A stretch of 64,000 nt of DNA, from the NCBI RefSeq assembly GCF_963921235.1, contig NC_086097.1, forward strand, positions 59,336,001-59,400,000. The letters are read 5' to 3'. Position numbers and translations under genes: made by a program. Position 1 is the stretch's first letter. Each line of letters opens with the position of its first letter. Below the pieces are notes generated by a model. The model was not told where the DNA came from. It made no database searches and saw nothing but the letters and a program-made list of their open reading frames with translations. Source of the DNA: Mobula hypostoma (taxonomy: Eukaryota). Shown here in pieces: positions 1 through 64,000 of the stretch.

Positions 1-419
1 CAGAATGAGTTGTCATCTAACAACAGTACTGAAGTGACAAAAGATATTAACCCCAAATTGTACAGACTTACGGCAAAAGCAGTGTGATTTTGAGGAGAGA
101 CTTTGGAGGGAAGGAATTTGCCTTGGGTACCTAGTTTTCAGCTCATAAGGAATATCAATCAGCATCTATATTCACTTCCATACATACCATTCCTACTTTG
201 TACAAGATTGCAAAGATGTTCACAATAACAAAGTCAGACAATTGCAATCAAAATTTGTTAAATTATGTGTGCACCAATCCACATAGTGTTTGGTTTAAAA
301 CAAGAAATGGAGGCCAAACTGTGCTACAAGGAACCAAATATAGGACTGGTTAATTATTGCAGGCTGAAAATGAAACAGGAACTAAAAATACTGTAAATAG
401 AAAACACCTTTTTGAAAGG

Positions 420-540
420 AAATACAGAAAATGCTATAAATATTCATCAGATCAGGCAGCATCTGTGAAGAGACAAAATCAGAATTAATTTTTCTGAATA
501 TTCAATATATTCAGATTGATGATTTTGTATTAGACTAGAT
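420..540 (-). repeat. Old Penelope-derived terminal-repeat relic
   Basis: AAATGCT..AAATATTCATCAGATCAGGCAGCATCTGTG resembles the PLE terminal motif at 42290-42340. Confidence 0.5.
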
Positions 541-639
541 AAAGCACAAACTTCAAATGTGCTTTAATTACCGAGAAGTGGAGAGCACAAAGGAATTCTT
601 TTTACCTGGAGAGCTGTAAAGCCATTGAACAAATTTGAA

Positions 640-1447
640 GGTTCAAAGGTTCAAAGATCCAATTTAATGTCAGAGGAATGTATACGATATACATCCTGAA
701 ATACTTTTTCTTAGCAACCATCCACGAAAACAGAGGAGTGCCCCAAAGAACAAATGACAGTTAAACGTGAGAACCCCAAAATCCCCCCCAGCTCTCCCCT
801 CCCTCGCATAAGCGGCAACAAGCAATGATCCCCCCCCCAGCAAAAAAAAACGCTTGCTACTGAGCACAAGTGTGAGCTAGGCAATAGCAAAGACACAGAC
901 CTTGCAGTTACCCCAAGACAATTGCATTTCATCCGGCATTCTATAAACCACAGGTTCTCTCTCTCGCTAATAAGGGAGAGGGATGTGTCCCTATTTTTAC
1001 AGCGTGTGGGAGACATAACAACAACCCGCTGGCTTACGATGTTAAGAAGTCCATTTCATTGCTTTTTTCGAGCTCTGTGCCTGAAGATCTCAAAGAGCTC
1101 GGGTCTTTGGGCCTTCCTGATGACACATGGATCTCCTACCGTGACATTGACCCATGATCCGCCCATCTCCAGAGCCCCGAGGTCTTAGGCTTTCGAACAC
1201 GAGCCAGACTCTCAGGCCAAACCCTTGGCATGCCGAACAACAACGGCCCGTCTTGAAACCCCAAAAACAGGTTCCATCCCGGCAAAGAACTGAAGTCTGC
1301 GTGTAACTCCAGGTCAGGGTCTTCAAAAGAACCCTGAAAGGGAAAAATAAAGATATTAAAGATGGACGTAGATCTGTTTCCGAAGATGCAAGTAAAGGCG
1401 TCACTGTTTAGCGCCATGCAAGCAAAGGAGTCGCCATTTAGCATCTC
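640..1447 (-). mobile_element. Non-autonomous ORF-less retroelement (~800 bp) with LINE-type 3' tail
   Basis: 1270-1400 is the reverse complement of 63780-63915. The 3' end (TTTCAGGATGTATA...ATTAAATTGGATCTTTGAACCTTTGAACC on minus) matches 45100-45190. No meaningful ORF. Confidence 0.7.
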
Positions 1448-1689
1448 CAATTTAAATTGGAGATCACTAGATTTTGAGATACTCAGGGAATCAAGGAATA
1501 CATGTTTGCACAGGAAAATTGAGATGATGCTCAAGATCAGCCATGATCAGCTGATTTAAAGAGCCAGATCACCTGTTCCCAATTGCTATGGACAATGTGA
1601 TACAGAACAACTAACAGTTCTCGGGTTTCAGTGTCAAAGTTGTTGGGCCTGGGTAAGAATGTAATGAAACATTATCTGGAACTTTGTCA

Positions 1690-3230
1690 AGCCTACCAAC
1701 GGAAGGGTATACCTGTATCTGAGGGAGGGCAACAAAGGTTTATCAGGTCATTTACTGGAATGGTAAGCTTGCCCTATGAGGAGTGGTTAAGCAGTGGGGC
1801 AATTGTAGGGATTGAGAGGGTATTTACACATTTGTTGTCTTTTCTGGCTAGTGTGTCTAGAACTAGAAATTAATGTCTCAGAAACTGAAATCAACCACTC
1901 ATTGTGGAAAGGAGAGGCTTTGTGAAGGGCAGATCGTGTCTAACAAGCCTGATAGAGTTCTTTGAGGAGGTGACCAGGCATATAGATGAGGGTAGTGCAG
2001 TGGATGTGATATATATGGATTTTAGTAAGGCATTTGACAAGGTTCCACACGGTAGGCTTATTCAGAAAGTTAGAAGGCATGGGATCCAGGGAAGTTTGGT
2101 CAGGTGGATTCAGAATTGGCTTGCCTGCAGAAGGCAGAGGGTGGTGGTGGAGGGAGTACATTCAGATTGGAGGATTGTGACTAGTGGTGTCCCACAAGGA
2201 TCTGTTCTGGGACCTCTACTTTTCGTGATTTTTATTAATGACCTGGATGTGGGAGTAGAAGGGTGGGTTGGTAAGTTTGCAGACAACACAAAGGTTGGTG
2301 GTGTTGTAGATAGTGTAGAGGATTGTCAAATATTGCAGAGAGACATTGATAGGATGCAGAAGTGGGCTGAGAAGTGGCAGATGGAGTTCAACCTGGAGAA
2401 GTGTGAGGTGGTACACTTTGGAAGGACAAACTCCAAGGCAGAGTACAAAGTAAATGTCAGGATACTTGGTAGTGTGGAGGAGCAGAGGGATCTCGGGGTA
2501 CATGTCCACAGATCCCTGAAAGTTGCCTCACAGGTGGATAGGGTAGTTAAGAAAGCTTATGGGGTGTTAGCTTTCATAAGTCGAGGGATAGAGTTTAAGA
2601 GTCGTGATGTAATGATGCAGCTCTATAAAACTCTGGTTAGGCCACACTTGGAGTATTGTGTCCAGTTCTGGTCACCTCACTATAGGAAGGATGTGGAAGC
2701 ATTGGAAATGGTACCGAGGAGATTTACCAGGATGCTGCCTGGTTTAGAAGGTATGCATTATGATCAGAGATTAAGGGAGCTAGGGCTTTACTCTTTGGAG
2801 AGAAGGAGGATGAGAGGAGACGTGATAGAGGTGTACAACATAATAGGAGGAATAGATAGAGTGGATAGCCAGCGCCTCTTCCCCAGGGCACTACTGCTCA
2901 ATACAAGAGGACATGGCTTTAAGGTAAGGGGTGGGAAGTTCAAGGGGGATATTAGAGGAAGGTCTTTTACTCAGAGAGTGGTTGGTGCGTGGAATGCACT
3001 GCCTGAGTCAGTGGTGGAGGCAGATACACTGGTGAAGTTTAAGAGACTACTAGACAGGTATATGGAGGAATCTAAGGTGGGGGCTTATATGGGAGGCAGG
3101 GTTTGAGGGTCGGCACAACATTGTGGGAAACTCAGTCAATGAGTATATTCATAAAAGGTGACTGATAGATTTTTATCTACTCAGTAGATCAATAGTTCTG
3201 GGATTAATGCAGGAAGGTGGCACTGAGGGC
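1690..3230 (+). mobile_element. Old degraded CR1 3' fragment, split by a younger CR1 at ~1911-3127
   Basis: Decayed RT C-terminal and 3' sequence (CCCTATGAGGAG..GGTTAAGCAG; GTCTAGAACTAG; CTCAGTCAATGAGTATATTC..GATAGATTT) lies on both sides of the young copy. Confidence 0.55.
1917..3127 (+). mobile_element. 5'-truncated young CR1 LINE; open 400-aa RT ORF 1904-3106
   Basis: Motifs GFVKGRSCLTSL, YMDFSKAFDKV, GVPQGSVLGPLLF, FADNTK (FADD with D>N), RPHLEYCVQFW. Confidence 0.95.
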
Positions 3231-4318
3231 ACGCACACACACACACAAGTCTGCGTTCTCAGAGTTTTTTGATATCCAAGGCTTGTCTCATTGCACAATT
3301 ACACCAGATTCTACAGAACACGGCAGCATTTATAAGTATGCTCAGATTCTTTGTTTGTTCCTAAAGTAGCATGCTGCATTAGAGTGAAAGCTAGCAAGAG
3401 CTTTATTGCAGAATTATAGCCTCTTGAGATTTTTATGTGATTGTTAAATGTGTTGCAGTCTTTCTGAGTTCTAAAAGATTGCATCAGTTTTGAGGACTAA
3501 ATAGATTTTATTTCAAAACTATCTTAAATTAAATCTGTACCTTTTTAACTAACTTCTTCCTTTCTAAAAAAAGTTTGCAATAGCATCCTTTTATATAAAA
3601 AAATCAATTTAACTGCATCCTCACACAAAAAAAAATGCAGTCAATTGCGGTATTACTCTAGTACAGTCATCTTCCTTGATTTGATTCCATGAAGCCACTG
3701 CAAAGATGTGGCATAAAAGCTGAGGCTTTGTGATTTCTAAAATCTAATTTTAGATAGACCTGTCCCACACACATAACAAAAGGTCAGAATGGATGTTCAT
3801 TTCTTCAGTGTGTTCCAGCTGGTGTATAGGCAGAATATAGCTGCAGATGCAAGGTGTTGCTGAGCTCTATTAAAACATGTAGCCATGGAAAAAAAGAAAT
3901 TCAGAAAATGTTGAAGAATTCAGTAAATGTATTTCGCTCTTACAATTTGGATTTCCAGCATCCATTGTTCCTGTTTTGTTTTGTAATATGAAGTAATGAT
4001 TCTATTTCCCACACTTGACCTTCTTTTGGTTCTGCTTATTTCTGTTGCCCTTTCTCAAGTTGCACTCATTTTTATCATTTAAGCTTTCCTGCCTACCTTC
4101 AATCACACACATTCCTTTTTAACTCTTCTCTACTTTCATATTTGTTGCATATTGCTATTTGTTTTATCATTAAAGTTTCCCAGTTCTGGCAAAAGGCCAT
4201 TAAGAAGAAGCCTTAGCTCTATTTCCCAGTTCTGGTGAAAGACCATTAACGAAAAGCAACATACATCAAAGTTGCTGGTGAATGCAGCAGGCCAAGCATC
4301 ATCTATAGGAAGAGGCGC

Positions 4319-4354
4319 AGTCGACGTTTCAGGCCGAGACCCTTCGTCAGGACT
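4319..4354 (-). ncRNA. Minimal type I hammerhead ribozyme
   Basis: Minus strand reads AGTC-CTGACGA-AGGGTCTCGGCCT-GAAAC-GTC-GACT: helix I, CUGANGA core, helix II, GAAA, GUC cleavage triplet. Confidence 0.85.
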
Positions 4355-4677
4355 AACTGAAGGAAGAGTGAGTAAGGGATTTGAAAGCTGGAGGGGGAGG
4401 GGGAGATGCAAAATGATAGGAGAAGACAGGAGGGAGAGGGATGGAGCCGAGAGCTGGACAGGAGATAGGCAAAAGGGGATACGAGAGGATCATAGGACAG
4501 GAGGTCCGGGAAGAAAGACAGGGGAGGGGGGGTGATCCGGGAAGAAAGACAAGGGGGGGGGTCCTATCACCTGTCCAGCTCTCGGTTCTATCCCTCCCCC
4601 TCCTGTCTTCTCCTATCATTTTGCATCTCCCCCTCCCCCTCCAGCTTTCAAATCCCTTACTCACTCTTCCTTCAGTT

Positions 4678-4713
4678 AGTCCTGACGAAGGGTCTCGGCC
4701 TGAAACGTCGACT
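4678..4713 (+). ncRNA. Minimal type I hammerhead ribozyme
   Basis: AGTC-CTGACGA-AGGGTCTCGGCCT-GAAAC-GTC-GACT; predicted cleavage after 4709. Confidence 0.85.
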
Positions 4714-5615
4714 GCGCCTCTTCCTATAGATGCTGCTTGGCCTGCTGTGTTCACCAGCAACTTTGATGTATGTTGCTTGAATTTCCAGCATCTGCAGAAT
4801 TCCTGTTGTTTGCATTAACGAAAAGCCTTAGCTTTATGTTTTTCCTTACATATATTTCCTGACTTCTCAATATTATCAGCATTTTGCTTTCTTCCCTCCA
4901 GATTTTTCACATAAGGAGTTTGTTTTTAAGCTGTTTTGGGATATTTCACTGTACGTGATTTCAGAATTTTGAAAGGATAGTGATATTCAAGAAAAGGTAA
5001 GTAGCAACCTTTTTGTTATATCATCACAATTACTGATGTGATTATACTCATAAGCAGCTTGGTTCTAATCTGTCACTACACATCATAGTAATAAGCTATG
5101 ATTTATGAAAAGTAATTCGTTGAGGATCTCTGACTGAGAATGAATATCTCACCCAAGAAAATTGAATAAATGTGCTTCTTAATGTCTCACTGAAATGCCA
5201 GTGAGGAAATAGAATTTCAGTCTGCTTGTAATATTGATTGTTATATTTGCATGCCTTGGCAATGATGGAAGATTACCCATGCAGTTTAAAGGCCAGAGAT
5301 GCCAATCATTTTGTTTCCAGTAGTCTGAGTAAGCAATCTCTTCAAATTGTGAAAACCTCAATCAAAAAGCCTGAGAGGAGAGCAATTGCTTTCCTCCTCT
5401 CTTTATTATCACCGTCTTAAATAGTGCAGTAGGGTACACAGCCAGATGGTAGTTTTCCAGTTTCACAAGGCTGTCTAAATCGCTGGTTAAACTTTGTCTG
5501 CATGACTGAATGTGTAGATAGCAGTCTATAAGATTTGCCACTTTTCTCAGTAACAATTCTGACAATTTATTGTGCAATGCTTGGCTGATGAAAATATTCC
5601 TATACTAAAAAATCT

Positions 5616-8216
5616 ATAGACAATAGACAATAGGTGCAGGAGTAGGGCACTCGGCCCTTCGAGCCAGCACCACCATTCACTGTGATCATAGCTGATCATC
5701 CACAATCAGTACCCTGTTCCTGCCTTCTCCCCATATCCCTTGACTCCGCTATCATTAAGAGCTCTATCTACCTCTTTCTTGAAAGCATCCAGAGAATTGG
5801 CCTTCACTGCCTTCTGACATAGAGCATTCCACAGATCCACAACTCTCTGGGTGAAAAAGTTTTTCCTCAACTCCGTTCTAAATGGCCTACCCCTTATTCT
5901 CAAACTGTGGCCTCTGGTTCTAGACTCCTCTCCAACATCGGGAACATGTTTCCTGCCTCTAGCGCGTCCAATCCCTTAATAATCTTATATGTTTCAATCA
6001 GATCCCCTCTCATCCTTCTAAATTCCAGTGTATACAAGCCCAGTCGCTCCAATCTTTCAACATATGACAGTCCCGCCATCCTGGGAATTAACCTCGTGAA
6101 CCTCTGCTGCACTCCCTCAATAGCAAGAATGTCCTTCCTTAAATTTGGAGACCAAAACTGTACACAATGCACCAGGTGTGGCCTCACCAGGGCCCTGTAC
6201 AACTGCAGAAGGACCTCTTTGCTCCTATACTCAACTCCCCTTGTTATGAAGGCCAACATGCCATTAGCTTTCTTCACTGCCTGCTGTACCTGCATGCTTA
6301 CTTTCAGTGACTGATGAACAAGGACACCAAGTTCTCATTGTACTTCCCCTTTTCCTAACTTGACACCATTCAAATAGTAATCTGCCTTCCTGTTCTTGCC
6401 ACCAAAGTGGATAACCTCACATTTATCCACATTAAACTGCATCTGCCATGTATTTGCCCACTCACTCAACCTGTCCAAGTCACCCTGCATTATCTCAACA
6501 TCCTCCACACATTTCACACTGCCACCCAGCTTTGTGTCATCTGCAAATTTGCTAATGTTACTTTTAGTCCCTTCATCTAAATCATTAATGCATGTTGTAA
6601 ATAGCTGCGGTTCCAGCACCGACCCTTGCGGTACCCCACTGGTCACCACCTGCCATTATGAAAGGGACCCGTTGATCCCTACTCTTTGTTTCCTGTCTGC
6701 CAACCAATTTTCTATCCATGTCAGTACCCTACCCCCAATACCATGTGCTCTAATTTTGCCCACTAATCTCCTGTGTGAGACCTTATCAAAGGCTTTCTGA
6801 AAGTCCAGGTACACTACATCCACTGGCTCTCCCTTGTCCATTTTCATAGTTACATCCTCAAACAATTCCAGAAGATTAGTCAAGCATGATTTCCCCGTCA
6901 TAAATCCATGCTGACTCGGACCGATCCTGTTACTGCTATACGAATGTGCCGCTGTTTCATCCTTTATAATTGACTCCAGCATCTTCCCCACAACTGATGT
7001 CAGGCTAACTGGTCTATAATTCCCTGTTTTCTCTCTCCCTCCTTTCTAATAAAGTGGGATAACATTAGCTACTCTCCAGTCCTCAGGAACTGATCCTGAA
7101 TCTAGAGAACATTGGAAAAATAATTACCAATGCATCCACGATTTCTAGAGCCACCTCCTTAAGTACCCTGGGGTGCAGACCATCAGGCCCTGGGGATTTA
7201 TCAGCCTTCAGTCCCATCAGTCTATCCAACTCCATTTTCTCTCTAATGTGAATCTCCTTCATTTCCTCTGTTACCACTGGGTCCTCCAGCCACTGTTACA
7301 TCTGGGAGATTGTTTGTGTCTTCCCTAGTGAAGACAGATCCAAAGTACTGTTCAACTTGTCTGCCATTTCCTTGTTCCCCATTATAAATTCACCTGTTTC
7401 TGTCTTCAAGGTCCCAACTTTGGTCTTAACTAATTTTTTCCTCTTCACATACCTAAAGAAGCTTTTACTATCCTCCTTTATATTCTTGGCTAGCTTGCTT
7501 TTGTATCTAATCTTTTCTCCCTGTATTGCCTTTTTAGTTATCCTCTGTTGCTCTTTAAAAGTTGCCCAATCCTCTGGCTTCCCGCTCATCTTTGCTATGT
7601 TACACTTCTTCTCTTTTATTTTTATACTGTCCTTGACTTCCCTTGTCAGCCACGGTCACCCCTTACTCCCCTTAGAATCTTTCTTTCTCTTTGAAATGAA
7701 CTGATCCTGCACCTTCTTTATTATTCCCAGAAATACCTGCCATTGTTATTCCACTGTCATCCCTGCTGGGGTATCTTTCCAGTCAACTTTGGCCAGCTCC
7801 TTCCTCATGGCTCCATAGTCCCCTTTGTTCGACTGCAAAACTGACACTTCCGATTTTCTCTTCTCCCTCTCAGATTGTGGTTTAAAACTTATCATTTTAT
7901 GGTCACTACCTCCTAATGGCTCCTTTACCTCGAGTTCCCTTATCAAATCTGGTTCATTACACAACACTAAATCCAGAATTGCCTTCTCCCTGGTAGGTTC
8001 CAGTACAAGCTGCTCTAAGAATCCATCTCGGAGGCACTCCACAAACTCCCTTTCTTGGGGTCCAGTACCAACCTGATTTTCTCAGTCTACCTCCATGTTA
8101 AAATCCCCCATAACAACCATAGCATTACCTTTGTGACATGCCAATTTTAACTCTTGATTCAACTTGCACCCTATATCCAGGCTACTGTCTGGGGGCCTGT
8201 AGATATCTCCCACTAG
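5616..8216 (-). mobile_element. 5'-truncated CR1 LINE with frameshifted ORF2 (partial EN + RT)
   Basis: ORF fragments IYRPP..MGDFN, KSPGPDGLHPRVLKE, YLDFQKAFDKV, GVPQGSVL, FADDTK; (TATTGTC)n tail at 5616-5632. Confidence 0.95.
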
Positions 8217-8539
8217 ATCCCATTTGATAGGTAGCATTTGACTTAGAATTATTTCACATCTGACGTTCATCACTGAGGTCAGTTATTCAACCTAAAATCC
8301 TTACCACACCTCAGCAACAAAAGAGCTAGGAGTGGTTTATTGCACCAACAGAGATAAAATACATACTAGATGGCTGGTGATATTAATCAAAATACTGTGT
8401 CAAAGAAAATTTTAAATAAGTTTTTCACTGCTGATGCATCATATTGACCTGCTACTGGGGCTCATCAGAGTTTTTAAAATATATTCTCCTCTTGTAACAC
8501 TTATACCAACATTAAAATTTCTCATTTAAAATTGCTTAT

Positions 8540-8772
8540 TTTATTTAGAGATACGGCATGTTTGCAAGCCCTTCTAGACCAATGAGCCCATGCCACCCAA
8601 TTGCATCTATGGAACCTACTAACCCATACATCTTTGCAATGTGGGAAGAAAACAGAACACCTAAAGGAAACCCAAGTGGTCATGGGGAGATTACTCCTTA
8701 CAGACAGTGGTGGAATTGAACCCATGTCTCAGGTGCTGTAATGGTGTTATGCTAACCACTATGCTATCATGT
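8540..8772 (-). mobile_element. tRNA-derived V-SINE (HE1-like)
   Basis: Minus strand has A box TAGCATAGTGG, B box GGTTCAATTCC and a V-domain-like GGGTTTCCTTTAGGTGTTCTGTTTTCTTCCCAC. Confidence 0.8.
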
Positions 8773-10339
8773 CACACCAATCAAGTAGCATTCTATCACA
8801 TCTCTCTCTTTGTGATTCTAAACCCAATTGTTTCCTTTATTCCTCATGCTAGCCTTTCTATCATTTCTAAGAAGAAGGGAGTATTTCGTGTAGGCCATGT
8901 ACAATAACAAATAGGTTACTAGCTTAGCTCTGTGTCATGTTTCCCATAATCCTGCATTCTACTATTTGGGCTTTAACATGAGATTTTTTTTGTCCAATTT
9001 ACTCAAACAAAATTGGACAAAAAATAATATCTTAGGTTAAAGCTCAAAGAGTTGTGCAATTTCCTGTTGCATTCATATTGTTTTTCCTGAACTTCTTTGT
9101 TTCATCTATTTGCCTCATGTTTTTAATTGTCTTTATCAAGTTTTGCTTATCATTATCCATCTTTACCTGGAATTGTATGAGGAACAAGGGAAATCAGAGT
9201 GCTTATGTTTGTAAGTCCAGGATGAGGATGAGCATGGGGATAAATATCATGAAGGTGTGATAGTGTGAGGCTGATGTTGTTTCTAACTTAGAGTGGGCAT
9301 TTAATAGTTTTAGTGTTCAGGTTCTCATGGTGGCGAATTAGGTTTCGAGATCTGATATTAACAGCTGTGATGGGGATTTAGGATTTAGACGAACTTTGGA
9401 CAGAATAAGCCTTGTTTCATTGGTGAAAACTTCTTGAAAAGGAACAATTATTTCAGAGTCAGGGATCTACTGTGAGCTATAAAGATGCTCTGAGCATGGA
9501 AAATGAGTTTCTTCTGAACTTTGTGTTTTTTTGTATTTGAAGAAAATGATTATTGGTCTGATTATTTTTGTGGATATAGCCAAGTTATTGTAATATTCCA
9601 AGTAAGGATGACACAACATTTTGGAATATGGGCTAAGTGTATTGTGCAATTTCAGAAGTTTGCATCAACCATGGTGTTACCTCTCTTTACTTGACCTTAC
9701 TTCCGGTTACATCATCATTGTAGCTTTGAATGTAGAGTGTTTCCATCATATGCCATTACTTTCCATAATAATTTGAAACAATAAATATTACCTTCTTAAT
9801 TAGATGAATATCTCTAACAGCATGAACGCATTAATTTCACTCTTGCACCTTTCAATGTGGATCTGACAGTTTTCATTGCTTTCATAAATTATACATTGTA
9901 TTGTTCATTTTTTCTCTTTCCTTTGTGCATGAAGAATTCTTATTTTCAGTTGCAACACATCCATTCCACAAACCTTCATCATTAGCATTGTACAGGAATT
10001 CAACTCTGTTTGCTAAAGTGGCACTTATAAATAACACAACTGCTTTACAACGTGGCTGAAAAAACTCCTCAGAGCATTGTCAACTAATAACGACATAAAC
10101 TAAAGAGTAGAAGCACCAAAGAAAGGCAAACAATAGCAATTACTTATTTATTTCCAAAGATATGTCTTTTCTGCAGATAAGAAAATTAAGTTAAGAACAG
10201 AACACTTTTCAAAATCATTTGAATACATTATTTCCTGTGCAGAGTAATTTTCTTTGGCAAAGCAAAAATGGAGAAGAAAACTTAATTTAAATGCATTATA
10301 CTATATCTTGCCAACAGGTTCATAAAGCGGGGGGGGGGG

Positions 10340-13187
10340 GGAAGAGGGTGAGCAGTCAGAAGTCCTGGTATATATTGGCACCAATGACATAAGCAGGAAA
10401 GATGAGGAAGTCCTGAAGAGCTGAAAAACAAGATCTCCGGAGTAGAGCTCCCTGGATTTCTTCCTGTGCCATGTACCACGCACCGCGGTGAATGTGTGGC
10501 TGAGAAACTGGTGCAGGGGGCAGGGATTAAGAATTCTGGAAAATTGGGATCCCTTCTGGGGAAGCTACAATCTGTACAAAAGGGATGGGTTACACCTGAG
10601 CCTGAGGGACCAATATCCTTGCAGGCAGGTTTGCCAAGCTGTTCGGGAGTGTTTAAACTAATTTGGTAAAGGAATGGGAACTGAAGTGATAGGACTGAGG
10701 ATGGGGTAGTTAGTATACAAACAGAGGTAATGTGTAGTGGGACTCCTAGCAAGGAGAGGCTGATGTTAGGGCAAAATTGCAGTCAACGGGATGAGTTGCA
10801 ATGTAAAATAAAAGGGTGACAAAATCAAGAAGGTTGATGAATACAGACTGATGCTGTTATATTTGAAGCACACAGTGTACGGAATAAGGTAGATGAACTT
10901 GTAGCACAATTACAAATTGGCATGCACGACATTGTGGCCGTCACTGAATCGTGGCTGAAAAAAGATGATAGCTGGGAGCGTAATGTCCAAGGACACACAT
11001 TGTTTCAAAAGGACTGACAGGTAGGCAGAGTGGGTGGGGTGGCTCCGTTGGTGAAAAATGAAATCAAGTCATTAGAAGGAGGTGACATAGAATGGTAAGG
11101 TGTAGAGTCATTGTGGGCAGGGATAAGAAAATGCAAGAGTATAAAGATCCTGACAGGAGTAATATATAAATTTTCCAAACAGTAGCAAGTATCTGGTCTA
11201 CAAATTACAATGAACGATAGGAAATGTGTGTCAAAAGAACAATGATACAATGGCTATGGGGGATTTCAATATGCAGGTAGATTGAGAGAAACAGTTTGTT
11301 GCTGGATCCCAAAAGGGGAAACTTGTAGAGAGCCTAAGAGATGGCTTTTTTTTTGACCAACTCACGGTAGAGCCTACCAGGCTATCAGCTATTGTGAAAT
11401 GAATTAGAAAGTGATTTGGAAATTATTAGAGAGCTTAAGGTAAAGGAACCCTTAGGGGTACAATGCTCATAATAACATAGAGTTCACCTTGCAGTTTGAG
11501 AAGGAGAAGCTGAAGTCATTTGTATCAGTCCTACAGTGGAGTGAAAGGAATTCCAGAGCCATGAAAGAGAAGCTAGCTAAAATTGATTGGAAGTAAACAC
11601 TAGCAGGGTTAAGAGCAGAGCAGCAATGGCAAGAGATGCTGGGAACAATTCGGAAGGTGCATAATAGATACATCCCAAGGAAGAAGTATTCGAAAAGCAA
11701 AATGATGTAACCATGGATGACAAGAGAATTCAAAGCCACCATGAAACCAAAGAGAAGGCATATGACAGAACAAAAATTAATGGGAGGTTAGAGGATTGGG
11801 AAGCTTTTAAAAACCAACTAAAAAGTCATTAAGAAGGTAAAGGTGGAATACAAAAGTAAGCTAGCCAACAATATTAAAGAAGATACCAACATTTTCTTCA
11901 GATATATAAAGTGTGAAAGAGAGGTGAGAGTAGACATCAGATCACTGGAAAATGATGTTGGAGAGGTAGTAGTGGGGGATAAACAAATGGCCTCAGTGGT
12001 TAGGAAGATGATGGAGTTGCTTGTTAAGCAGGTTGTTTTGGGGTAATTGGAGTTACATGATAAAATAAGCCAAAGTCAGCATGGTTTCCTTCAGGATACT
12101 CCTTGCTTGACAAATTCGTTGGAGTTCTTTGAAGAAATAACAACAGGATAGACAAAGGTGAATTGGTGGATGTTGTGTACTTGGATTTTCAGAAGCCTTT
12201 GACAAGGAACCATGTATGAGGCTATTTAACAAGCTATGAGCCCATGGTATTATAGGGAAGGTTCTAGCATGGATAAAACAGTGGATGATTGGCAAGAGGC
12301 AAAGAGTGGGAATAAAGGGAACCTTTTTTGGATGGCTGCAGGTGACTAGTGTCATTCCATAGAGGTCTGTGTTGGAACTGCTTCTTTTTACATTATGTGT
12401 CAATGATTTGGATGATGGAATTGATGACTTTATGGCCAAGTTTGCAGATGATACAAAGATAGGTGGAGAGGCAGGTAGAGTTCAGCAAGCAGTGAGGCTA
12501 CAGATGGACTTAAACAGATTAGGACAAAGGCATGGCAGATAGAACACTGCATTGGGAAGTGTGTGGCCATGTATCTTAGTATAAGAAATAAAAGCATAGT
12601 CTATTTTCTAAATAGTGAGAAAATTCAAAAATCCAGGGTTCTTGGGAATTATTGTATAGGATTCCCTAAAGGTTAATTTGTTGCTTGTGTCTGTGGTGAG
12701 GAAGGCAATTCGTTTTGCAAGAACCAGAATATAAAAGCAAGGATGTAATATTGAGGATTTATAAAGCACTGGTGAGGCCTTACTTGGAGTATTGTGAGCA
12801 GTTTGGGGCCCCTTATCTAAGAATAGAGGTGCTGACATTTGAGTGTGTTCAAAGGAGGTTCATGAAAATAATTCCAGGATTGAAAGGCTTATCATATGAG
12901 GAGCATTTGATGGCTCTGGGCCTGTACTCACTGGAATTCAGAAGGATGAGGGAGCATCTCATTGAAATCATTGAATGTTGAAAGTCCTTGATAGAGTGGG
13001 TGTGGAGAAAATGTTTCCTTTGGGGGGGGGGGTGTCTAAGACCAGAGGACACAGCCTCAGAATAGAGGGACATCCATTTAGAATGGAGATGAAGAGAAAC
13101 TTCTTTAGCCAGAGAGTGGTGAATCTATGGAATTTAATTGCCATGGGCAGCAGTGGAGGCCAAGTCACTGGTTATTTTTAAGGCAGA
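10340..13187 (+). mobile_element. Degraded CR1 LINE: ORF1 esterase remnant, EN and RT with internal deletions, 3' end missing
   Basis: ATTGGCACCAATGACATA (IGTNDI), GATGGGTTACACCTG (DGLHL), MGDFN at ~11255, RPYLEYCEQF, NFFSQRVVNLWN. Confidence 0.9.
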
Positions 13188-15204
13188 AACTGCATTAAGG
13201 AGTTGAAGCTGGAAATGGATGAACTCTGGATCATTCCGGAGGCTGAAGGGATGATAGATAGGAATATAGAGAGGTGGTTACACTCAAGGTGCAGGGCACG
13301 GGAAACAGGAAGGGGAAAAGGGTTAAGGAGCCAGTACAGTGTACCCCTGTGGCCATCTCCCACAACAGCACGTATATCTCTTGGATACTGTCGGGGTGGG
13401 GGGGGGGGCATGACCTAACAGAGGAAAATCACAGTGGTCAGGTCTCTGGCATTGAATCTGCCTCTGTAACTCAGAGGAAAAGAGGGAGGGGAGCCACGCT
13501 GTGGTGGTAAGGGATTTGTTAGTTAGATGAACAGACAGGAGGTTTTATGGGCAAGAACAAGCTTCCCGGATGGTATGTTGCCTCCCGTGTGCCAGGGTCC
13601 AGGATATCTTGAATCGAGTCCTTAGCATTCTTAAATGGGAATGTGAACATTTAGAAGTCATGGTCCATGTACGTTCCAATGGTATGTGTCAAGTGATGAG
13701 GCTCTGCATAAGGAGTTCAGGGAGTTAGGTGCTAAGGTAAAGGGCAGGACCTCCAGGGCTGTGATCTCAGAATTGCTATCCATTCTGTGTGCTAGTGAGG
13801 CCAGAACTAGGAAGTTTAGTACATGGCTAAGGAGTTGGTGTAGGAGGGAGGGCATGAGATTTTTGGATCATTGGGCTTTCTTTTAGGGAAGCTGACACCT
13901 TTACAGAAGAGATGGTTTGCTCCTGAACAGGAGGGGGACTAATATCCTAGCGGATGTTGGTAAGATCTCAGACAAAGTTAGGAATCAAAAGATTGAGCAT
14001 GGTGCAACTAGCGTCCTATGTGGCATATATTTCAATGCAAGAACTAACATAGGAAAGGTGGATAATAGTGTTGAAGATGAGGTAGCTCGTTTACAAACAG
14101 AGGCAATGTGTAGTGAGGAGAGGCTGTTAATAGGACAAAATTGCAGTCAATAGGATGAACTGCAATGTAAAAGGGAGGACAAAATTGTAAAGGGTGAATA
14201 CAGGGCTGAAGGTGTTATATTTGAATATGTGCAGTATACGGAATAAGGTAGATGAACTTGCAGTGCAGTTGCAGATTGGCAAGTATGATGTTGTAGGCAT
14301 CACTGAAAAACGGCTGAAAGAAGATTATAGCTGGGAGCTTAATGTCAAGAATACACATTGTATCGAAAGGACAAGCAGGGAGACAGAGAGAGCAGTGTTG
14401 CTCTGTTGGTAAAAAATTAAATCGAATCATTAGAAAGAGGTGACATGGGGTTGGAAGGCGTTGAATCATTGGGGATGGGGCTAAGGAACTGCAAGTGTAA
14501 AAAGACCTTGATGGAAATTGTATACAGACCCCCAAACACTTGTAAGGATGAGGCTTACAAATTACAATGGAAGATAGAAAATGCATGCCCAAAAGGTAAT
14601 ATTACAATAGTAGTGGGGTACTTCACTATGCAGGTAGATTGGGAAAATCAGGTTGGCTGGATTCCAGAAGGGGGAATTTCTAGACTGCCTATGGGATAAC
14701 TTTTTAGAGCAACTTGTGGTTGAGCCCACTAGGGGGTTTAGTTATTTTGGATTGGGTGTTGTGCACTGAACCAGAATTGATTAGAGAGCTTATGGTTAAA
14801 GAACCCTTGGGGCAAGATATCATAATATGATCAAATTCACCCTGAAAATTGAGAAGGAGAAACTAAAGTCAGATGTACCAGTATTACAGTGGAGCAAAGG
14901 GAATTACAGAGGCATGAGAGAGGAGTTGGCCAGAGTTGATTGGAAACTACACTGCTGGGATGGCAGCAGAGCAGCAATGGCTGGAATTTCTGGAAGCAAT
15001 TCAGAAGGCACAGGATAAATACCTTCCAAAGGGGAGGAAGTATCCTAAAGTAAAGATGACACAATCATGGCTTCAAGAGAAGTCAAAGCTGACATAAAAG
15101 CCAAAGACAGGGCATAAAACAGAACAAAAATTTATGTGGTTAGAGGATTGGGAAGCTTTTAAAAACCAGCAAAAGGCAACTAAAAAGTCATTAATAAATT
15201 AAAA
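13188..15204 (+). mobile_element. Degraded CR1, 5' part (ORF1 coiled coil + esterase, EN); probably continues at 31039
   Basis: ELKLEMDELWII, WLRSWCRREGMRFLDHW, LKVLYLNMCSIRNKVDEL, VYRPPN. Confidence 0.88.
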
Positions 15205-17170
15205 ATAGATAGATAGATACTTTATTGATCCCAAAGGAAATTACAGTATCACAGTAGCATTACAAGTACACCAATATAAATATTAGAAGAGAAGTAGAAA
15301 GAATGAAAAACAAGTTACCAAAAAACATTCCAGTGGCAGGTGGGGTCATCACTTCCCTAACTATAGGTTGATTCATTACAGAGTCTAAGAATGACCTCAT
15401 TTTGTGCTCTTTGGAGCAGCACAGTTGTCTTAGCCTATGACTAAAAGTGCTCCTCTGATCAGCCAAGGTGTCATGCAGGGAGTGAGAAACATTGTCCAGA
15501 ATTGCCAAGACTTTCTGTAGGGCCCTTTGTTCTACCAGAGCCTCCAGTGTCCAGTTTGACTCCTCCTATAATAGAGCCGGCTTTTTTAAATCAGTTTATT
15601 GAGCCTGTTAGCATCACCCGTGTTGATGCCATTGCCCCAGCACACCACCGCATAAAAGATTGTACTGGCGACAACAGACTGATAGAACATGTGAAGGAGA
15701 GGCCTGCATACTCCATAGGACCTCAGTCTCCTAAGGAAAAAGAGGCAACTCTGGCCCTTCTTCTACACAGTTTCTGTGTTGGTGCTCTACTCAGGTCTGT
15801 TATCCAGGTACACCCCTAAGTACTTGTAGGTTCAACACATCCACATCCTCACGTAGAAACATAGAAAACCTACAGCACAATACAGGCCCTTCAGCCCACA
15901 AAGCTGTGCCGAACAGGTCCTTACCTGAGAAATTACCTAGGATTACCCATAGCCCTCTATTTTTCTGAGCTCCTATACCTGTCCAGGAGTCTCTTAAAAG
16001 ACCCTATCATTTCGGCTTCCACCACCATCGCCGGGAGCCCATTCCACACACTCACTACTCTGTGTAAAAAATTAATGCTGCTATCTCCTCTGTACCTACT
16101 TCCAAGCACCTTAAAACTGTGCCCTCTCATGCTAGCCATTTCAACCCTGGGAAAAAGCCTCTGAATATCCACATGATCAGTGACTCTCATCACCTTATAC
16201 GCCACTATCAGATCACCTCTCATCTTCCGTCACTCCAAGGAGAAAAGGCCAAGTTCACTCAACCTATTCTCATAAGGCATGCTCCCCAATCCAGGCAACA
16301 TCCTTGTAAATCTCCTCTGCACCCTTTCTATGGATTCTACATCCTTCTTAAAGTGAGACGACCAGAACTGAACATAGTACTCGAAGTGAGGTCTGACCAG
16401 GGTCCTATATAGCTGCAACATTACCTCTCAGCTCCTAAACTCAGTCCCACGATTGATGAAGGCCAATGCACTGTATGGTTCCTTACTACCTCATACTTAT
16501 CTGAGTTGAACTCCATCTACCACTTTTCAGCCCAGTTTTTCATCCTATCAATGTCCCGCTGTAAACTCTGACAGCCCTCCACACTATCCACGATACCTCC
16601 AATATTTGTGTCATCAGCAAATTTACTAACCCATCTCTTCACTTCCTCATCCAGGTCATTTATAAAAATTACGAAAAGTAGGGGTCCCAGACCAGATCCC
16701 TGAGACACACCACTGGTCACCGACCTCCATGCAGAATATGACTCATCTACAACCACTCTTTGCCTTCTGTGGGCAAGCCAGTTCTGGATCCACAAAGCGA
16801 TTTCCCCTTGGATCCCATGCATCTTTGCTTTCTCAATAAGCCTTGCATTGGGTATCTTGTCAAATGCCTTGCTGAAATCCATATACACTACACCTACTGC
16901 TTTACCATCATCAATGTGTTCAGTCACATCCTCAAAAAATTCCATCAGGCTCGTAAGGCACGACCTGCCTTTGACAAAGCCATGCTGACTATTCCTAATC
17001 ATATTATGCCTCTCCAAATGTTCATAATTCCTGCCTCTCAGGATCTTCTCCATCAACTTAACAACTGCTGAAGTAAGACTCACTGGTCTATAATTTCCTG
17101 GGCTATCTCTACTCCTTTTCTTGAACAATAGAACAACATCTGCACCCTTCAGTTCTCTGGAACCTCTCCC

Positions 17171-17600
17171 TGTTGCAAGGAGCGAAGGAAGCAAACCCAA
17201 GTGCAGGACATGGGCACGGAGATTGAGTTTGGATGCTTACATGGGCACAAATGCCGAACAGCAGACAGGAGGGATTTTCGACGGAGCCCTGATATGGAGC
17301 CTTGACACGGAGCCTTGACTCAGAGAAACAGAGTCTCATAGGTAAACCTTGAAACTGGAGCTAAACTTAGAACAAATGGTTCTAAGAGGTCGGGAAACCT
17401 AGTTATCTCACAGGAAAAAAACAACAATCTGGCAACTAATGGTTGTAACCCTAGGGTTCTTATGCTGCAGGTCTTGATCGAAACCAGGTGTGCCATCATC
17501 AAAGAGAATTAGCAGTAAATGGCAAATTAATGATTGGAATCAAGGCATAACCAAAGGAAATTAGGAGCAAGATAGAGAATTAACGATCTGGACCATGACA
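17171..17600 (-). repeat. 3' LTR (430 bp)
   Basis: Minus strand TGTCATGG...GCAACA; direct repeat of 24908-25375. Confidence 0.92.
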
Positions 17601-17616
17601 GTATTCCCCCTCCCCC
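17601..17616 (-). other. Polypurine tract
   Basis: GGGGGAGGGGGAATAC on minus, directly before the 3' LTR. Confidence 0.85.
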
Positions 17617-17619
17617 AAT

Positions 17620-20408
17620 GGCAGCCTCCTGGCGATCCACCAGGCTTGTCTGGATTGTCCCGATGGAAATCACGGATGAGGGAAGGGTCCAGAATGAAGA
17701 AGCGGGGAATCCAGAAACGTTCCTTTGGGCCATATCTCTCTCAATCGACCAGGTATTGGAGGCCCCTGCCTTGGCGGCGCACATCCAGTAGTCGCTGGAC
17801 GGTATACGCTGGGTGGTCGTCAATGATCCAGGTGGGTGGAGGGGGTTTGGCAGGAGGGCACAAAGGGCTGACAGATACCAGTTTCAATTGGGAAACATGG
17901 AATGTAGGATGGATATGCATAGATTTGGGCAGTTTGAGTCTGACTGCTGAGGGGTTGATAATACTCTTAATCTCGAATGGTCCCAGGTAGCGAGTCGTTC
18001 GTTTCTTGGGCACATTCTTGAGGGGAATGTCTTTAGAAGAGAGCCAAATCTTCTGCCCAGGCCGATAATCAGGTGCAGGAATTCTATGACGATTGGCAAT
18101 CTTCTGGTTGCGGTTGGTGAGTCTTTCCAGATCTTGCGGCACCGGTGGAGCTGGGCCTGAACAGAAGGTGCAGCGACGTCATCTTCATGAGCGGAGAACA
18201 GAGGGGATTGGTAACTGAGAGAGCATTCAAAGGGAGACATTTCTGTGGTGGTGCTGACCAGGGCGTTGTGGGCGAACTCTACCCAAGCGAGACGGGTGCT
18301 CCAGGAAGACGGGTTGTTGGCGGTTATGCAGCGCAATGCTGCTTTCAAGTCCTGGTTAGCTCATTCTCTTTGACCATTCGTCTGCAGAAGAAAGTCGGAC
18401 GACAGACTTACTGAGGCTCCAAGGGCTTGACAAAAAGATCTCCAGACTTGAGAGACGAATTGGGAACCCTGAAATAATGTCAGAGGGAATCCCGTGAAGG
18501 CGGAAGACATGGTGGATGAGAAAGTTGGCTGTTTCACGAGCTATAGGGAGTTTGGGAAGGGCTACGAAGTGCACAGCTTTGGAGAAGCGGTCCACCACGG
18601 TGAGTACGGCAGTGTTCCCATGTGAAGGGCGTAGTCCAGTAACAAAATCCAGCGCAATGTGAGACCAAGTGCGGCTAGGGACAGGTAGGGGACGAAGCAA
18701 TCCAGCAGGTGGTTGGTGGGAAGCTTTTCCGCAGACACAAACAGAGTAGGCAGAGATGAAGGAACAGGTGTCAGCTTCCATGGAGGACCACCACAAATGT
18801 CTCTTCAGAAGGGACAGAGTCCGATCGATGCTGGGATGGCAGGCAAAACGAGACGTGTGCCCCCACTGGAGAACCTGAGACCGAACAGAATCAGGCACAA
18901 AGAGGCGATTGGAGGGTCTGTTGCCTGGGTCAGGTTGAGTCCATTGGCCCTCTTTGACTATGGCCTCGATCTCCCAGGTGAGGGCAGCCACTACACAGGA
19001 TGGTGGCAGGATGGTCTTGGCGTTGGGAAGGCCCTTCTCAGAAATATATTGAGGGGAGAGAGCATCAGGCTTCCCGTTCTTGGACCCTGGACGATAGGTG
19101 AGTGTAAATCCGAACCGGCCAAAAAATAATGCCCAACAAGCTTGGTGGGAATTCAGGCGTTTGGCGGTTTGGATGTATGCAAGGTTCTTGTGATCGGTCC
19201 AGACGATAAACGGATGCTCTGCTCCCTCCAGCCAGTGCCTCCACTCCTCCAAAGCAAGTTTGACTGCCAGTAACTCCCGGTTCCCTACGTCGTAATTTCG
19301 TTCAGCGGGGGACAGCCAGCAAGAAAAGAAGGCACAGGGATGAAGTTTTTGGTCAGGGCTTGAACATTGGGAGAGGACCGCTCCCACCCCAGAGTCGGAG
19401 GCATCAATCTCCACAATGAATTGACAAGAGGGGTCTGGTTGAACAAGGATGGGAGTGGAGGTGAAATGCCTCTTCAGCTCCAAGAAGGCAGCGTCCACTT
19501 CGGGGTCCCAGTGAAAAGGGGTCTCAGGAGAGGTGAGTCGAGTAAGGGGCGTTGCCAACCGGCTGTAATCTCTGATGAAATGACGATAAAAGTTTGCGAA
19601 CCCCAGAAATCGCTGGAGTTGCTTGAATGTTGTGGGATTTGGTCACTCCACCACCACCCGGATCTTTTCGGATCCGCCCTCACTTGCCCGCCCTCGATGA
19701 TGTATCCTAAGAAACTGACAGAAGGAACGTGAAACTCGCACTTCTCAGCTTTCACAAATAGTTTGCTCTCCCAAAGCAGCTGAAGAACCTGACCGACATG
19801 GTGGGTGTGTTCCTGAAGACTGCTGGAGAAGATTAGGATGTCATCCAAATAAACAAACACGAAGCAGTTAATAAAATCACTAAGGACATAATTTATCAGA
19901 ACTTGAAAAACAGCGAGGCCATTGGTGAGACTGAATGGCATGACCAGGTATTCTAAGTGACCAAGAGGGGTGTTAAATGTTGTTTTCCACTCTTCTCCCT
20001 TCCTTATCTTGACCAGATGATAGGTACTTCGTAGGTCCAACTTGGAGAAGATGGTGGCTCCGTGAAGTGGTTCGAAAGCAGAGTTGAGAAGGGGTAGTGG
20101 ATATTTGTTCTTTACGGTTAGTCAATGCAGGGGCACAGTGAACCGTCTTTCTTCCCCACGAAGAAGAAATCTGCGCCGACTGGCGATAATGAGGGTCAGA
20201 TAATGCCCACCGCGAGAGATTCATTTAAGTAAGCTCCATTGCTTCCCTTTCTGGCCGGGACAAGTTATACAAGCCGACTGGTGGGTTTAGGGGCTCCAGG
20301 GAGAAGGTCAATAGCACAATCATAAGGGCGGTGTGGAGGCAGGGAAAGAGCCCGTTGTTTGCTGAACACTTCTCCCAGATCGTGGTACTCAGCTAGAACC
20401 TTGGATAA
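17620..20408 (-). pseudogene. Gypsy pol remnant (RT-RNase H-integrase-chromodomain)
   Basis: ORFs 19474-20040, 18356-19558, 17884-18348 and 17741-18142, separated by frameshifts. Confidence 0.92.
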
Positions 20409-23370
20409 GTCATAGTCATAGTCATACTTCATTGATCCCGGGAGAAATTGGTTTTCGTTACAGTTGCACCATAAATAATTAAATAGTAATAAGACCATAA
20501 ATAGTTAAATAGTAATATGTAAATTATGCCAGGAAATAGGTCCAGGACCAACCTATTGGTTCAGGGTGTCTGACCCTCCAAGGGAGGAGTTGTAAAGTTT
20601 GATGGCCGCAGGCAGGAATGACTTCCTATGATGCTCTGTGTTGCATCTCGGTGGAATGAGTTTCTGGCTGAATGTACTCCTGTGTCCAACCAGTCCATTA
20701 TGTAGTGGATGGGAGACATTATCCAAGATGGCATGCAACTTGGACAGCATCCTCTTTTCAGACACCACCATCAGAGAGTCCAGTTCCATCCCCACAATAT
20801 CACTGGCCTTACGAATGAGTTTGTTGATTCTGTTGGTGTCTGCTACCCTCAGCCTTCTGCCCCAGCACACAACAGCAAACATGATCGCACTGGCCACCAC
20901 AGACTCGTAGAACATCCTCAGCATCGTCCGACAGATGTTAAAGAACCTCAGTCTCCTCAGGAAATAGAGATGGCTCTGATCCTTCTTGTAGACAGCCTTA
21001 GCGTTCTTTGACCAGTTCAGTTTATTGTCAATTCGTATCCCCAGGTATTTGTAATCCTCCACCATGTCCACACTGAACCCCTGGATGGAAGCAGGGGTCT
21101 CCAGTGCCTTAGCTCTCCTCAGGTCTACCACCAGCTCCTTAGTCTTTTTCACATTAAGCTGCAGATAATTCTGCTCACAGCATGTGATAAAGTTTCCTAC
21201 CATAGCCCTGTACTCAGCCTCATCTCCCTTGCAATTATGGCAGAGTCATCAGAAAACTTCTGAAGATGACAAGACTCTGTGCAGTAGTTAAAGTCCGAGG
21301 TGTAAATGGTGAAGAGAAAGGGAGACAAGACAGTCCCCTTTAGAGCCCCAGTGCTGCTGATCACTCTGTCGGACACACAGTGTTGCAAGCGCACGTACTG
21401 TGGTCTGCCAGTCAGGTAATCAAGAATCCATGACACCAGGGAAGCATCCACCTGCATTGCTGTCAGCTTCTCCCCCAGCAGAGCAGAGCGGATGGCGTTG
21501 AACGCACTGGAGAAGTCAAAAAACATGACCCTCATAGTGCTGGCTTGTCCAGGTGGGCATAGACACGGTTTAGCAGGTAGACGATGGCATCCTCAACTCC
21601 TAGTCTGGGCTGGTAGGCGAACTGGAGCAGATCTAAATGTGGCCTAACCTTAGGCCGGAGCAGCTCCAGAACAAATCTCTCCAGGGTCTTCTTGATGTGG
21701 GAGGTCAATGCCACCGGTCTGTAGTCATTGAGGCCGCTGGGGCGCGGCGTCTTCGGCACAGGGACGAGGCAGGACATCTTCCACAGCACAGGAACCCTCT
21801 GGAGCCTCAGGCTCAGGTTGAAGACATGGTGAAGTATTCCACATAGCTGAGGGGCACAGGCTTTGAGCACACTGGTACTGACACCATCCGGTCCTGCAGC
21901 CTTGCTTAGGTTGAGACGTTTCAGCTGTCTTCTCACCTGTTCAGCCGTGAAGCCCACCGTGGTGGTTTCATGTGGGAAGGGGTATAGACATGAGAGCAGG
22001 GTGGGGGACTGTGAGGAGGGGTAGTAGGGGAGAGTGGAATATGTGTTGGTTGGGGGCCGACAACAGATGACTCATGTGGGGGATGGGCAGGGGCCACAAT
22101 GTCAAATCTGTGAAAGAACAGGTTAAGTTCGTTGGCCCTGTCCACACTGCCTTCAGCTCCTCTGTTGCTAGTTTGCTGGAACCCAGTGATGGTCCTCATC
22201 CCACTCCAGACCTCTCTCATTTTGTTCTGCTGGAGTTTCCACTCAAGCTTCCTCCTGTACCTATCTTTAGCCTCCCTGATCCTGGCTTTCAGGTCCCTCT
22301 GTATTGCCCTCAGCTCCTCCCTATTTCCATCTCTAAATGCCCTCTTTTTAGCGTTCAGGATGTCCTTAATGTCCTTTGTCACCCATGGCTTGTTATTTGA
22401 ATAACAAAGGACAGTTCTTGTCGGAACATTGCCGTCCACACAGAAGTTGATGTAATCAGTGATGCACTCTGTGAGCCCATCAATATCCTTTCCGTGTGGC
22501 TTACAGAGTGCCTGCCAGTCTGTCACCTCAAAACAACCCTGGAGCACCTCATAAACCTCCTCCGACCATTTCCTCACTGTCCTCGAGGTTGCAGGTTTAC
22601 TCTTCACCAGAGGCACGTAGCAGGGTTTTAGATGCACCAGGTTGTGATCTGACCTTCCCAATGAGGGGAGGGGAGAGGAGCTGTATGCATCCTTAAAGTT
22701 AGCGTACATCAAATCCAGAGCCCTCTTCCCTCTGGTTGTACAGCTCACATACTGCAAGAAGTTGGGTAGTGTTCTAGCCATGGTAACATGGTTGAAGTCA
22801 CCCGAGATGGTAATGAGGGCATTCGGGTGCTGGGTTTGTAATCTGGCTATGACAGTGTAACTGATGTTACATGCCGACGTTGGGTTGGCAGAGGGAGGGA
22901 TGTACACAACAACCACAATTGCATGTGAGATTTCACTTGGCAAATAATATGGCCAGAGTCCAACAGCAAAAAATTCAATATCCGGGCTACAAACACGTTC
23001 CTTGATCGTAATATGACCAGGATTACGCCATCTGTTGTTTACCAGAACAGCAAGCCCACTTCCTTTACGTTTACTGCTCTCAGTGCAATTCCGGTCAGCC
23101 CGACTGGTCTGGAAGCCCTCTATGGAAACGTTTTGATCGAGTATGTCCTTGTGCAGCCACGTTTCAGTAAAACACATGACACTGCTCTCCTGAAATGTTC
23201 TCTGACTCCTGACAAGCACCGTCAACTTGTCCATTTTATTACACAGCGATCTCACACTGCCCATAATGAGAGAGGGGAGACATGGCTTATAACTTCTGTT
23301 CTCCATAAGCCTCTGTTGTCTCGACCGGGTCCTCTTCCCTTGCCTTTTTGATCCCCCTCTGCATCCTCTG
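20409..23370 (-). mobile_element. Near-complete Rex1/Babar LINE inserted in Gypsy pol
   Basis: 457-aa EN ORF 21933-23306 (CFTETW, GDFNH, SDH); RT pieces AAGPDG, FFDFSSAFN, LQKFSDD, LYFLRRL; (GACTAT)n tail. Confidence 0.93.
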
Positions 23371-24890
23371 TGGTTTCAGTGGCAGACGAGGTCGCGGTGA
23401 CTTTCACAGGGGAAAGGGCCGATTGAAGACAAGTGGAGTGACAGAACGGACTCCAGCTGGCTATCTTCCCAGTGGACCAATCAATGTGAGGATTATGGCG
23501 GCTTAACCAGGGATACCCAAGAACGATAGGAGCTTGAGGAAAGGAAATTAGGTTAAATGTACCTGCTCCCGAAGGTTTCCAGAGAGAATAAGAGGAAGGG
23601 GTGGTGTGCAGTGTGTGACTCGGGCCAGAAGTCTTCCGTCTAGTACCCGGGTTTCCAGAGGGGCACTCAATGGCTCCTGAGGAATTCCGGCCCAGGAAGC
23701 TATGTCTTCATCCAGAAGGTTTCCCTCAGCACCGGAATCCACTGGAGCTGACAGAGGCAGGGAATGTTGGTTGTAACATAAAGCAGCCTGGATTTGCATC
23801 CAGGTTCAGGGGACGGAAGGGAATGTTGTCTGCTTCACCAGGGTCCCCCTTTCTACAGGCGGGCCTTCCCTTTTTGGCTGAAGGGGACAGGTAGCACGGA
23901 AGTGGCCGGGATGACTGAAATATATGCACTCACCCGCTCTGAATCTCCATAGTCATTCGATGTGTGAAAGACCGTTCTGACCCAGCTGCATGGGTTCCTC
24001 TCCTGGGGCGGTAGAAACGGCCGGGCTGGGAGCTACTCCAGGAGCAGGAGGAGAAAGAGAGAGGCTTGTTCTTGCGGGAGGTGGAAATGAGTGCCGTAGA
24101 GCGGCCAAGGGTGGTAGACAACCAGTTCTTTCTCTCTGGTGTTCGCAAAGATGATTGTCTAACTTGATTGCTAGGGAGATTAAGGAATCCAGGCTGTTGG
24201 TCTCATCTCTTGCTGCCAACTCGTTTTTCACCCTGTCACTGAGACCATCGTGAAATACCCGATGGAGTGCCTTGACGTTCCACTCCGAGTTGCCGCTAAC
24301 GTCCAGAACTCTACAGAATATTCGGCAACGCTGGTGAGCCCTGATGGAGAGAGAGTAAACGCTTAGCGGCATCTTTACCACGGACGGGGTGGTCAAAAAT
24401 TTTTCTCATTTCCGTGATAAAGGTGGGGAAATAAGAGCAGATCTCTGATTGATTATCCCAGATAGCTGTAGCCCACGCTAAGCACTTCCCCGCGACAACC
24501 CCATGATATAAGCTATCTCTGATTTATCTGTGGAATATGTGGATGACTGCTGATCGAACACCAAGGAGCATTGCAGAAGGAAGGCCTGGGACTTCCCCAA
24601 ATCCGCAGCGTAGTGTTCTGGTTCAGGTATTGGCGGCTGTCTTGATGGGGGTGTTGCTGACATGTAGGGGGTTGCCACTACAGACTGTCTGGACTGGTTT
24701 GACAGAGTTCCAGAAGCGGAAGGGATAAGATTAGTGGATACACGGTCCACCTGGTCACCGATCTTCATTATGTTAGCAGACTGGGAACAGAGGTTCTCCA
24801 CGACATCCCAGAGAAGTTGATCATGCAGACCCAGTAGTGAACCCTGGCTGCCAAGGGCTTGTTGCAGGGTCTTCATGTCTGCTGGGTCCA
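23371..24890 (-). pseudogene. Gypsy gag and protease remnant
   Basis: MDPADM..PEPEHY..AFLLQCSLVF; FHDGLSDRVKNELA; EEPMQLG; VDSGAEGN (sushi/PEG10-like). Confidence 0.9.
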
Positions 24891-24907
24891 TAGTGGTCAG
24901 ATCGTTC

Positions 24908-25375
24908 CGTGACAATAGAGGAGGCAAACCCAATGGCAGGACACAGGCATGTAGATTGAGGTTGGATGCTTACACAGACGCCAACGCCGAACAGCAAACA
25001 GGACGGATCTTGACACGGAGCCTTGATATGGAGCCTTGGCACGAAGCCTTTACTCAGAGACTGGACATGGCGCCTTGACAAGGAGCCTTGACTCAGAGAA
25101 ATGTAGTCTCATAGGTAAACCTTGAAACTGGAGCTAAATTTAGAAGAAATGGTTCTAAGCGGTCGGGAAACGTAGTTATCTCACAGGAAAGAAAAACAAC
25201 TATCTGGCGACTAATGGTTGTAACCCCAGGCTTCTTATGCTGCAGGTCTTGATGGAAACCAGGTGTGCTGTCATCAAAGAGAATTAGCAGTAAATAGGAA
25301 ATTAATAGTTGGAATCAAGGCATAATCAAAGAAAATTAGGAGCAAGATAGTGAATTAACAACCGGGACCATGACA
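24908..25375 (-). repeat. 5' LTR (~468 bp)
   Basis: Direct repeat of 17171-17600 with extra GGAGCCTTGACAC-like units. Confidence 0.9.
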
Positions 25376-28300
25376 CTGCCGTCTCCATTGATGATGCAAA
25401 GCTCATCGCCAGAGGATCAGCAATCTCCTCCCTCATCTCCTACAGCAACCTGGGGTACATCCCGTCTGGTCCTTGTGACTTATCCAACTTGATGCTTTCC
25501 AAAAGCTCCAGCACATCTTCTTTTTTAATATCTACATGCTCAAGCTTTTCTGTCCGCTGTAAGTCATTCCTACAATCACCAAGATCCTTTTCTGTAGTAA
25601 ATACTGAAGCAAAGTAGTCATTAAGTCCCTTTGCTATCTCCCCCAGTTCCATACACACTTTTCCACTGTTAAACTTGATTGGCCCTATATTCTCACATCT
25701 TATCCTCTTGCTCCTAACATACTTGTAGAATGCCTTGGGGTTTTCCTTAATCCTGTCCGCCAAGACCTTCTCATGGCCCCTTCTGCCTCTTCTAACTTCT
25801 TTCTTGAGCTCCTTCCTGCTAGCCTTATAATCTTCTAGCTCTCTATCATTACCTAGCTTTCTGAACCTTTCGTAAGCTCTTCTTTTCTTCTTGACTAGAT
25901 TTACAACAGCCTTTGTACAGCACGGTTCCTGTACCCTACCATCCTTTCCCTGTCTCATTGGAATGCACCTATGCAGAACTCCATGCAAGCATCCCCTGAA
26001 CATTTGCCACACTTCTTCCGTACATTTCCCTGAGAACATCTGTTTCCAATTTATCCTTCAAAGTTCCTGCCTGATAGCCTCATATTTCCCCTTACTCCAA
26101 CTAAACACTTTCATAACTTGTCTGTTCCTATCCTCCTCCAATGTTATGGTAAAGGAGATAGCGTTGTGATCACTATCTCCAAAATGTTCTCCCACTGAGA
26201 GATCTGACACCTGACCAGATTCTTTTCTCAATACCAGATCAAATACAACCTCTTCTCTTATAGGCTTATCTACATATTGTGTCAAGAAACCTTCTTGAAC
26301 ACACCTAACAAACTCCACCCCATCTAAACCCCTCACTCTAGAGACATACCAATCAATATTTGGGGAATTAAAATCTCCCACCACGACAACCCTGTTATTA
26401 TTACACCTTTCCAGAATCTGTCTCCCTATCTGTTACTCGATGTCCCTGTTACTATTGGGTGGTCTATAAAAAACACCCAGTAGAGTTATTGACACCTTCC
26501 TGTTCCTAACTTCCACCCACAGAGAATCTGTAGATAATCCCTCCATGTCTTCCTCCTATTCTACAGCCATGACACTATCTCTGATGAACAGTGCCACTAT
26601 CAATAGTAACAGGGAGCAATGCAGACTTAGACTACTTAAAGTCCATCACCATCTCCTTTGCTAATGTTGAACTGCAGATGATTCAGCTCGCACAATTTGA
26701 CAATTTCCTCCACCAGGGCCCTGTACTCATCCTCCTGTCCTCCATTTATACACCCAACTGTTACTGAGACATCAGAGAATTTCTGTAGATGACATGACTC
26801 AGTGTTGTATCTAATATCTGAAGTATACAAGGTAAACAGGAAGGGAGCTAATACAGTCCCCAGTTAGGCCCCAGTTCTGCTTATAGCCATGTCTAACACA
26901 CAGCTCTGAAGCTGCACAAACTGTGGCCTGCCAGTCAGGTAGTCCATTATCCAGGATACAATGGAAGTGCTAATCTGCATTGAACGGAGCTTTCACCCCA
27001 GCGACGAGGGATGGATGCTTTTGAAGACACTTGAGAAATCAAAAAACATGATCCTCACAGTGCTGGCTTGCTTATCCAAATGGGAGTAGGCTCTGTTCAG
27101 CAGGTAGATGACAGCATTGTCCACTCCAGTGTCCTCCTGGTAGGCAAAATGCATGAGGATTGAGGGCTGATCTGGCCAGGGGTTGGAGGTGAGCCAGGAT
27201 CAGCTTTCATGATGTGTGAGGTCAAGGCCAACGGACTTTTGGTTGGCACTTCTTGGGTAGTGGGACCACATATCAAGTTTTTCACACAGATGGGACCCTT
27301 TCTGGGTTGAGACCCAGATTGAAAGTTCATTGGAAAACTTCACAGAACTGATCAGCACACTCCTTCAGGAGCTTGGGGTTCACACCATCTGGTCACAGTG
27401 CTTTACAGTGTGAGTTTCCCTAGGGCCCTTCTCACCTGTTCCATCATGAAGGTGAGTCATTGATTACTGGGGAGGTAATAGAAGATGGGGGCCGGGGGAT
27501 GTGAAGATTGGGACATTAGCAGTGGTATGTGGAGGTGTGGATCGTAGGTATAGGGCAAGGAAGGGGTATAGTCAGTGGGTAGCCTGTGTTGTTTATTCAC
27601 ATGTAGGGGGAAGGAGGGAGGAGGAGAGGTGTTGGTGCTGAGGGAGCAGTGAGCAGCGAGCAATCCTTGATAGTATTACAGTGTCCACACGGGAGTTGAT
27701 GTAGCCAGTGATGCTATCAGTAAGTCCGTTAATGTCCTCCCCATATGGTTCATGAAGCAGATTCCTGTCAGTAACCTCAAAGCAGCCCTTCAAGGCCTCG
27801 ATACCCTCTGGAGACCATGTCTTTACTATCTTAGTGGTAGCCAGCTGTTGTTGTACTTTGGGTTTATAGAAGGGCGTGACATGAAACAGGTTGTAATCTG
27901 ATCTTCCAACTGGGGGAGAGCTGTAGAGCTGTATGCATCTGTAGCATATGCATAAAAGAAGTCCAATGTTTTATTTTCTCTTGTGTGACACTTGACCAAC
28001 TGATCGGAGGAGGGTAGGGTTGTCGAGAGAGAAACATGGTTGAAGACTTCCGATACTGCAATGAACGCATTGGGGTGTTGCGTCTAGAGTCTTGCGATGG
28101 TAGTATGAAGGACGTTACACATGGCATCAGCACTGCATTGGGAAGGTGGAATATAAACAACGAGCAATATGACATGGCTGAACTCACTCGGTAAACAAAA
28201 TGGTCACAAACTCACAGTGAGCATTTCGATGTCTGGACTACAGATTCATTCTTTCACAGAAATGTGACCTGGATGACACCATCTATTGTTCACAAGCACT

Positions 28301-28703
28301 GCAAGCCTACCTCCCATCCTCTTACTGCCCTGGAGATGAACTCTGTCTGCTCATATCATTGAAAACCCATTCCCAGTGGCAATGGAATCTGGGATTTGCT
28401 CCTGTAACCAAGTTTCAATGGATGGTGAAAATGCTCATGCAACCAAGTCAGAAGGATGGTGAGAATGTTCTTAACCAGATTAATGTCCATTTTTATTTTG
28501 CAGTATTGTTAGCTAGTATAAAAACAAACAAAAGAAACGCATTAAATAGCATTAAGACAAACAAACACAATTGAATTGAATTGAATTAACTTTATTACTC
28601 TCATCCTTCACATACATGAGGAGTAAAAATCTTTATGTTACATCTCCATCTAAATGTGCAATGTGCAATTTATAGTAATTTGTAATAAATAGTATGTACA
28701 ACA

Positions 28704-29497
28704 ATCAGATTCAGAATCAGACTCAAGTTTATTATCACCGGCATGTGACATGAAATTTGTTAGCTTAGTAGCAGCAGTTCAATGCAATACATAATATAGA
28801 AGAAATAATAATAAATCAGTAAATCTTATTCAGTACACTTTGTACAGTATACGTATATTGAATAGATTAAAAATCGTGCAAAAAACAGAAATACTGTGTA
28901 TTGAAAAAAAGTGAGGTAGTGTCCAAGGGTTCAATGTCAGGAATCGGATGGCAGAGGGGAAGAAGCTGTTCCTGAATCGCTGAGTGTGTGTCTTTCGGCT
29001 TCTGTACCTCCGACCTGATGGTAACAGTGAGAAAAGGGCATGCCCTGGGTGCTGGAAGTCCTTAATAATAGACGCTGCCTTTCTGAGACACTGCTCCTTG
29101 AAGATGTCCTGGGTGCTTTGTAGGCTAGTACCCAAGATGGAGCCGACTAATTTTACAACCCTCTGCAGCTTCTTTCAGTCCTGTGCAGTAGCCCTCCCAT
29201 ACCAGATAGTGATGCAGCCCGTCAGAATGCTCTCCATAGTATGTCTATAGCAGTTTTTGAGTGTATTTGTTGACATACCAAATCTCTTCAAACTCCTAAT
29301 AAAGTATAACCGCTGTCTTGCCTTCTTTATAACTACATAAATATGTTGGGACCAGGTTAGATCCTCAGAGATCTTGACACCCATGAACTTGAAACTGCTC
29401 ACTTTCTCCATTTCTGATCCCTCTATGAATATTGGTATGTGTTCCTTTGTTTTACCCTTCCGGAAGTCCACAATCAGCTCTTTTGTCTTACTGACAG
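28704..29497 (-). mobile_element. Rex1-type LINE 3' fragment
   Basis: VSKTKELIVDFR, KKARQRLYFIRSL, RFRNSFFP; (TCTGAT)n-like tail. Confidence 0.88.
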
Positions 29498-29859
29498 TCA
29501 ATATAACATAGCAATACAATTGTATCAGCGTTAATTAATCAGTTTGATGGCCTGGTGGCAGAGGCTGTCCCGGAGGCTGTTGGTCCTGGTTTTTATGCTG
29601 TGATACTGTTTATCGGATGGTCGCAGTGGGAACAGCTTGCAGTTGGGGTGACTCGGGTCCCAAATGATCCTACAGGCCCTTTTTACACACCTGTCTTTGT
29701 AAATGTCCTGAATAGTGGGAAATTCACATCTACAGATGTGCTGGGCTGTCCGCACCACTCTCTACAAAGTCCTGCAATTGAGAGAAGCACAGTTCCCATA
29801 CCAGGCAGTGATGCAGCCAGTCAGGATGCCACCAATTGTGCCCCTGTGGAAAGTCCAAC

Positions 29860-30110
29860 AGACCATAAGACCATTAGACATAGGAGCAGAATTGAGCCAC
29901 TTGGCCCATCGAGTCTGCTCTGTCTTTCAATCATGGCTGATCCTTTTTTCTTTTCCTCAACCCCATTTTACGGCCTTCTCCCCATAACCTTTGATGCCAT
30001 GTCCAATCAAAAACCTATCAAGCACTGCCTTAAGTACACACAACGACCTAGCCTCCACTGCTGCCTGTGGTAACATATTCCACAAATTCACCACCCGCTG
30101 GCTAAAAAAA
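29860..30110 (-). mobile_element. CR1 3' end fragment
   Basis: FFSQRVVNLWN..GYGEKA followed by a TATGGTC-type tail. Confidence 0.85.
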
Positions 30111-31038
30111 TTAGAATTAAATGGGCTAAAGAAAGTCCTTTGGTATTGGGGGCCCACACCAACCTTCTTGGACCATCTGAGGTGAAAGAGGCATTATGCT
30201 TTTCTCATCACACAGCCGGTATATACAGATCACGTGAGATCCTTGGTGATGTGTATGCTGAGGAATTTAAAGCTGTTCACCCTCTCAACCCCAGATACAT
30301 TGATGTCAATAGGGGTTAGCCAGTCCCCTCTCAACCCCTGATCCATTGATGTCTATTGGGGTTAGCCTGTCTCCATTCCTCCTGTAGTCCACAACCAGCT
30401 CCTTTGTTTTTGCATCATTGAGGGAGAGGTTGTTTTCTTGACGCCACTGTGCCAATGTGATGACTTCTTCTCTGTAGTCTGCCTCATTATTGTTTGAGAT
30501 AAGGCCAATCAATGTAGTATGGTCAGCAAATTTAATTAGCAGATTGGAGCTGTGGGTGCCGACACAGTTGTGGGTATACAGAGAGTAAAGGAGGGGGCTT
30601 TGGACAGCCCTGAGGGGCACCTGTGTTGGGGGTCAGAGGGGCAGTGATGAGGAAGTCCACTCTTATCACCAGCTGGTGATCTGACAAGAAGTCCAGGATC
30701 CAGCTGCACAAGACTGGGTGAAGGCCGAGATCTCTGAGCTTCTTGTCGAGCTTCTATGGAATTATGGTGTTGAATGCTGAACTGTAGCCCAAGAACATAA
30801 GCATCTTCTCCAGATGTGTAAGGATGGTGCGTGGAGCTGTGACTATTGCATCATCTGTTGATCAGTTGTATCTGGAGGTGAACTGCAGGGGATCCAGTTT
30901 GGGTGGTAGCATGCTGCAGATGTAGTCCTTGACCAGCCTCTCATTATTGAGGTGAGTGTGACAGGACACCAGTCGTTCAGACATGTTACCTTGTTCTATT
31001 GTAACATGCTGCTGCCTCGCATGGCGCACACAGTCTGA

Positions 31039-32865
31039 GTAAAGATGGAATATGAAATTAAGCTAGACAGTAATATTAAATATTGTACCAAAATTTTCTT
31101 CAGATTCATGAAGAGTAAAAGAGAGGTGAAAGTGGATATCAAACCACTGGAAATCATTGCTGGAGAGGTAGCAATGGAAGACGATCTGAATAAGTATTTT
31201 GTGTCAGGCTTCACTATGGAAGACACTAGCAGTAGGGAGGAAGTTCGAGGTGTCAGAGGTCATGAAGTGCCTTAAGTTACCGTATCTAGAGAGAAGGTTC
31301 TTGGGAAACTCAAATATCTGAAGGTAGATAAGACACCTGGACCAGATGGTGTACATCCCAGAGTTCTGAAAGAAGTTGCTGAAGAGATTACAGAAGCGTG
31401 AGGAATGATCTTTCAAGAATTACTAGATTCTGGAATAGTTCTGGAAGACTGGAAAATTGCAAGTGTGATTCCACTCATTAAGAAGGGAGAGAGGCAGAAG
31501 AAAGGAAACTATAGGCCGGTTAGTCTGATTTCAGTGGCTAGGAAGATGTTGGAGTTGCTTATCGAGGTTGAAGTCTCAAGGTACTTGAAGGCACATGATA
31601 AAACAGGCCATAGTCAGCATATTTTCCTCAGGGGAAAATCTTGCTTGACAAATCTGTTGAAATTCTTTGAAGAAATAACAAGCAGGATAGACAAAGGAGG
31701 ATCAGTTGATGCTGTGTACTTGGATTTTCAAAAGGCCTTTGACAAGGTGCCACACATGAGGCTGCTTAACAAGCTACAAGCACGTGGTATTACAGGAAAG
31801 ATTCTAACATGGATAAAGTAGTGGCTGATTGGCAGGAGGCAAAGAGTGGGAATAAGTGGGGCATTTTCCAGCTGGCTGCTCGTGACTAGTGTTGTTCCAT
31901 AGGGGTCTTTGTTAGAACCGATTCTTTTTACATTACATGTCAAAGATTTGGATGATGGAATTGATGGGTTTTTGCAAAGTTTGCAGTCCATATGAAGATT
32001 ACTGCTACGGCATATAGTTTTGAGGACGTAGGGAGTCTACAGAAGGACTTAGACACATTAGGAGAATGGGCAAAGAAATGGCAGATGGAATACAGTGTCA
32101 CAAAGTATATGGTCATGCACTTTGGTAAATGGATAGAAACTACCAAAAACATGGAAGATTGCCTGAAGGTTAATTTGCAGGTTGAGCTTATAGTGAGGAA
32201 TGCCAATGCAATGTTACCAGTCATTTCAAGAAAACTAGAATATAAAAGCAAAGATATAATGTTGAGACTTTGTAAAGCACTATTGAGAGCTCAGTTGGAG
32301 TATCATGAGCAGTTTTGGTTGTGCTGAAGCTGGATTCCAGCATTGAAAATGGCTTGTCATATGAAGATTGATGGCTCTGGGCCTGTATTCAGTAGAATTC
32401 AGAAGAATGAAGGGTGATGTCATTGAAACCTATCAAATGGAGAAAGGCCTTGATAGAGTGGATATGCAGAGGCTGTTTCCTATGGTGGGATAGTCTAAGA
32501 CCGCTTCAGAATAGAGGGGCATCCTTTTAGAACGGAGATGAGAAGATTTTTTTTAGCCAGAGAGTGGTGAATCTGCTGAATTCTTTGCCACAGGCAACTG
32601 TGGAGGCTAAGTCTTTATGCATATTTAAGGCAGAGGTTGATAGATTCTTGATTGGTCGGAGCATGAAGGGATATGGGGAGATGGCAGGAAACTGGGGCTA
32701 AGTGGAAAATTGGTTCAGCCGTGATGGAATGGCGGAGCAGACCAGATGGGCCAAATGGCCTAATTCTGCTCCTACATCTTATGGTCTTATAGTCTTATGA
32801 TAACATGCTAGAACAGAGTCAATGGGCCAAGTGGCCTAATTCTGATTCTATATCTTGTGGTCTTA
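31039..32865 (+). mobile_element. CR1 3' part (RT and 3' UTR); likely the continuation of 13188-15204
   Basis: GNYRPVSL, YLDFQKAFDKV, TCTTATGG tail. It starts at the consensus position where the 15204 piece stops (compare 11820-11870). Confidence 0.88.
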
Positions 32866-33291
32866 AAGTTTTATTCCAGAATTCATGGCATGATGTGTCT
32901 GTCTGCATGCTTTCAGACTTTCTACTATGAGTGACATAAATAAAAGACTTGGCCTATAACTATAAAAAGTGAACGGAGGGCAATTTGAGGCAGGGTATTT
33001 TATTGCTCATTTCAAATATATCCATTGATGATCTAAGAAAGTTTAATTCCTATGTCTCATTAAATAGTCACCAAGTACTCACCTTTCCAGAAACAGAATT
33101 AGGTGGACAGGTATTGTAATTTCACTTGATTCAGAGTTGCACATCAGAGACTGATGATCTGACTACAAGAATACCCTGTGAAAGTCCACCGTGATCAGTA
33201 AGTACAGCATGATCAAGAGAGTGGGGGGCTAAGCTTGCCATTTTGGATTCAGAGGGTTACTTCTAGTCCTTCTGCCCATACACAGATTTTT

Positions 33292-34590
33292 AATAGAACA
33301 TAGAACATCGTGGATCCCATGCATGTTAATCCTCTGAATGAGCCTCCCATGAAGGAACTTGTCAGATGACTTCCTAAAATTCTCGTAGGCAACATGCACA
33401 GCTCTTCAACAATCATCCTTGTCATCTTGTCAAAAAACTCAATCAAGTGTGTAAGAAAAGAGCTGTCCCACACAAAGCCATATTGGCTTTTCCTAATTAG
33501 GCCATAGTTTTCCAAAAGATCATAAATCCTATCCCTAAGAATTTTCTCTAATAACTTCCCTACCAGTTTTCCCATGTGACTCACCAGTGGTTTCCGGGAT
33601 TATCCCTTGTTTCCTTCTTGAATATTGGAACAACAATAGCTATCCACCAGTCATCTGGGACCTCACCTGTGGTGAGAGAGTACACCAAGATATTGATCAA
33701 GGCTCCAGCAGTCTCTGCACTTGCCTCTCTCAATAACCTGGGGTATATCCCATCAGGCCCTGGGGACTTATCCACTGTAATGCTCTTTAAGAGATAGAAC
33801 ACTACCTCCTCCTTTACTTCGAAATGCTCTGGTATATTAATACTCTTGGCATTGATCTCCGTATCCTCCACATCCTTCTCCTTGGTAAATACTCAGGTAA
33901 TGTATTAATTTGGACTTAACCCAAATCCCTCCGCACCCAAGCAAATGTTTCCCCTTTTATCCTTGAGTGGCCCTAGCCTTTCACTAATTATCTTCTTGCT
34001 CCTGACGTATTTATTGAATGCCTTAAGGTTCTCTTTAATCCTATTTGCCAAGGATTTTTCACAGCAGCTCCTGGATTTCCTAATTTCTTTGTTGGCTTTG
34101 CCATAATTCTGAAAGGCTCTGTTTCATTCTAGCTTCCTAAGATTTACCTAATTTTTCTTTTTCTTTTTGACTAAATTCATTACTTCTCTCAAAATCCAAG
34201 ATTTTCGTACCTTGTCATCTTTTTTCCACCTTATGACTGGAACATACCTGCCCTATATTCTGTACATTTGGTATTTAAACACCCTCCACACGTCCAATGT
34301 AGACTTGCACTCCTGCATAATGCTTTCATAATTTTCCCATGCTCTTCTTCAATATTCTCCCACAAAGTCCATACATTTCTTTATCTATAGATGCCTTAAA
34401 ACTTAAGGAGCTCTGGTCATTGTTCCTTAGCTACTCAACCACTGAAAGGCTGAACACTCGACCAGATTCATTACACAACTACAGCTCTCCCTCTTGTTGC
34501 AATATCTACTTATTGATTTAAGAAAGCCTCCTGGATGCAGCCAGCAAATTCTGCCCCATTCAAACTCTTGCACTAAGGTGGTCCCAGTTA
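33292..34590 (-). mobile_element. Old CR1 internal fragment
   Basis: DKSPGPDGIYPRLLRE, GKLLEKILRDRIY. Confidence 0.8.
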
Positions 34591-34594
34591 ATAT

Positions 34595-35048
34595 TAGGGA
34601 AGTTGATTAGTTTTGTGGGAATGATGGCATTAAATGTTGAGCTGTAATTGATAAAGAGCATCCTGTGTTTTCGCTGTCCATATGCTCCAGGGTTATGTGA
34701 AGAGCCAATGAGATGGCAGAGTGCTGTGGACCTGTCGCTATGGTAGGCAAATTGGAGTGGATCCAAAATGCCACTCAGACAGGAGCTAATATGTTTCAAC
34801 ACAGTCTCTCAAAACATTTCATTACTGTGGATGTAAGTGCCACTGGGCGATAGTCATTGAGGCAGTTACCATACTCGTCTTGGGCACTGGTTAGATTGAA
34901 CCCTGCTTGAAGCAGCTGGGTACCACACATTATTGAAGTGAGGGGTTGAAGATATCTGTGAACACACCAGCTAATTGGTCAGCACAGGTCTTCAGTGCTT
35001 GGCCAGGTACTCCATCTGAACAGGATGCTTTCCTTGGATTCACTCTCT
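34595..35048 (-). mobile_element. Rex1-type RT fragment
   Basis: LDPLQFAYH..MLFINYSSTFNAIIP. Confidence 0.75.
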
Positions 35049-35453
35049 ATTGTTCAAATAAATAATGACAAATTGTTTTATTCACTATTAAAACACTTAT
35101 AGAAGACACTTATTATAAAACTAGCCGAGAAGTTAATCTCAGCCAGTTGTGCCAATAAGTGTTCTATAATGGAGGGAGTGTTTTGTCTTCAGCAACACAA
35201 CAATTTGAACGCAGTGTACTTCTTTTGCAGCATAACATTTCTCATGTTAAAGGATGGGGATAATCTCTTGTCATCAATCTTGATTTTGAAAATTCTAATT
35301 GGTCTATTTATTATTTAACCCAATTATTTAAATAAATCCCCTTTGTAACTTTATGCACAACTTTTTGTCGTTCCTACTTGAAGTTTTCTGCAAATTTGGA
35401 TCTATAAGTAGCTTTTCATTTTAACTATAGATATACTGAATATTACGAGAATA

Positions 35454-37087
35454 CAGTGTCCATAAAAAGTATTCACCCCTCCTCCCCCACCTTGGAAGTT
35501 TTCATGTTTTATTGTTTCACAACATTTAATCACAGTGGATTTAATTTGGCTTTTTTGACACGGATCAACAGAAAAAGACTCTTTTGTATCAAAGTGAGAA
35601 CAGATCTCTACAAAGTGATCTAAATTAATTACAAAAATAAAACAAAATATAATTGATCGCATAAATATTCACCCCTTGCTTTAATATGACACACCAAATT
35701 GTCACTGGTGCAGCCAATTGGTTGTAGAAGTCACATAATTCATTAAATGGAGATCACGAGTGTACTGTTCAGGTGTTTCAATTGATTGTAGTAAAAATAC
35801 ACCTGTATCTGGAAGGTCCAGCTGCTGGTGAGTCAGTATCCTGACAAAACCTACACTATGAAGACAAAAGAACACACCAAGAAACTCCATATAAAGGATA
35901 TTTACAAGTGCAAGTCAAGAGATGGATACAAAAAAAAAATTCCAAGTCGCTGAATATCCCCGGAGAATAGTTAAGTCAAACATCAAGAAATGGAATGAAT
36001 ATGGCACAGCTATATATCTGCCTAGAGCAGGCCGTCCTCAAAAACTGAGTGACCATGCAAGAAGGGGACTAGTGAGGGGGGCCCAAGACACCTATGACAA
36101 CTCTAGAAGAGTTACAAACTTGAGTGTCTGAGATGGGACAGACTATGCATACAACAACTGTTGCCCGGGTGCTTCACCAGTCGCAGCTTTATGGGAGTGT
36201 GGCAAAGCGAAAGCCACTGTTGATAAAAACTCACATGAAATCTTGGCTAGAGCTTGCTAGAAGGCATGTAGGAGACTCTGAAGTCAGCTGCAAGAAGGTT
36301 GTATGGTCTGATGAAACTAAAATTGAGTTTTTTGACCATCAAACCAAACACTGTGTTGAGCACATCATCAAAAACACACCACCCCTACCATGAAGCATGG
36401 TGGTGACTGTATCATGCTGTGGGGATGTTTCACTGCAGCAGGCCCTGGAAGGTATGTGGAGGTAGAGAGTGAAATGAATGCAGCAAAATACAGGGAAATC
36501 CTGGACGAAAACCTGATGCAGTCTGCAAGAGAACTGCAACTTAGGAGAAGATTTGTTTTCCAGCAAGACCATGACTCTAAGCATAAAGCCAATGCTGCAT
36601 AGGAATGGCTTAAAAACAACAAAACTAATGGCCTGGAGTAGCCAAGTCAGAGTCCAGACTTCAATCCAATTGGACATTTATTGCTGGACTTGAGAAGGGC
36701 TGTTCACTCACAATCTCCATGCAATCTGACAGAGCTTGAACAGTTTTGTAAACAAAAATGGGGAAAAACTGCAGTGTCCAGATGTGCAGAGCTGACAGAG
36801 ACCTATCCACATAGACTCAAGGCTGTAATTGCTGCCAAAGGTGCATCTACTAAATACTGACTTGAAGGGGGTGAGTAATTATGCAATCAATTTTTTTGTA
36901 TTTAACAACTGAAATAAATTTAGACCAATTTGTAGAAATTTGTTTTCACTCTGACACAAGAGAGACTTTTCCATCGAACGGTGTCAAAAAAGCCACGTTA
37001 AATCTACTGTGATTCAATATTGTAAAACAATAAAACATGAAGATTTCCGGGGGGGGGGAGGGGGTTGAATACTTTCTCTAGGCACTG
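35454..37087 (+). mobile_element. Tc1-family DNA transposon, IR/DR type (1634 bp)
   Basis: TA|CAGTG...CACTG|TA; ~225-bp TIRs, each with an outer and inner TATTCACCCC direct repeat. Confidence 0.95.
35858..36860 (+). pseudogene. Tc1 DD34E transposase, frameshifted
   Basis: MKTKEH, GRPQKLS, VWSDETKIE, KHGG..MLWGCF, FQQDHDSKH, SQSPDFNPI, TKY*. Confidence 0.93.
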
Positions 37088-37369
37088 TATATCTGTAGCG
37101 AACAGCTTTTGTTACACCTTGCCAATCAGACTCTATCTTACGTCTCTAAATCATTTACAAACCCATATTATGAATTTACCTTCAATCTTATTCACTATCA
37201 ATATTGGTATAATTTATTAAGAAGCAAGTTACAAATTGCATTCTGAATGTCCATGTGGACAATCCCCATGAATTTCATATCTGCATTCTGTATGCATCTC
37301 ATCTATAACATTCTGAAAATGATCTAACCCTTTAAAAATCCATGCCTACTCTCTTAGATTATCTCATTA

Positions 37370-40305
37370 TTACAACATAATTGTATAAGGGCTAAGAGAG
37401 CTGTAAAAGAGCGCCTGAAGGCTTTGTGTGTCAATGCAAGGAGCATTTGTAACAAGGTGGATGAATTGAAAGTGCTGATTGTTATTAATGATTATGATAT
37501 AGTTGGGATCACAGAGACATGGCTCCAGGGTGACCAAGGATTGGAGCTCAACGTTCAGGGATATTCAATATTCAGGAGGGATAGACTTGAAAGAAAAGGA
37601 GGTGGGGTGGCGTTGCTGGTTAAAGAAGAGATTAACGCAATAGAAAGGAAGGACATAAGCCGGGAAGATGTGGAATCGATATGGGTAGAGCTGCGTAACA
37701 CTAAGGGGCAGAAAACACTGGTGGGAGTTGTGTACAGGCCACCTAACAGTAGTAGTGAGGTCGGAGATGGTATTAAACAGGAAATTAGAAATGTGTGCAA
37801 TAAAGGAACAGCAGTTATAATGGGTGACTTCAATCTACATGTAGATTGGGTGAAACAAATTGGTAAAGGTGCTGAGGAAGAGGATTTCTTGGAATGTATG
37901 CGGGATGGTTTTTTGAACCAACATGTCGAGGAACCAACTAGCGAGCAGGCTATTCTAGACTGGGTTTTGAGCAATGAGGAAGGGTTAATTAGCAATCTTG
38001 TCATGAGAGGCCCCTTGGGTAAGAGTGACCATAATATGGTGGAATTCTTCATTAAGATGGAGAGTGACACAGTTAATTCAGAAACAAAGGTTCTGAACTT
38101 AAAGAGGGGTAACTTTGAAGGTATGAGACGTGACTTAGCTAAGATAGACTGGAAATGACACTTAAAGGATTGACGGTGGATATGCAATGGCAAGCATTTA
38201 AGGATTGCATGGATGAACTACAACAATTGTTCATCCCAGTTTGGCAAAAGAATAAATCAAGGAAGGTAGTGCACCCGTGGCTGACAAGAGAAATTAGGGA
38301 TAGTATCAATTCCGAAGAAGAAGCATACAAATTAGCCAGAAAAAGTGGCTCACCTGAAGACTGGGAGAAATTCAGAGTTCAGCAGAGGAGGGCAAAGGGC
38401 TTAATTAGGAAGGAGAAAAAAGACTATGAGAGAAAACTGGCAGGGAACATAAAAACTGACTGTAAAAGCTTTTATAGATATGTAAAAAGGAAAAGACTGG
38501 TAAAGACAAATGTAGGTCCCCTACAGACAGAAACAGGTGAATTGATTATGGGGAGCAAGGACATGGCAGACCAATTGAATAATTACTTTGGTTCTGTCTT
38601 CACTAAGGACAACATAAATAATCTTCCAGAAATAGTAGGGGACAGAGAGTCCAGTGAGATGGAGGAACTGAGCGAAATACATGTTAATAGGGAAGTGGTG
38701 TTAGGTAAATTGAAGGGATTAAAGGCAGATAAATCCCCAGGGCCAGATGGTCTGCATCCCAGAGTGCTTAAGGCAGTAGCCCAAGAAATAGTGGATGCAT
38801 TAGTGATAATTTTTCAAAACTCGTTAGATTCTGGACTAGTTCCTGAGGATTGGAGGGTGGCTAATGTAACCCCTCTTTTTAAAAAAGGAGGGAGAGAGAA
38901 ACCAGGAACTATAGACCGGTTAGCCTAACGTCGGTGGTGGGGAAACTGCTGGAGTCAGTTATCAAAGATGTGATAACAGCACATTTGGAAAGCGGTGAAA
39001 TCTTCGGACAAAGTCAGCATGGATTTGTGAAAGGAAAATCATGTCTGACGAATCTCATAGAATTTTTTGAGGATGTAACTAGTAGAGTGGATAGGGGAGA
39101 ACCAGTGGATGTGGTATATTTGGATTTTCAAAAGGCTTTTGATAAGGTCCCACACAGGAGATTAGTGTGCAAACTTAAAGCACACGGTATTGCGGGTAAG
39201 ATATTGATGTGGATAGAGAATTGGTTAGCAGACAGGAAGCAAAGAGTGGGAATAAACGGGACCTTTTCAGAACGGCAGGCGGTGACTAGTGGGGTACCGC
39301 CAGGCTCAGTGCTGGGACCCCAGTTGTTTGCAATATATATTAATGACTTGGATGAGGGAATTAAACGCGGTATCTCCAAGTTTGCGGATGACACGAAGCT
39401 GGGCGGCAGTGTTAGCTGTGAGGAGGATGCTAAAAGGATGCAGGGTGACTTGGATAGGTTGGGTGAGTGGGCAAATTCATGGCAGATGCAATTTAATGTG
39501 GATAAATGTGAAGTTATCCACTTTGGTGGCAAAAATAGGAAAACAGATTATTATCTGAATGGTGGCCGATTAGGAAAAGGGGAGGTGCAACGAGACCTCG
39601 GTGTCATTATACACCAGTCATTGAAAGTGGGCATGCAGGTACAGCAGGCGGTGAAAAAGGCGAACGGTATGCTGGCATTTATAGCGAGAGGATTCGAGTA
39701 CAGGAGCAGGGAGGTACTACTGCAGTTGTACAAGGCCTTGGTGAGACCACACCTGGAGTATTGTGTGCAGTTTTGGTCCCCTAATCTGAGGAAAGACATC
39801 TTTGCCATAGAGGGAGTACAAAGAAGGTTCACCAGATTGATTCCTGGGATGGCAGGTCTTTCATATGAAGAAAGACTGGATGAACTGGGCTTGTACTCGT
39901 TGGAATTTAGAAGATTGAGGGGGGATCTGATTGAAACATATAAGATCCTAAAGGGATTGGACAGGCTAGATGCGGGAAGATTGTTCCCGATGTTGGGGAG
40001 GTCTAGAACGAGGGGTCACAGTTTGAGGATAGAGGGGAAGCCTTTTAGGACCGAGGTTAGGAAAAACTTCTTCACACAGAGAGTGGTGAATCTGTGGAAT
40101 TCTCTGCCACAGCAAACTGTTGAGGCCAGTTCATTAGCTATGTTTAAAAGGAAGTTAGATATGGCCCTTGTGGCTACAGGGGTCAGGGGGTATGGAGGGA
40201 AGGCTGGGTTCTGAGTTGGACGATCAGCCATGATCATAATAAATGGCGGTGCAGGCTCGAAGGGCCGAATGGCCTACTCCTGCACCTATTTTCTATGTTT
40301 CTATA
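37370..40305 (+). mobile_element. Young CR1 with complete ORF2 (two frameshifts), truncated just upstream of ORF2
   Basis: ORFs 37424-38158 (EN), 38155-38928 and 38934-40214 (RT); 10-bp TSD TATCTCATTA at 37360-37369 and 40306-40315. Confidence 0.96.
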
Positions 40306-42261
40306 TATCTCATTACTCTTCTATTTCCCAGGCACTCTGTCCTCAATGACAGGTTCCTATAACTCACCACGAGTTTTCAATAATAACATCAAAATGAATG
40401 TGAAACTAACATGTCTATTTCCAATTACTCCTGTCTTTCCTTCTTTTTTAAATAATGGAGTGACATTTGTAATTTGCTAATCATCATTTTAAAAGCTCCA
40501 GATAATTATGATAAATGCATCTGCACATCTCTCATTTTGTTTAATATTCTGTGGTGGTAACCATCAGGACTGAGAAATTTGTTCGTTTTAAGCACATTTT
40601 ATCATTTTATTTATCAGCTTACCGCTTTTTTGTCATTGCTAAATCAAGTAACTTCTTTTGGTTAATCTGTTGACTCATTAGCTTTCACTTGAAACCATTT
40701 GGTACCATTGATAGCTTGCTATGACTTTATAGTGCTATAATCTCTCTTGACCTCTTCACCATATCAGATTATCACACAGCTTCCCGGATATTCAGTGCTG
40801 GAAAAGCAGCTAAATGCCTTGAGTACCGAAGCTGTTGTCCACCTTAAGTGTTTGTTCTTTGGTGTCTAATGTTGATCTGCACTGTTCCAAATGTTGGTGT
40901 TGTGTTTGACTGAGGAGTGCTTCTAGTCACAAATCCAAACCAACAGCCTAGCCTACATTCTTCCCTGTGCATCACTTGAATAAATGCCTGATTCAGGCTC
41001 ACTGTAAGCTTTGATATTTCCAATGCACAGCTGCCCTTTCTTGTTTTCTCTGCAATGACTCTATAATTTCTTCAGCTCTCTGCTGCTGTTGTTTCAATGA
41101 ACACCATGTTTAGCCATCACTCCATCTTTATTGAATAATTCCTAGATAAGTGTAGAAACATAGTTCCTTAGCTGATAGTATTTGAACGTTTGTAAGCTAT
41201 GAGATAAATATTAGTCTGGGTCACCAGGGATAACCTACCTACTTTCTTTCAAAATAGAACCAGAGGATTTGTTTAACATTTATCTGAATATATGATCTGT
41301 TCTTTGCTTTAACAGCACATTCAAAGGATAAGATCTCAAGGAATGCAACCAGTCATCAGCACTCCAATGGAATATTAGCCTACATTTTTGTGCTGAAAAC
41401 TTGCACAGTCAACTGGGTCAAGTGCTCAAGGACTGTGATCTGAGGTTCCCAACTGCTTCAAGATGACATCAGTTGTACTGGTGCCCAAGAAAAGCAAGGT
41501 GAACTGTCTTAATGACTACTGTCCAGTAATGATTACATCCACATAATAAAGTGCTTCGAGAGAGAGGTTGGTTATGGCTGGAATTAACTCCTGACTCAGT
41601 AAGGACCTGGACTCATTCCAATTTGCTTATCCCCACTTTAGGTTTATAGTATATGCTGGCTCTCTGTCCTGCTGTGGAATGCCTGGACAACTGGACTACA
41701 TATGTGAGACAGTTACCCATTGACCACAGTTCGATGGCATGAACTCCTTAAAACTTATCATCAGGCTCCAAGACCTGGGTCTCTGTACATCCCTCTGCAA
41801 TTGGATCCTCTACTTCCTCACTGAGAGACCACAGATTAGAAACCTCATCTCCTCCTTGCTGACCATCCACACAGGTGCATCCAGTGCCATGTGCTTAGCT
41901 CCCTGCTCTACTCTGTCTGTACCTGTGATTTGACTGGTAGTTGGTGACATGGGGGCATACAAGAATGGGATAGGTCAGCTGTTTGAGTAGTGTCATAACA
42001 ACTTTGAATACCAGCAAGAAAATGACTCAGGGTTATATACGGTGACATACATGTACTTTGCTAATGAATTTACTTTGATCTTTGAAATTTGAACAACCTT
42101 GTACTTGATGCCAGCAAAACCAAGGAACTAATCGTAGACTGTAGGAATGGGAATTCAAGTGAGCTAACAACAGTCCTCATTGAAGGGTCTGTAGTGGAAA
42201 GGGTGAGCAACTTCAAGTTCCTGAATGTCAACATCTTGGAGGATCTATCTTTTTCACAAGG

Positions 42262-43018
42262 TGTCTTGCAAATGCTGGAAATCCAGAGCAATACACACAA
42301 AATGCTGGAGGAACTCAACAAGTCAGGCAGCATCTATGGAAATGAAAAAGTACTCAAATTTTCACGTCAAGACACTTCATCAGGACTAGAAAGGAAGGCA
42401 GAAGATGCCAGAATAAGTGTGTTGGGGAAGTGGAATGATGACAAACTAGAATGTGATAGCTGAAGCCAGGGATGTGGGGGAATGGGGAATGAAGTATGAA
42501 GCTTGGAAGTGAAAAGAGGAAAAAACAAAGGGCTGGAGAAAAAAAAAATCTGAAGGGAGAAGAGAGTGGATCATGTGAGAAAGGGGGGAGGAGGGGCACA
42601 AGGCAGATGTGGTAAACACGATGAATTCTGCAGATGCTGGAAATTCAAGCAACACACATCAAAGTTGCTGGTGAAAGAGAAGATTTAAACTTCTTCAGTG
42701 TAGGCATCACGGAGAATCTCTTACTAGCTCTTCCTTCAGTTAGTCCTGACGAAGGGTCTCGGCCCAAAACGTCGACTGTACCTCTTCCTGGAGATGCTGC
42801 CTGGCCTGCTGCATTCACCAGCAACTTTTATGTGTGAGGCAGATGTGGTAGACAGGTAAAGAGGAGAAGTCAGAGCCCAGAGTGGGGAAATGAAGAGGGA
42901 AAGAGAAGGGAAAAATGCAGGGTTAGAGAAGTTGATGCACATGTCATCAGTTTGGAGGTTACCAAGTGAGAATACGAGGTGTTACTCCTCCAACCTGTGA
43001 ATAACTTCATCATGGCAG
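42262..43018 (-). mobile_element. Older Penelope-like element 3' fragment
   Basis: Minus strand encodes RLEE*HLVFSLGNLQTDDMCINFSN (PLE ORF C-terminus), then a pyrimidine-rich UTR and a decayed hammerhead CTGATGA..GAAA at ~42352-42387. Confidence 0.75.
42615..42836. mobile_element. Young fold-back PLE insertion with a hammerhead at 42742-42777 (GAAA>AAAA)
   Basis: 14-bp TSD AGGCAGATGTGGTA at 42601-42614 and 42837-42850; inverted arms at ~42653-42675 and 42813-42836. Confidence 0.85.
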
Positions 43019-44399
43019 ATCAATCCTGGGCCCAGCACATAGATGTAACTATCAAGAAAGCATTCCAGTATCTTTACTTTCTTTGAAATTTGTGGAGATT
43101 CAGCATGTCATCAAGACTCTGACAAACTTCTTCAGATGTACAGTGGAAAGCATTCTGACTAGTTACATCACAACCTGATATGGAAACTTCAATGCACAGC
43201 AATGCAAGAGACTACAGAGAGTGGTGGACTCAAGCTAGTTCCATCCTAGGATTAAGGATCATTAAAGATCCCTACCATGTGGGCCATGAACACTGCTCAT
43301 TGCTGCCATCAGATAGGAGGTACAGGAGCCTGAAGACCCACACCTCAACATTCAACTCTTGAACCACCCTGAAGAACCCTAATTCTTTCCTGGACTATAT
43401 TTCCTTCAACTTGTACTAATGTTGTTATGTTTATTTTTGTTTATTTTGTCATATGTTATCTATAATTTATGTTAATGTAATCTACATTTATCATGTCTGT
43501 AATGTAGTGTGCTGTTGTTACTAAAAACTAGTGTTTATGGTATTTATACCCTGAACATATATGCCCATTACAATAAAGTTGAACTTATGTCCTGGACAGC
43601 TCTTGAATCTACAACCTTGTGACTCAAAACTAAGTAGGCTGTCCACTATAACATAGCTTACAATATATACTGCAACTAACCTGTATTAGTAGTTCCCAGT
43701 TTTAATGACAGGCTTTACATTATCGGAAAATAAAATATTCCATTGAAACAGAAGTGGACACAATAATTGAAGTGGTTGATACGACAATGTCTCTCGCATC
43801 TGGTCCAGTTAATAAAGGACTTCTCTGCACTGTCATTTGGCTGAATGCTCCAGTTGTTAGTAGAAAACCCAAAGGTATTGATGATTTTACACTGGAAGAA
43901 CTTGATAATTGCTGTCAAACACAACACAGAAGGTTGAACCGTTACATGTTTAGGTGTTGCATCACCAGCATTTTATCATCAGACACCAGCTGCTTCGAAG
44001 TGAACAAAGATAATTTTACCCCTTGTGCTCAAAGCTCTAGTTAGCTATCAGATTACTGTCTAGGTTTAATTTCAGACCCAAGTAGGTAATTAAAAAAAAA
44101 CATGAAATTGATTATTCTAATGAGCGCATTTATTTATTTTTAATTTCTTGATCCAAGTTTGTCTTTAGAGACAAATACACTTCCACACTGTTGTGTATGT
44201 GGCCTGGTTACACGACAATGCTATTAATAAAATCGCTGGAGATGGGGGCTAAGGTTCATGGTTCTTTACTGGCAGAAACCGAACTTGGCACACATGTACA
44301 GATCAATATGTGCCTAATAGCGCATGCAACAACGTGTCCCTGCAACATAAAGTAGCCCCTTATGATACTGAAGGCCATACAGTACACACATATCCACTG

Positions 44400-45192
44400 G
44401 AGACCTACGCAATTTCCTCCAGTTCATCTGCAAGGCAGCTTATTTTTCTTCTCTCATGTCTTTCTTTCCTTTTCAAGGTGGCTGGGGTCCTGTCAGAGTC
44501 CGTGATCTACAGCTACAACTTAAACTACAGTTCTCCGCGAGCAGTGGATTCTTCGATTGGCCATGTGGCCTGGCATTTCAATATCTCCAGAAGAGGCCTG
44601 GAAGATGTGTGCCTTTAGGGTGCGGTCCCGTAGATGATGTCTCCGACTGAAGTCTGAAACATCAGGAGAGCAGGCAGTATGCAGTGTTGTCGGAAGAAGA
44701 CCCTGTACTTGAACAATCCTCTCTCTCTCTCATTTTTATGGTGAGTGAGAGCCTGTTGGTCCTCAAGTCGGGGGGTTTGGAGAAGCGATGCAGAAGATTG
44801 TAACATCAGAACAGCAAGTTGCTGGTCTGTCACTCTTGTTGCGGGAGCGATATCTCTGTACCTTGCCGGTGAGAAAGAGCCTGCCTGAGATACCAAGGTG
44901 TTAGGTTATGAACTGTAGTTTTTTAATGGACTCTAGATCAAAGTCTCTTTGGGGGCTTTAGCTATTTCTTGCACGACGGTGGTGTCAGGGCTTTTGCTGA
45001 TGCAAGTGGGGGGAGGGGTGTGGGAGGGTTGATGCTTCAGTGTGGTCAGGGGGGAGGGGGCTTTGGGGTTCTGATAATTCTTTCATTCATTCTTCAGGGT
45101 CTTTTTTTTGTGGATGTCTGCAAAGAGTAAGAATTTCAGGATTTATACTGTATAAATTCTCTGTTATTAAATTGAACCACTTGAACCATTTG
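44400..45192 (+). mobile_element. Non-autonomous ORF-less retroelement related to 640-1447
   Basis: Same 3' terminus (GTGGATG..AAGAATTTCAGG..ATTAAATTGAACCACTTGAACC) and a similar pyrimidine-rich 5' part. Confidence 0.6.
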
Positions 45193-45387
45193 ATTTAAAT
45201 ATGCTGCTCTAAACAAATGGCTAAAGGAAGAATTTAAGATTAAAAATAAAGTCTTCATACTTATTTTAAAGACATAAAGTCCTCTAAACAAGTTTGTATT
45301 TTTCTGTCTGTGAAAATCATTCTTTATTTCCAAGAAGAGCAATAATTAGTGGAAACACCAATGCTATTGAATGGAAAAGCCTAAAAA

Positions 45388-46556
45388 GTGGTGGATTCAA
45401 TCTCGCTGGCTCTGCACTCAACCTTGATTCATATGGACAACAGTAATAGCTATGCTAGGCTGCTGATTATTGACTACAGCTCAGTGTTCAACACAATAAG
45501 GCCCTCACTTCTAATCAACAAGGTCCAAAACCTGGGCCTGTACAACTGTATCCTTGCCTTCCCCACCAGGAGACCACTGTCTATGTGGTTTAGAAACAAC
45601 ATCTCCTCCTCGTTGACAATCAACACTGACATACTTCAAAGATGTGTGCTTAACCCACTGCTCTACTCTCTCTACGCCCACAATTATCTGGCTAGGCACA
45701 GCTTAAATGCCATCCATTAATTTGCCGATGACACAACTATTCTTGCCAGGATTTCAGATGGTGACTGACAAGGATGTGTACAGGAGCAAGATACATCAAC
45801 TGGTTGAGTGGTGTTGCAACAATAACATTGCATACAATGTCATTAAGACCAAGAAATTGATTATGGACCAGAAAGGGGGAGTTAAAAGAACACACACCAG
45901 TCTGCACTGAGGGATCAGAAGTGGAAAAGGTGAGCATTTTCAATTTCCTTGGTGTCAGAACCTCTGAGGACCAATCTGGGCCCAACATATTGATGCAATT
46001 ATAAAGAAGCTAAGGCAGTGGCTATATTTCATTAGAACTCTGAGGAGAACTGATATGTCAACGAAGACACAAATTTCTACAGATGCATCATGGAGAGCAT
46101 TCTAACTGGTTGTATCACCACCTGGTATGGAGGGGCTAATGCACAGGATTGGAAAATACTACAGGAAGTTGTGAACCCTGCCAGCTCCATCATGGGTACG
46201 TGCCTCGCAGCATCCAAGACACCATCAAATGGCAATGCCTTAAAAAGGCAGCTTCCATCATTAAGAACCCCATCACCCAGGACATGCCCTTTTCTCATTG
46301 CTACCATCAAGGAGGTGGTACAGGAACCTCTAGAGTGTTTCAGGAGCAGCTTCTTCCCCTTTGCCATCAGAGGTTTGAATGAACAATGAACACTATCTCA
46401 GTAGGTTTTTTTCTTCCTCTCTTTGTGCATTACTCATTTGATTTCATTTTCTTTTATATTGTTCTTATTGTAATTTATAGTTTTTATTATTAGATATTGC
46501 ATTGTACAAGTTTCACGGCATATGTCAGCAATATTAAGCCTGATTCTGATTCTGAA
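45388..46556 (+). mobile_element. Rex1-type LINE 3' part, degraded
   Basis: YARLLIIDYSSVFNTI, CVLNPLLYSLY, ESILTGCITTWYG; (TGATTC)n tail. Confidence 0.85.
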
Positions 46557-46984
46557 TTGGATACAGACCAGTCTATCACAGTTAAAGCCCTCCTCCCCAC
46601 TGTGCACATCTACTGTGAATGCTGACAAGAAAATTAATCTCAGGATAGTATGTGGTGATATAAATGTACTTTGATAATAAATTTAATTTGAAATTTGAAC
46701 ATTTTTAACTTTCAAACATGAGGTTGGCAAGGGATAAAATGTCCCACTGTACCTATCTAATTTCATCTCAATTATTTTTCTTTTCGCAGCCAAGAATTCC
46801 CCGAAATGAAATACAGAAGACCCTTGACTGTGTACACACACTTTTATACTCTATCTCTTGTTTCTTCTCTCATAGTTGCTCTGCTCATCTCTTGGAAAAA
46901 GCCATGACACAGAAGTTTTGCCTTCAGTTTTGATCCCATTAGTATTTGTCATGAGCCTTTCAATCATCATTGTCTAAAGTGTTT

Positions 46985-48100
46985 TTTAACACAGATTACG
47001 GCTCTTTCACCAACTACGTCCATGCTGACTGTTTTATCCATCTACTCAAAGGACATTTATCCACTTTAAATCTATATCCTTCTATACCTCTCCTATTCAT
47101 TGCCTGTCCAATGCCTCTTAAATGCAGCAGTTGTGTCTGATTCTACTGCCTCCGCTGGCAAGGCATTCAAAATGTCAACTTTTTCCTCTCTGTATAAAAA
47201 CTTTACCTTCTAATTCCCTTTCAACCCCCACACTCTCACCTTAAACTCATACTCTCTCATTTTTATATGTGTAGCATGGGACAATGTATATGATTCTCTA
47301 TGTTGTCTATGCCTCTCATAATTTTAAACACCTCTATTAGATCTCCTCTCAGCCTCTTTTGCTACATGGAAAAACAAGCCCAGTCTACCCATTTTTTTCA
47401 CAACTAAAGCCATCCAGTCTGGGTGACGTCCTGATGTATCTCCTCTGCACTCCCCATTGTAATCACTTCCTTCCTACGTTATGGTGATCACCCTATGCAC
47501 CCATGCACCAAGTGCAGTCCAATCAGTGTTTTGTAAAGCTGTGTCATGACATCTCAACATTTATGTATATTCTATGCTCTGACCTATGCAGGCAAGCATG
47601 GCATATGACATTCTGCATCCACCTGTATTCCCTTTTTCGGGGAACTATAAACTTGAACCTCAAGGTTCAAGAAAATGAATGTTCACAAGAAAACAAACCT
47701 TGGGATTGTATGGTGACATATATGTACTTCAATAATAAATTTACTTTGAACTTTGAGGTCTCATTAACATTCTGTAACACACTTCAATTTACAATATATG
47801 ATCTTCCCTTATTTGACTCCCCTTATCCCTATTGGGCTTAAATTCGACGTGGCATGTTCTATCCAACCGTCTAATTGATCTCTATCCTGCTGCAGCATTA
47901 GACAACCTTCCTTGCTATCCAAAACACAGCAATTTTCACGTCATCTGTAAACATGTTAATCATACCTCCATTCACATCTGAGTTAGTGATATCATTTCCT
48001 GCACTGATCCATGTGATACACCACTAGTCAATCATAAAAAACATTGTTCTGCAATTACGTTCATCCTTCTATCAGCAGGTCAGTATTGATCCAATTAGCA
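46985..48100 (-). mobile_element. Old CR1 3' fragment
   Basis: CTCTCACCTTAAAC, AGATCTCCTCTCAGCCTC and CACTGATCCATGTGATACACCACTAGT are decayed CR1 RT motifs. Confidence 0.7.
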
Positions 48101-48134
48101 TTAATTTTCTTATCACTGTTGCAGGATTATAGTT

Positions 48135-48620
48135 ACTTTGAATATAGTGTTTTGTTCATTTCTGGTCACCTCATTATAGGAATTATATGGAGGATTTAGA
48201 GAGGGTGCAGGGGTGATGTATTAGGATGCTGCCAGGATTAGAGAAGATGTCTTAAGAGTATAAGTTGATCAAGCGAGGGCTATTCTCTCTGGAGCAAAGG
48301 AGGATGTGACTTGATGGAGGTGTACAAGATGATCAGAGGCATGGACAGAGTGGATACCCAGGAATGAAATGGATAATACAAGGGGGCATAATTTTAAGGT
48401 GATTGGGGGAAACTACAGGGGAAGGGGCAGCACATCAGAGATAGGAGCATAATACCAGAGTTGGTAGTGGAGGCATATACTCATTAGAGACTCTTAGATA
48501 GGCATATAGATGAAAAGAAAATGGAGAGCAATGTTAGATCAATCTTGGAGTAGGTTAGAAGATCGGTACAACATTGTGGGCTGAAGGGCCTATACTGTGC
48601 TACATTGCCCTATATTCTGA
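48135..48620 (+). mobile_element. CR1 3' fragment
   Basis: TTCTGGTCACCTCATTATAGG..., ACAACATTGTGGGCTGAAGGGCC 3' UTR. Confidence 0.8.
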
Positions 48621-50320
48621 CCTGCCTTAGTCCTGCTGCCCTTCTTAAATAAAATAACATTAGTCATCCTCCTGTCTAGTGGAACCTCACCTGGGGCTAA
48701 TGAAGATGCTGAAATCTTGAGCAGGGAAAGTCTGTACTTGTCAAGATCAGTGCAACATCATGGCCGAATGGCCTGCCCAGTGCTGTACTATTCTGTGTTC
48801 TCTCCATTCTATGTTCTAAAGCTTACAAGCTTGAATGGAACAAATGAATGAAGGCTTATATTAGTTCCGATAAATGCGAGGTTATAATTTTTTTGCTTCA
48901 GTGGTACATTAATTTGATGCAATTGCATTTGGATACTTGGATTGCACTTTATGTTGAAATGCTTTGAACCAAACCCTGATCAGTAGACAGCTACAGAAAA
49001 GGTTTTAAGTATTCCTGATTCTTTCCTGTTGCTGACGAATAAGGTCTCTCCCTTTCAAAAGTTTTCATAAGGAGCAGAAGGATGTAAAAACGTAGTGACA
49101 TATAAGGAGTGATGAATATGTCCTATTGAAATGAACACGAGGTAGGCTGTGAATCTGATATCACTTCATTCACCACATCAGTGTAATCCCACCACCAAGT
49201 GCAGCTTCCTTCTACTTCTTACTCACACAAAAAACAATGTTTATTCCTTGATGCCCTTACCGCCTGCTCTCGTTAACTTGGTATCTTTTTCATTGGCTGT
49301 AATTGTAGAATGTGCAGTCACTGGATCTCACACCTTACAAAAGGTTCATTCAACGTTACACTTGTTTTCTCCACGGCAATCTGATTCTACACTCATTCTG
49401 TTTTTGTTATCTTCTATTGACATCCTAAATTAAGTGAAAGATTTCACAATTTTCAGTGTGCATAAGTCCTTCCACATCCTCATAAATCTTGATCTCCATC
49501 TGTTCCAGTTTATCATGCAAGGTAATCAGTATTCAGATCTGAGGCATTTTGTATGTTCAACTGGCTTTTGTCACCTTGCAAATCAGCCTTCTTGGGGCAC
49601 CATTCTGGTCCCTGCTCTGTTTAATTAAATGCGCCAGGGGCCTCTCAATATTTGTCACATTAAGAGTATCTAATTGTTTCAAGCAGTTCATTATCTGCTT
49701 CTCTTCAAAGAAAACATCCTGAATGCTTTACTACATTACAACGGCCTAGTGGGAGAGACTTACTGTAGATAGAGCGTAATGCTGACATGAACTAGTTATG
49801 CTGAATGGCCTTCTGTGCTGTTCATTGTATGTAATACAAAATCCAATTTATTGTAATCTCTGATTATTGGCGTGTGACAGGAACAACATTGATACATTGA
49901 TATTGGACTTCAGCCAGCATGATAATGATCCATCAGGCATACAGAAACTAAGGTGAAAGCGCAGAGCTTTTACAGTGCCATTGCAGATTATTCAGAGCTG
50001 CTGCTAACATAAATTATGATTCCGTGCATCACGAGGGTAAGAAGGCAATTAGGCAGATGAAGTGGGATCTGTGAAAACATTCATCCACAATCATGTGCAT
50101 CCACATGAAAACAATCCTGAATTGTTTCTCTGTTGGCTAAAGCCCAAAAACATTTCTCTGAGTTATTGCCAATTATTGACAAGCCCTGGTATTCCTGCAA
50201 ACTTGTGAGAATATTCTCAGGGGCAGAAGACAGCAATGAACTGACAACTGGTCCAACTGGATGCACATACATGAGGGTAGGAAAAGCTGCAGAAATACAT
50301 TGCACAGATAGACAGGCTAA

Positions 50321-50774
50321 AGGCTGATTTATACCTGTGCCTACGGGTTACGCCGTAGGCCTGATTTATACTTTTGCGTAGCCCTACGCCGTAGCGAGCA
50401 TGCGTAGTTGTGTCTGCGTCACTCTGCAATTCACCGCCAAAACATTAGTTGGTGGTGGGGTTTCTATGCCACTGTGTTGAGTTTCTTTGTGAGAGACGTG
50501 GACGAGAAAATGCATTTCAAATATTTTCGGATGTCGGCAAGTAGATTTGACAATTTGGTTCATCGTCCCCAGCCATTTATTTCGCATCAGTGTACAGATA
50601 TGGCGGAGAAAAGCAACCGGAAATGCAATGTTACCAAACGGACTAATCACAGTTGTTGCAGTCTGCGTCGCTGTGACGCGTCAGTTACATTTTTGGGGAG
50701 GTGCACGTCACCCTACAGCGTAGGGTACGCGGTACCAACAGCATACATTTGACGCAGAAGTGTAAATTGGGCTT
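50321..50774 (+). mobile_element. Non-autonomous PIF/Harbinger transposon
   Basis: TAA flanks; imperfect TIRs AGGCTGATTTATAC / GTGTAAATTGGGCT; transposase N-terminal motif [20 protein letters not shown]. Confidence 0.8.
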
Positions 50775-51058
50775 TAATGGAAATAACTCAAGTGCAACAA
50801 ATGGGCTTCACAATATTGTCAGTCTCCCTTGAAAGAGTCTCATCCAAATATCTATAATGAAAATCAAAAAAATTGTAGATTTTATTGAAGAGCCCAAATG
50901 AGAAACATTAACTGCTTCTCCTTCCACAGATACTGTGTGAACTGTCAGCATTGTCTGCTTTTATTTCTGAATTCCAAGAAGCCCTTTTGGGTAGAAGAGA
51001 AAGAACTGTTATAGTTCTGTAAATCTGCTTGATGATTTATGTATATTGTTCCTTAGAG

Positions 51059-52268
51059 CAGGGGTCCCCAACCTTTTTTGCACTGTGTACCGGTTTAATA
51101 TTGACAATATTCTTGCGGACCGGCCGACCTGGGGAGGGGGGGTGGTGGTAGGGTTGCCAACGGACAAGAGTACCAGTCAAATACGTTGTGTTTACCCTGA
51201 GAAAGACTACCATGACCATGATGAAGCCTTGCGCGGGCACCAGTACGCATGTGTGTACGTGCCGATTTTTTTCTACAGATCATTTCTGGCGATTCTGTCT
51301 GGGGGCTGGGGGGCAGTGTTAATCACAACCGGAATATAGGTGATAAGTGGCTAATACACTCAATTTTGTTTCTAAAAGGCTTTCTCTAACGAATTTAATA
51401 TTAAACTCACAGCGCATATTTTCCTCGCATGAAAATAGCGATAGGTCAATGATCAGGGGAGGACAGGGGAGCTTGAAGTAAGTGTTGAACGAACTTCCAG
51501 TAGAAGTGGTAGAGGCAGGTTCGATATTATCATTTAAAGAAAAATTGGATAGGTATATGGACAGGAAAGGAATGAAGGGTTATGGGCTGGGTGCAGGTCG
51601 TTGGGACTAGGTGAGAGTAGCGTTCGGCACGGACTAGAAGGGCAGAGATGGCCCGTTTCTGTGCTGTAATTGTTACATGGTTATATAAGTCACTTATAAG
51701 TCAATAAAATCATAACATTTTAAGTAACGTTTGGATGTTAAACACACAGCACATATTTTCCCCATATGAACATATAAAATCACTGCAATACACCAATATC
51801 GCTGAATTAGTGGGAGCCCTGGGCTGAATACTTGTTTCCCTGCAACAAGGCGGTGCATCGAAAGGTGGTGGAAGACAGAGATACTTGAAGGGGATTCCTT
51901 ATGTCCAGTCTATTCCTCAATTTAGTTTTCATTGCATTCATTGCAGAGATATGTTGGAAATGGAAGCAATGTTTTCAGTTCTTCATGGCTATCTCAGGTC
52001 ATTTAGCCTTGACTTTGATACAGAATGCCAGCAGAGATGTTATGTCAAACATACTTTTCAGCCCGCCGTCATTTGCAAGCTCGAGGAGTTGATCTCCTTC
52101 CCACACTGACATGGATGACGCGCGGGTAATGACCTCGCGTGCGTTCAAGTTCAACAGTGGGCGTGACAAGGAATGAGGAAAAGTACAGCTGACTCATATC
52201 GCCAAATCATATCGTTTCCTCGCGGCCCAGTAGCACATGCTATACGGCCCGGTGGTTGGGAACCGCTG
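51059..52268 (-). mobile_element. Non-autonomous hAT (Charlie-like) transposon
   Basis: 8-bp TSD CCTTAGAG at 51051-51058 and 52269-52276; TIRs CAGGGGTCCCCAACC / GGTTGGGAACCGCTG; minus-strand remnant DQLLELANDGGLKSMF (hAT C-terminal region). Confidence 0.92.
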
Positions 52269-54833
52269 CCTTAGAGCTATCATTTTGAAGTTGGAGAACA
52301 GGTTAGTTTGACCTTGGATTTTCAGAGTATTGAATACTGAAATATTTTTCAATATAAAACAATTAAAAGTAGAAAACTAATGAAGCAGCTATATAGGATC
52401 AACCTCAACCTCCCATAGTGAATGTCTTCCATGATGAGGATGTCTCCAAGTTTACGAAAAGGTCACGAGTTTCATCTGGAAGTGCATTGAGGATGTTGTC
52501 CTCCAGAAATTGGTCAGGGTCTTTCCAAACCAGAAACATGGATCAACAGTTCCATGCAAGCAGCAATTACTGCGTGACACAGAGCTTACGTTGCCGGTAA
52601 TTAGCAGAAGCTCAAGAAATATAGCTACGATCTACACAAAGTCATCAAAGCAGTGAAACAACAATATAGAGACAGGATTCAGACTCAACTTTCAAACAAC
52701 AATGCACTCAGCTTATGGCAGGATCTGCACACCATCTCAGACTTCAAAGCTAAGTGCAGTTCCAACATCGATGCCTCCCTCCCAGACGAGCTAAATCTTT
52801 TTTACGCTCGATTTGATGTCACCAATACTGAGCCCCTGAGGAGACCTGCAGATGATGCAATTGGCAGCTTTATCATCTCTGAGGCCGAAGGACGCAGGTG
52901 TTTCCAATGGGTGGACAGTCACAAGGCCACGAGACCGAATGGCATCCCAGTGCAGCATAACTGGCAAGTGCACTTACAGATATTTTTAATCTCTCCCTCT
53001 CCCAGCGCAGAGCACACCCTTGCTTCAAATTATCCACCATTGTCCCTGTACCTAAAAAGATCATAGAAACATAGAAACACAGAAAATAGGTGCAGGAGTA
53101 GGCCATTCGGCCCTTTGAGCCTGCACTGCCATTCAGTATGATCATGGCTGATCATCCAACTCAGAACCCTGTGCCAGCCTTCTCTCTATACCCGCTGATC
53201 CCTTTAGCTACAAGGGCCATATCTAACTCCCTCTTAAATATAGCCAATGAACTGGCCTCAACTGTTTCCTGTGGCAGAGAATTCCACAGATTCACCATTC
53301 TCTGTGTGAAGAAGTTTTTCCTAATCTCGGTCCTAAAAGGCTTCCCCTTTATCCTCAAACTGTGACCCCTCGTTCTGGACTTCCCCAACATTGGGAACAA
53401 TCTTCCTGCATTTAGCCTGTCCAATCCCTTTAGAATTGTATACATTTCAATCAGATGCCTCCTCAATCTTCTAAATTCCAATGAGTATAAGCCTAGTTGA
53501 TCCAGTCTTTCATCATATGAAAGTCCTGCCATCCCAGGAATCAATTTGGTGAAACTTCTTTGTACTCCCTCTATGGCAAGGATGCCTTTCCTCAGATTAG
53601 GGACCAAAACTGCACACAATACTCTAGGTGTGGTCTCAACAAGGCCTTGTACAACTGCAGTAGAACCTCCCTGCTCCTGTACTCGAATCCTCTTGCTATG
53701 AATGCCAGCATACCATTCGCCTTTTTCACCGCCTGCTGTACCTGCATGCCTACTTTCAATGACTGGTGTATAATGACACCGAGGTCTCGTTGCACCTCCC
53801 CTTTTCCTAATTGGCCACCATTCAGATAATTATCTGTTTTCCTGTTTTTGCCACCAAAGTGGATAACCTCACATTTATCCACCTTAAATTGCATCTGCCA
53901 TGAATTTGCTCACTCACCCAACCTATCCAAGTCACCCTGCATCCTCTTAGCATCCTCCTCACAGCTAACACTGCCACCCAGCTTCGTGTCATCCGCAAAC
54001 TTGGAGATGCTGCATTTAATTCCCTCATCTAAGTCATTAATATATATTGTAAAAAACTGGGGTCCCAGCACTGAGCCTTGCAGTACCCCACTAGTCACCG
54101 CCTGCCATTCTGAAAAGGTCCTGTTTATTCCCAGTCTTTGCTTACTGTCTGCCAACCAATTCTCCATCCACATCAATACCTTACCCCCAATACTGTGTGC
54201 TTTAAGTTTGCACACTAATCTCCTGTGTGGGACCTTGTCAAAAGCCTTTTGAAAATCCAAATACACCACATCCACTGGTTCTCCCCTATCCACTCTACTA
54301 GTTACATCCTCAAAAAATTCTATGAGATTCGTCAGACTTGACTTTACTTCCACAAATCCATGCTGACTTTGTCCGATGATTTCACTGCTTTCCAAATGTG
54401 CTGTTATCACATCTTTGATAACTGACTCCAGCATTTTTCCCACCGTCAATGTTAGGCTAACCGGTCTATATTCCCTGGTTTCTCTCTCCCTCCTTTTTTA
54501 AAAAGTGGGGTTACATTAGCCACCCTCCAATCCTCAGTAACTAGTCCCGAATCTAAAGAGTTTTGAAAAATTATCACTAATGCATCCACTATTTCTTGGG
54601 CTACTTCTGTAAGCACTCTGGGATGCAGACCATCTGGCCCTGGGGATTTATCTGCCTTTAATCCCTTCAATTTACCTAACACCACTTCCCTACTAACATA
54701 TTTTTCCCTCAGTTCCTCCATCTAACTGGACCCTCTGTCCCCTACTATTTCCGGAAGATTATTTATGTCCTCCTTAGTGAAGACAGAACCAAAGTAGTTA
54801 TTCAATTGGTCTACCATGTCCTTGCTCCCATAA

Positions 54834-56917
54834 AACCATAGAACCATAGAAACTACAGCACAGAAACAGGCCTTTTGGCCCTTCTTGGCTGTGCCAAACC
54901 TTTTTCTGCCTAGTCCCACCGACCTGCACACGGACCATATCCCTCCATACACCTCCCATCCAGGTATCTGTCCAATTTATTCTTAAATGTTAAAAAAGAA
55001 CCCACATTTACCACCTTGTCTGGCAGCTCATTCCATACTCCCACCACTCTCTGTGTGAAGAAGCCCCCCCTAATGTTCCCTTTAAACTTTTCCACCCTCA
55101 CCCTTAACCCATGTCCTCTGGTTTTTTTTCTCCCTTTGCCTCAGTGGAAAAAGCCTGCTTGCATTCATTCTATCTATACCCATAATAATTTTATATACCT
55201 CTATCAAATCTCCCCTCATTCTTCTACGCTCCAGGGAATAAAGTCTTAACCTATTCAACCTTTCTCTGTAACTGAGTTTCTCAAGTCCCGGCAACATCCT
55301 TGTAAACCTTCTCTGCACTCTTTCAACCTTATTTATATCCTTCCTGTAATTTGGTGACCAAAACTGAACACAATACTCCAGATTCGCCCTCACCAATGCC
55401 TTATACAACCTCATCATAATATTCCAGCTCTTATACTCAATACTTTGATTAATAAAAGCCATTGTACCAAAAGCTCTCTTTACGACCCTATCAACCTGTG
55501 ATGCCACTTTTAGGGAATTTTGTATCTGTATTCCCAGATCCCTCTGTTCCACTGCACTCCTCAGTGCCTTACCATTAACCCTGTATGTTCTACCTTGGTT
55601 TGTCCTTCCAACGTGCAATACCGCATACTTGTCTGCATTAAACTCCATCTGCCATTTTTCAGCCCATTTTTCCAGCTGGTCCAAGTCCCTCTGCAGGCTC
55701 TGAAAACATTCCTCGATGTCTACTACACCTCCAATCTTTGTATCATCAGCAAATTTGCTGATCCAATTTACCACATTATCATCCAGATCATTGATATAGA
55801 TGACAAATAACAATGGACCCAGCACTGATCCCTGTGGCACAACACTAGTCACAGGCCTCCACTCGGAGAAGCAATTCTCTACTACCACTCTTTGGCTTCT
55901 TCCATTGAGCCAATGTCTGATCCAATTTACCACCTCTCCATGTATACCTAGTGACTGAATTTTCCTAACTAACCTCCCATGCGGGACCTTTTCAAAGGCC
56001 TTACTGAAGTCCATGTAGACAATATCCACTGCCTTCCCTTCATTCACTTTCCTGGTAACCTCCTTGAAAAACTACAATAGATTGGTCAAACATGACCTAC
56101 CATGCACAAAGCCATGTTGACTCTCCCTAATAAGTCCCTGTCTATCCAAATGCTTGTAGATTCTGTCTCTTAGTACTCCCTCCAATAACTTACCTACTAC
56201 CGACGTTAAATTTACCGGCCTATAATTTCCCGGATTACTTTTCGATTCTTTTTTAAACAACGGAACAACATGAGCCACTCTCCAATCCTCCGGCACCTCA
56301 CCTGTAGACAGCGACATTTTAAATATTTCTGCCAGGGCCCCTGCAATTGCAACACCAGTCTCCTTCAAGGTCCGAGGGAACACCCTGTCAGGTCCCGGGG
56401 ATTTATCCACTTTAATTTTCCTCAAGACAGCAAGGACCTCCTCCTTTTCGATCTGTACAGTTTCCGTGATCTCACTACTTGATTCCCCTAATTCCATAGA
56501 CTTCATGCCAGTTTCCTTTTTAAATACGGACGCAAAAAACCTAGTTAAGATCTCCCCCATTTCCTTTGGTTCCGCACGTAGGCGACCACTCTGATCTTCA
56601 AGAGGACCGATTTTATCCCTTACAATCCTTTTGCTCTTTATATACCTGTAAAAGCTCTTTGGATTATCCTTCACTTCGACTGCCAATGTAACCTCATGTC
56701 TTCTTTTAGCACTCCTGATTTCTTTCTTAAATATTTTCTTGCACTTCTTATACTCCTCAAGCACCTTATTTACTCCCTGCTTCCTATACATGTCATACAA
56801 CTCCCTCTTCTTCTTTATCAGAGTTGCAATATCCCTTAAGAACCAAGGTTCCTTATTCCTATTCACTTTGCCTTTAATCCTGACAGGAACATACAAATTC
56901 TACACTCTCAAAATTTC
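54834..56917 (-). mobile_element. 5'-truncated CR1 of another subfamily, nested in the full-length CR1
   Basis: ORFs 56072-56896 and 55082-56047; 7-bp TSD CCCATAA at 54827-54833 and 56918-56924. Confidence 0.95.
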
Positions 56918-58289
56918 CCCATAATCAATTCACCTGTTTCTGTCTGTAGGGGACCTACATTTGTCTTAACCAATCCTTTTTCTTTTCACCTATCTATAAA
57001 AGCTTTTACAGTTAGTTTTTATGTTCCCTGCCAGTTTTCTCTCATAATCTTTTTTCCCTTTCCTAATTAAGCCCTTTGTCCTCCTGTGCTGGACTCTGAA
57101 TTTCTCCCAGTCCGCAGGTGAGCCACTTTTCCTGGCTAATTTGTATGCTTCTTCTTTGGAATTGATACTATCCCTAATTTCCCTTGTCAGCCACGGGTGC
57201 ACTACCTTCCTTGATTTATTCTTTTGCCAAACTGGGATGAACAATTGTTGTAGTTCATCCATGCGATCTTTAAATTCTTGCCATTGCATATCCACCGTCA
57301 ACTCTTTAAGTGTCATTTGCCAGTCTATCTTAGCTAATTCACAACTCATACCTTTAAAGTTACCCTTCTTTAAGTTCAGAACCGTTGTTTCTGAATTAAC
57401 TATGTCACTCTCCATCTTAATGAAGAATTCCACCATATTATGGTCACTCTTACACAAGGGGCCTCTCATGACAAGATTGCTAATTAACCCTTCCTCATTG
57501 CTCAATACCCAGTCTAGAATGGCCTGCTCTCTACTTGGTTCCTCGACATGTTGGTTCAAAAAACCATCCCGCATACATTCCAAGAAATCCTCTTCCTCAG
57601 CACCTTTACCAATTTGTTTCACCCAATCTACATGTAGATTGAAGTCACCCATTATAACTGCTGTTCCTTTATTGCACACATTTCTAATTTCCTGTTTAAT
57701 ACCATCCCCAACCTCACTACTACTGTTAGGTGGCCTGTACACAACTCCCACCAGCATTTTCTACCCCTTAGTGTTATGCAGCTCTACCCATATTGATTCC
57801 ACATTCTCCCAGCTAATGTCCTTCCTTTCTATTGCATTAATCTCCTCTCTAACCAGCAATGCTACCCCACCTCCTTTTCTTTCATGTCTATCCCTGCTGA
57901 ATATTGAATATCCCTGAATGTTGAGCTCCCATCCTTGGTCACCCTGGAGACATATGTCTCTGTGATCCCAACTATATCATATTCATTAATAACAATCTGC
58001 ACTTTTAATTCATCCACCTTGTTACGAATGCTCCTTGCATTGACACACAAAGCCTTCAGGCTCGCTTTTACAGCTCTCGTAGCCCTTATACAATTAAGTT
58101 GAAAAGTGGCCCTTTTTGATTTTTGCCCTGGATTTGCCGGCCTGCCACCTTTACTTTTCACCTTACTACTTTTTGCTTCTACCCTCATTTTACACCCCTC
58201 TGTCTCTCTACACTGGTTCCCATCCCTCTGTTGTGAACTAACTTCCTCTCTCCTAGTCTCTTTAATTTGATTCCCACCCCCCAACCATT

Positions 58290-59220
58290 CTAGTTTAAAG
58301 TCACCTCTGTAGCCCTCGCAAATCTCCCCGCCAGGACATTGGTTCCCCTAGGATTCAAGTGCAGCCCATCCTTTTTGTACAGGTCACGCCTGCGCCAAAA
58401 GAGGTCCCACACATCCAAAAATTTGAATCCCTGCCCCCTGCTCCAATCCCTCAGCCACGTATTTATTCTCCACCTCATTGCATTCCTACTCTCACTGTCA
58501 CGTAGCACAGGCAGTAATCCTGAGATTACTACCTCTGCGGTCCTTTTTCTCAACTCCCTTTCTAACTCCCTATATTCTCCTTTCAGGACCTCTTCCCTTT
58601 TCCTACCTATGTCATTGGTACCTGTATGTACCACGACCTCTGGCTCCTCACCCTCCCACTTCAGGATATCTTGGACATGATCAGAAATATCCCGGACCCT
58701 GGCACCAGGGAGGCAAACTACCTTCCGGGTCTCTGGACTGCGTCTACAGAATCGCCTAACTGAACCCCCTTACTATCAAGTCCCCTATTACAACTGCCCT
58801 CCTCTTCCTTTCCCTACCCTTCTGAGCTACAGGGCCGGACTGGAGGCACGGCCACTGACACTTCCCTCAGGTGAACTGTCCCCCCAACAGTACTCAAAAA
58901 GGAGTACCTATTGTCAAGGGGCACAGCCACCGGAGTGCTCTCTAGTACCTGACTCTTCCCCTTACCCCTCCTAACCATGACCCACTTGTCTGCCTCCCGT
59001 GGCCCCAGCGTGACCACCTGCCTGCAACTCCTCTCTATCAACTCCTCACTCTCCCTGACCAGACGAAGGTCATCGAGCTGCAGCTCCAGTTCCGTAACGC
59101 GGTCCCTTAGGAGCTGCATCTCGGCGCACTTGGCGCAGATGTGGACATCCGGGAGGCTGGGAGACTCCAGGACCTCCCACATCTGGCACCAAGAACAACA
59201 AACTGCCCTCACACTCATAC
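58290..59220 (-). pseudogene. CR1 ORF1 (zinc finger/leucine zipper + SGNH esterase), disrupted
   Basis: ORFs 58814-59245 and 58290-58634. Confidence 0.88.
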
Positions 59221-60348
59221 TGCCCCTCTCCTCAAATAACAACAAAAAATGAATACCAAACCTTCCTCGCCTCGCCCGTCTCCGCCCAAGCCTGTTGATC
59301 CGAAGCCCTTAAGCCTCCACTCTGCTCCTGGCTCACTCCGCCGCCCGCAAACTACGCTGCTCGCTGTATGAGGCTGTGTTCCTTTTAAATCTTCCGGGCT
59401 TCACTGCCCGACATCACACGCCTGCGCAGTCCTGCCTCTCTGAACGCCGATGGAAAAAAACCCGAAAAATTCAAAAATGGCTTCCTCCACACTCCCGCTC
59501 CGAATCTCAGACTTCCTTCTTCAAATGTTACCAAGGCAGCATGTCTGAACAACTGGCGTGCTGTCACACTCACCTCAATAATAAGCAAATGTTTTGAGAG
59601 GCTGGTCAAGGCCGACATTTGCAGCATGCTGCAGTCCACACTGGATCCCCACAATTTGTCTACTGACACAACCGACCAACAGATGATGCAATAGCCTCAG
59701 CTCTAACGACTGTACTTACTCATCTGAAGAAGAAGGATGCTTATGTGAGAATGCTATTCTTGGACTACAGTTCAGCATTCAACACCATAATTCCCTCCAG
59801 GCTTGACAAGAAGCTCAGAGACTTTGGTCTTCACCCTGCCTTGTGTAATTGGATCCCTGACTTCCTGTCAGATCGCTAGTGGGTAGTAAAAGTGGACTCC
59901 CTCACCTCTGCCCCTCTGGCCCTCAACACAGGTGCCCCTCAGAGCTGCGTACTAAGCCCCCTCCTTTACTTTCTGTATACCCATGACTGTGTCGCCACCC
60001 ACAGCTCCAATCTGCTAATTAAATTTGCTGACAACACTACACTGATTGGCTTAATCTCAAATAATAACGAGGCAGCCTACAGAGAGGAAGTCATCACCCT
60101 CACACAGTGGTGTCAAGAAAACAACCTCTCTCTCAATGGTGCAAAAACAAAGGACCTGGTTGTGGACTACAGGAGGAATGGAGACAGGCTAACCCATACA
60201 GACATTAAAGGATCAGGGGTTGAGAGGGTGAACAGCTTTAAGTTCCTCAACATAAGCATCACTGAGGATCTCACATGGTCTGTACATACTGGCTGTGTGG
60301 GGAAAAAGAGCCTCTTTCACCTCAGACAGTTGAAGAAATTTGGTATGG

Positions 60349-61320
60349 CCTCAAAACTATTTGCCCAGGAACCTATCTTCATATGAACTGCAAACTTTGC
60401 AAAAACCCATCAATTCCATCATCCAAACCGTTGCTATATAATGTAAAAAGAATCGGTTCCAGCAAAGACCCCTATGAAACACCACTAGTCACTGGCAACC
60501 AGCTGGAAAATGCCCCACTTATTCCCAATCTTTGCCTCCTGCCAATCAGCCACTACTTTATCCATGCTAGAATATTTCCAGTAATACCACGTGCTTGTAG
60601 CTTGTTAAGCAGCTTAAGCAGGCCTTCTGAAAATCCAAATACACAACATCGACTGATTCTCCTTTGCCTATCCTGCTTGTTATTTCTTCAAAGAATTTCA
60701 ACAGATTTGTCAGGCAAGATTTTCCTTTGAGGAAACCATTCTGACTACGGCCCATTTTATCATGTGCCTCCAAGTACCTTGAGACTTCACCCTTTATAAG
60801 TGACTCCAACATCTTCCCAGCCATTGAGATCAGACTAACTGGCCTATAGTTTCCTTTCTTCTGTCTCTCTCCCTTCTTGATGGGTGGAATCACACTTGCA
60901 ATTTTCCAGTCTTCCAGAACCGTTCCAGAATCTAGTAATTCTTGAAAGATCATTCCTCATGCTTCCATAATCTCTTCAGCAACATCTTTCAGAACTCTGG
61001 GGTGTACACTATCTGGTCCAGGTGTCTTATCTACCTTCAGATATTTCAGTTTCCCAAGAACCTTCTCTCTAGATATGGTAACTTAAGGCACTTCATGATC
61101 TCTGACACCTCGAACTTCCTCCATACTGCTAGTGTCTTCCATAGTGAAGCCTGACACAAAATATTTATTCAGATTGTCTTCCATTACTACCTCTCCAGCA
61201 ATGATTTCCAGTGGTTCAATATCCACTCTCACTTCTCTTTTACTCTTTATGAATCTGAAGAAACTTTTGGTACAATATTTAATATTACTGGCTAACTTAA
61301 TTTCATATTCCTTCTTTACT
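60349..61320 (-). repeat. Inverted duplicate of CR1 segment 31039-32025
   Basis: ORF 60567-60953 mirrors 31405-31821 (MIFQELLDSG..); identical junction with the Rex sequence. Confidence 0.9.
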
Positions 61321-62652
61321 CAGACTGTGTGAGCCGTGCGAGGCAACAGCATGTTACAATAGAACAAAGTAACATGTCTGAATGACTGGTATCCTGTCAC
61401 ACTCACCTCAATAATAAGAGGCTGGTCAAGGACTATATCTGCAGCATGCTACCACCCACACTGGATCCCCTGCAGTTCACCTCCGGACACAACTGATCAA
61501 CAGATGATGCAATAGTCACAGCTCTACACACCGTTCTTACACATCTGGAGAAGGTGCTTATGTTGTTGGGCTACAGTTCAGCATTCAACACCATAATTCC
61601 GTAGAGGCTCGACAAGAAGCTCAGAGATCTCGGCCTTCACCCAGTCTTGTGCAGCTGGATCCTGGACTTCCTGTCAGATCACCGGCTGCTGAAAAGAGTG
61701 GGCTTCCTCACCTCTGCCCCTCAACACAGGTGCCCCTCAGGGCTGTGTCCTAAGCCCCCTCCTTTACTCTCCGTACACCCACAAATGTGTCACAACTCAC
61801 AGCTCCAATCTGCTAATTAAATTTGCTGACCATACTACATTGACTGGCCTTATCTCAAACAATAACGAGGCAGTTTATAGAGAAGAAGTCATCACCTGGC
61901 ACAGAGGTGTCAAGAAAACAACCTCTCCCTCAATGGCACAAAAACAAAGGACCTGGTTGTGGACTACAGGAGGAATGGAGGCAGGCTAACGCTATAGACA
62001 TCAATGGATCAGGGGTAGAGAGGGTGAACAGCTTTTAGTTCCTCGACATAAGCATCACTGAGGATCTCACATACTGGTTGTGTGGTGAAAAAGGCACAAC
62101 AGGCCCTCTTTCACTTCAGACGGTTGAAGGAATTTGGTATGGCCCCCAGATTCAAAGAACTTTCTATAGGGGCACAATTGAGAGCACTCTGACTGGCTGC
62201 ATCACTGCCTGGTATGTGAACTGTACTTCCCACCATCGCAGGCCTCTACAGAGAGTTGTGTGGTCAACTCAGCGCCTCTGTAGATGTGAACTTCCCACTA
62301 TTCAGGACATTTACAGAGACAGGTGTGTAAAAAAGGCCTGAAGGATCACTGGAGATCTGAGTCACCCCAACCACAAGCTGTTCCAGCTGCTACCATCTGG
62401 GAAACGGTACCGCAGCATAAAAACCAGGACGAACAGGTTCCGGGACAGCTTCTTTCACCAGGCCATCAGACTGCTTAATTCATGCTGACACAGCTGTATT
62501 TATATGTTATATTGACTGTACTGTTGTACATACTATTTATTATAAATTACTATAATAGCACATTGCACATTTAGATGGTCAAGTAACGTAAAGATTTTTT
62601 ACTCACGTATATGAAGGATGTAAGAAATAGAGTCAATTCAATTCAATTCAAT
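61321..62652 (+). mobile_element. Rex1-type 3' part, apparently a mosaic of Rex-B and Rex-C
   Basis: Shares private deletions with 30780-30950; matches 60130-60350 beyond ~61935; (TTCAA)n tail. Confidence 0.88.
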
Positions 62653-63390
62653 ACCATAACAGCAAATGCTACTAAGATTCTTTAATTTCTTACATATACA
62701 ACAAGTGTTTCACAGATGGAATAAAGTCAAAGATGCACACTTAAACTGCTCTGAAGAATGAGATACTTGTGGCTTGTGGACTGCCTGTCAAATGCCTTAA
62801 AACCCTAGCAACCATTCTGAAAATGCAGACGGAATGGAATTGCTTTCTAAATCTTAGAATTTCCTTGAGATGGTCAACTCCAGCTCCAGGATCCCACTAA
62901 AGCAGTTGCAAGATTCATAGTCTGCTCAAAACAGAACTGAGGAAAGTGTGTGCATGACCAAGCAACCTATTAAATATCTCCTCCTGGAGAGTGTTGGACA
63001 ACTATATAACAGAAGTGGAATATTTCTACCCATAGCTTATACTTTTAATGTAATGGCTCCAAGATATGTTTAGTCTTCCACCTTTCTTCACAGTTTCACA
63101 GAAGGTTGCATGGACTATTGTGGAACCACGCCTCTGTGGACTGAAATTGCGCTGTCTTCTCTCTGGATAACAGCATCAATGATTTTCTCCCAGCCACTCA
63201 AACAGTATCCTTCCACAGTCACCATGTGTGAAAAGTGCAGACCAATGTTGTTTCGTCCTGGCTTAGGGTTGCATGAGGTCACCCTTAAAAGAGATATCTG
63301 CAGTCTGTCAGCTTGCATATCAGATGCCCTACTGAGTCTATGCAATTACTGCATAGGAGCACTACCCCAGCCAAAGTTAACTGGAATCTA

Positions 63391-63597
63391 GGCAACACAC
63401 ATAAAAGTTGCTGTTGAACGCAACAGGCCAGGCAGCATCTCTAGGAAGAGGTACAGTCGAGGTTTCGGGCCGAGACCCTTCGTCAGGACTAACTGAAAGA
63501 AGAGCTAGTAAGAGATTTGAAATAACAGATGGGGTACGAGGGGGAGGTTGAATACCTACGCTCTGTCCACCAGAGAAAGCAGGATCTCCCAGTGGCC
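63391..63597 (-). mobile_element. PLE fragment: inverted terminal arm with hammerhead 63455-63490 (GUC>CUC) plus a plus-strand ORF piece
   Basis: Matches 4256-4385; followed by LRSVHQRKQDLPVA, which resembles the PLE GIY-YIG region. Confidence 0.8.
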
Positions 63598-63761
63598 TGC
63601 ATGCCTCTGGTCAGTGAACATATAATTATAACTGAATGTTGAATTGTTGCAGACTTATGTACTGCCCTGGTTAAGAATTCTACCGCTATGCTGTGAGGCC
63701 TTTTATTTTAGCTGTTTTCTGTAAAAGCAGCGTGTCCTGCTGATCAGGAGTCAGAGCTTCA

Positions 63762-64000
63762 GAAGATGATGGTGCCTAATTGTGACTCCTTTGCTTACAT
63801 CTTCAGAAACAGCTCTATTTCAATCTTTAATATCTCTTTTCTTCTCTTTCAAGGTTCTTTTGAAGACCCTGACCTGGAGTTACATGCTGACTTCAGTTCT
63901 TTGCGGAAATGGGACCCGCACTCAGGGCCTCACGACCGGCTGCTTTTTGATATGCCAAGGATGTGGCCTGGAAGACAAGCATGCCTTCAGGGTCCTGGAT
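63762..64000 (+). mobile_element. 5' end of the ORF-less family seen at 640-1447 (runs off the window)
   Basis: GTTCTTTTGAAGACCCTGACCTGGAGTTACA..GACTTCAGTTCTTTGC is shared with the minus strand of 1280-1332. Confidence 0.75.

What the first reader, a model, noticed from the sequence alone, without database searches (positions are those of the whole stretch)
4244..4826. Fold-back Penelope-like insertion with two intact minimal hammerhead ribozymes in opposite orientation
Seen: ~215-bp inverted arms, a 14-bp TSD, and an identical AGTC-CTGACGA-stem-GAAAC-GTC-GACT motif in each arm, so a transcript from either strand contains one ribozyme plus its antisense. Established: Penelope-like elements carry minimal type I hammerheads with a palindromic, near-absent helix III that are thought to cleave as dimers. 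Inference: in a host intron this unit could either self-cleave or form a long dsRNA hairpin (ADAR or siRNA substrate). The plus-strand ribozyme is transcribed after its antisense arm and should be sequestered; the same holds on the minus strand.
Basis: partly seen in the sequence, partly recalled or inferred. Interest (0 to 1): 0.7.

Follow-up and report, generated by a model that had tools for sequence, protein, structure and literature searches.

The report
Ordinary inverted Penelope insertion in ray
This is a recent, protein-less scrap of a very common jumping gene in a ray genome, made of two shortened copies joined head to head, a layout already described for this kind of element, and its two self-cutting RNA motifs are probably silenced passengers.

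Summary
The anatomy is real: 216-nt inverted arms (7 mismatches), a 14-bp target duplication and one minimal hammerhead motif per arm. Two related organisms hold the empty site, so it is a true, young insertion. It is two 5'-truncated terminal-repeat copies of a high-copy Penelope-like family of Mobula-type rays, joined head to head, with a 34-nt tail on one end only. That layout, and opposite-strand minimal hammerheads 100-700 bp apart, are in print (PMC8557442, PMC3846280, PMC4209133). A second such insertion lies in the same window. Corrections: both ribozymes have G-U in place of the conserved G10.1-C11.1 pair; they lie on opposite strands and cannot dimerise in one transcript; folding predicts at least 0.997 sequestration in the hairpin; no host gene was shown. 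The protein-coding master element was not recovered. Two side results have some value: each arm holds sequence the other lacks, which points to two separately primed cDNAs, and the antisense arm appears as one recurring 138-nt exon in Mobula gene models.

The parts
4176..4221 (+). First unit of a 46-bp host tandem duplication; it shows what the target looked like before insertion
   Evidence: 39 of 46 identical to the second unit once the insertion is taken out; organism C has one unit only (record 26)
4244..4257 (+). Target-site duplication, left copy; its last 4 bases also fit the element end (microhomology)
   Evidence: single copy at the empty site in organism B (record 17)
4258..4562 (-). 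Copy A: 5'-truncated terminal-repeat copy, 305 nt, 3' end outward, no tail
   Evidence: contigs join the spacer to the arm in other copies (joint 4472 to 4563, opposite strands, 10 contigs in X2 and 4 in X5)
4319..4354 (-). Minimal type I hammerhead motif of copy A, predicted cut 4323/4322
4470..4562 (-). 93-nt loop of the hairpin: upstream element sequence present in copy A only, with a 31-bp tandem repeat
4563..4812 (+). Copy B: 5'-truncated terminal-repeat copy, 250 nt, 3' end outward, with tail
4678..4713 (+). Minimal type I hammerhead motif of copy B: 4-bp stem I, extra base after A9, stem II with G-U at 10.1-11.1, palindromic 4-base helix III, predicted cut 4709/4710
4779..4812 (+). 34-nt tail, on one end only
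   Evidence: family 3' ends pile up at 4811-4813 and run into A/T-rich DNA (235, 234 and 207 contigs in X2, table 7)
4665..4802 (-). Antisense of copy B: a 138-nt, stop-free candidate cassette exon with a strong donor; the same stretch is used as an exon in other copies in Mobula gene models, not shown for this copy
4813..4826 (+). Target-site duplication, right copy

Best explanation
A dead-on-arrival insertion of a high-copy Penelope-like element (PLE) of rays. Shown: 555 bp were added at a 14-bp duplicated target after organism A split from organism B or shortly before; they consist of two truncated terminal-repeat copies, head to head, one with and one without the tail. Inferred: the element's endonuclease cut both strands 14 nt apart, each 3' end primed a cDNA, one from the tail end and one from the start site 34 nt further in, both on RNA of one source copy, and the two short cDNAs were joined at their far ends. 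The hammerheads came along because they lie 69 and 103 nt inside the two start sites. In any read-through transcript the antisense arm is made first, so the ribozyme zips into a duplex as it emerges and does not cut. The locus most likely does nothing.
For: Empty site in organism B (one contig runs 4243 to 4813; 26 differences in 1775 flank bases) and organism C (4197 to 4813). Family size: 88,707, 84,375 and 17,126 contigs laid in three runs, summed depth above a million against about 6 on the unique flanks in X2 (not a copy number, and it includes a LINE at 5568-5800). Same layout in a second window copy with an 18-bp duplication and one-sided tail and head-to-head joints from other copies (14 shown, 843 further joints hidden). 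Layout in print: inverted 5'-truncated copy and 30-40 bp one-sided tail (PMC8557442); inverted pLTRs, 31-bp tail, 8-10 bp duplications (PMC3846280); opposite-strand min-HHR pairs 100-700 bp apart (PMC4209133); both-strand cutting and extension from two start sites, A/T-rich targets (PMC11167929). Each arm holds sequence the other lacks (93 nt; 34 nt), so neither is a snap-back copy of the other. Both arms share states that are a minority in the family (for example 4316/4716, 4388/4644, 4408/4624, table 3). Sequestration at least 0.997 at each of 36 ribozyme positions, both strands. Sister copies decay in the core: G12 to A at 42742-42777, broken helix III palindrome at 63455-63490.
Against: The defining reverse transcriptase plus GIY-YIG gene was not found linked to this family (and collection scans 28, 29, 32, 68). 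The arms differ by 7 of 216 (3.2%), more than the flanks differ between organisms A and B (1.5%); binomial P 0.04, Fisher P 0.08, and 0.21 without one CpG pair. This could mean an older, once polymorphic insertion or two slightly different templates. Organism A's own contigs reach only 20 and 23 bases into the element at the two junctions, short of the tool's 31-base rule for bridging, and no contig spans the whole unit. The two-primer step is my inference; PMC3846280 proposes self-priming on an antisense template instead.
Confidence: 0.87

Rival explanations
1. The fold-back is a working host RNA element: a long duplex edited by ADAR or diced to small RNAs, or one that alters splicing of a nearby exon.
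For: A near-perfect 216-bp duplex is certain to form if the DNA is read through. The only strong acceptor-donor pair of a crude window scan lies 75 bp downstream, at 4902-4996. Family copies do lie in transcribed genes, judged by Mobula gene models.
Against: Absent from two close relatives, so no sign of conservation. The candidate exon has stops in all three frames and 2 listed differences in 95 bases in organism B, like the flanks. No host protein domain found in 150 of 165 unmasked open frames, apart from transposon remnants and two sub-threshold hits.
Confidence: 0.06
2. A non-autonomous DNA transposon (MITE or foldback type) with long terminal inverted repeats that happens to carry a hammerhead-like word.
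For: Inverted arms and a target duplication, no coding capacity.
Against: The ends are unequal (34-nt tail on one side); arm lengths differ between window copies (216 against 56 nt); duplications differ in length (14 and 18 bp); single arms occur (63392-63522); joints fall at many places. These are marks of truncated reverse transcripts.
Confidence: 0.03
3. PLE insertion as above, but the second arm arose by self-priming or snap-back copying on an antisense template, as proposed in PMC3846280, and not by two primed cDNAs.
For: Arms share minority states, as one template would give. Many other joints fall near the ribozyme's 5' edge, where near-palindromes form (4344-4358 to 4675-4687), which recalls the palindromes at inverted junctions in PMC3846280.
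Against: A snap-back copy of either cDNA cannot give both the 93-nt extension of copy A and the 34-nt tail of copy B; the junction at 4562/4563 is not a palindrome. A longer antisense template with two switches could still do it. This rival concerns the mechanism only and overlaps the best explanation.
Confidence: 0.25
4. Assembly artefact: a fold-back chimera of one repeat copy.
For: No contig spans the unit.
Against: 7 differences between arms including opposite-strand decay of one CpG, private sequence in each arm, an exact target duplication and clean empty sites in two relatives.
Confidence: 0.02

Closest known systems
Inverted, 5'-truncated insertions of endonuclease-bearing PLEs (Penelope/Poseidon, Neptune, Nematis; PMC8557442 and PMC3846280, passages read)
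   Same: Head-to-head inverted terminal-repeat copies, 30-40 bp tail on one end only, short target duplication, hammerhead in the repeat.
   Different: No open reading frame left; duplication 14 bp against 8-10 bp in the rotifer cases read; clade not determined.
Minimal hammerheads (min-HHR) of metazoan PLEs (PMC4209133, parts 1-2 of 4 read)
   Same: Type I, 4-5 bp helix I, extra base after position 9, palindromic 15.2-16.2 with no loop 3, pairs on opposite strands 100-700 bp apart.
   Different: Helix II is 4 bp, not 7-8 as in the Schistosoma families; G-U at 10.1-11.1; cartilaginous fishes are not named in the parts read or in the 2 supplement files searched (file 1 not searched).
PAc (Poseidon of Anolis carolinensis; PMC11167929, parts 1-2 of 4 read)
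   Same: Two reverse-transcription start sites that define the tail, both strands cut and extended, A/T-rich targets, hammerhead a short way inside the start sites.
   Different: PAc is full length and tested; its hammerhead cuts only with the protein and is not needed for insertion in vitro. The passages read do not use the result to explain inverted insertions.
Non-LTR retrozymes of animals (bioRxiv 10.64898/2026.07.22.740005, part 1 of 5 and passages read)
   Same: Non-coding, type I hammerhead, derived from PLE terminal repeats, reported in one chondrichthyan.
   Different: Retrozymes are head-to-tail tandems with two ribozymes on one strand; here they are head to head on opposite strands.
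Inverted Alu pairs and antisense Alu exons of primates (recalled, no call)
   Same: Intronic inverted repeats form long duplexes; antisense copies supply splice sites.
   Different: Here both arms come from one insertion; editing, dicing and transcription are untested.

Membership tests
Penelope-like elements (endonuclease-bearing) | ORF with telomerase-like reverse transcriptase and GIY-YIG endonuclease | tested here: inconclusive
   The insertion has no such ORF. No genome is held. Protein and DNA searches did not reach a master copy. A 16-residue stretch beside the sister copy at 63550-63597 looks like a PLE endonuclease end from recall only; no search confirmed it.
Penelope-like elements (endonuclease-bearing) | Terminal repeats in tandem or inverted, 5'-truncated arrangement | tested here: met
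Penelope-like elements (endonuclease-bearing) | 30-40 bp tail at one end only | tested here: met
   34 nt at 4779-4812; also one-sided in the copy at 42601-42854; 2 of 2 fold-backs in the window
Penelope-like elements (endonuclease-bearing) | Target duplication at an A/T-rich site, proven by an empty site | tested here: met
   14 bp; empty sites in organisms B and C; A/T-rich loose ends at 4811-4813
Penelope-like elements (endonuclease-bearing) | Hammerhead motif in the terminal repeat | tested here: met
   related copies stop matching at 4678 and 4714 and their mirrors 4354 and 4318 (table 7)
Minimal type I hammerhead ribozyme | Invariant core letters, stem I, stem II, A15.1-U16.1, H17, palindromic 15.2-16.2 | tested here: met
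Minimal type I hammerhead ribozyme | G10.1-C11.1 pair | tested here: not met
   G-U in both arms; C in the copies at 42742 and 63490; hammerhead fold -6.0 against -7.9 kcal/mol. Its effect on rate was not found in the two papers opened.
Minimal type I hammerhead ribozyme | Match to an Rfam hammerhead model | tested here: not met
   expected for motifs without helix III (inference)
Minimal type I hammerhead ribozyme | Self-cleavage as dimer or with protein | not testable with these tools
   Only contigs were available; table 6 lists no end pile-ups and contigs cannot show ends
Non-LTR retrozyme | Head-to-tail tandem with two or more ribozymes on one strand | tested here: not met
   One ribozyme per strand
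MITE or foldback DNA transposon | Equal terminal inverted repeats, fixed unit and duplication length | tested here: not met

The most novel reading that the evidence does not exclude
Fold-backs like this one record a two-primer insertion by a dimeric Penelope enzyme: both ends of one staggered cut prime cDNA from the two start sites on RNA of one source copy. The ray family, with very many young copies and empty sites in close relatives, would let this open step of the Penelope cycle be tested by counting. In addition, a young subfamily carries an antisense donor site that turns the antisense ribozyme region into a recurring, frame-keeping 138-nt exon in ray genes, in the manner of Alu exons.
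Probability: 0.45. Interest if true: 0.45.

Novelty: new member of a known kind. Interest (0 to 1): 0.22.

Why it matters
The locus itself matters little: it is one of very many such scraps and is absent from two close relatives. Its use is as a clean record of how Penelope elements insert. PMC8557442 calls the origin of their tandem and inverted structures undefined, and PMC11167929 shows both-strand priming only in vitro. Here the empty site, the duplication, the one-sided tail and private sequence in each arm can all be read. If the exon seen in Mobula gene models is real, this family is also reshaping ray proteins, which would be a larger host effect than the ribozyme or the hairpin.

Tried and rejected
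Whole genome: none held, so no direct copy count or master element. Rfam: no hammerhead hit; the miRNA-like hits are all below gathering score and reflect the long hairpin. Exact DNA scans for relatives: 0 in viral, prokaryote-genome and metagenome collections with a 25-mer; 5 loci with a 20-mer, all chance matches of 20-41 bases in unrelated DNA. Link to a PLE protein: the sense frame found 2 Mobula gene models with the repeat inside; the spacer frame found none of 46 candidates; the antisense frame found 16 host gene models, none with a reverse transcriptase or GIY-YIG domain listed; the 38-residue frame beside the third copy found nothing and could not be run in the word-based search. Host gene: Pfam scan of 150 frames (149 of the 165 listed plus one added) gave transposon domains and two sub-threshold hits, Piezo-like at 9036-9257 and a zinc ribbon at 46140-46379. 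Expression: no RNA holder listed; the one run guessed to be RNA has no cover on the unique flanks except one bin at depth 2; neither is evidence. Editing and RNA ends cannot be read from contigs. Dimer folding: the drawn hammerhead dimer scores -9.5 against -28.3 kcal/mol for the best cofold, but the model ignores core contacts, so I give it little weight. Variant rows: none of the 16 shown in the arms falls in a ribozyme, but 77 rows are hidden and rows are mirrored, so this is weak. No duplication of 8 bp or more was found for the third copy. Literature: Penelope + shark + hammerhead ribozyme 1 irrelevant paper; Penelope + Mobula 0; Penelope + elasmobranch 5 listings, not opened; Penelope + twin priming + inverted 2 listings, not opened, off topic by abstract; Penelope-like + dsRNA + hammerhead 2 listings, not opened; Penelope + exonization 3 reviews, not opened. 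The library lacks most subscription papers and Repbase/Dfam were not available, so the family is probably already catalogued.

Full report
Observation. The inverted arms are at 4254-4469 and 4563-4778, 216 nt, 97% complementary, with 7 mismatches. The 14-mer at 4244-4257 recurs only at 4813-4826. Each arm carries the same 36-nt hammerhead motif, at 4678-4713 on the plus strand and 4319-4354 on the minus strand. The bare core pattern is not far above chance (3 matches, 0.95 expected); with stems required only these two and one sister copy remain. Rfam models do not detect the motif.

It is a real and young insertion. I laid contigs of four public runs on 3300-5800. One contig of organism B runs from 4243 straight to 4813, so it has one copy of the 14-mer and no element; its flanks differ at 26 of 1775 bases. 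One contig of organism C runs from 4197 to 4813, lacking the element and also one unit of a 46-bp host tandem repeat (23 differences in 823). The remaining unit of that repeat matches the rebuilt target at 39 of 46 bases. Organism A's run may be the source of the window; its contigs enter the element by only 20 and 23 bases, and none spans it.

Anatomy. The 555 inserted bases are two copies of one repeat, head to head, 3' ends outward. Copy A (4258-4562, minus) is 305 nt and includes the 93-nt loop, which other copies carry contiguous with the arm (joint 4472 to 4563). Copy B (4563-4812, plus) is 250 nt and ends in a 34-nt tail that copy A lacks. Family 3' ends pile up at 4811-4813 and run into A/T-rich DNA (table 7). 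A second insertion in the window, 42601-42854, has an 18-bp duplication (17 of 18 identical), a 56-nt inverted arm with the tail and a tail-less long arm. A third, tail-less copy lies at 63392-63522 and an older relative at 42267-42388. Runs X2, X5 and X9 lay 88,707, 84,375 and 17,126 contigs on the stretch; summed depth in X2 exceeds a million over the arms against about 6 on the flanks. The tool warns that this is no copy number; I infer only a very large family. Table 5 shows 14 further head-to-head joints from other copies and hides 843 joints. Protein hits name Mobula hypostoma and M. birostris, so the window is from a devil ray or close relative.

This layout is known. PMC8557442 (passages) describes an inverted 5'-truncated copy and a 30-40 bp tail often on one end only. 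PMC3846280 (passages) shows inverted terminal repeats with a 31-bp tail and 8-10 bp duplications. PMC4209133 (parts 1-2 of 4) reports minimal hammerheads in PLE repeats, including pairs 100-700 bp apart on opposite strands, no cleavage as monomer and low cleavage as dimer. PMC11167929 (parts 1-2 of 4) shows that a PLE protein cuts and extends both strands at A/T-rich sites, starts reverse transcription at two sites that bound the tail, and needs protein for its hammerhead to cut, which is not required for insertion. Membership is strong on structure but lacks the defining gene: I could not link the repeat to a reverse transcriptase with GIY-YIG endonuclease.

Mechanism. Each arm has sequence the other lacks, so neither can be a simple snap-back copy of the other. 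Both arms share states that are a minority in the family, for example at 4316/4716, 4388/4644 and 4408/4624 (table 3), and the same T at ribozyme position 11.1, so they come from one source copy. The simplest reading, which is inference, is that both ends of a 14-nt staggered cut primed cDNA, one at each start site, and the two short products were joined. PMC3846280 offers self-priming on an antisense template instead; the junction here is not palindromic, but many other joints cluster at a near-palindrome at the ribozyme edge, so both routes may occur. One result sits awkwardly: the arms differ by 3.2% and the flanks of A and B by 1.5% (P 0.04 to 0.08; 0.21 without one CpG pair).

The ribozymes. 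The invariant letters are present, and related subfamilies stop matching just outside the motif: loose ends at 4678 (201, 166, 125 contigs in X2, X5, X9) and 4714 (170, 130, 51 in X5, X9, X17) and at the mirror places. This points to selection in active elements, not in this copy. Both arms have G-U where PMC4209133 lists a highly conserved G10.1-C11.1 pair; I found no rate data for this change. The isolated motif prefers a fold that pairs core bases with the cut site, -10.0 against -6.0 kcal/mol. The two motifs are on opposite strands and cannot meet in one transcript. On either strand the antisense arm comes first, the duplex starts 115 nt before the ribozyme appears, and each of 36 positions pairs with the far arm at probability 0.997 or more. 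Of the two other recognisable window copies, one has lost G12 and one the helix III palindrome, as neutral decay predicts.

Host context. No host gene was shown. A Pfam scan of 150 frames found transposon remnants and two sub-threshold hits. One strong acceptor-donor pair, 4902-4996, begins 75 bases after the insertion but is closed in all frames. Transcription, editing and small RNAs could not be tested.

Side result. The antisense frame of copy B matches 16 Mobula proteins at E 0.01 or better, of 77 candidates. In 14 of 16 the match ends at one point, and 9 of 16 hold the whole 46-residue stretch. In the window this stretch is 4802-4665 on the minus strand, 138 nt, stop-free, between an AG in the tail and a strong donor. 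By my reading 7 of the 9, from 6 genes, have host sequence on both sides; 2 continue into tail residues. The base at 4370 that completes this donor is replaced in about 39%, 48% and 99% of summed depth in X2, X5 and X9, so the donor marks a young subfamily. These are database gene models; I saw no reads for them. One search for Penelope exonisation gave three reviews that I did not open.

Earlier notes of this scan report the same motif and similar fold-backs in this genome; they agree but are unchecked and are not counted as support.

Verdict. Observation confirmed; interpretation partly supported; a new member of a known kind; interest 0.22.

Noticed in passing
window 4665-4802 (minus) and proteins P0003-P0018: The antisense terminal repeat appears in 16 Mobula gene models; 14 of 16 end at the same donor and 9 of 16 hold the same 46-residue, frame-keeping stretch. 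Looks like recurrent Alu-style exonisation by a young subfamily; gene models only.
   Followed up: partly
window 42601-42854: Second fold-back insertion of the same family: 18-bp duplication, 56-nt inverted arm with tail, 39-nt unexplained spacer, tail-less long arm whose ribozyme has lost G12.
   Followed up: yes
window 63392-63597: Third copy on the minus strand, no tail, helix III palindrome broken; next to it on the plus strand a 16-residue frame that resembles a PLE endonuclease end from recall; searches found nothing.
   Followed up: partly
window 42267-42388 (minus): Older, 73% identical relative of the repeat with tail and a decayed ribozyme core, just upstream of the second insertion.
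   Followed up: partly
window 4902-4996 (plus): The only strong acceptor-donor pair in a crude scan of the window, with a branch-like word at 4859; stops in all three frames; possibly a non-coding or dead exon.
   Followed up: partly
window 4176-4267 region: 46-bp host tandem duplication present in organisms A and B, single in organism C; the element landed in the second unit.
   Followed up: yes
window 35451-37090: Tc1/mariner-like remnant: about 225-bp inverted ends at 80% identity and a transposase domain at 36124-36390 (PF01498).
   Followed up: no
window 17741-20121 (minus), with direct repeats 17186-17600 and 24919-25375: Decayed LTR retrotransposon-like reading frames, apparently interrupted by a LINE; large CR1-like LINE copies in opposite orientation at 37370-40310 and 53065-58104, 93-94% identical. 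Family names are recalled from the translations.
   Followed up: no
window 1213-1417 and 63769-63970: Two copies of an unidentified 200-bp repeat, 79% identical, in opposite orientation.
   Followed up: no
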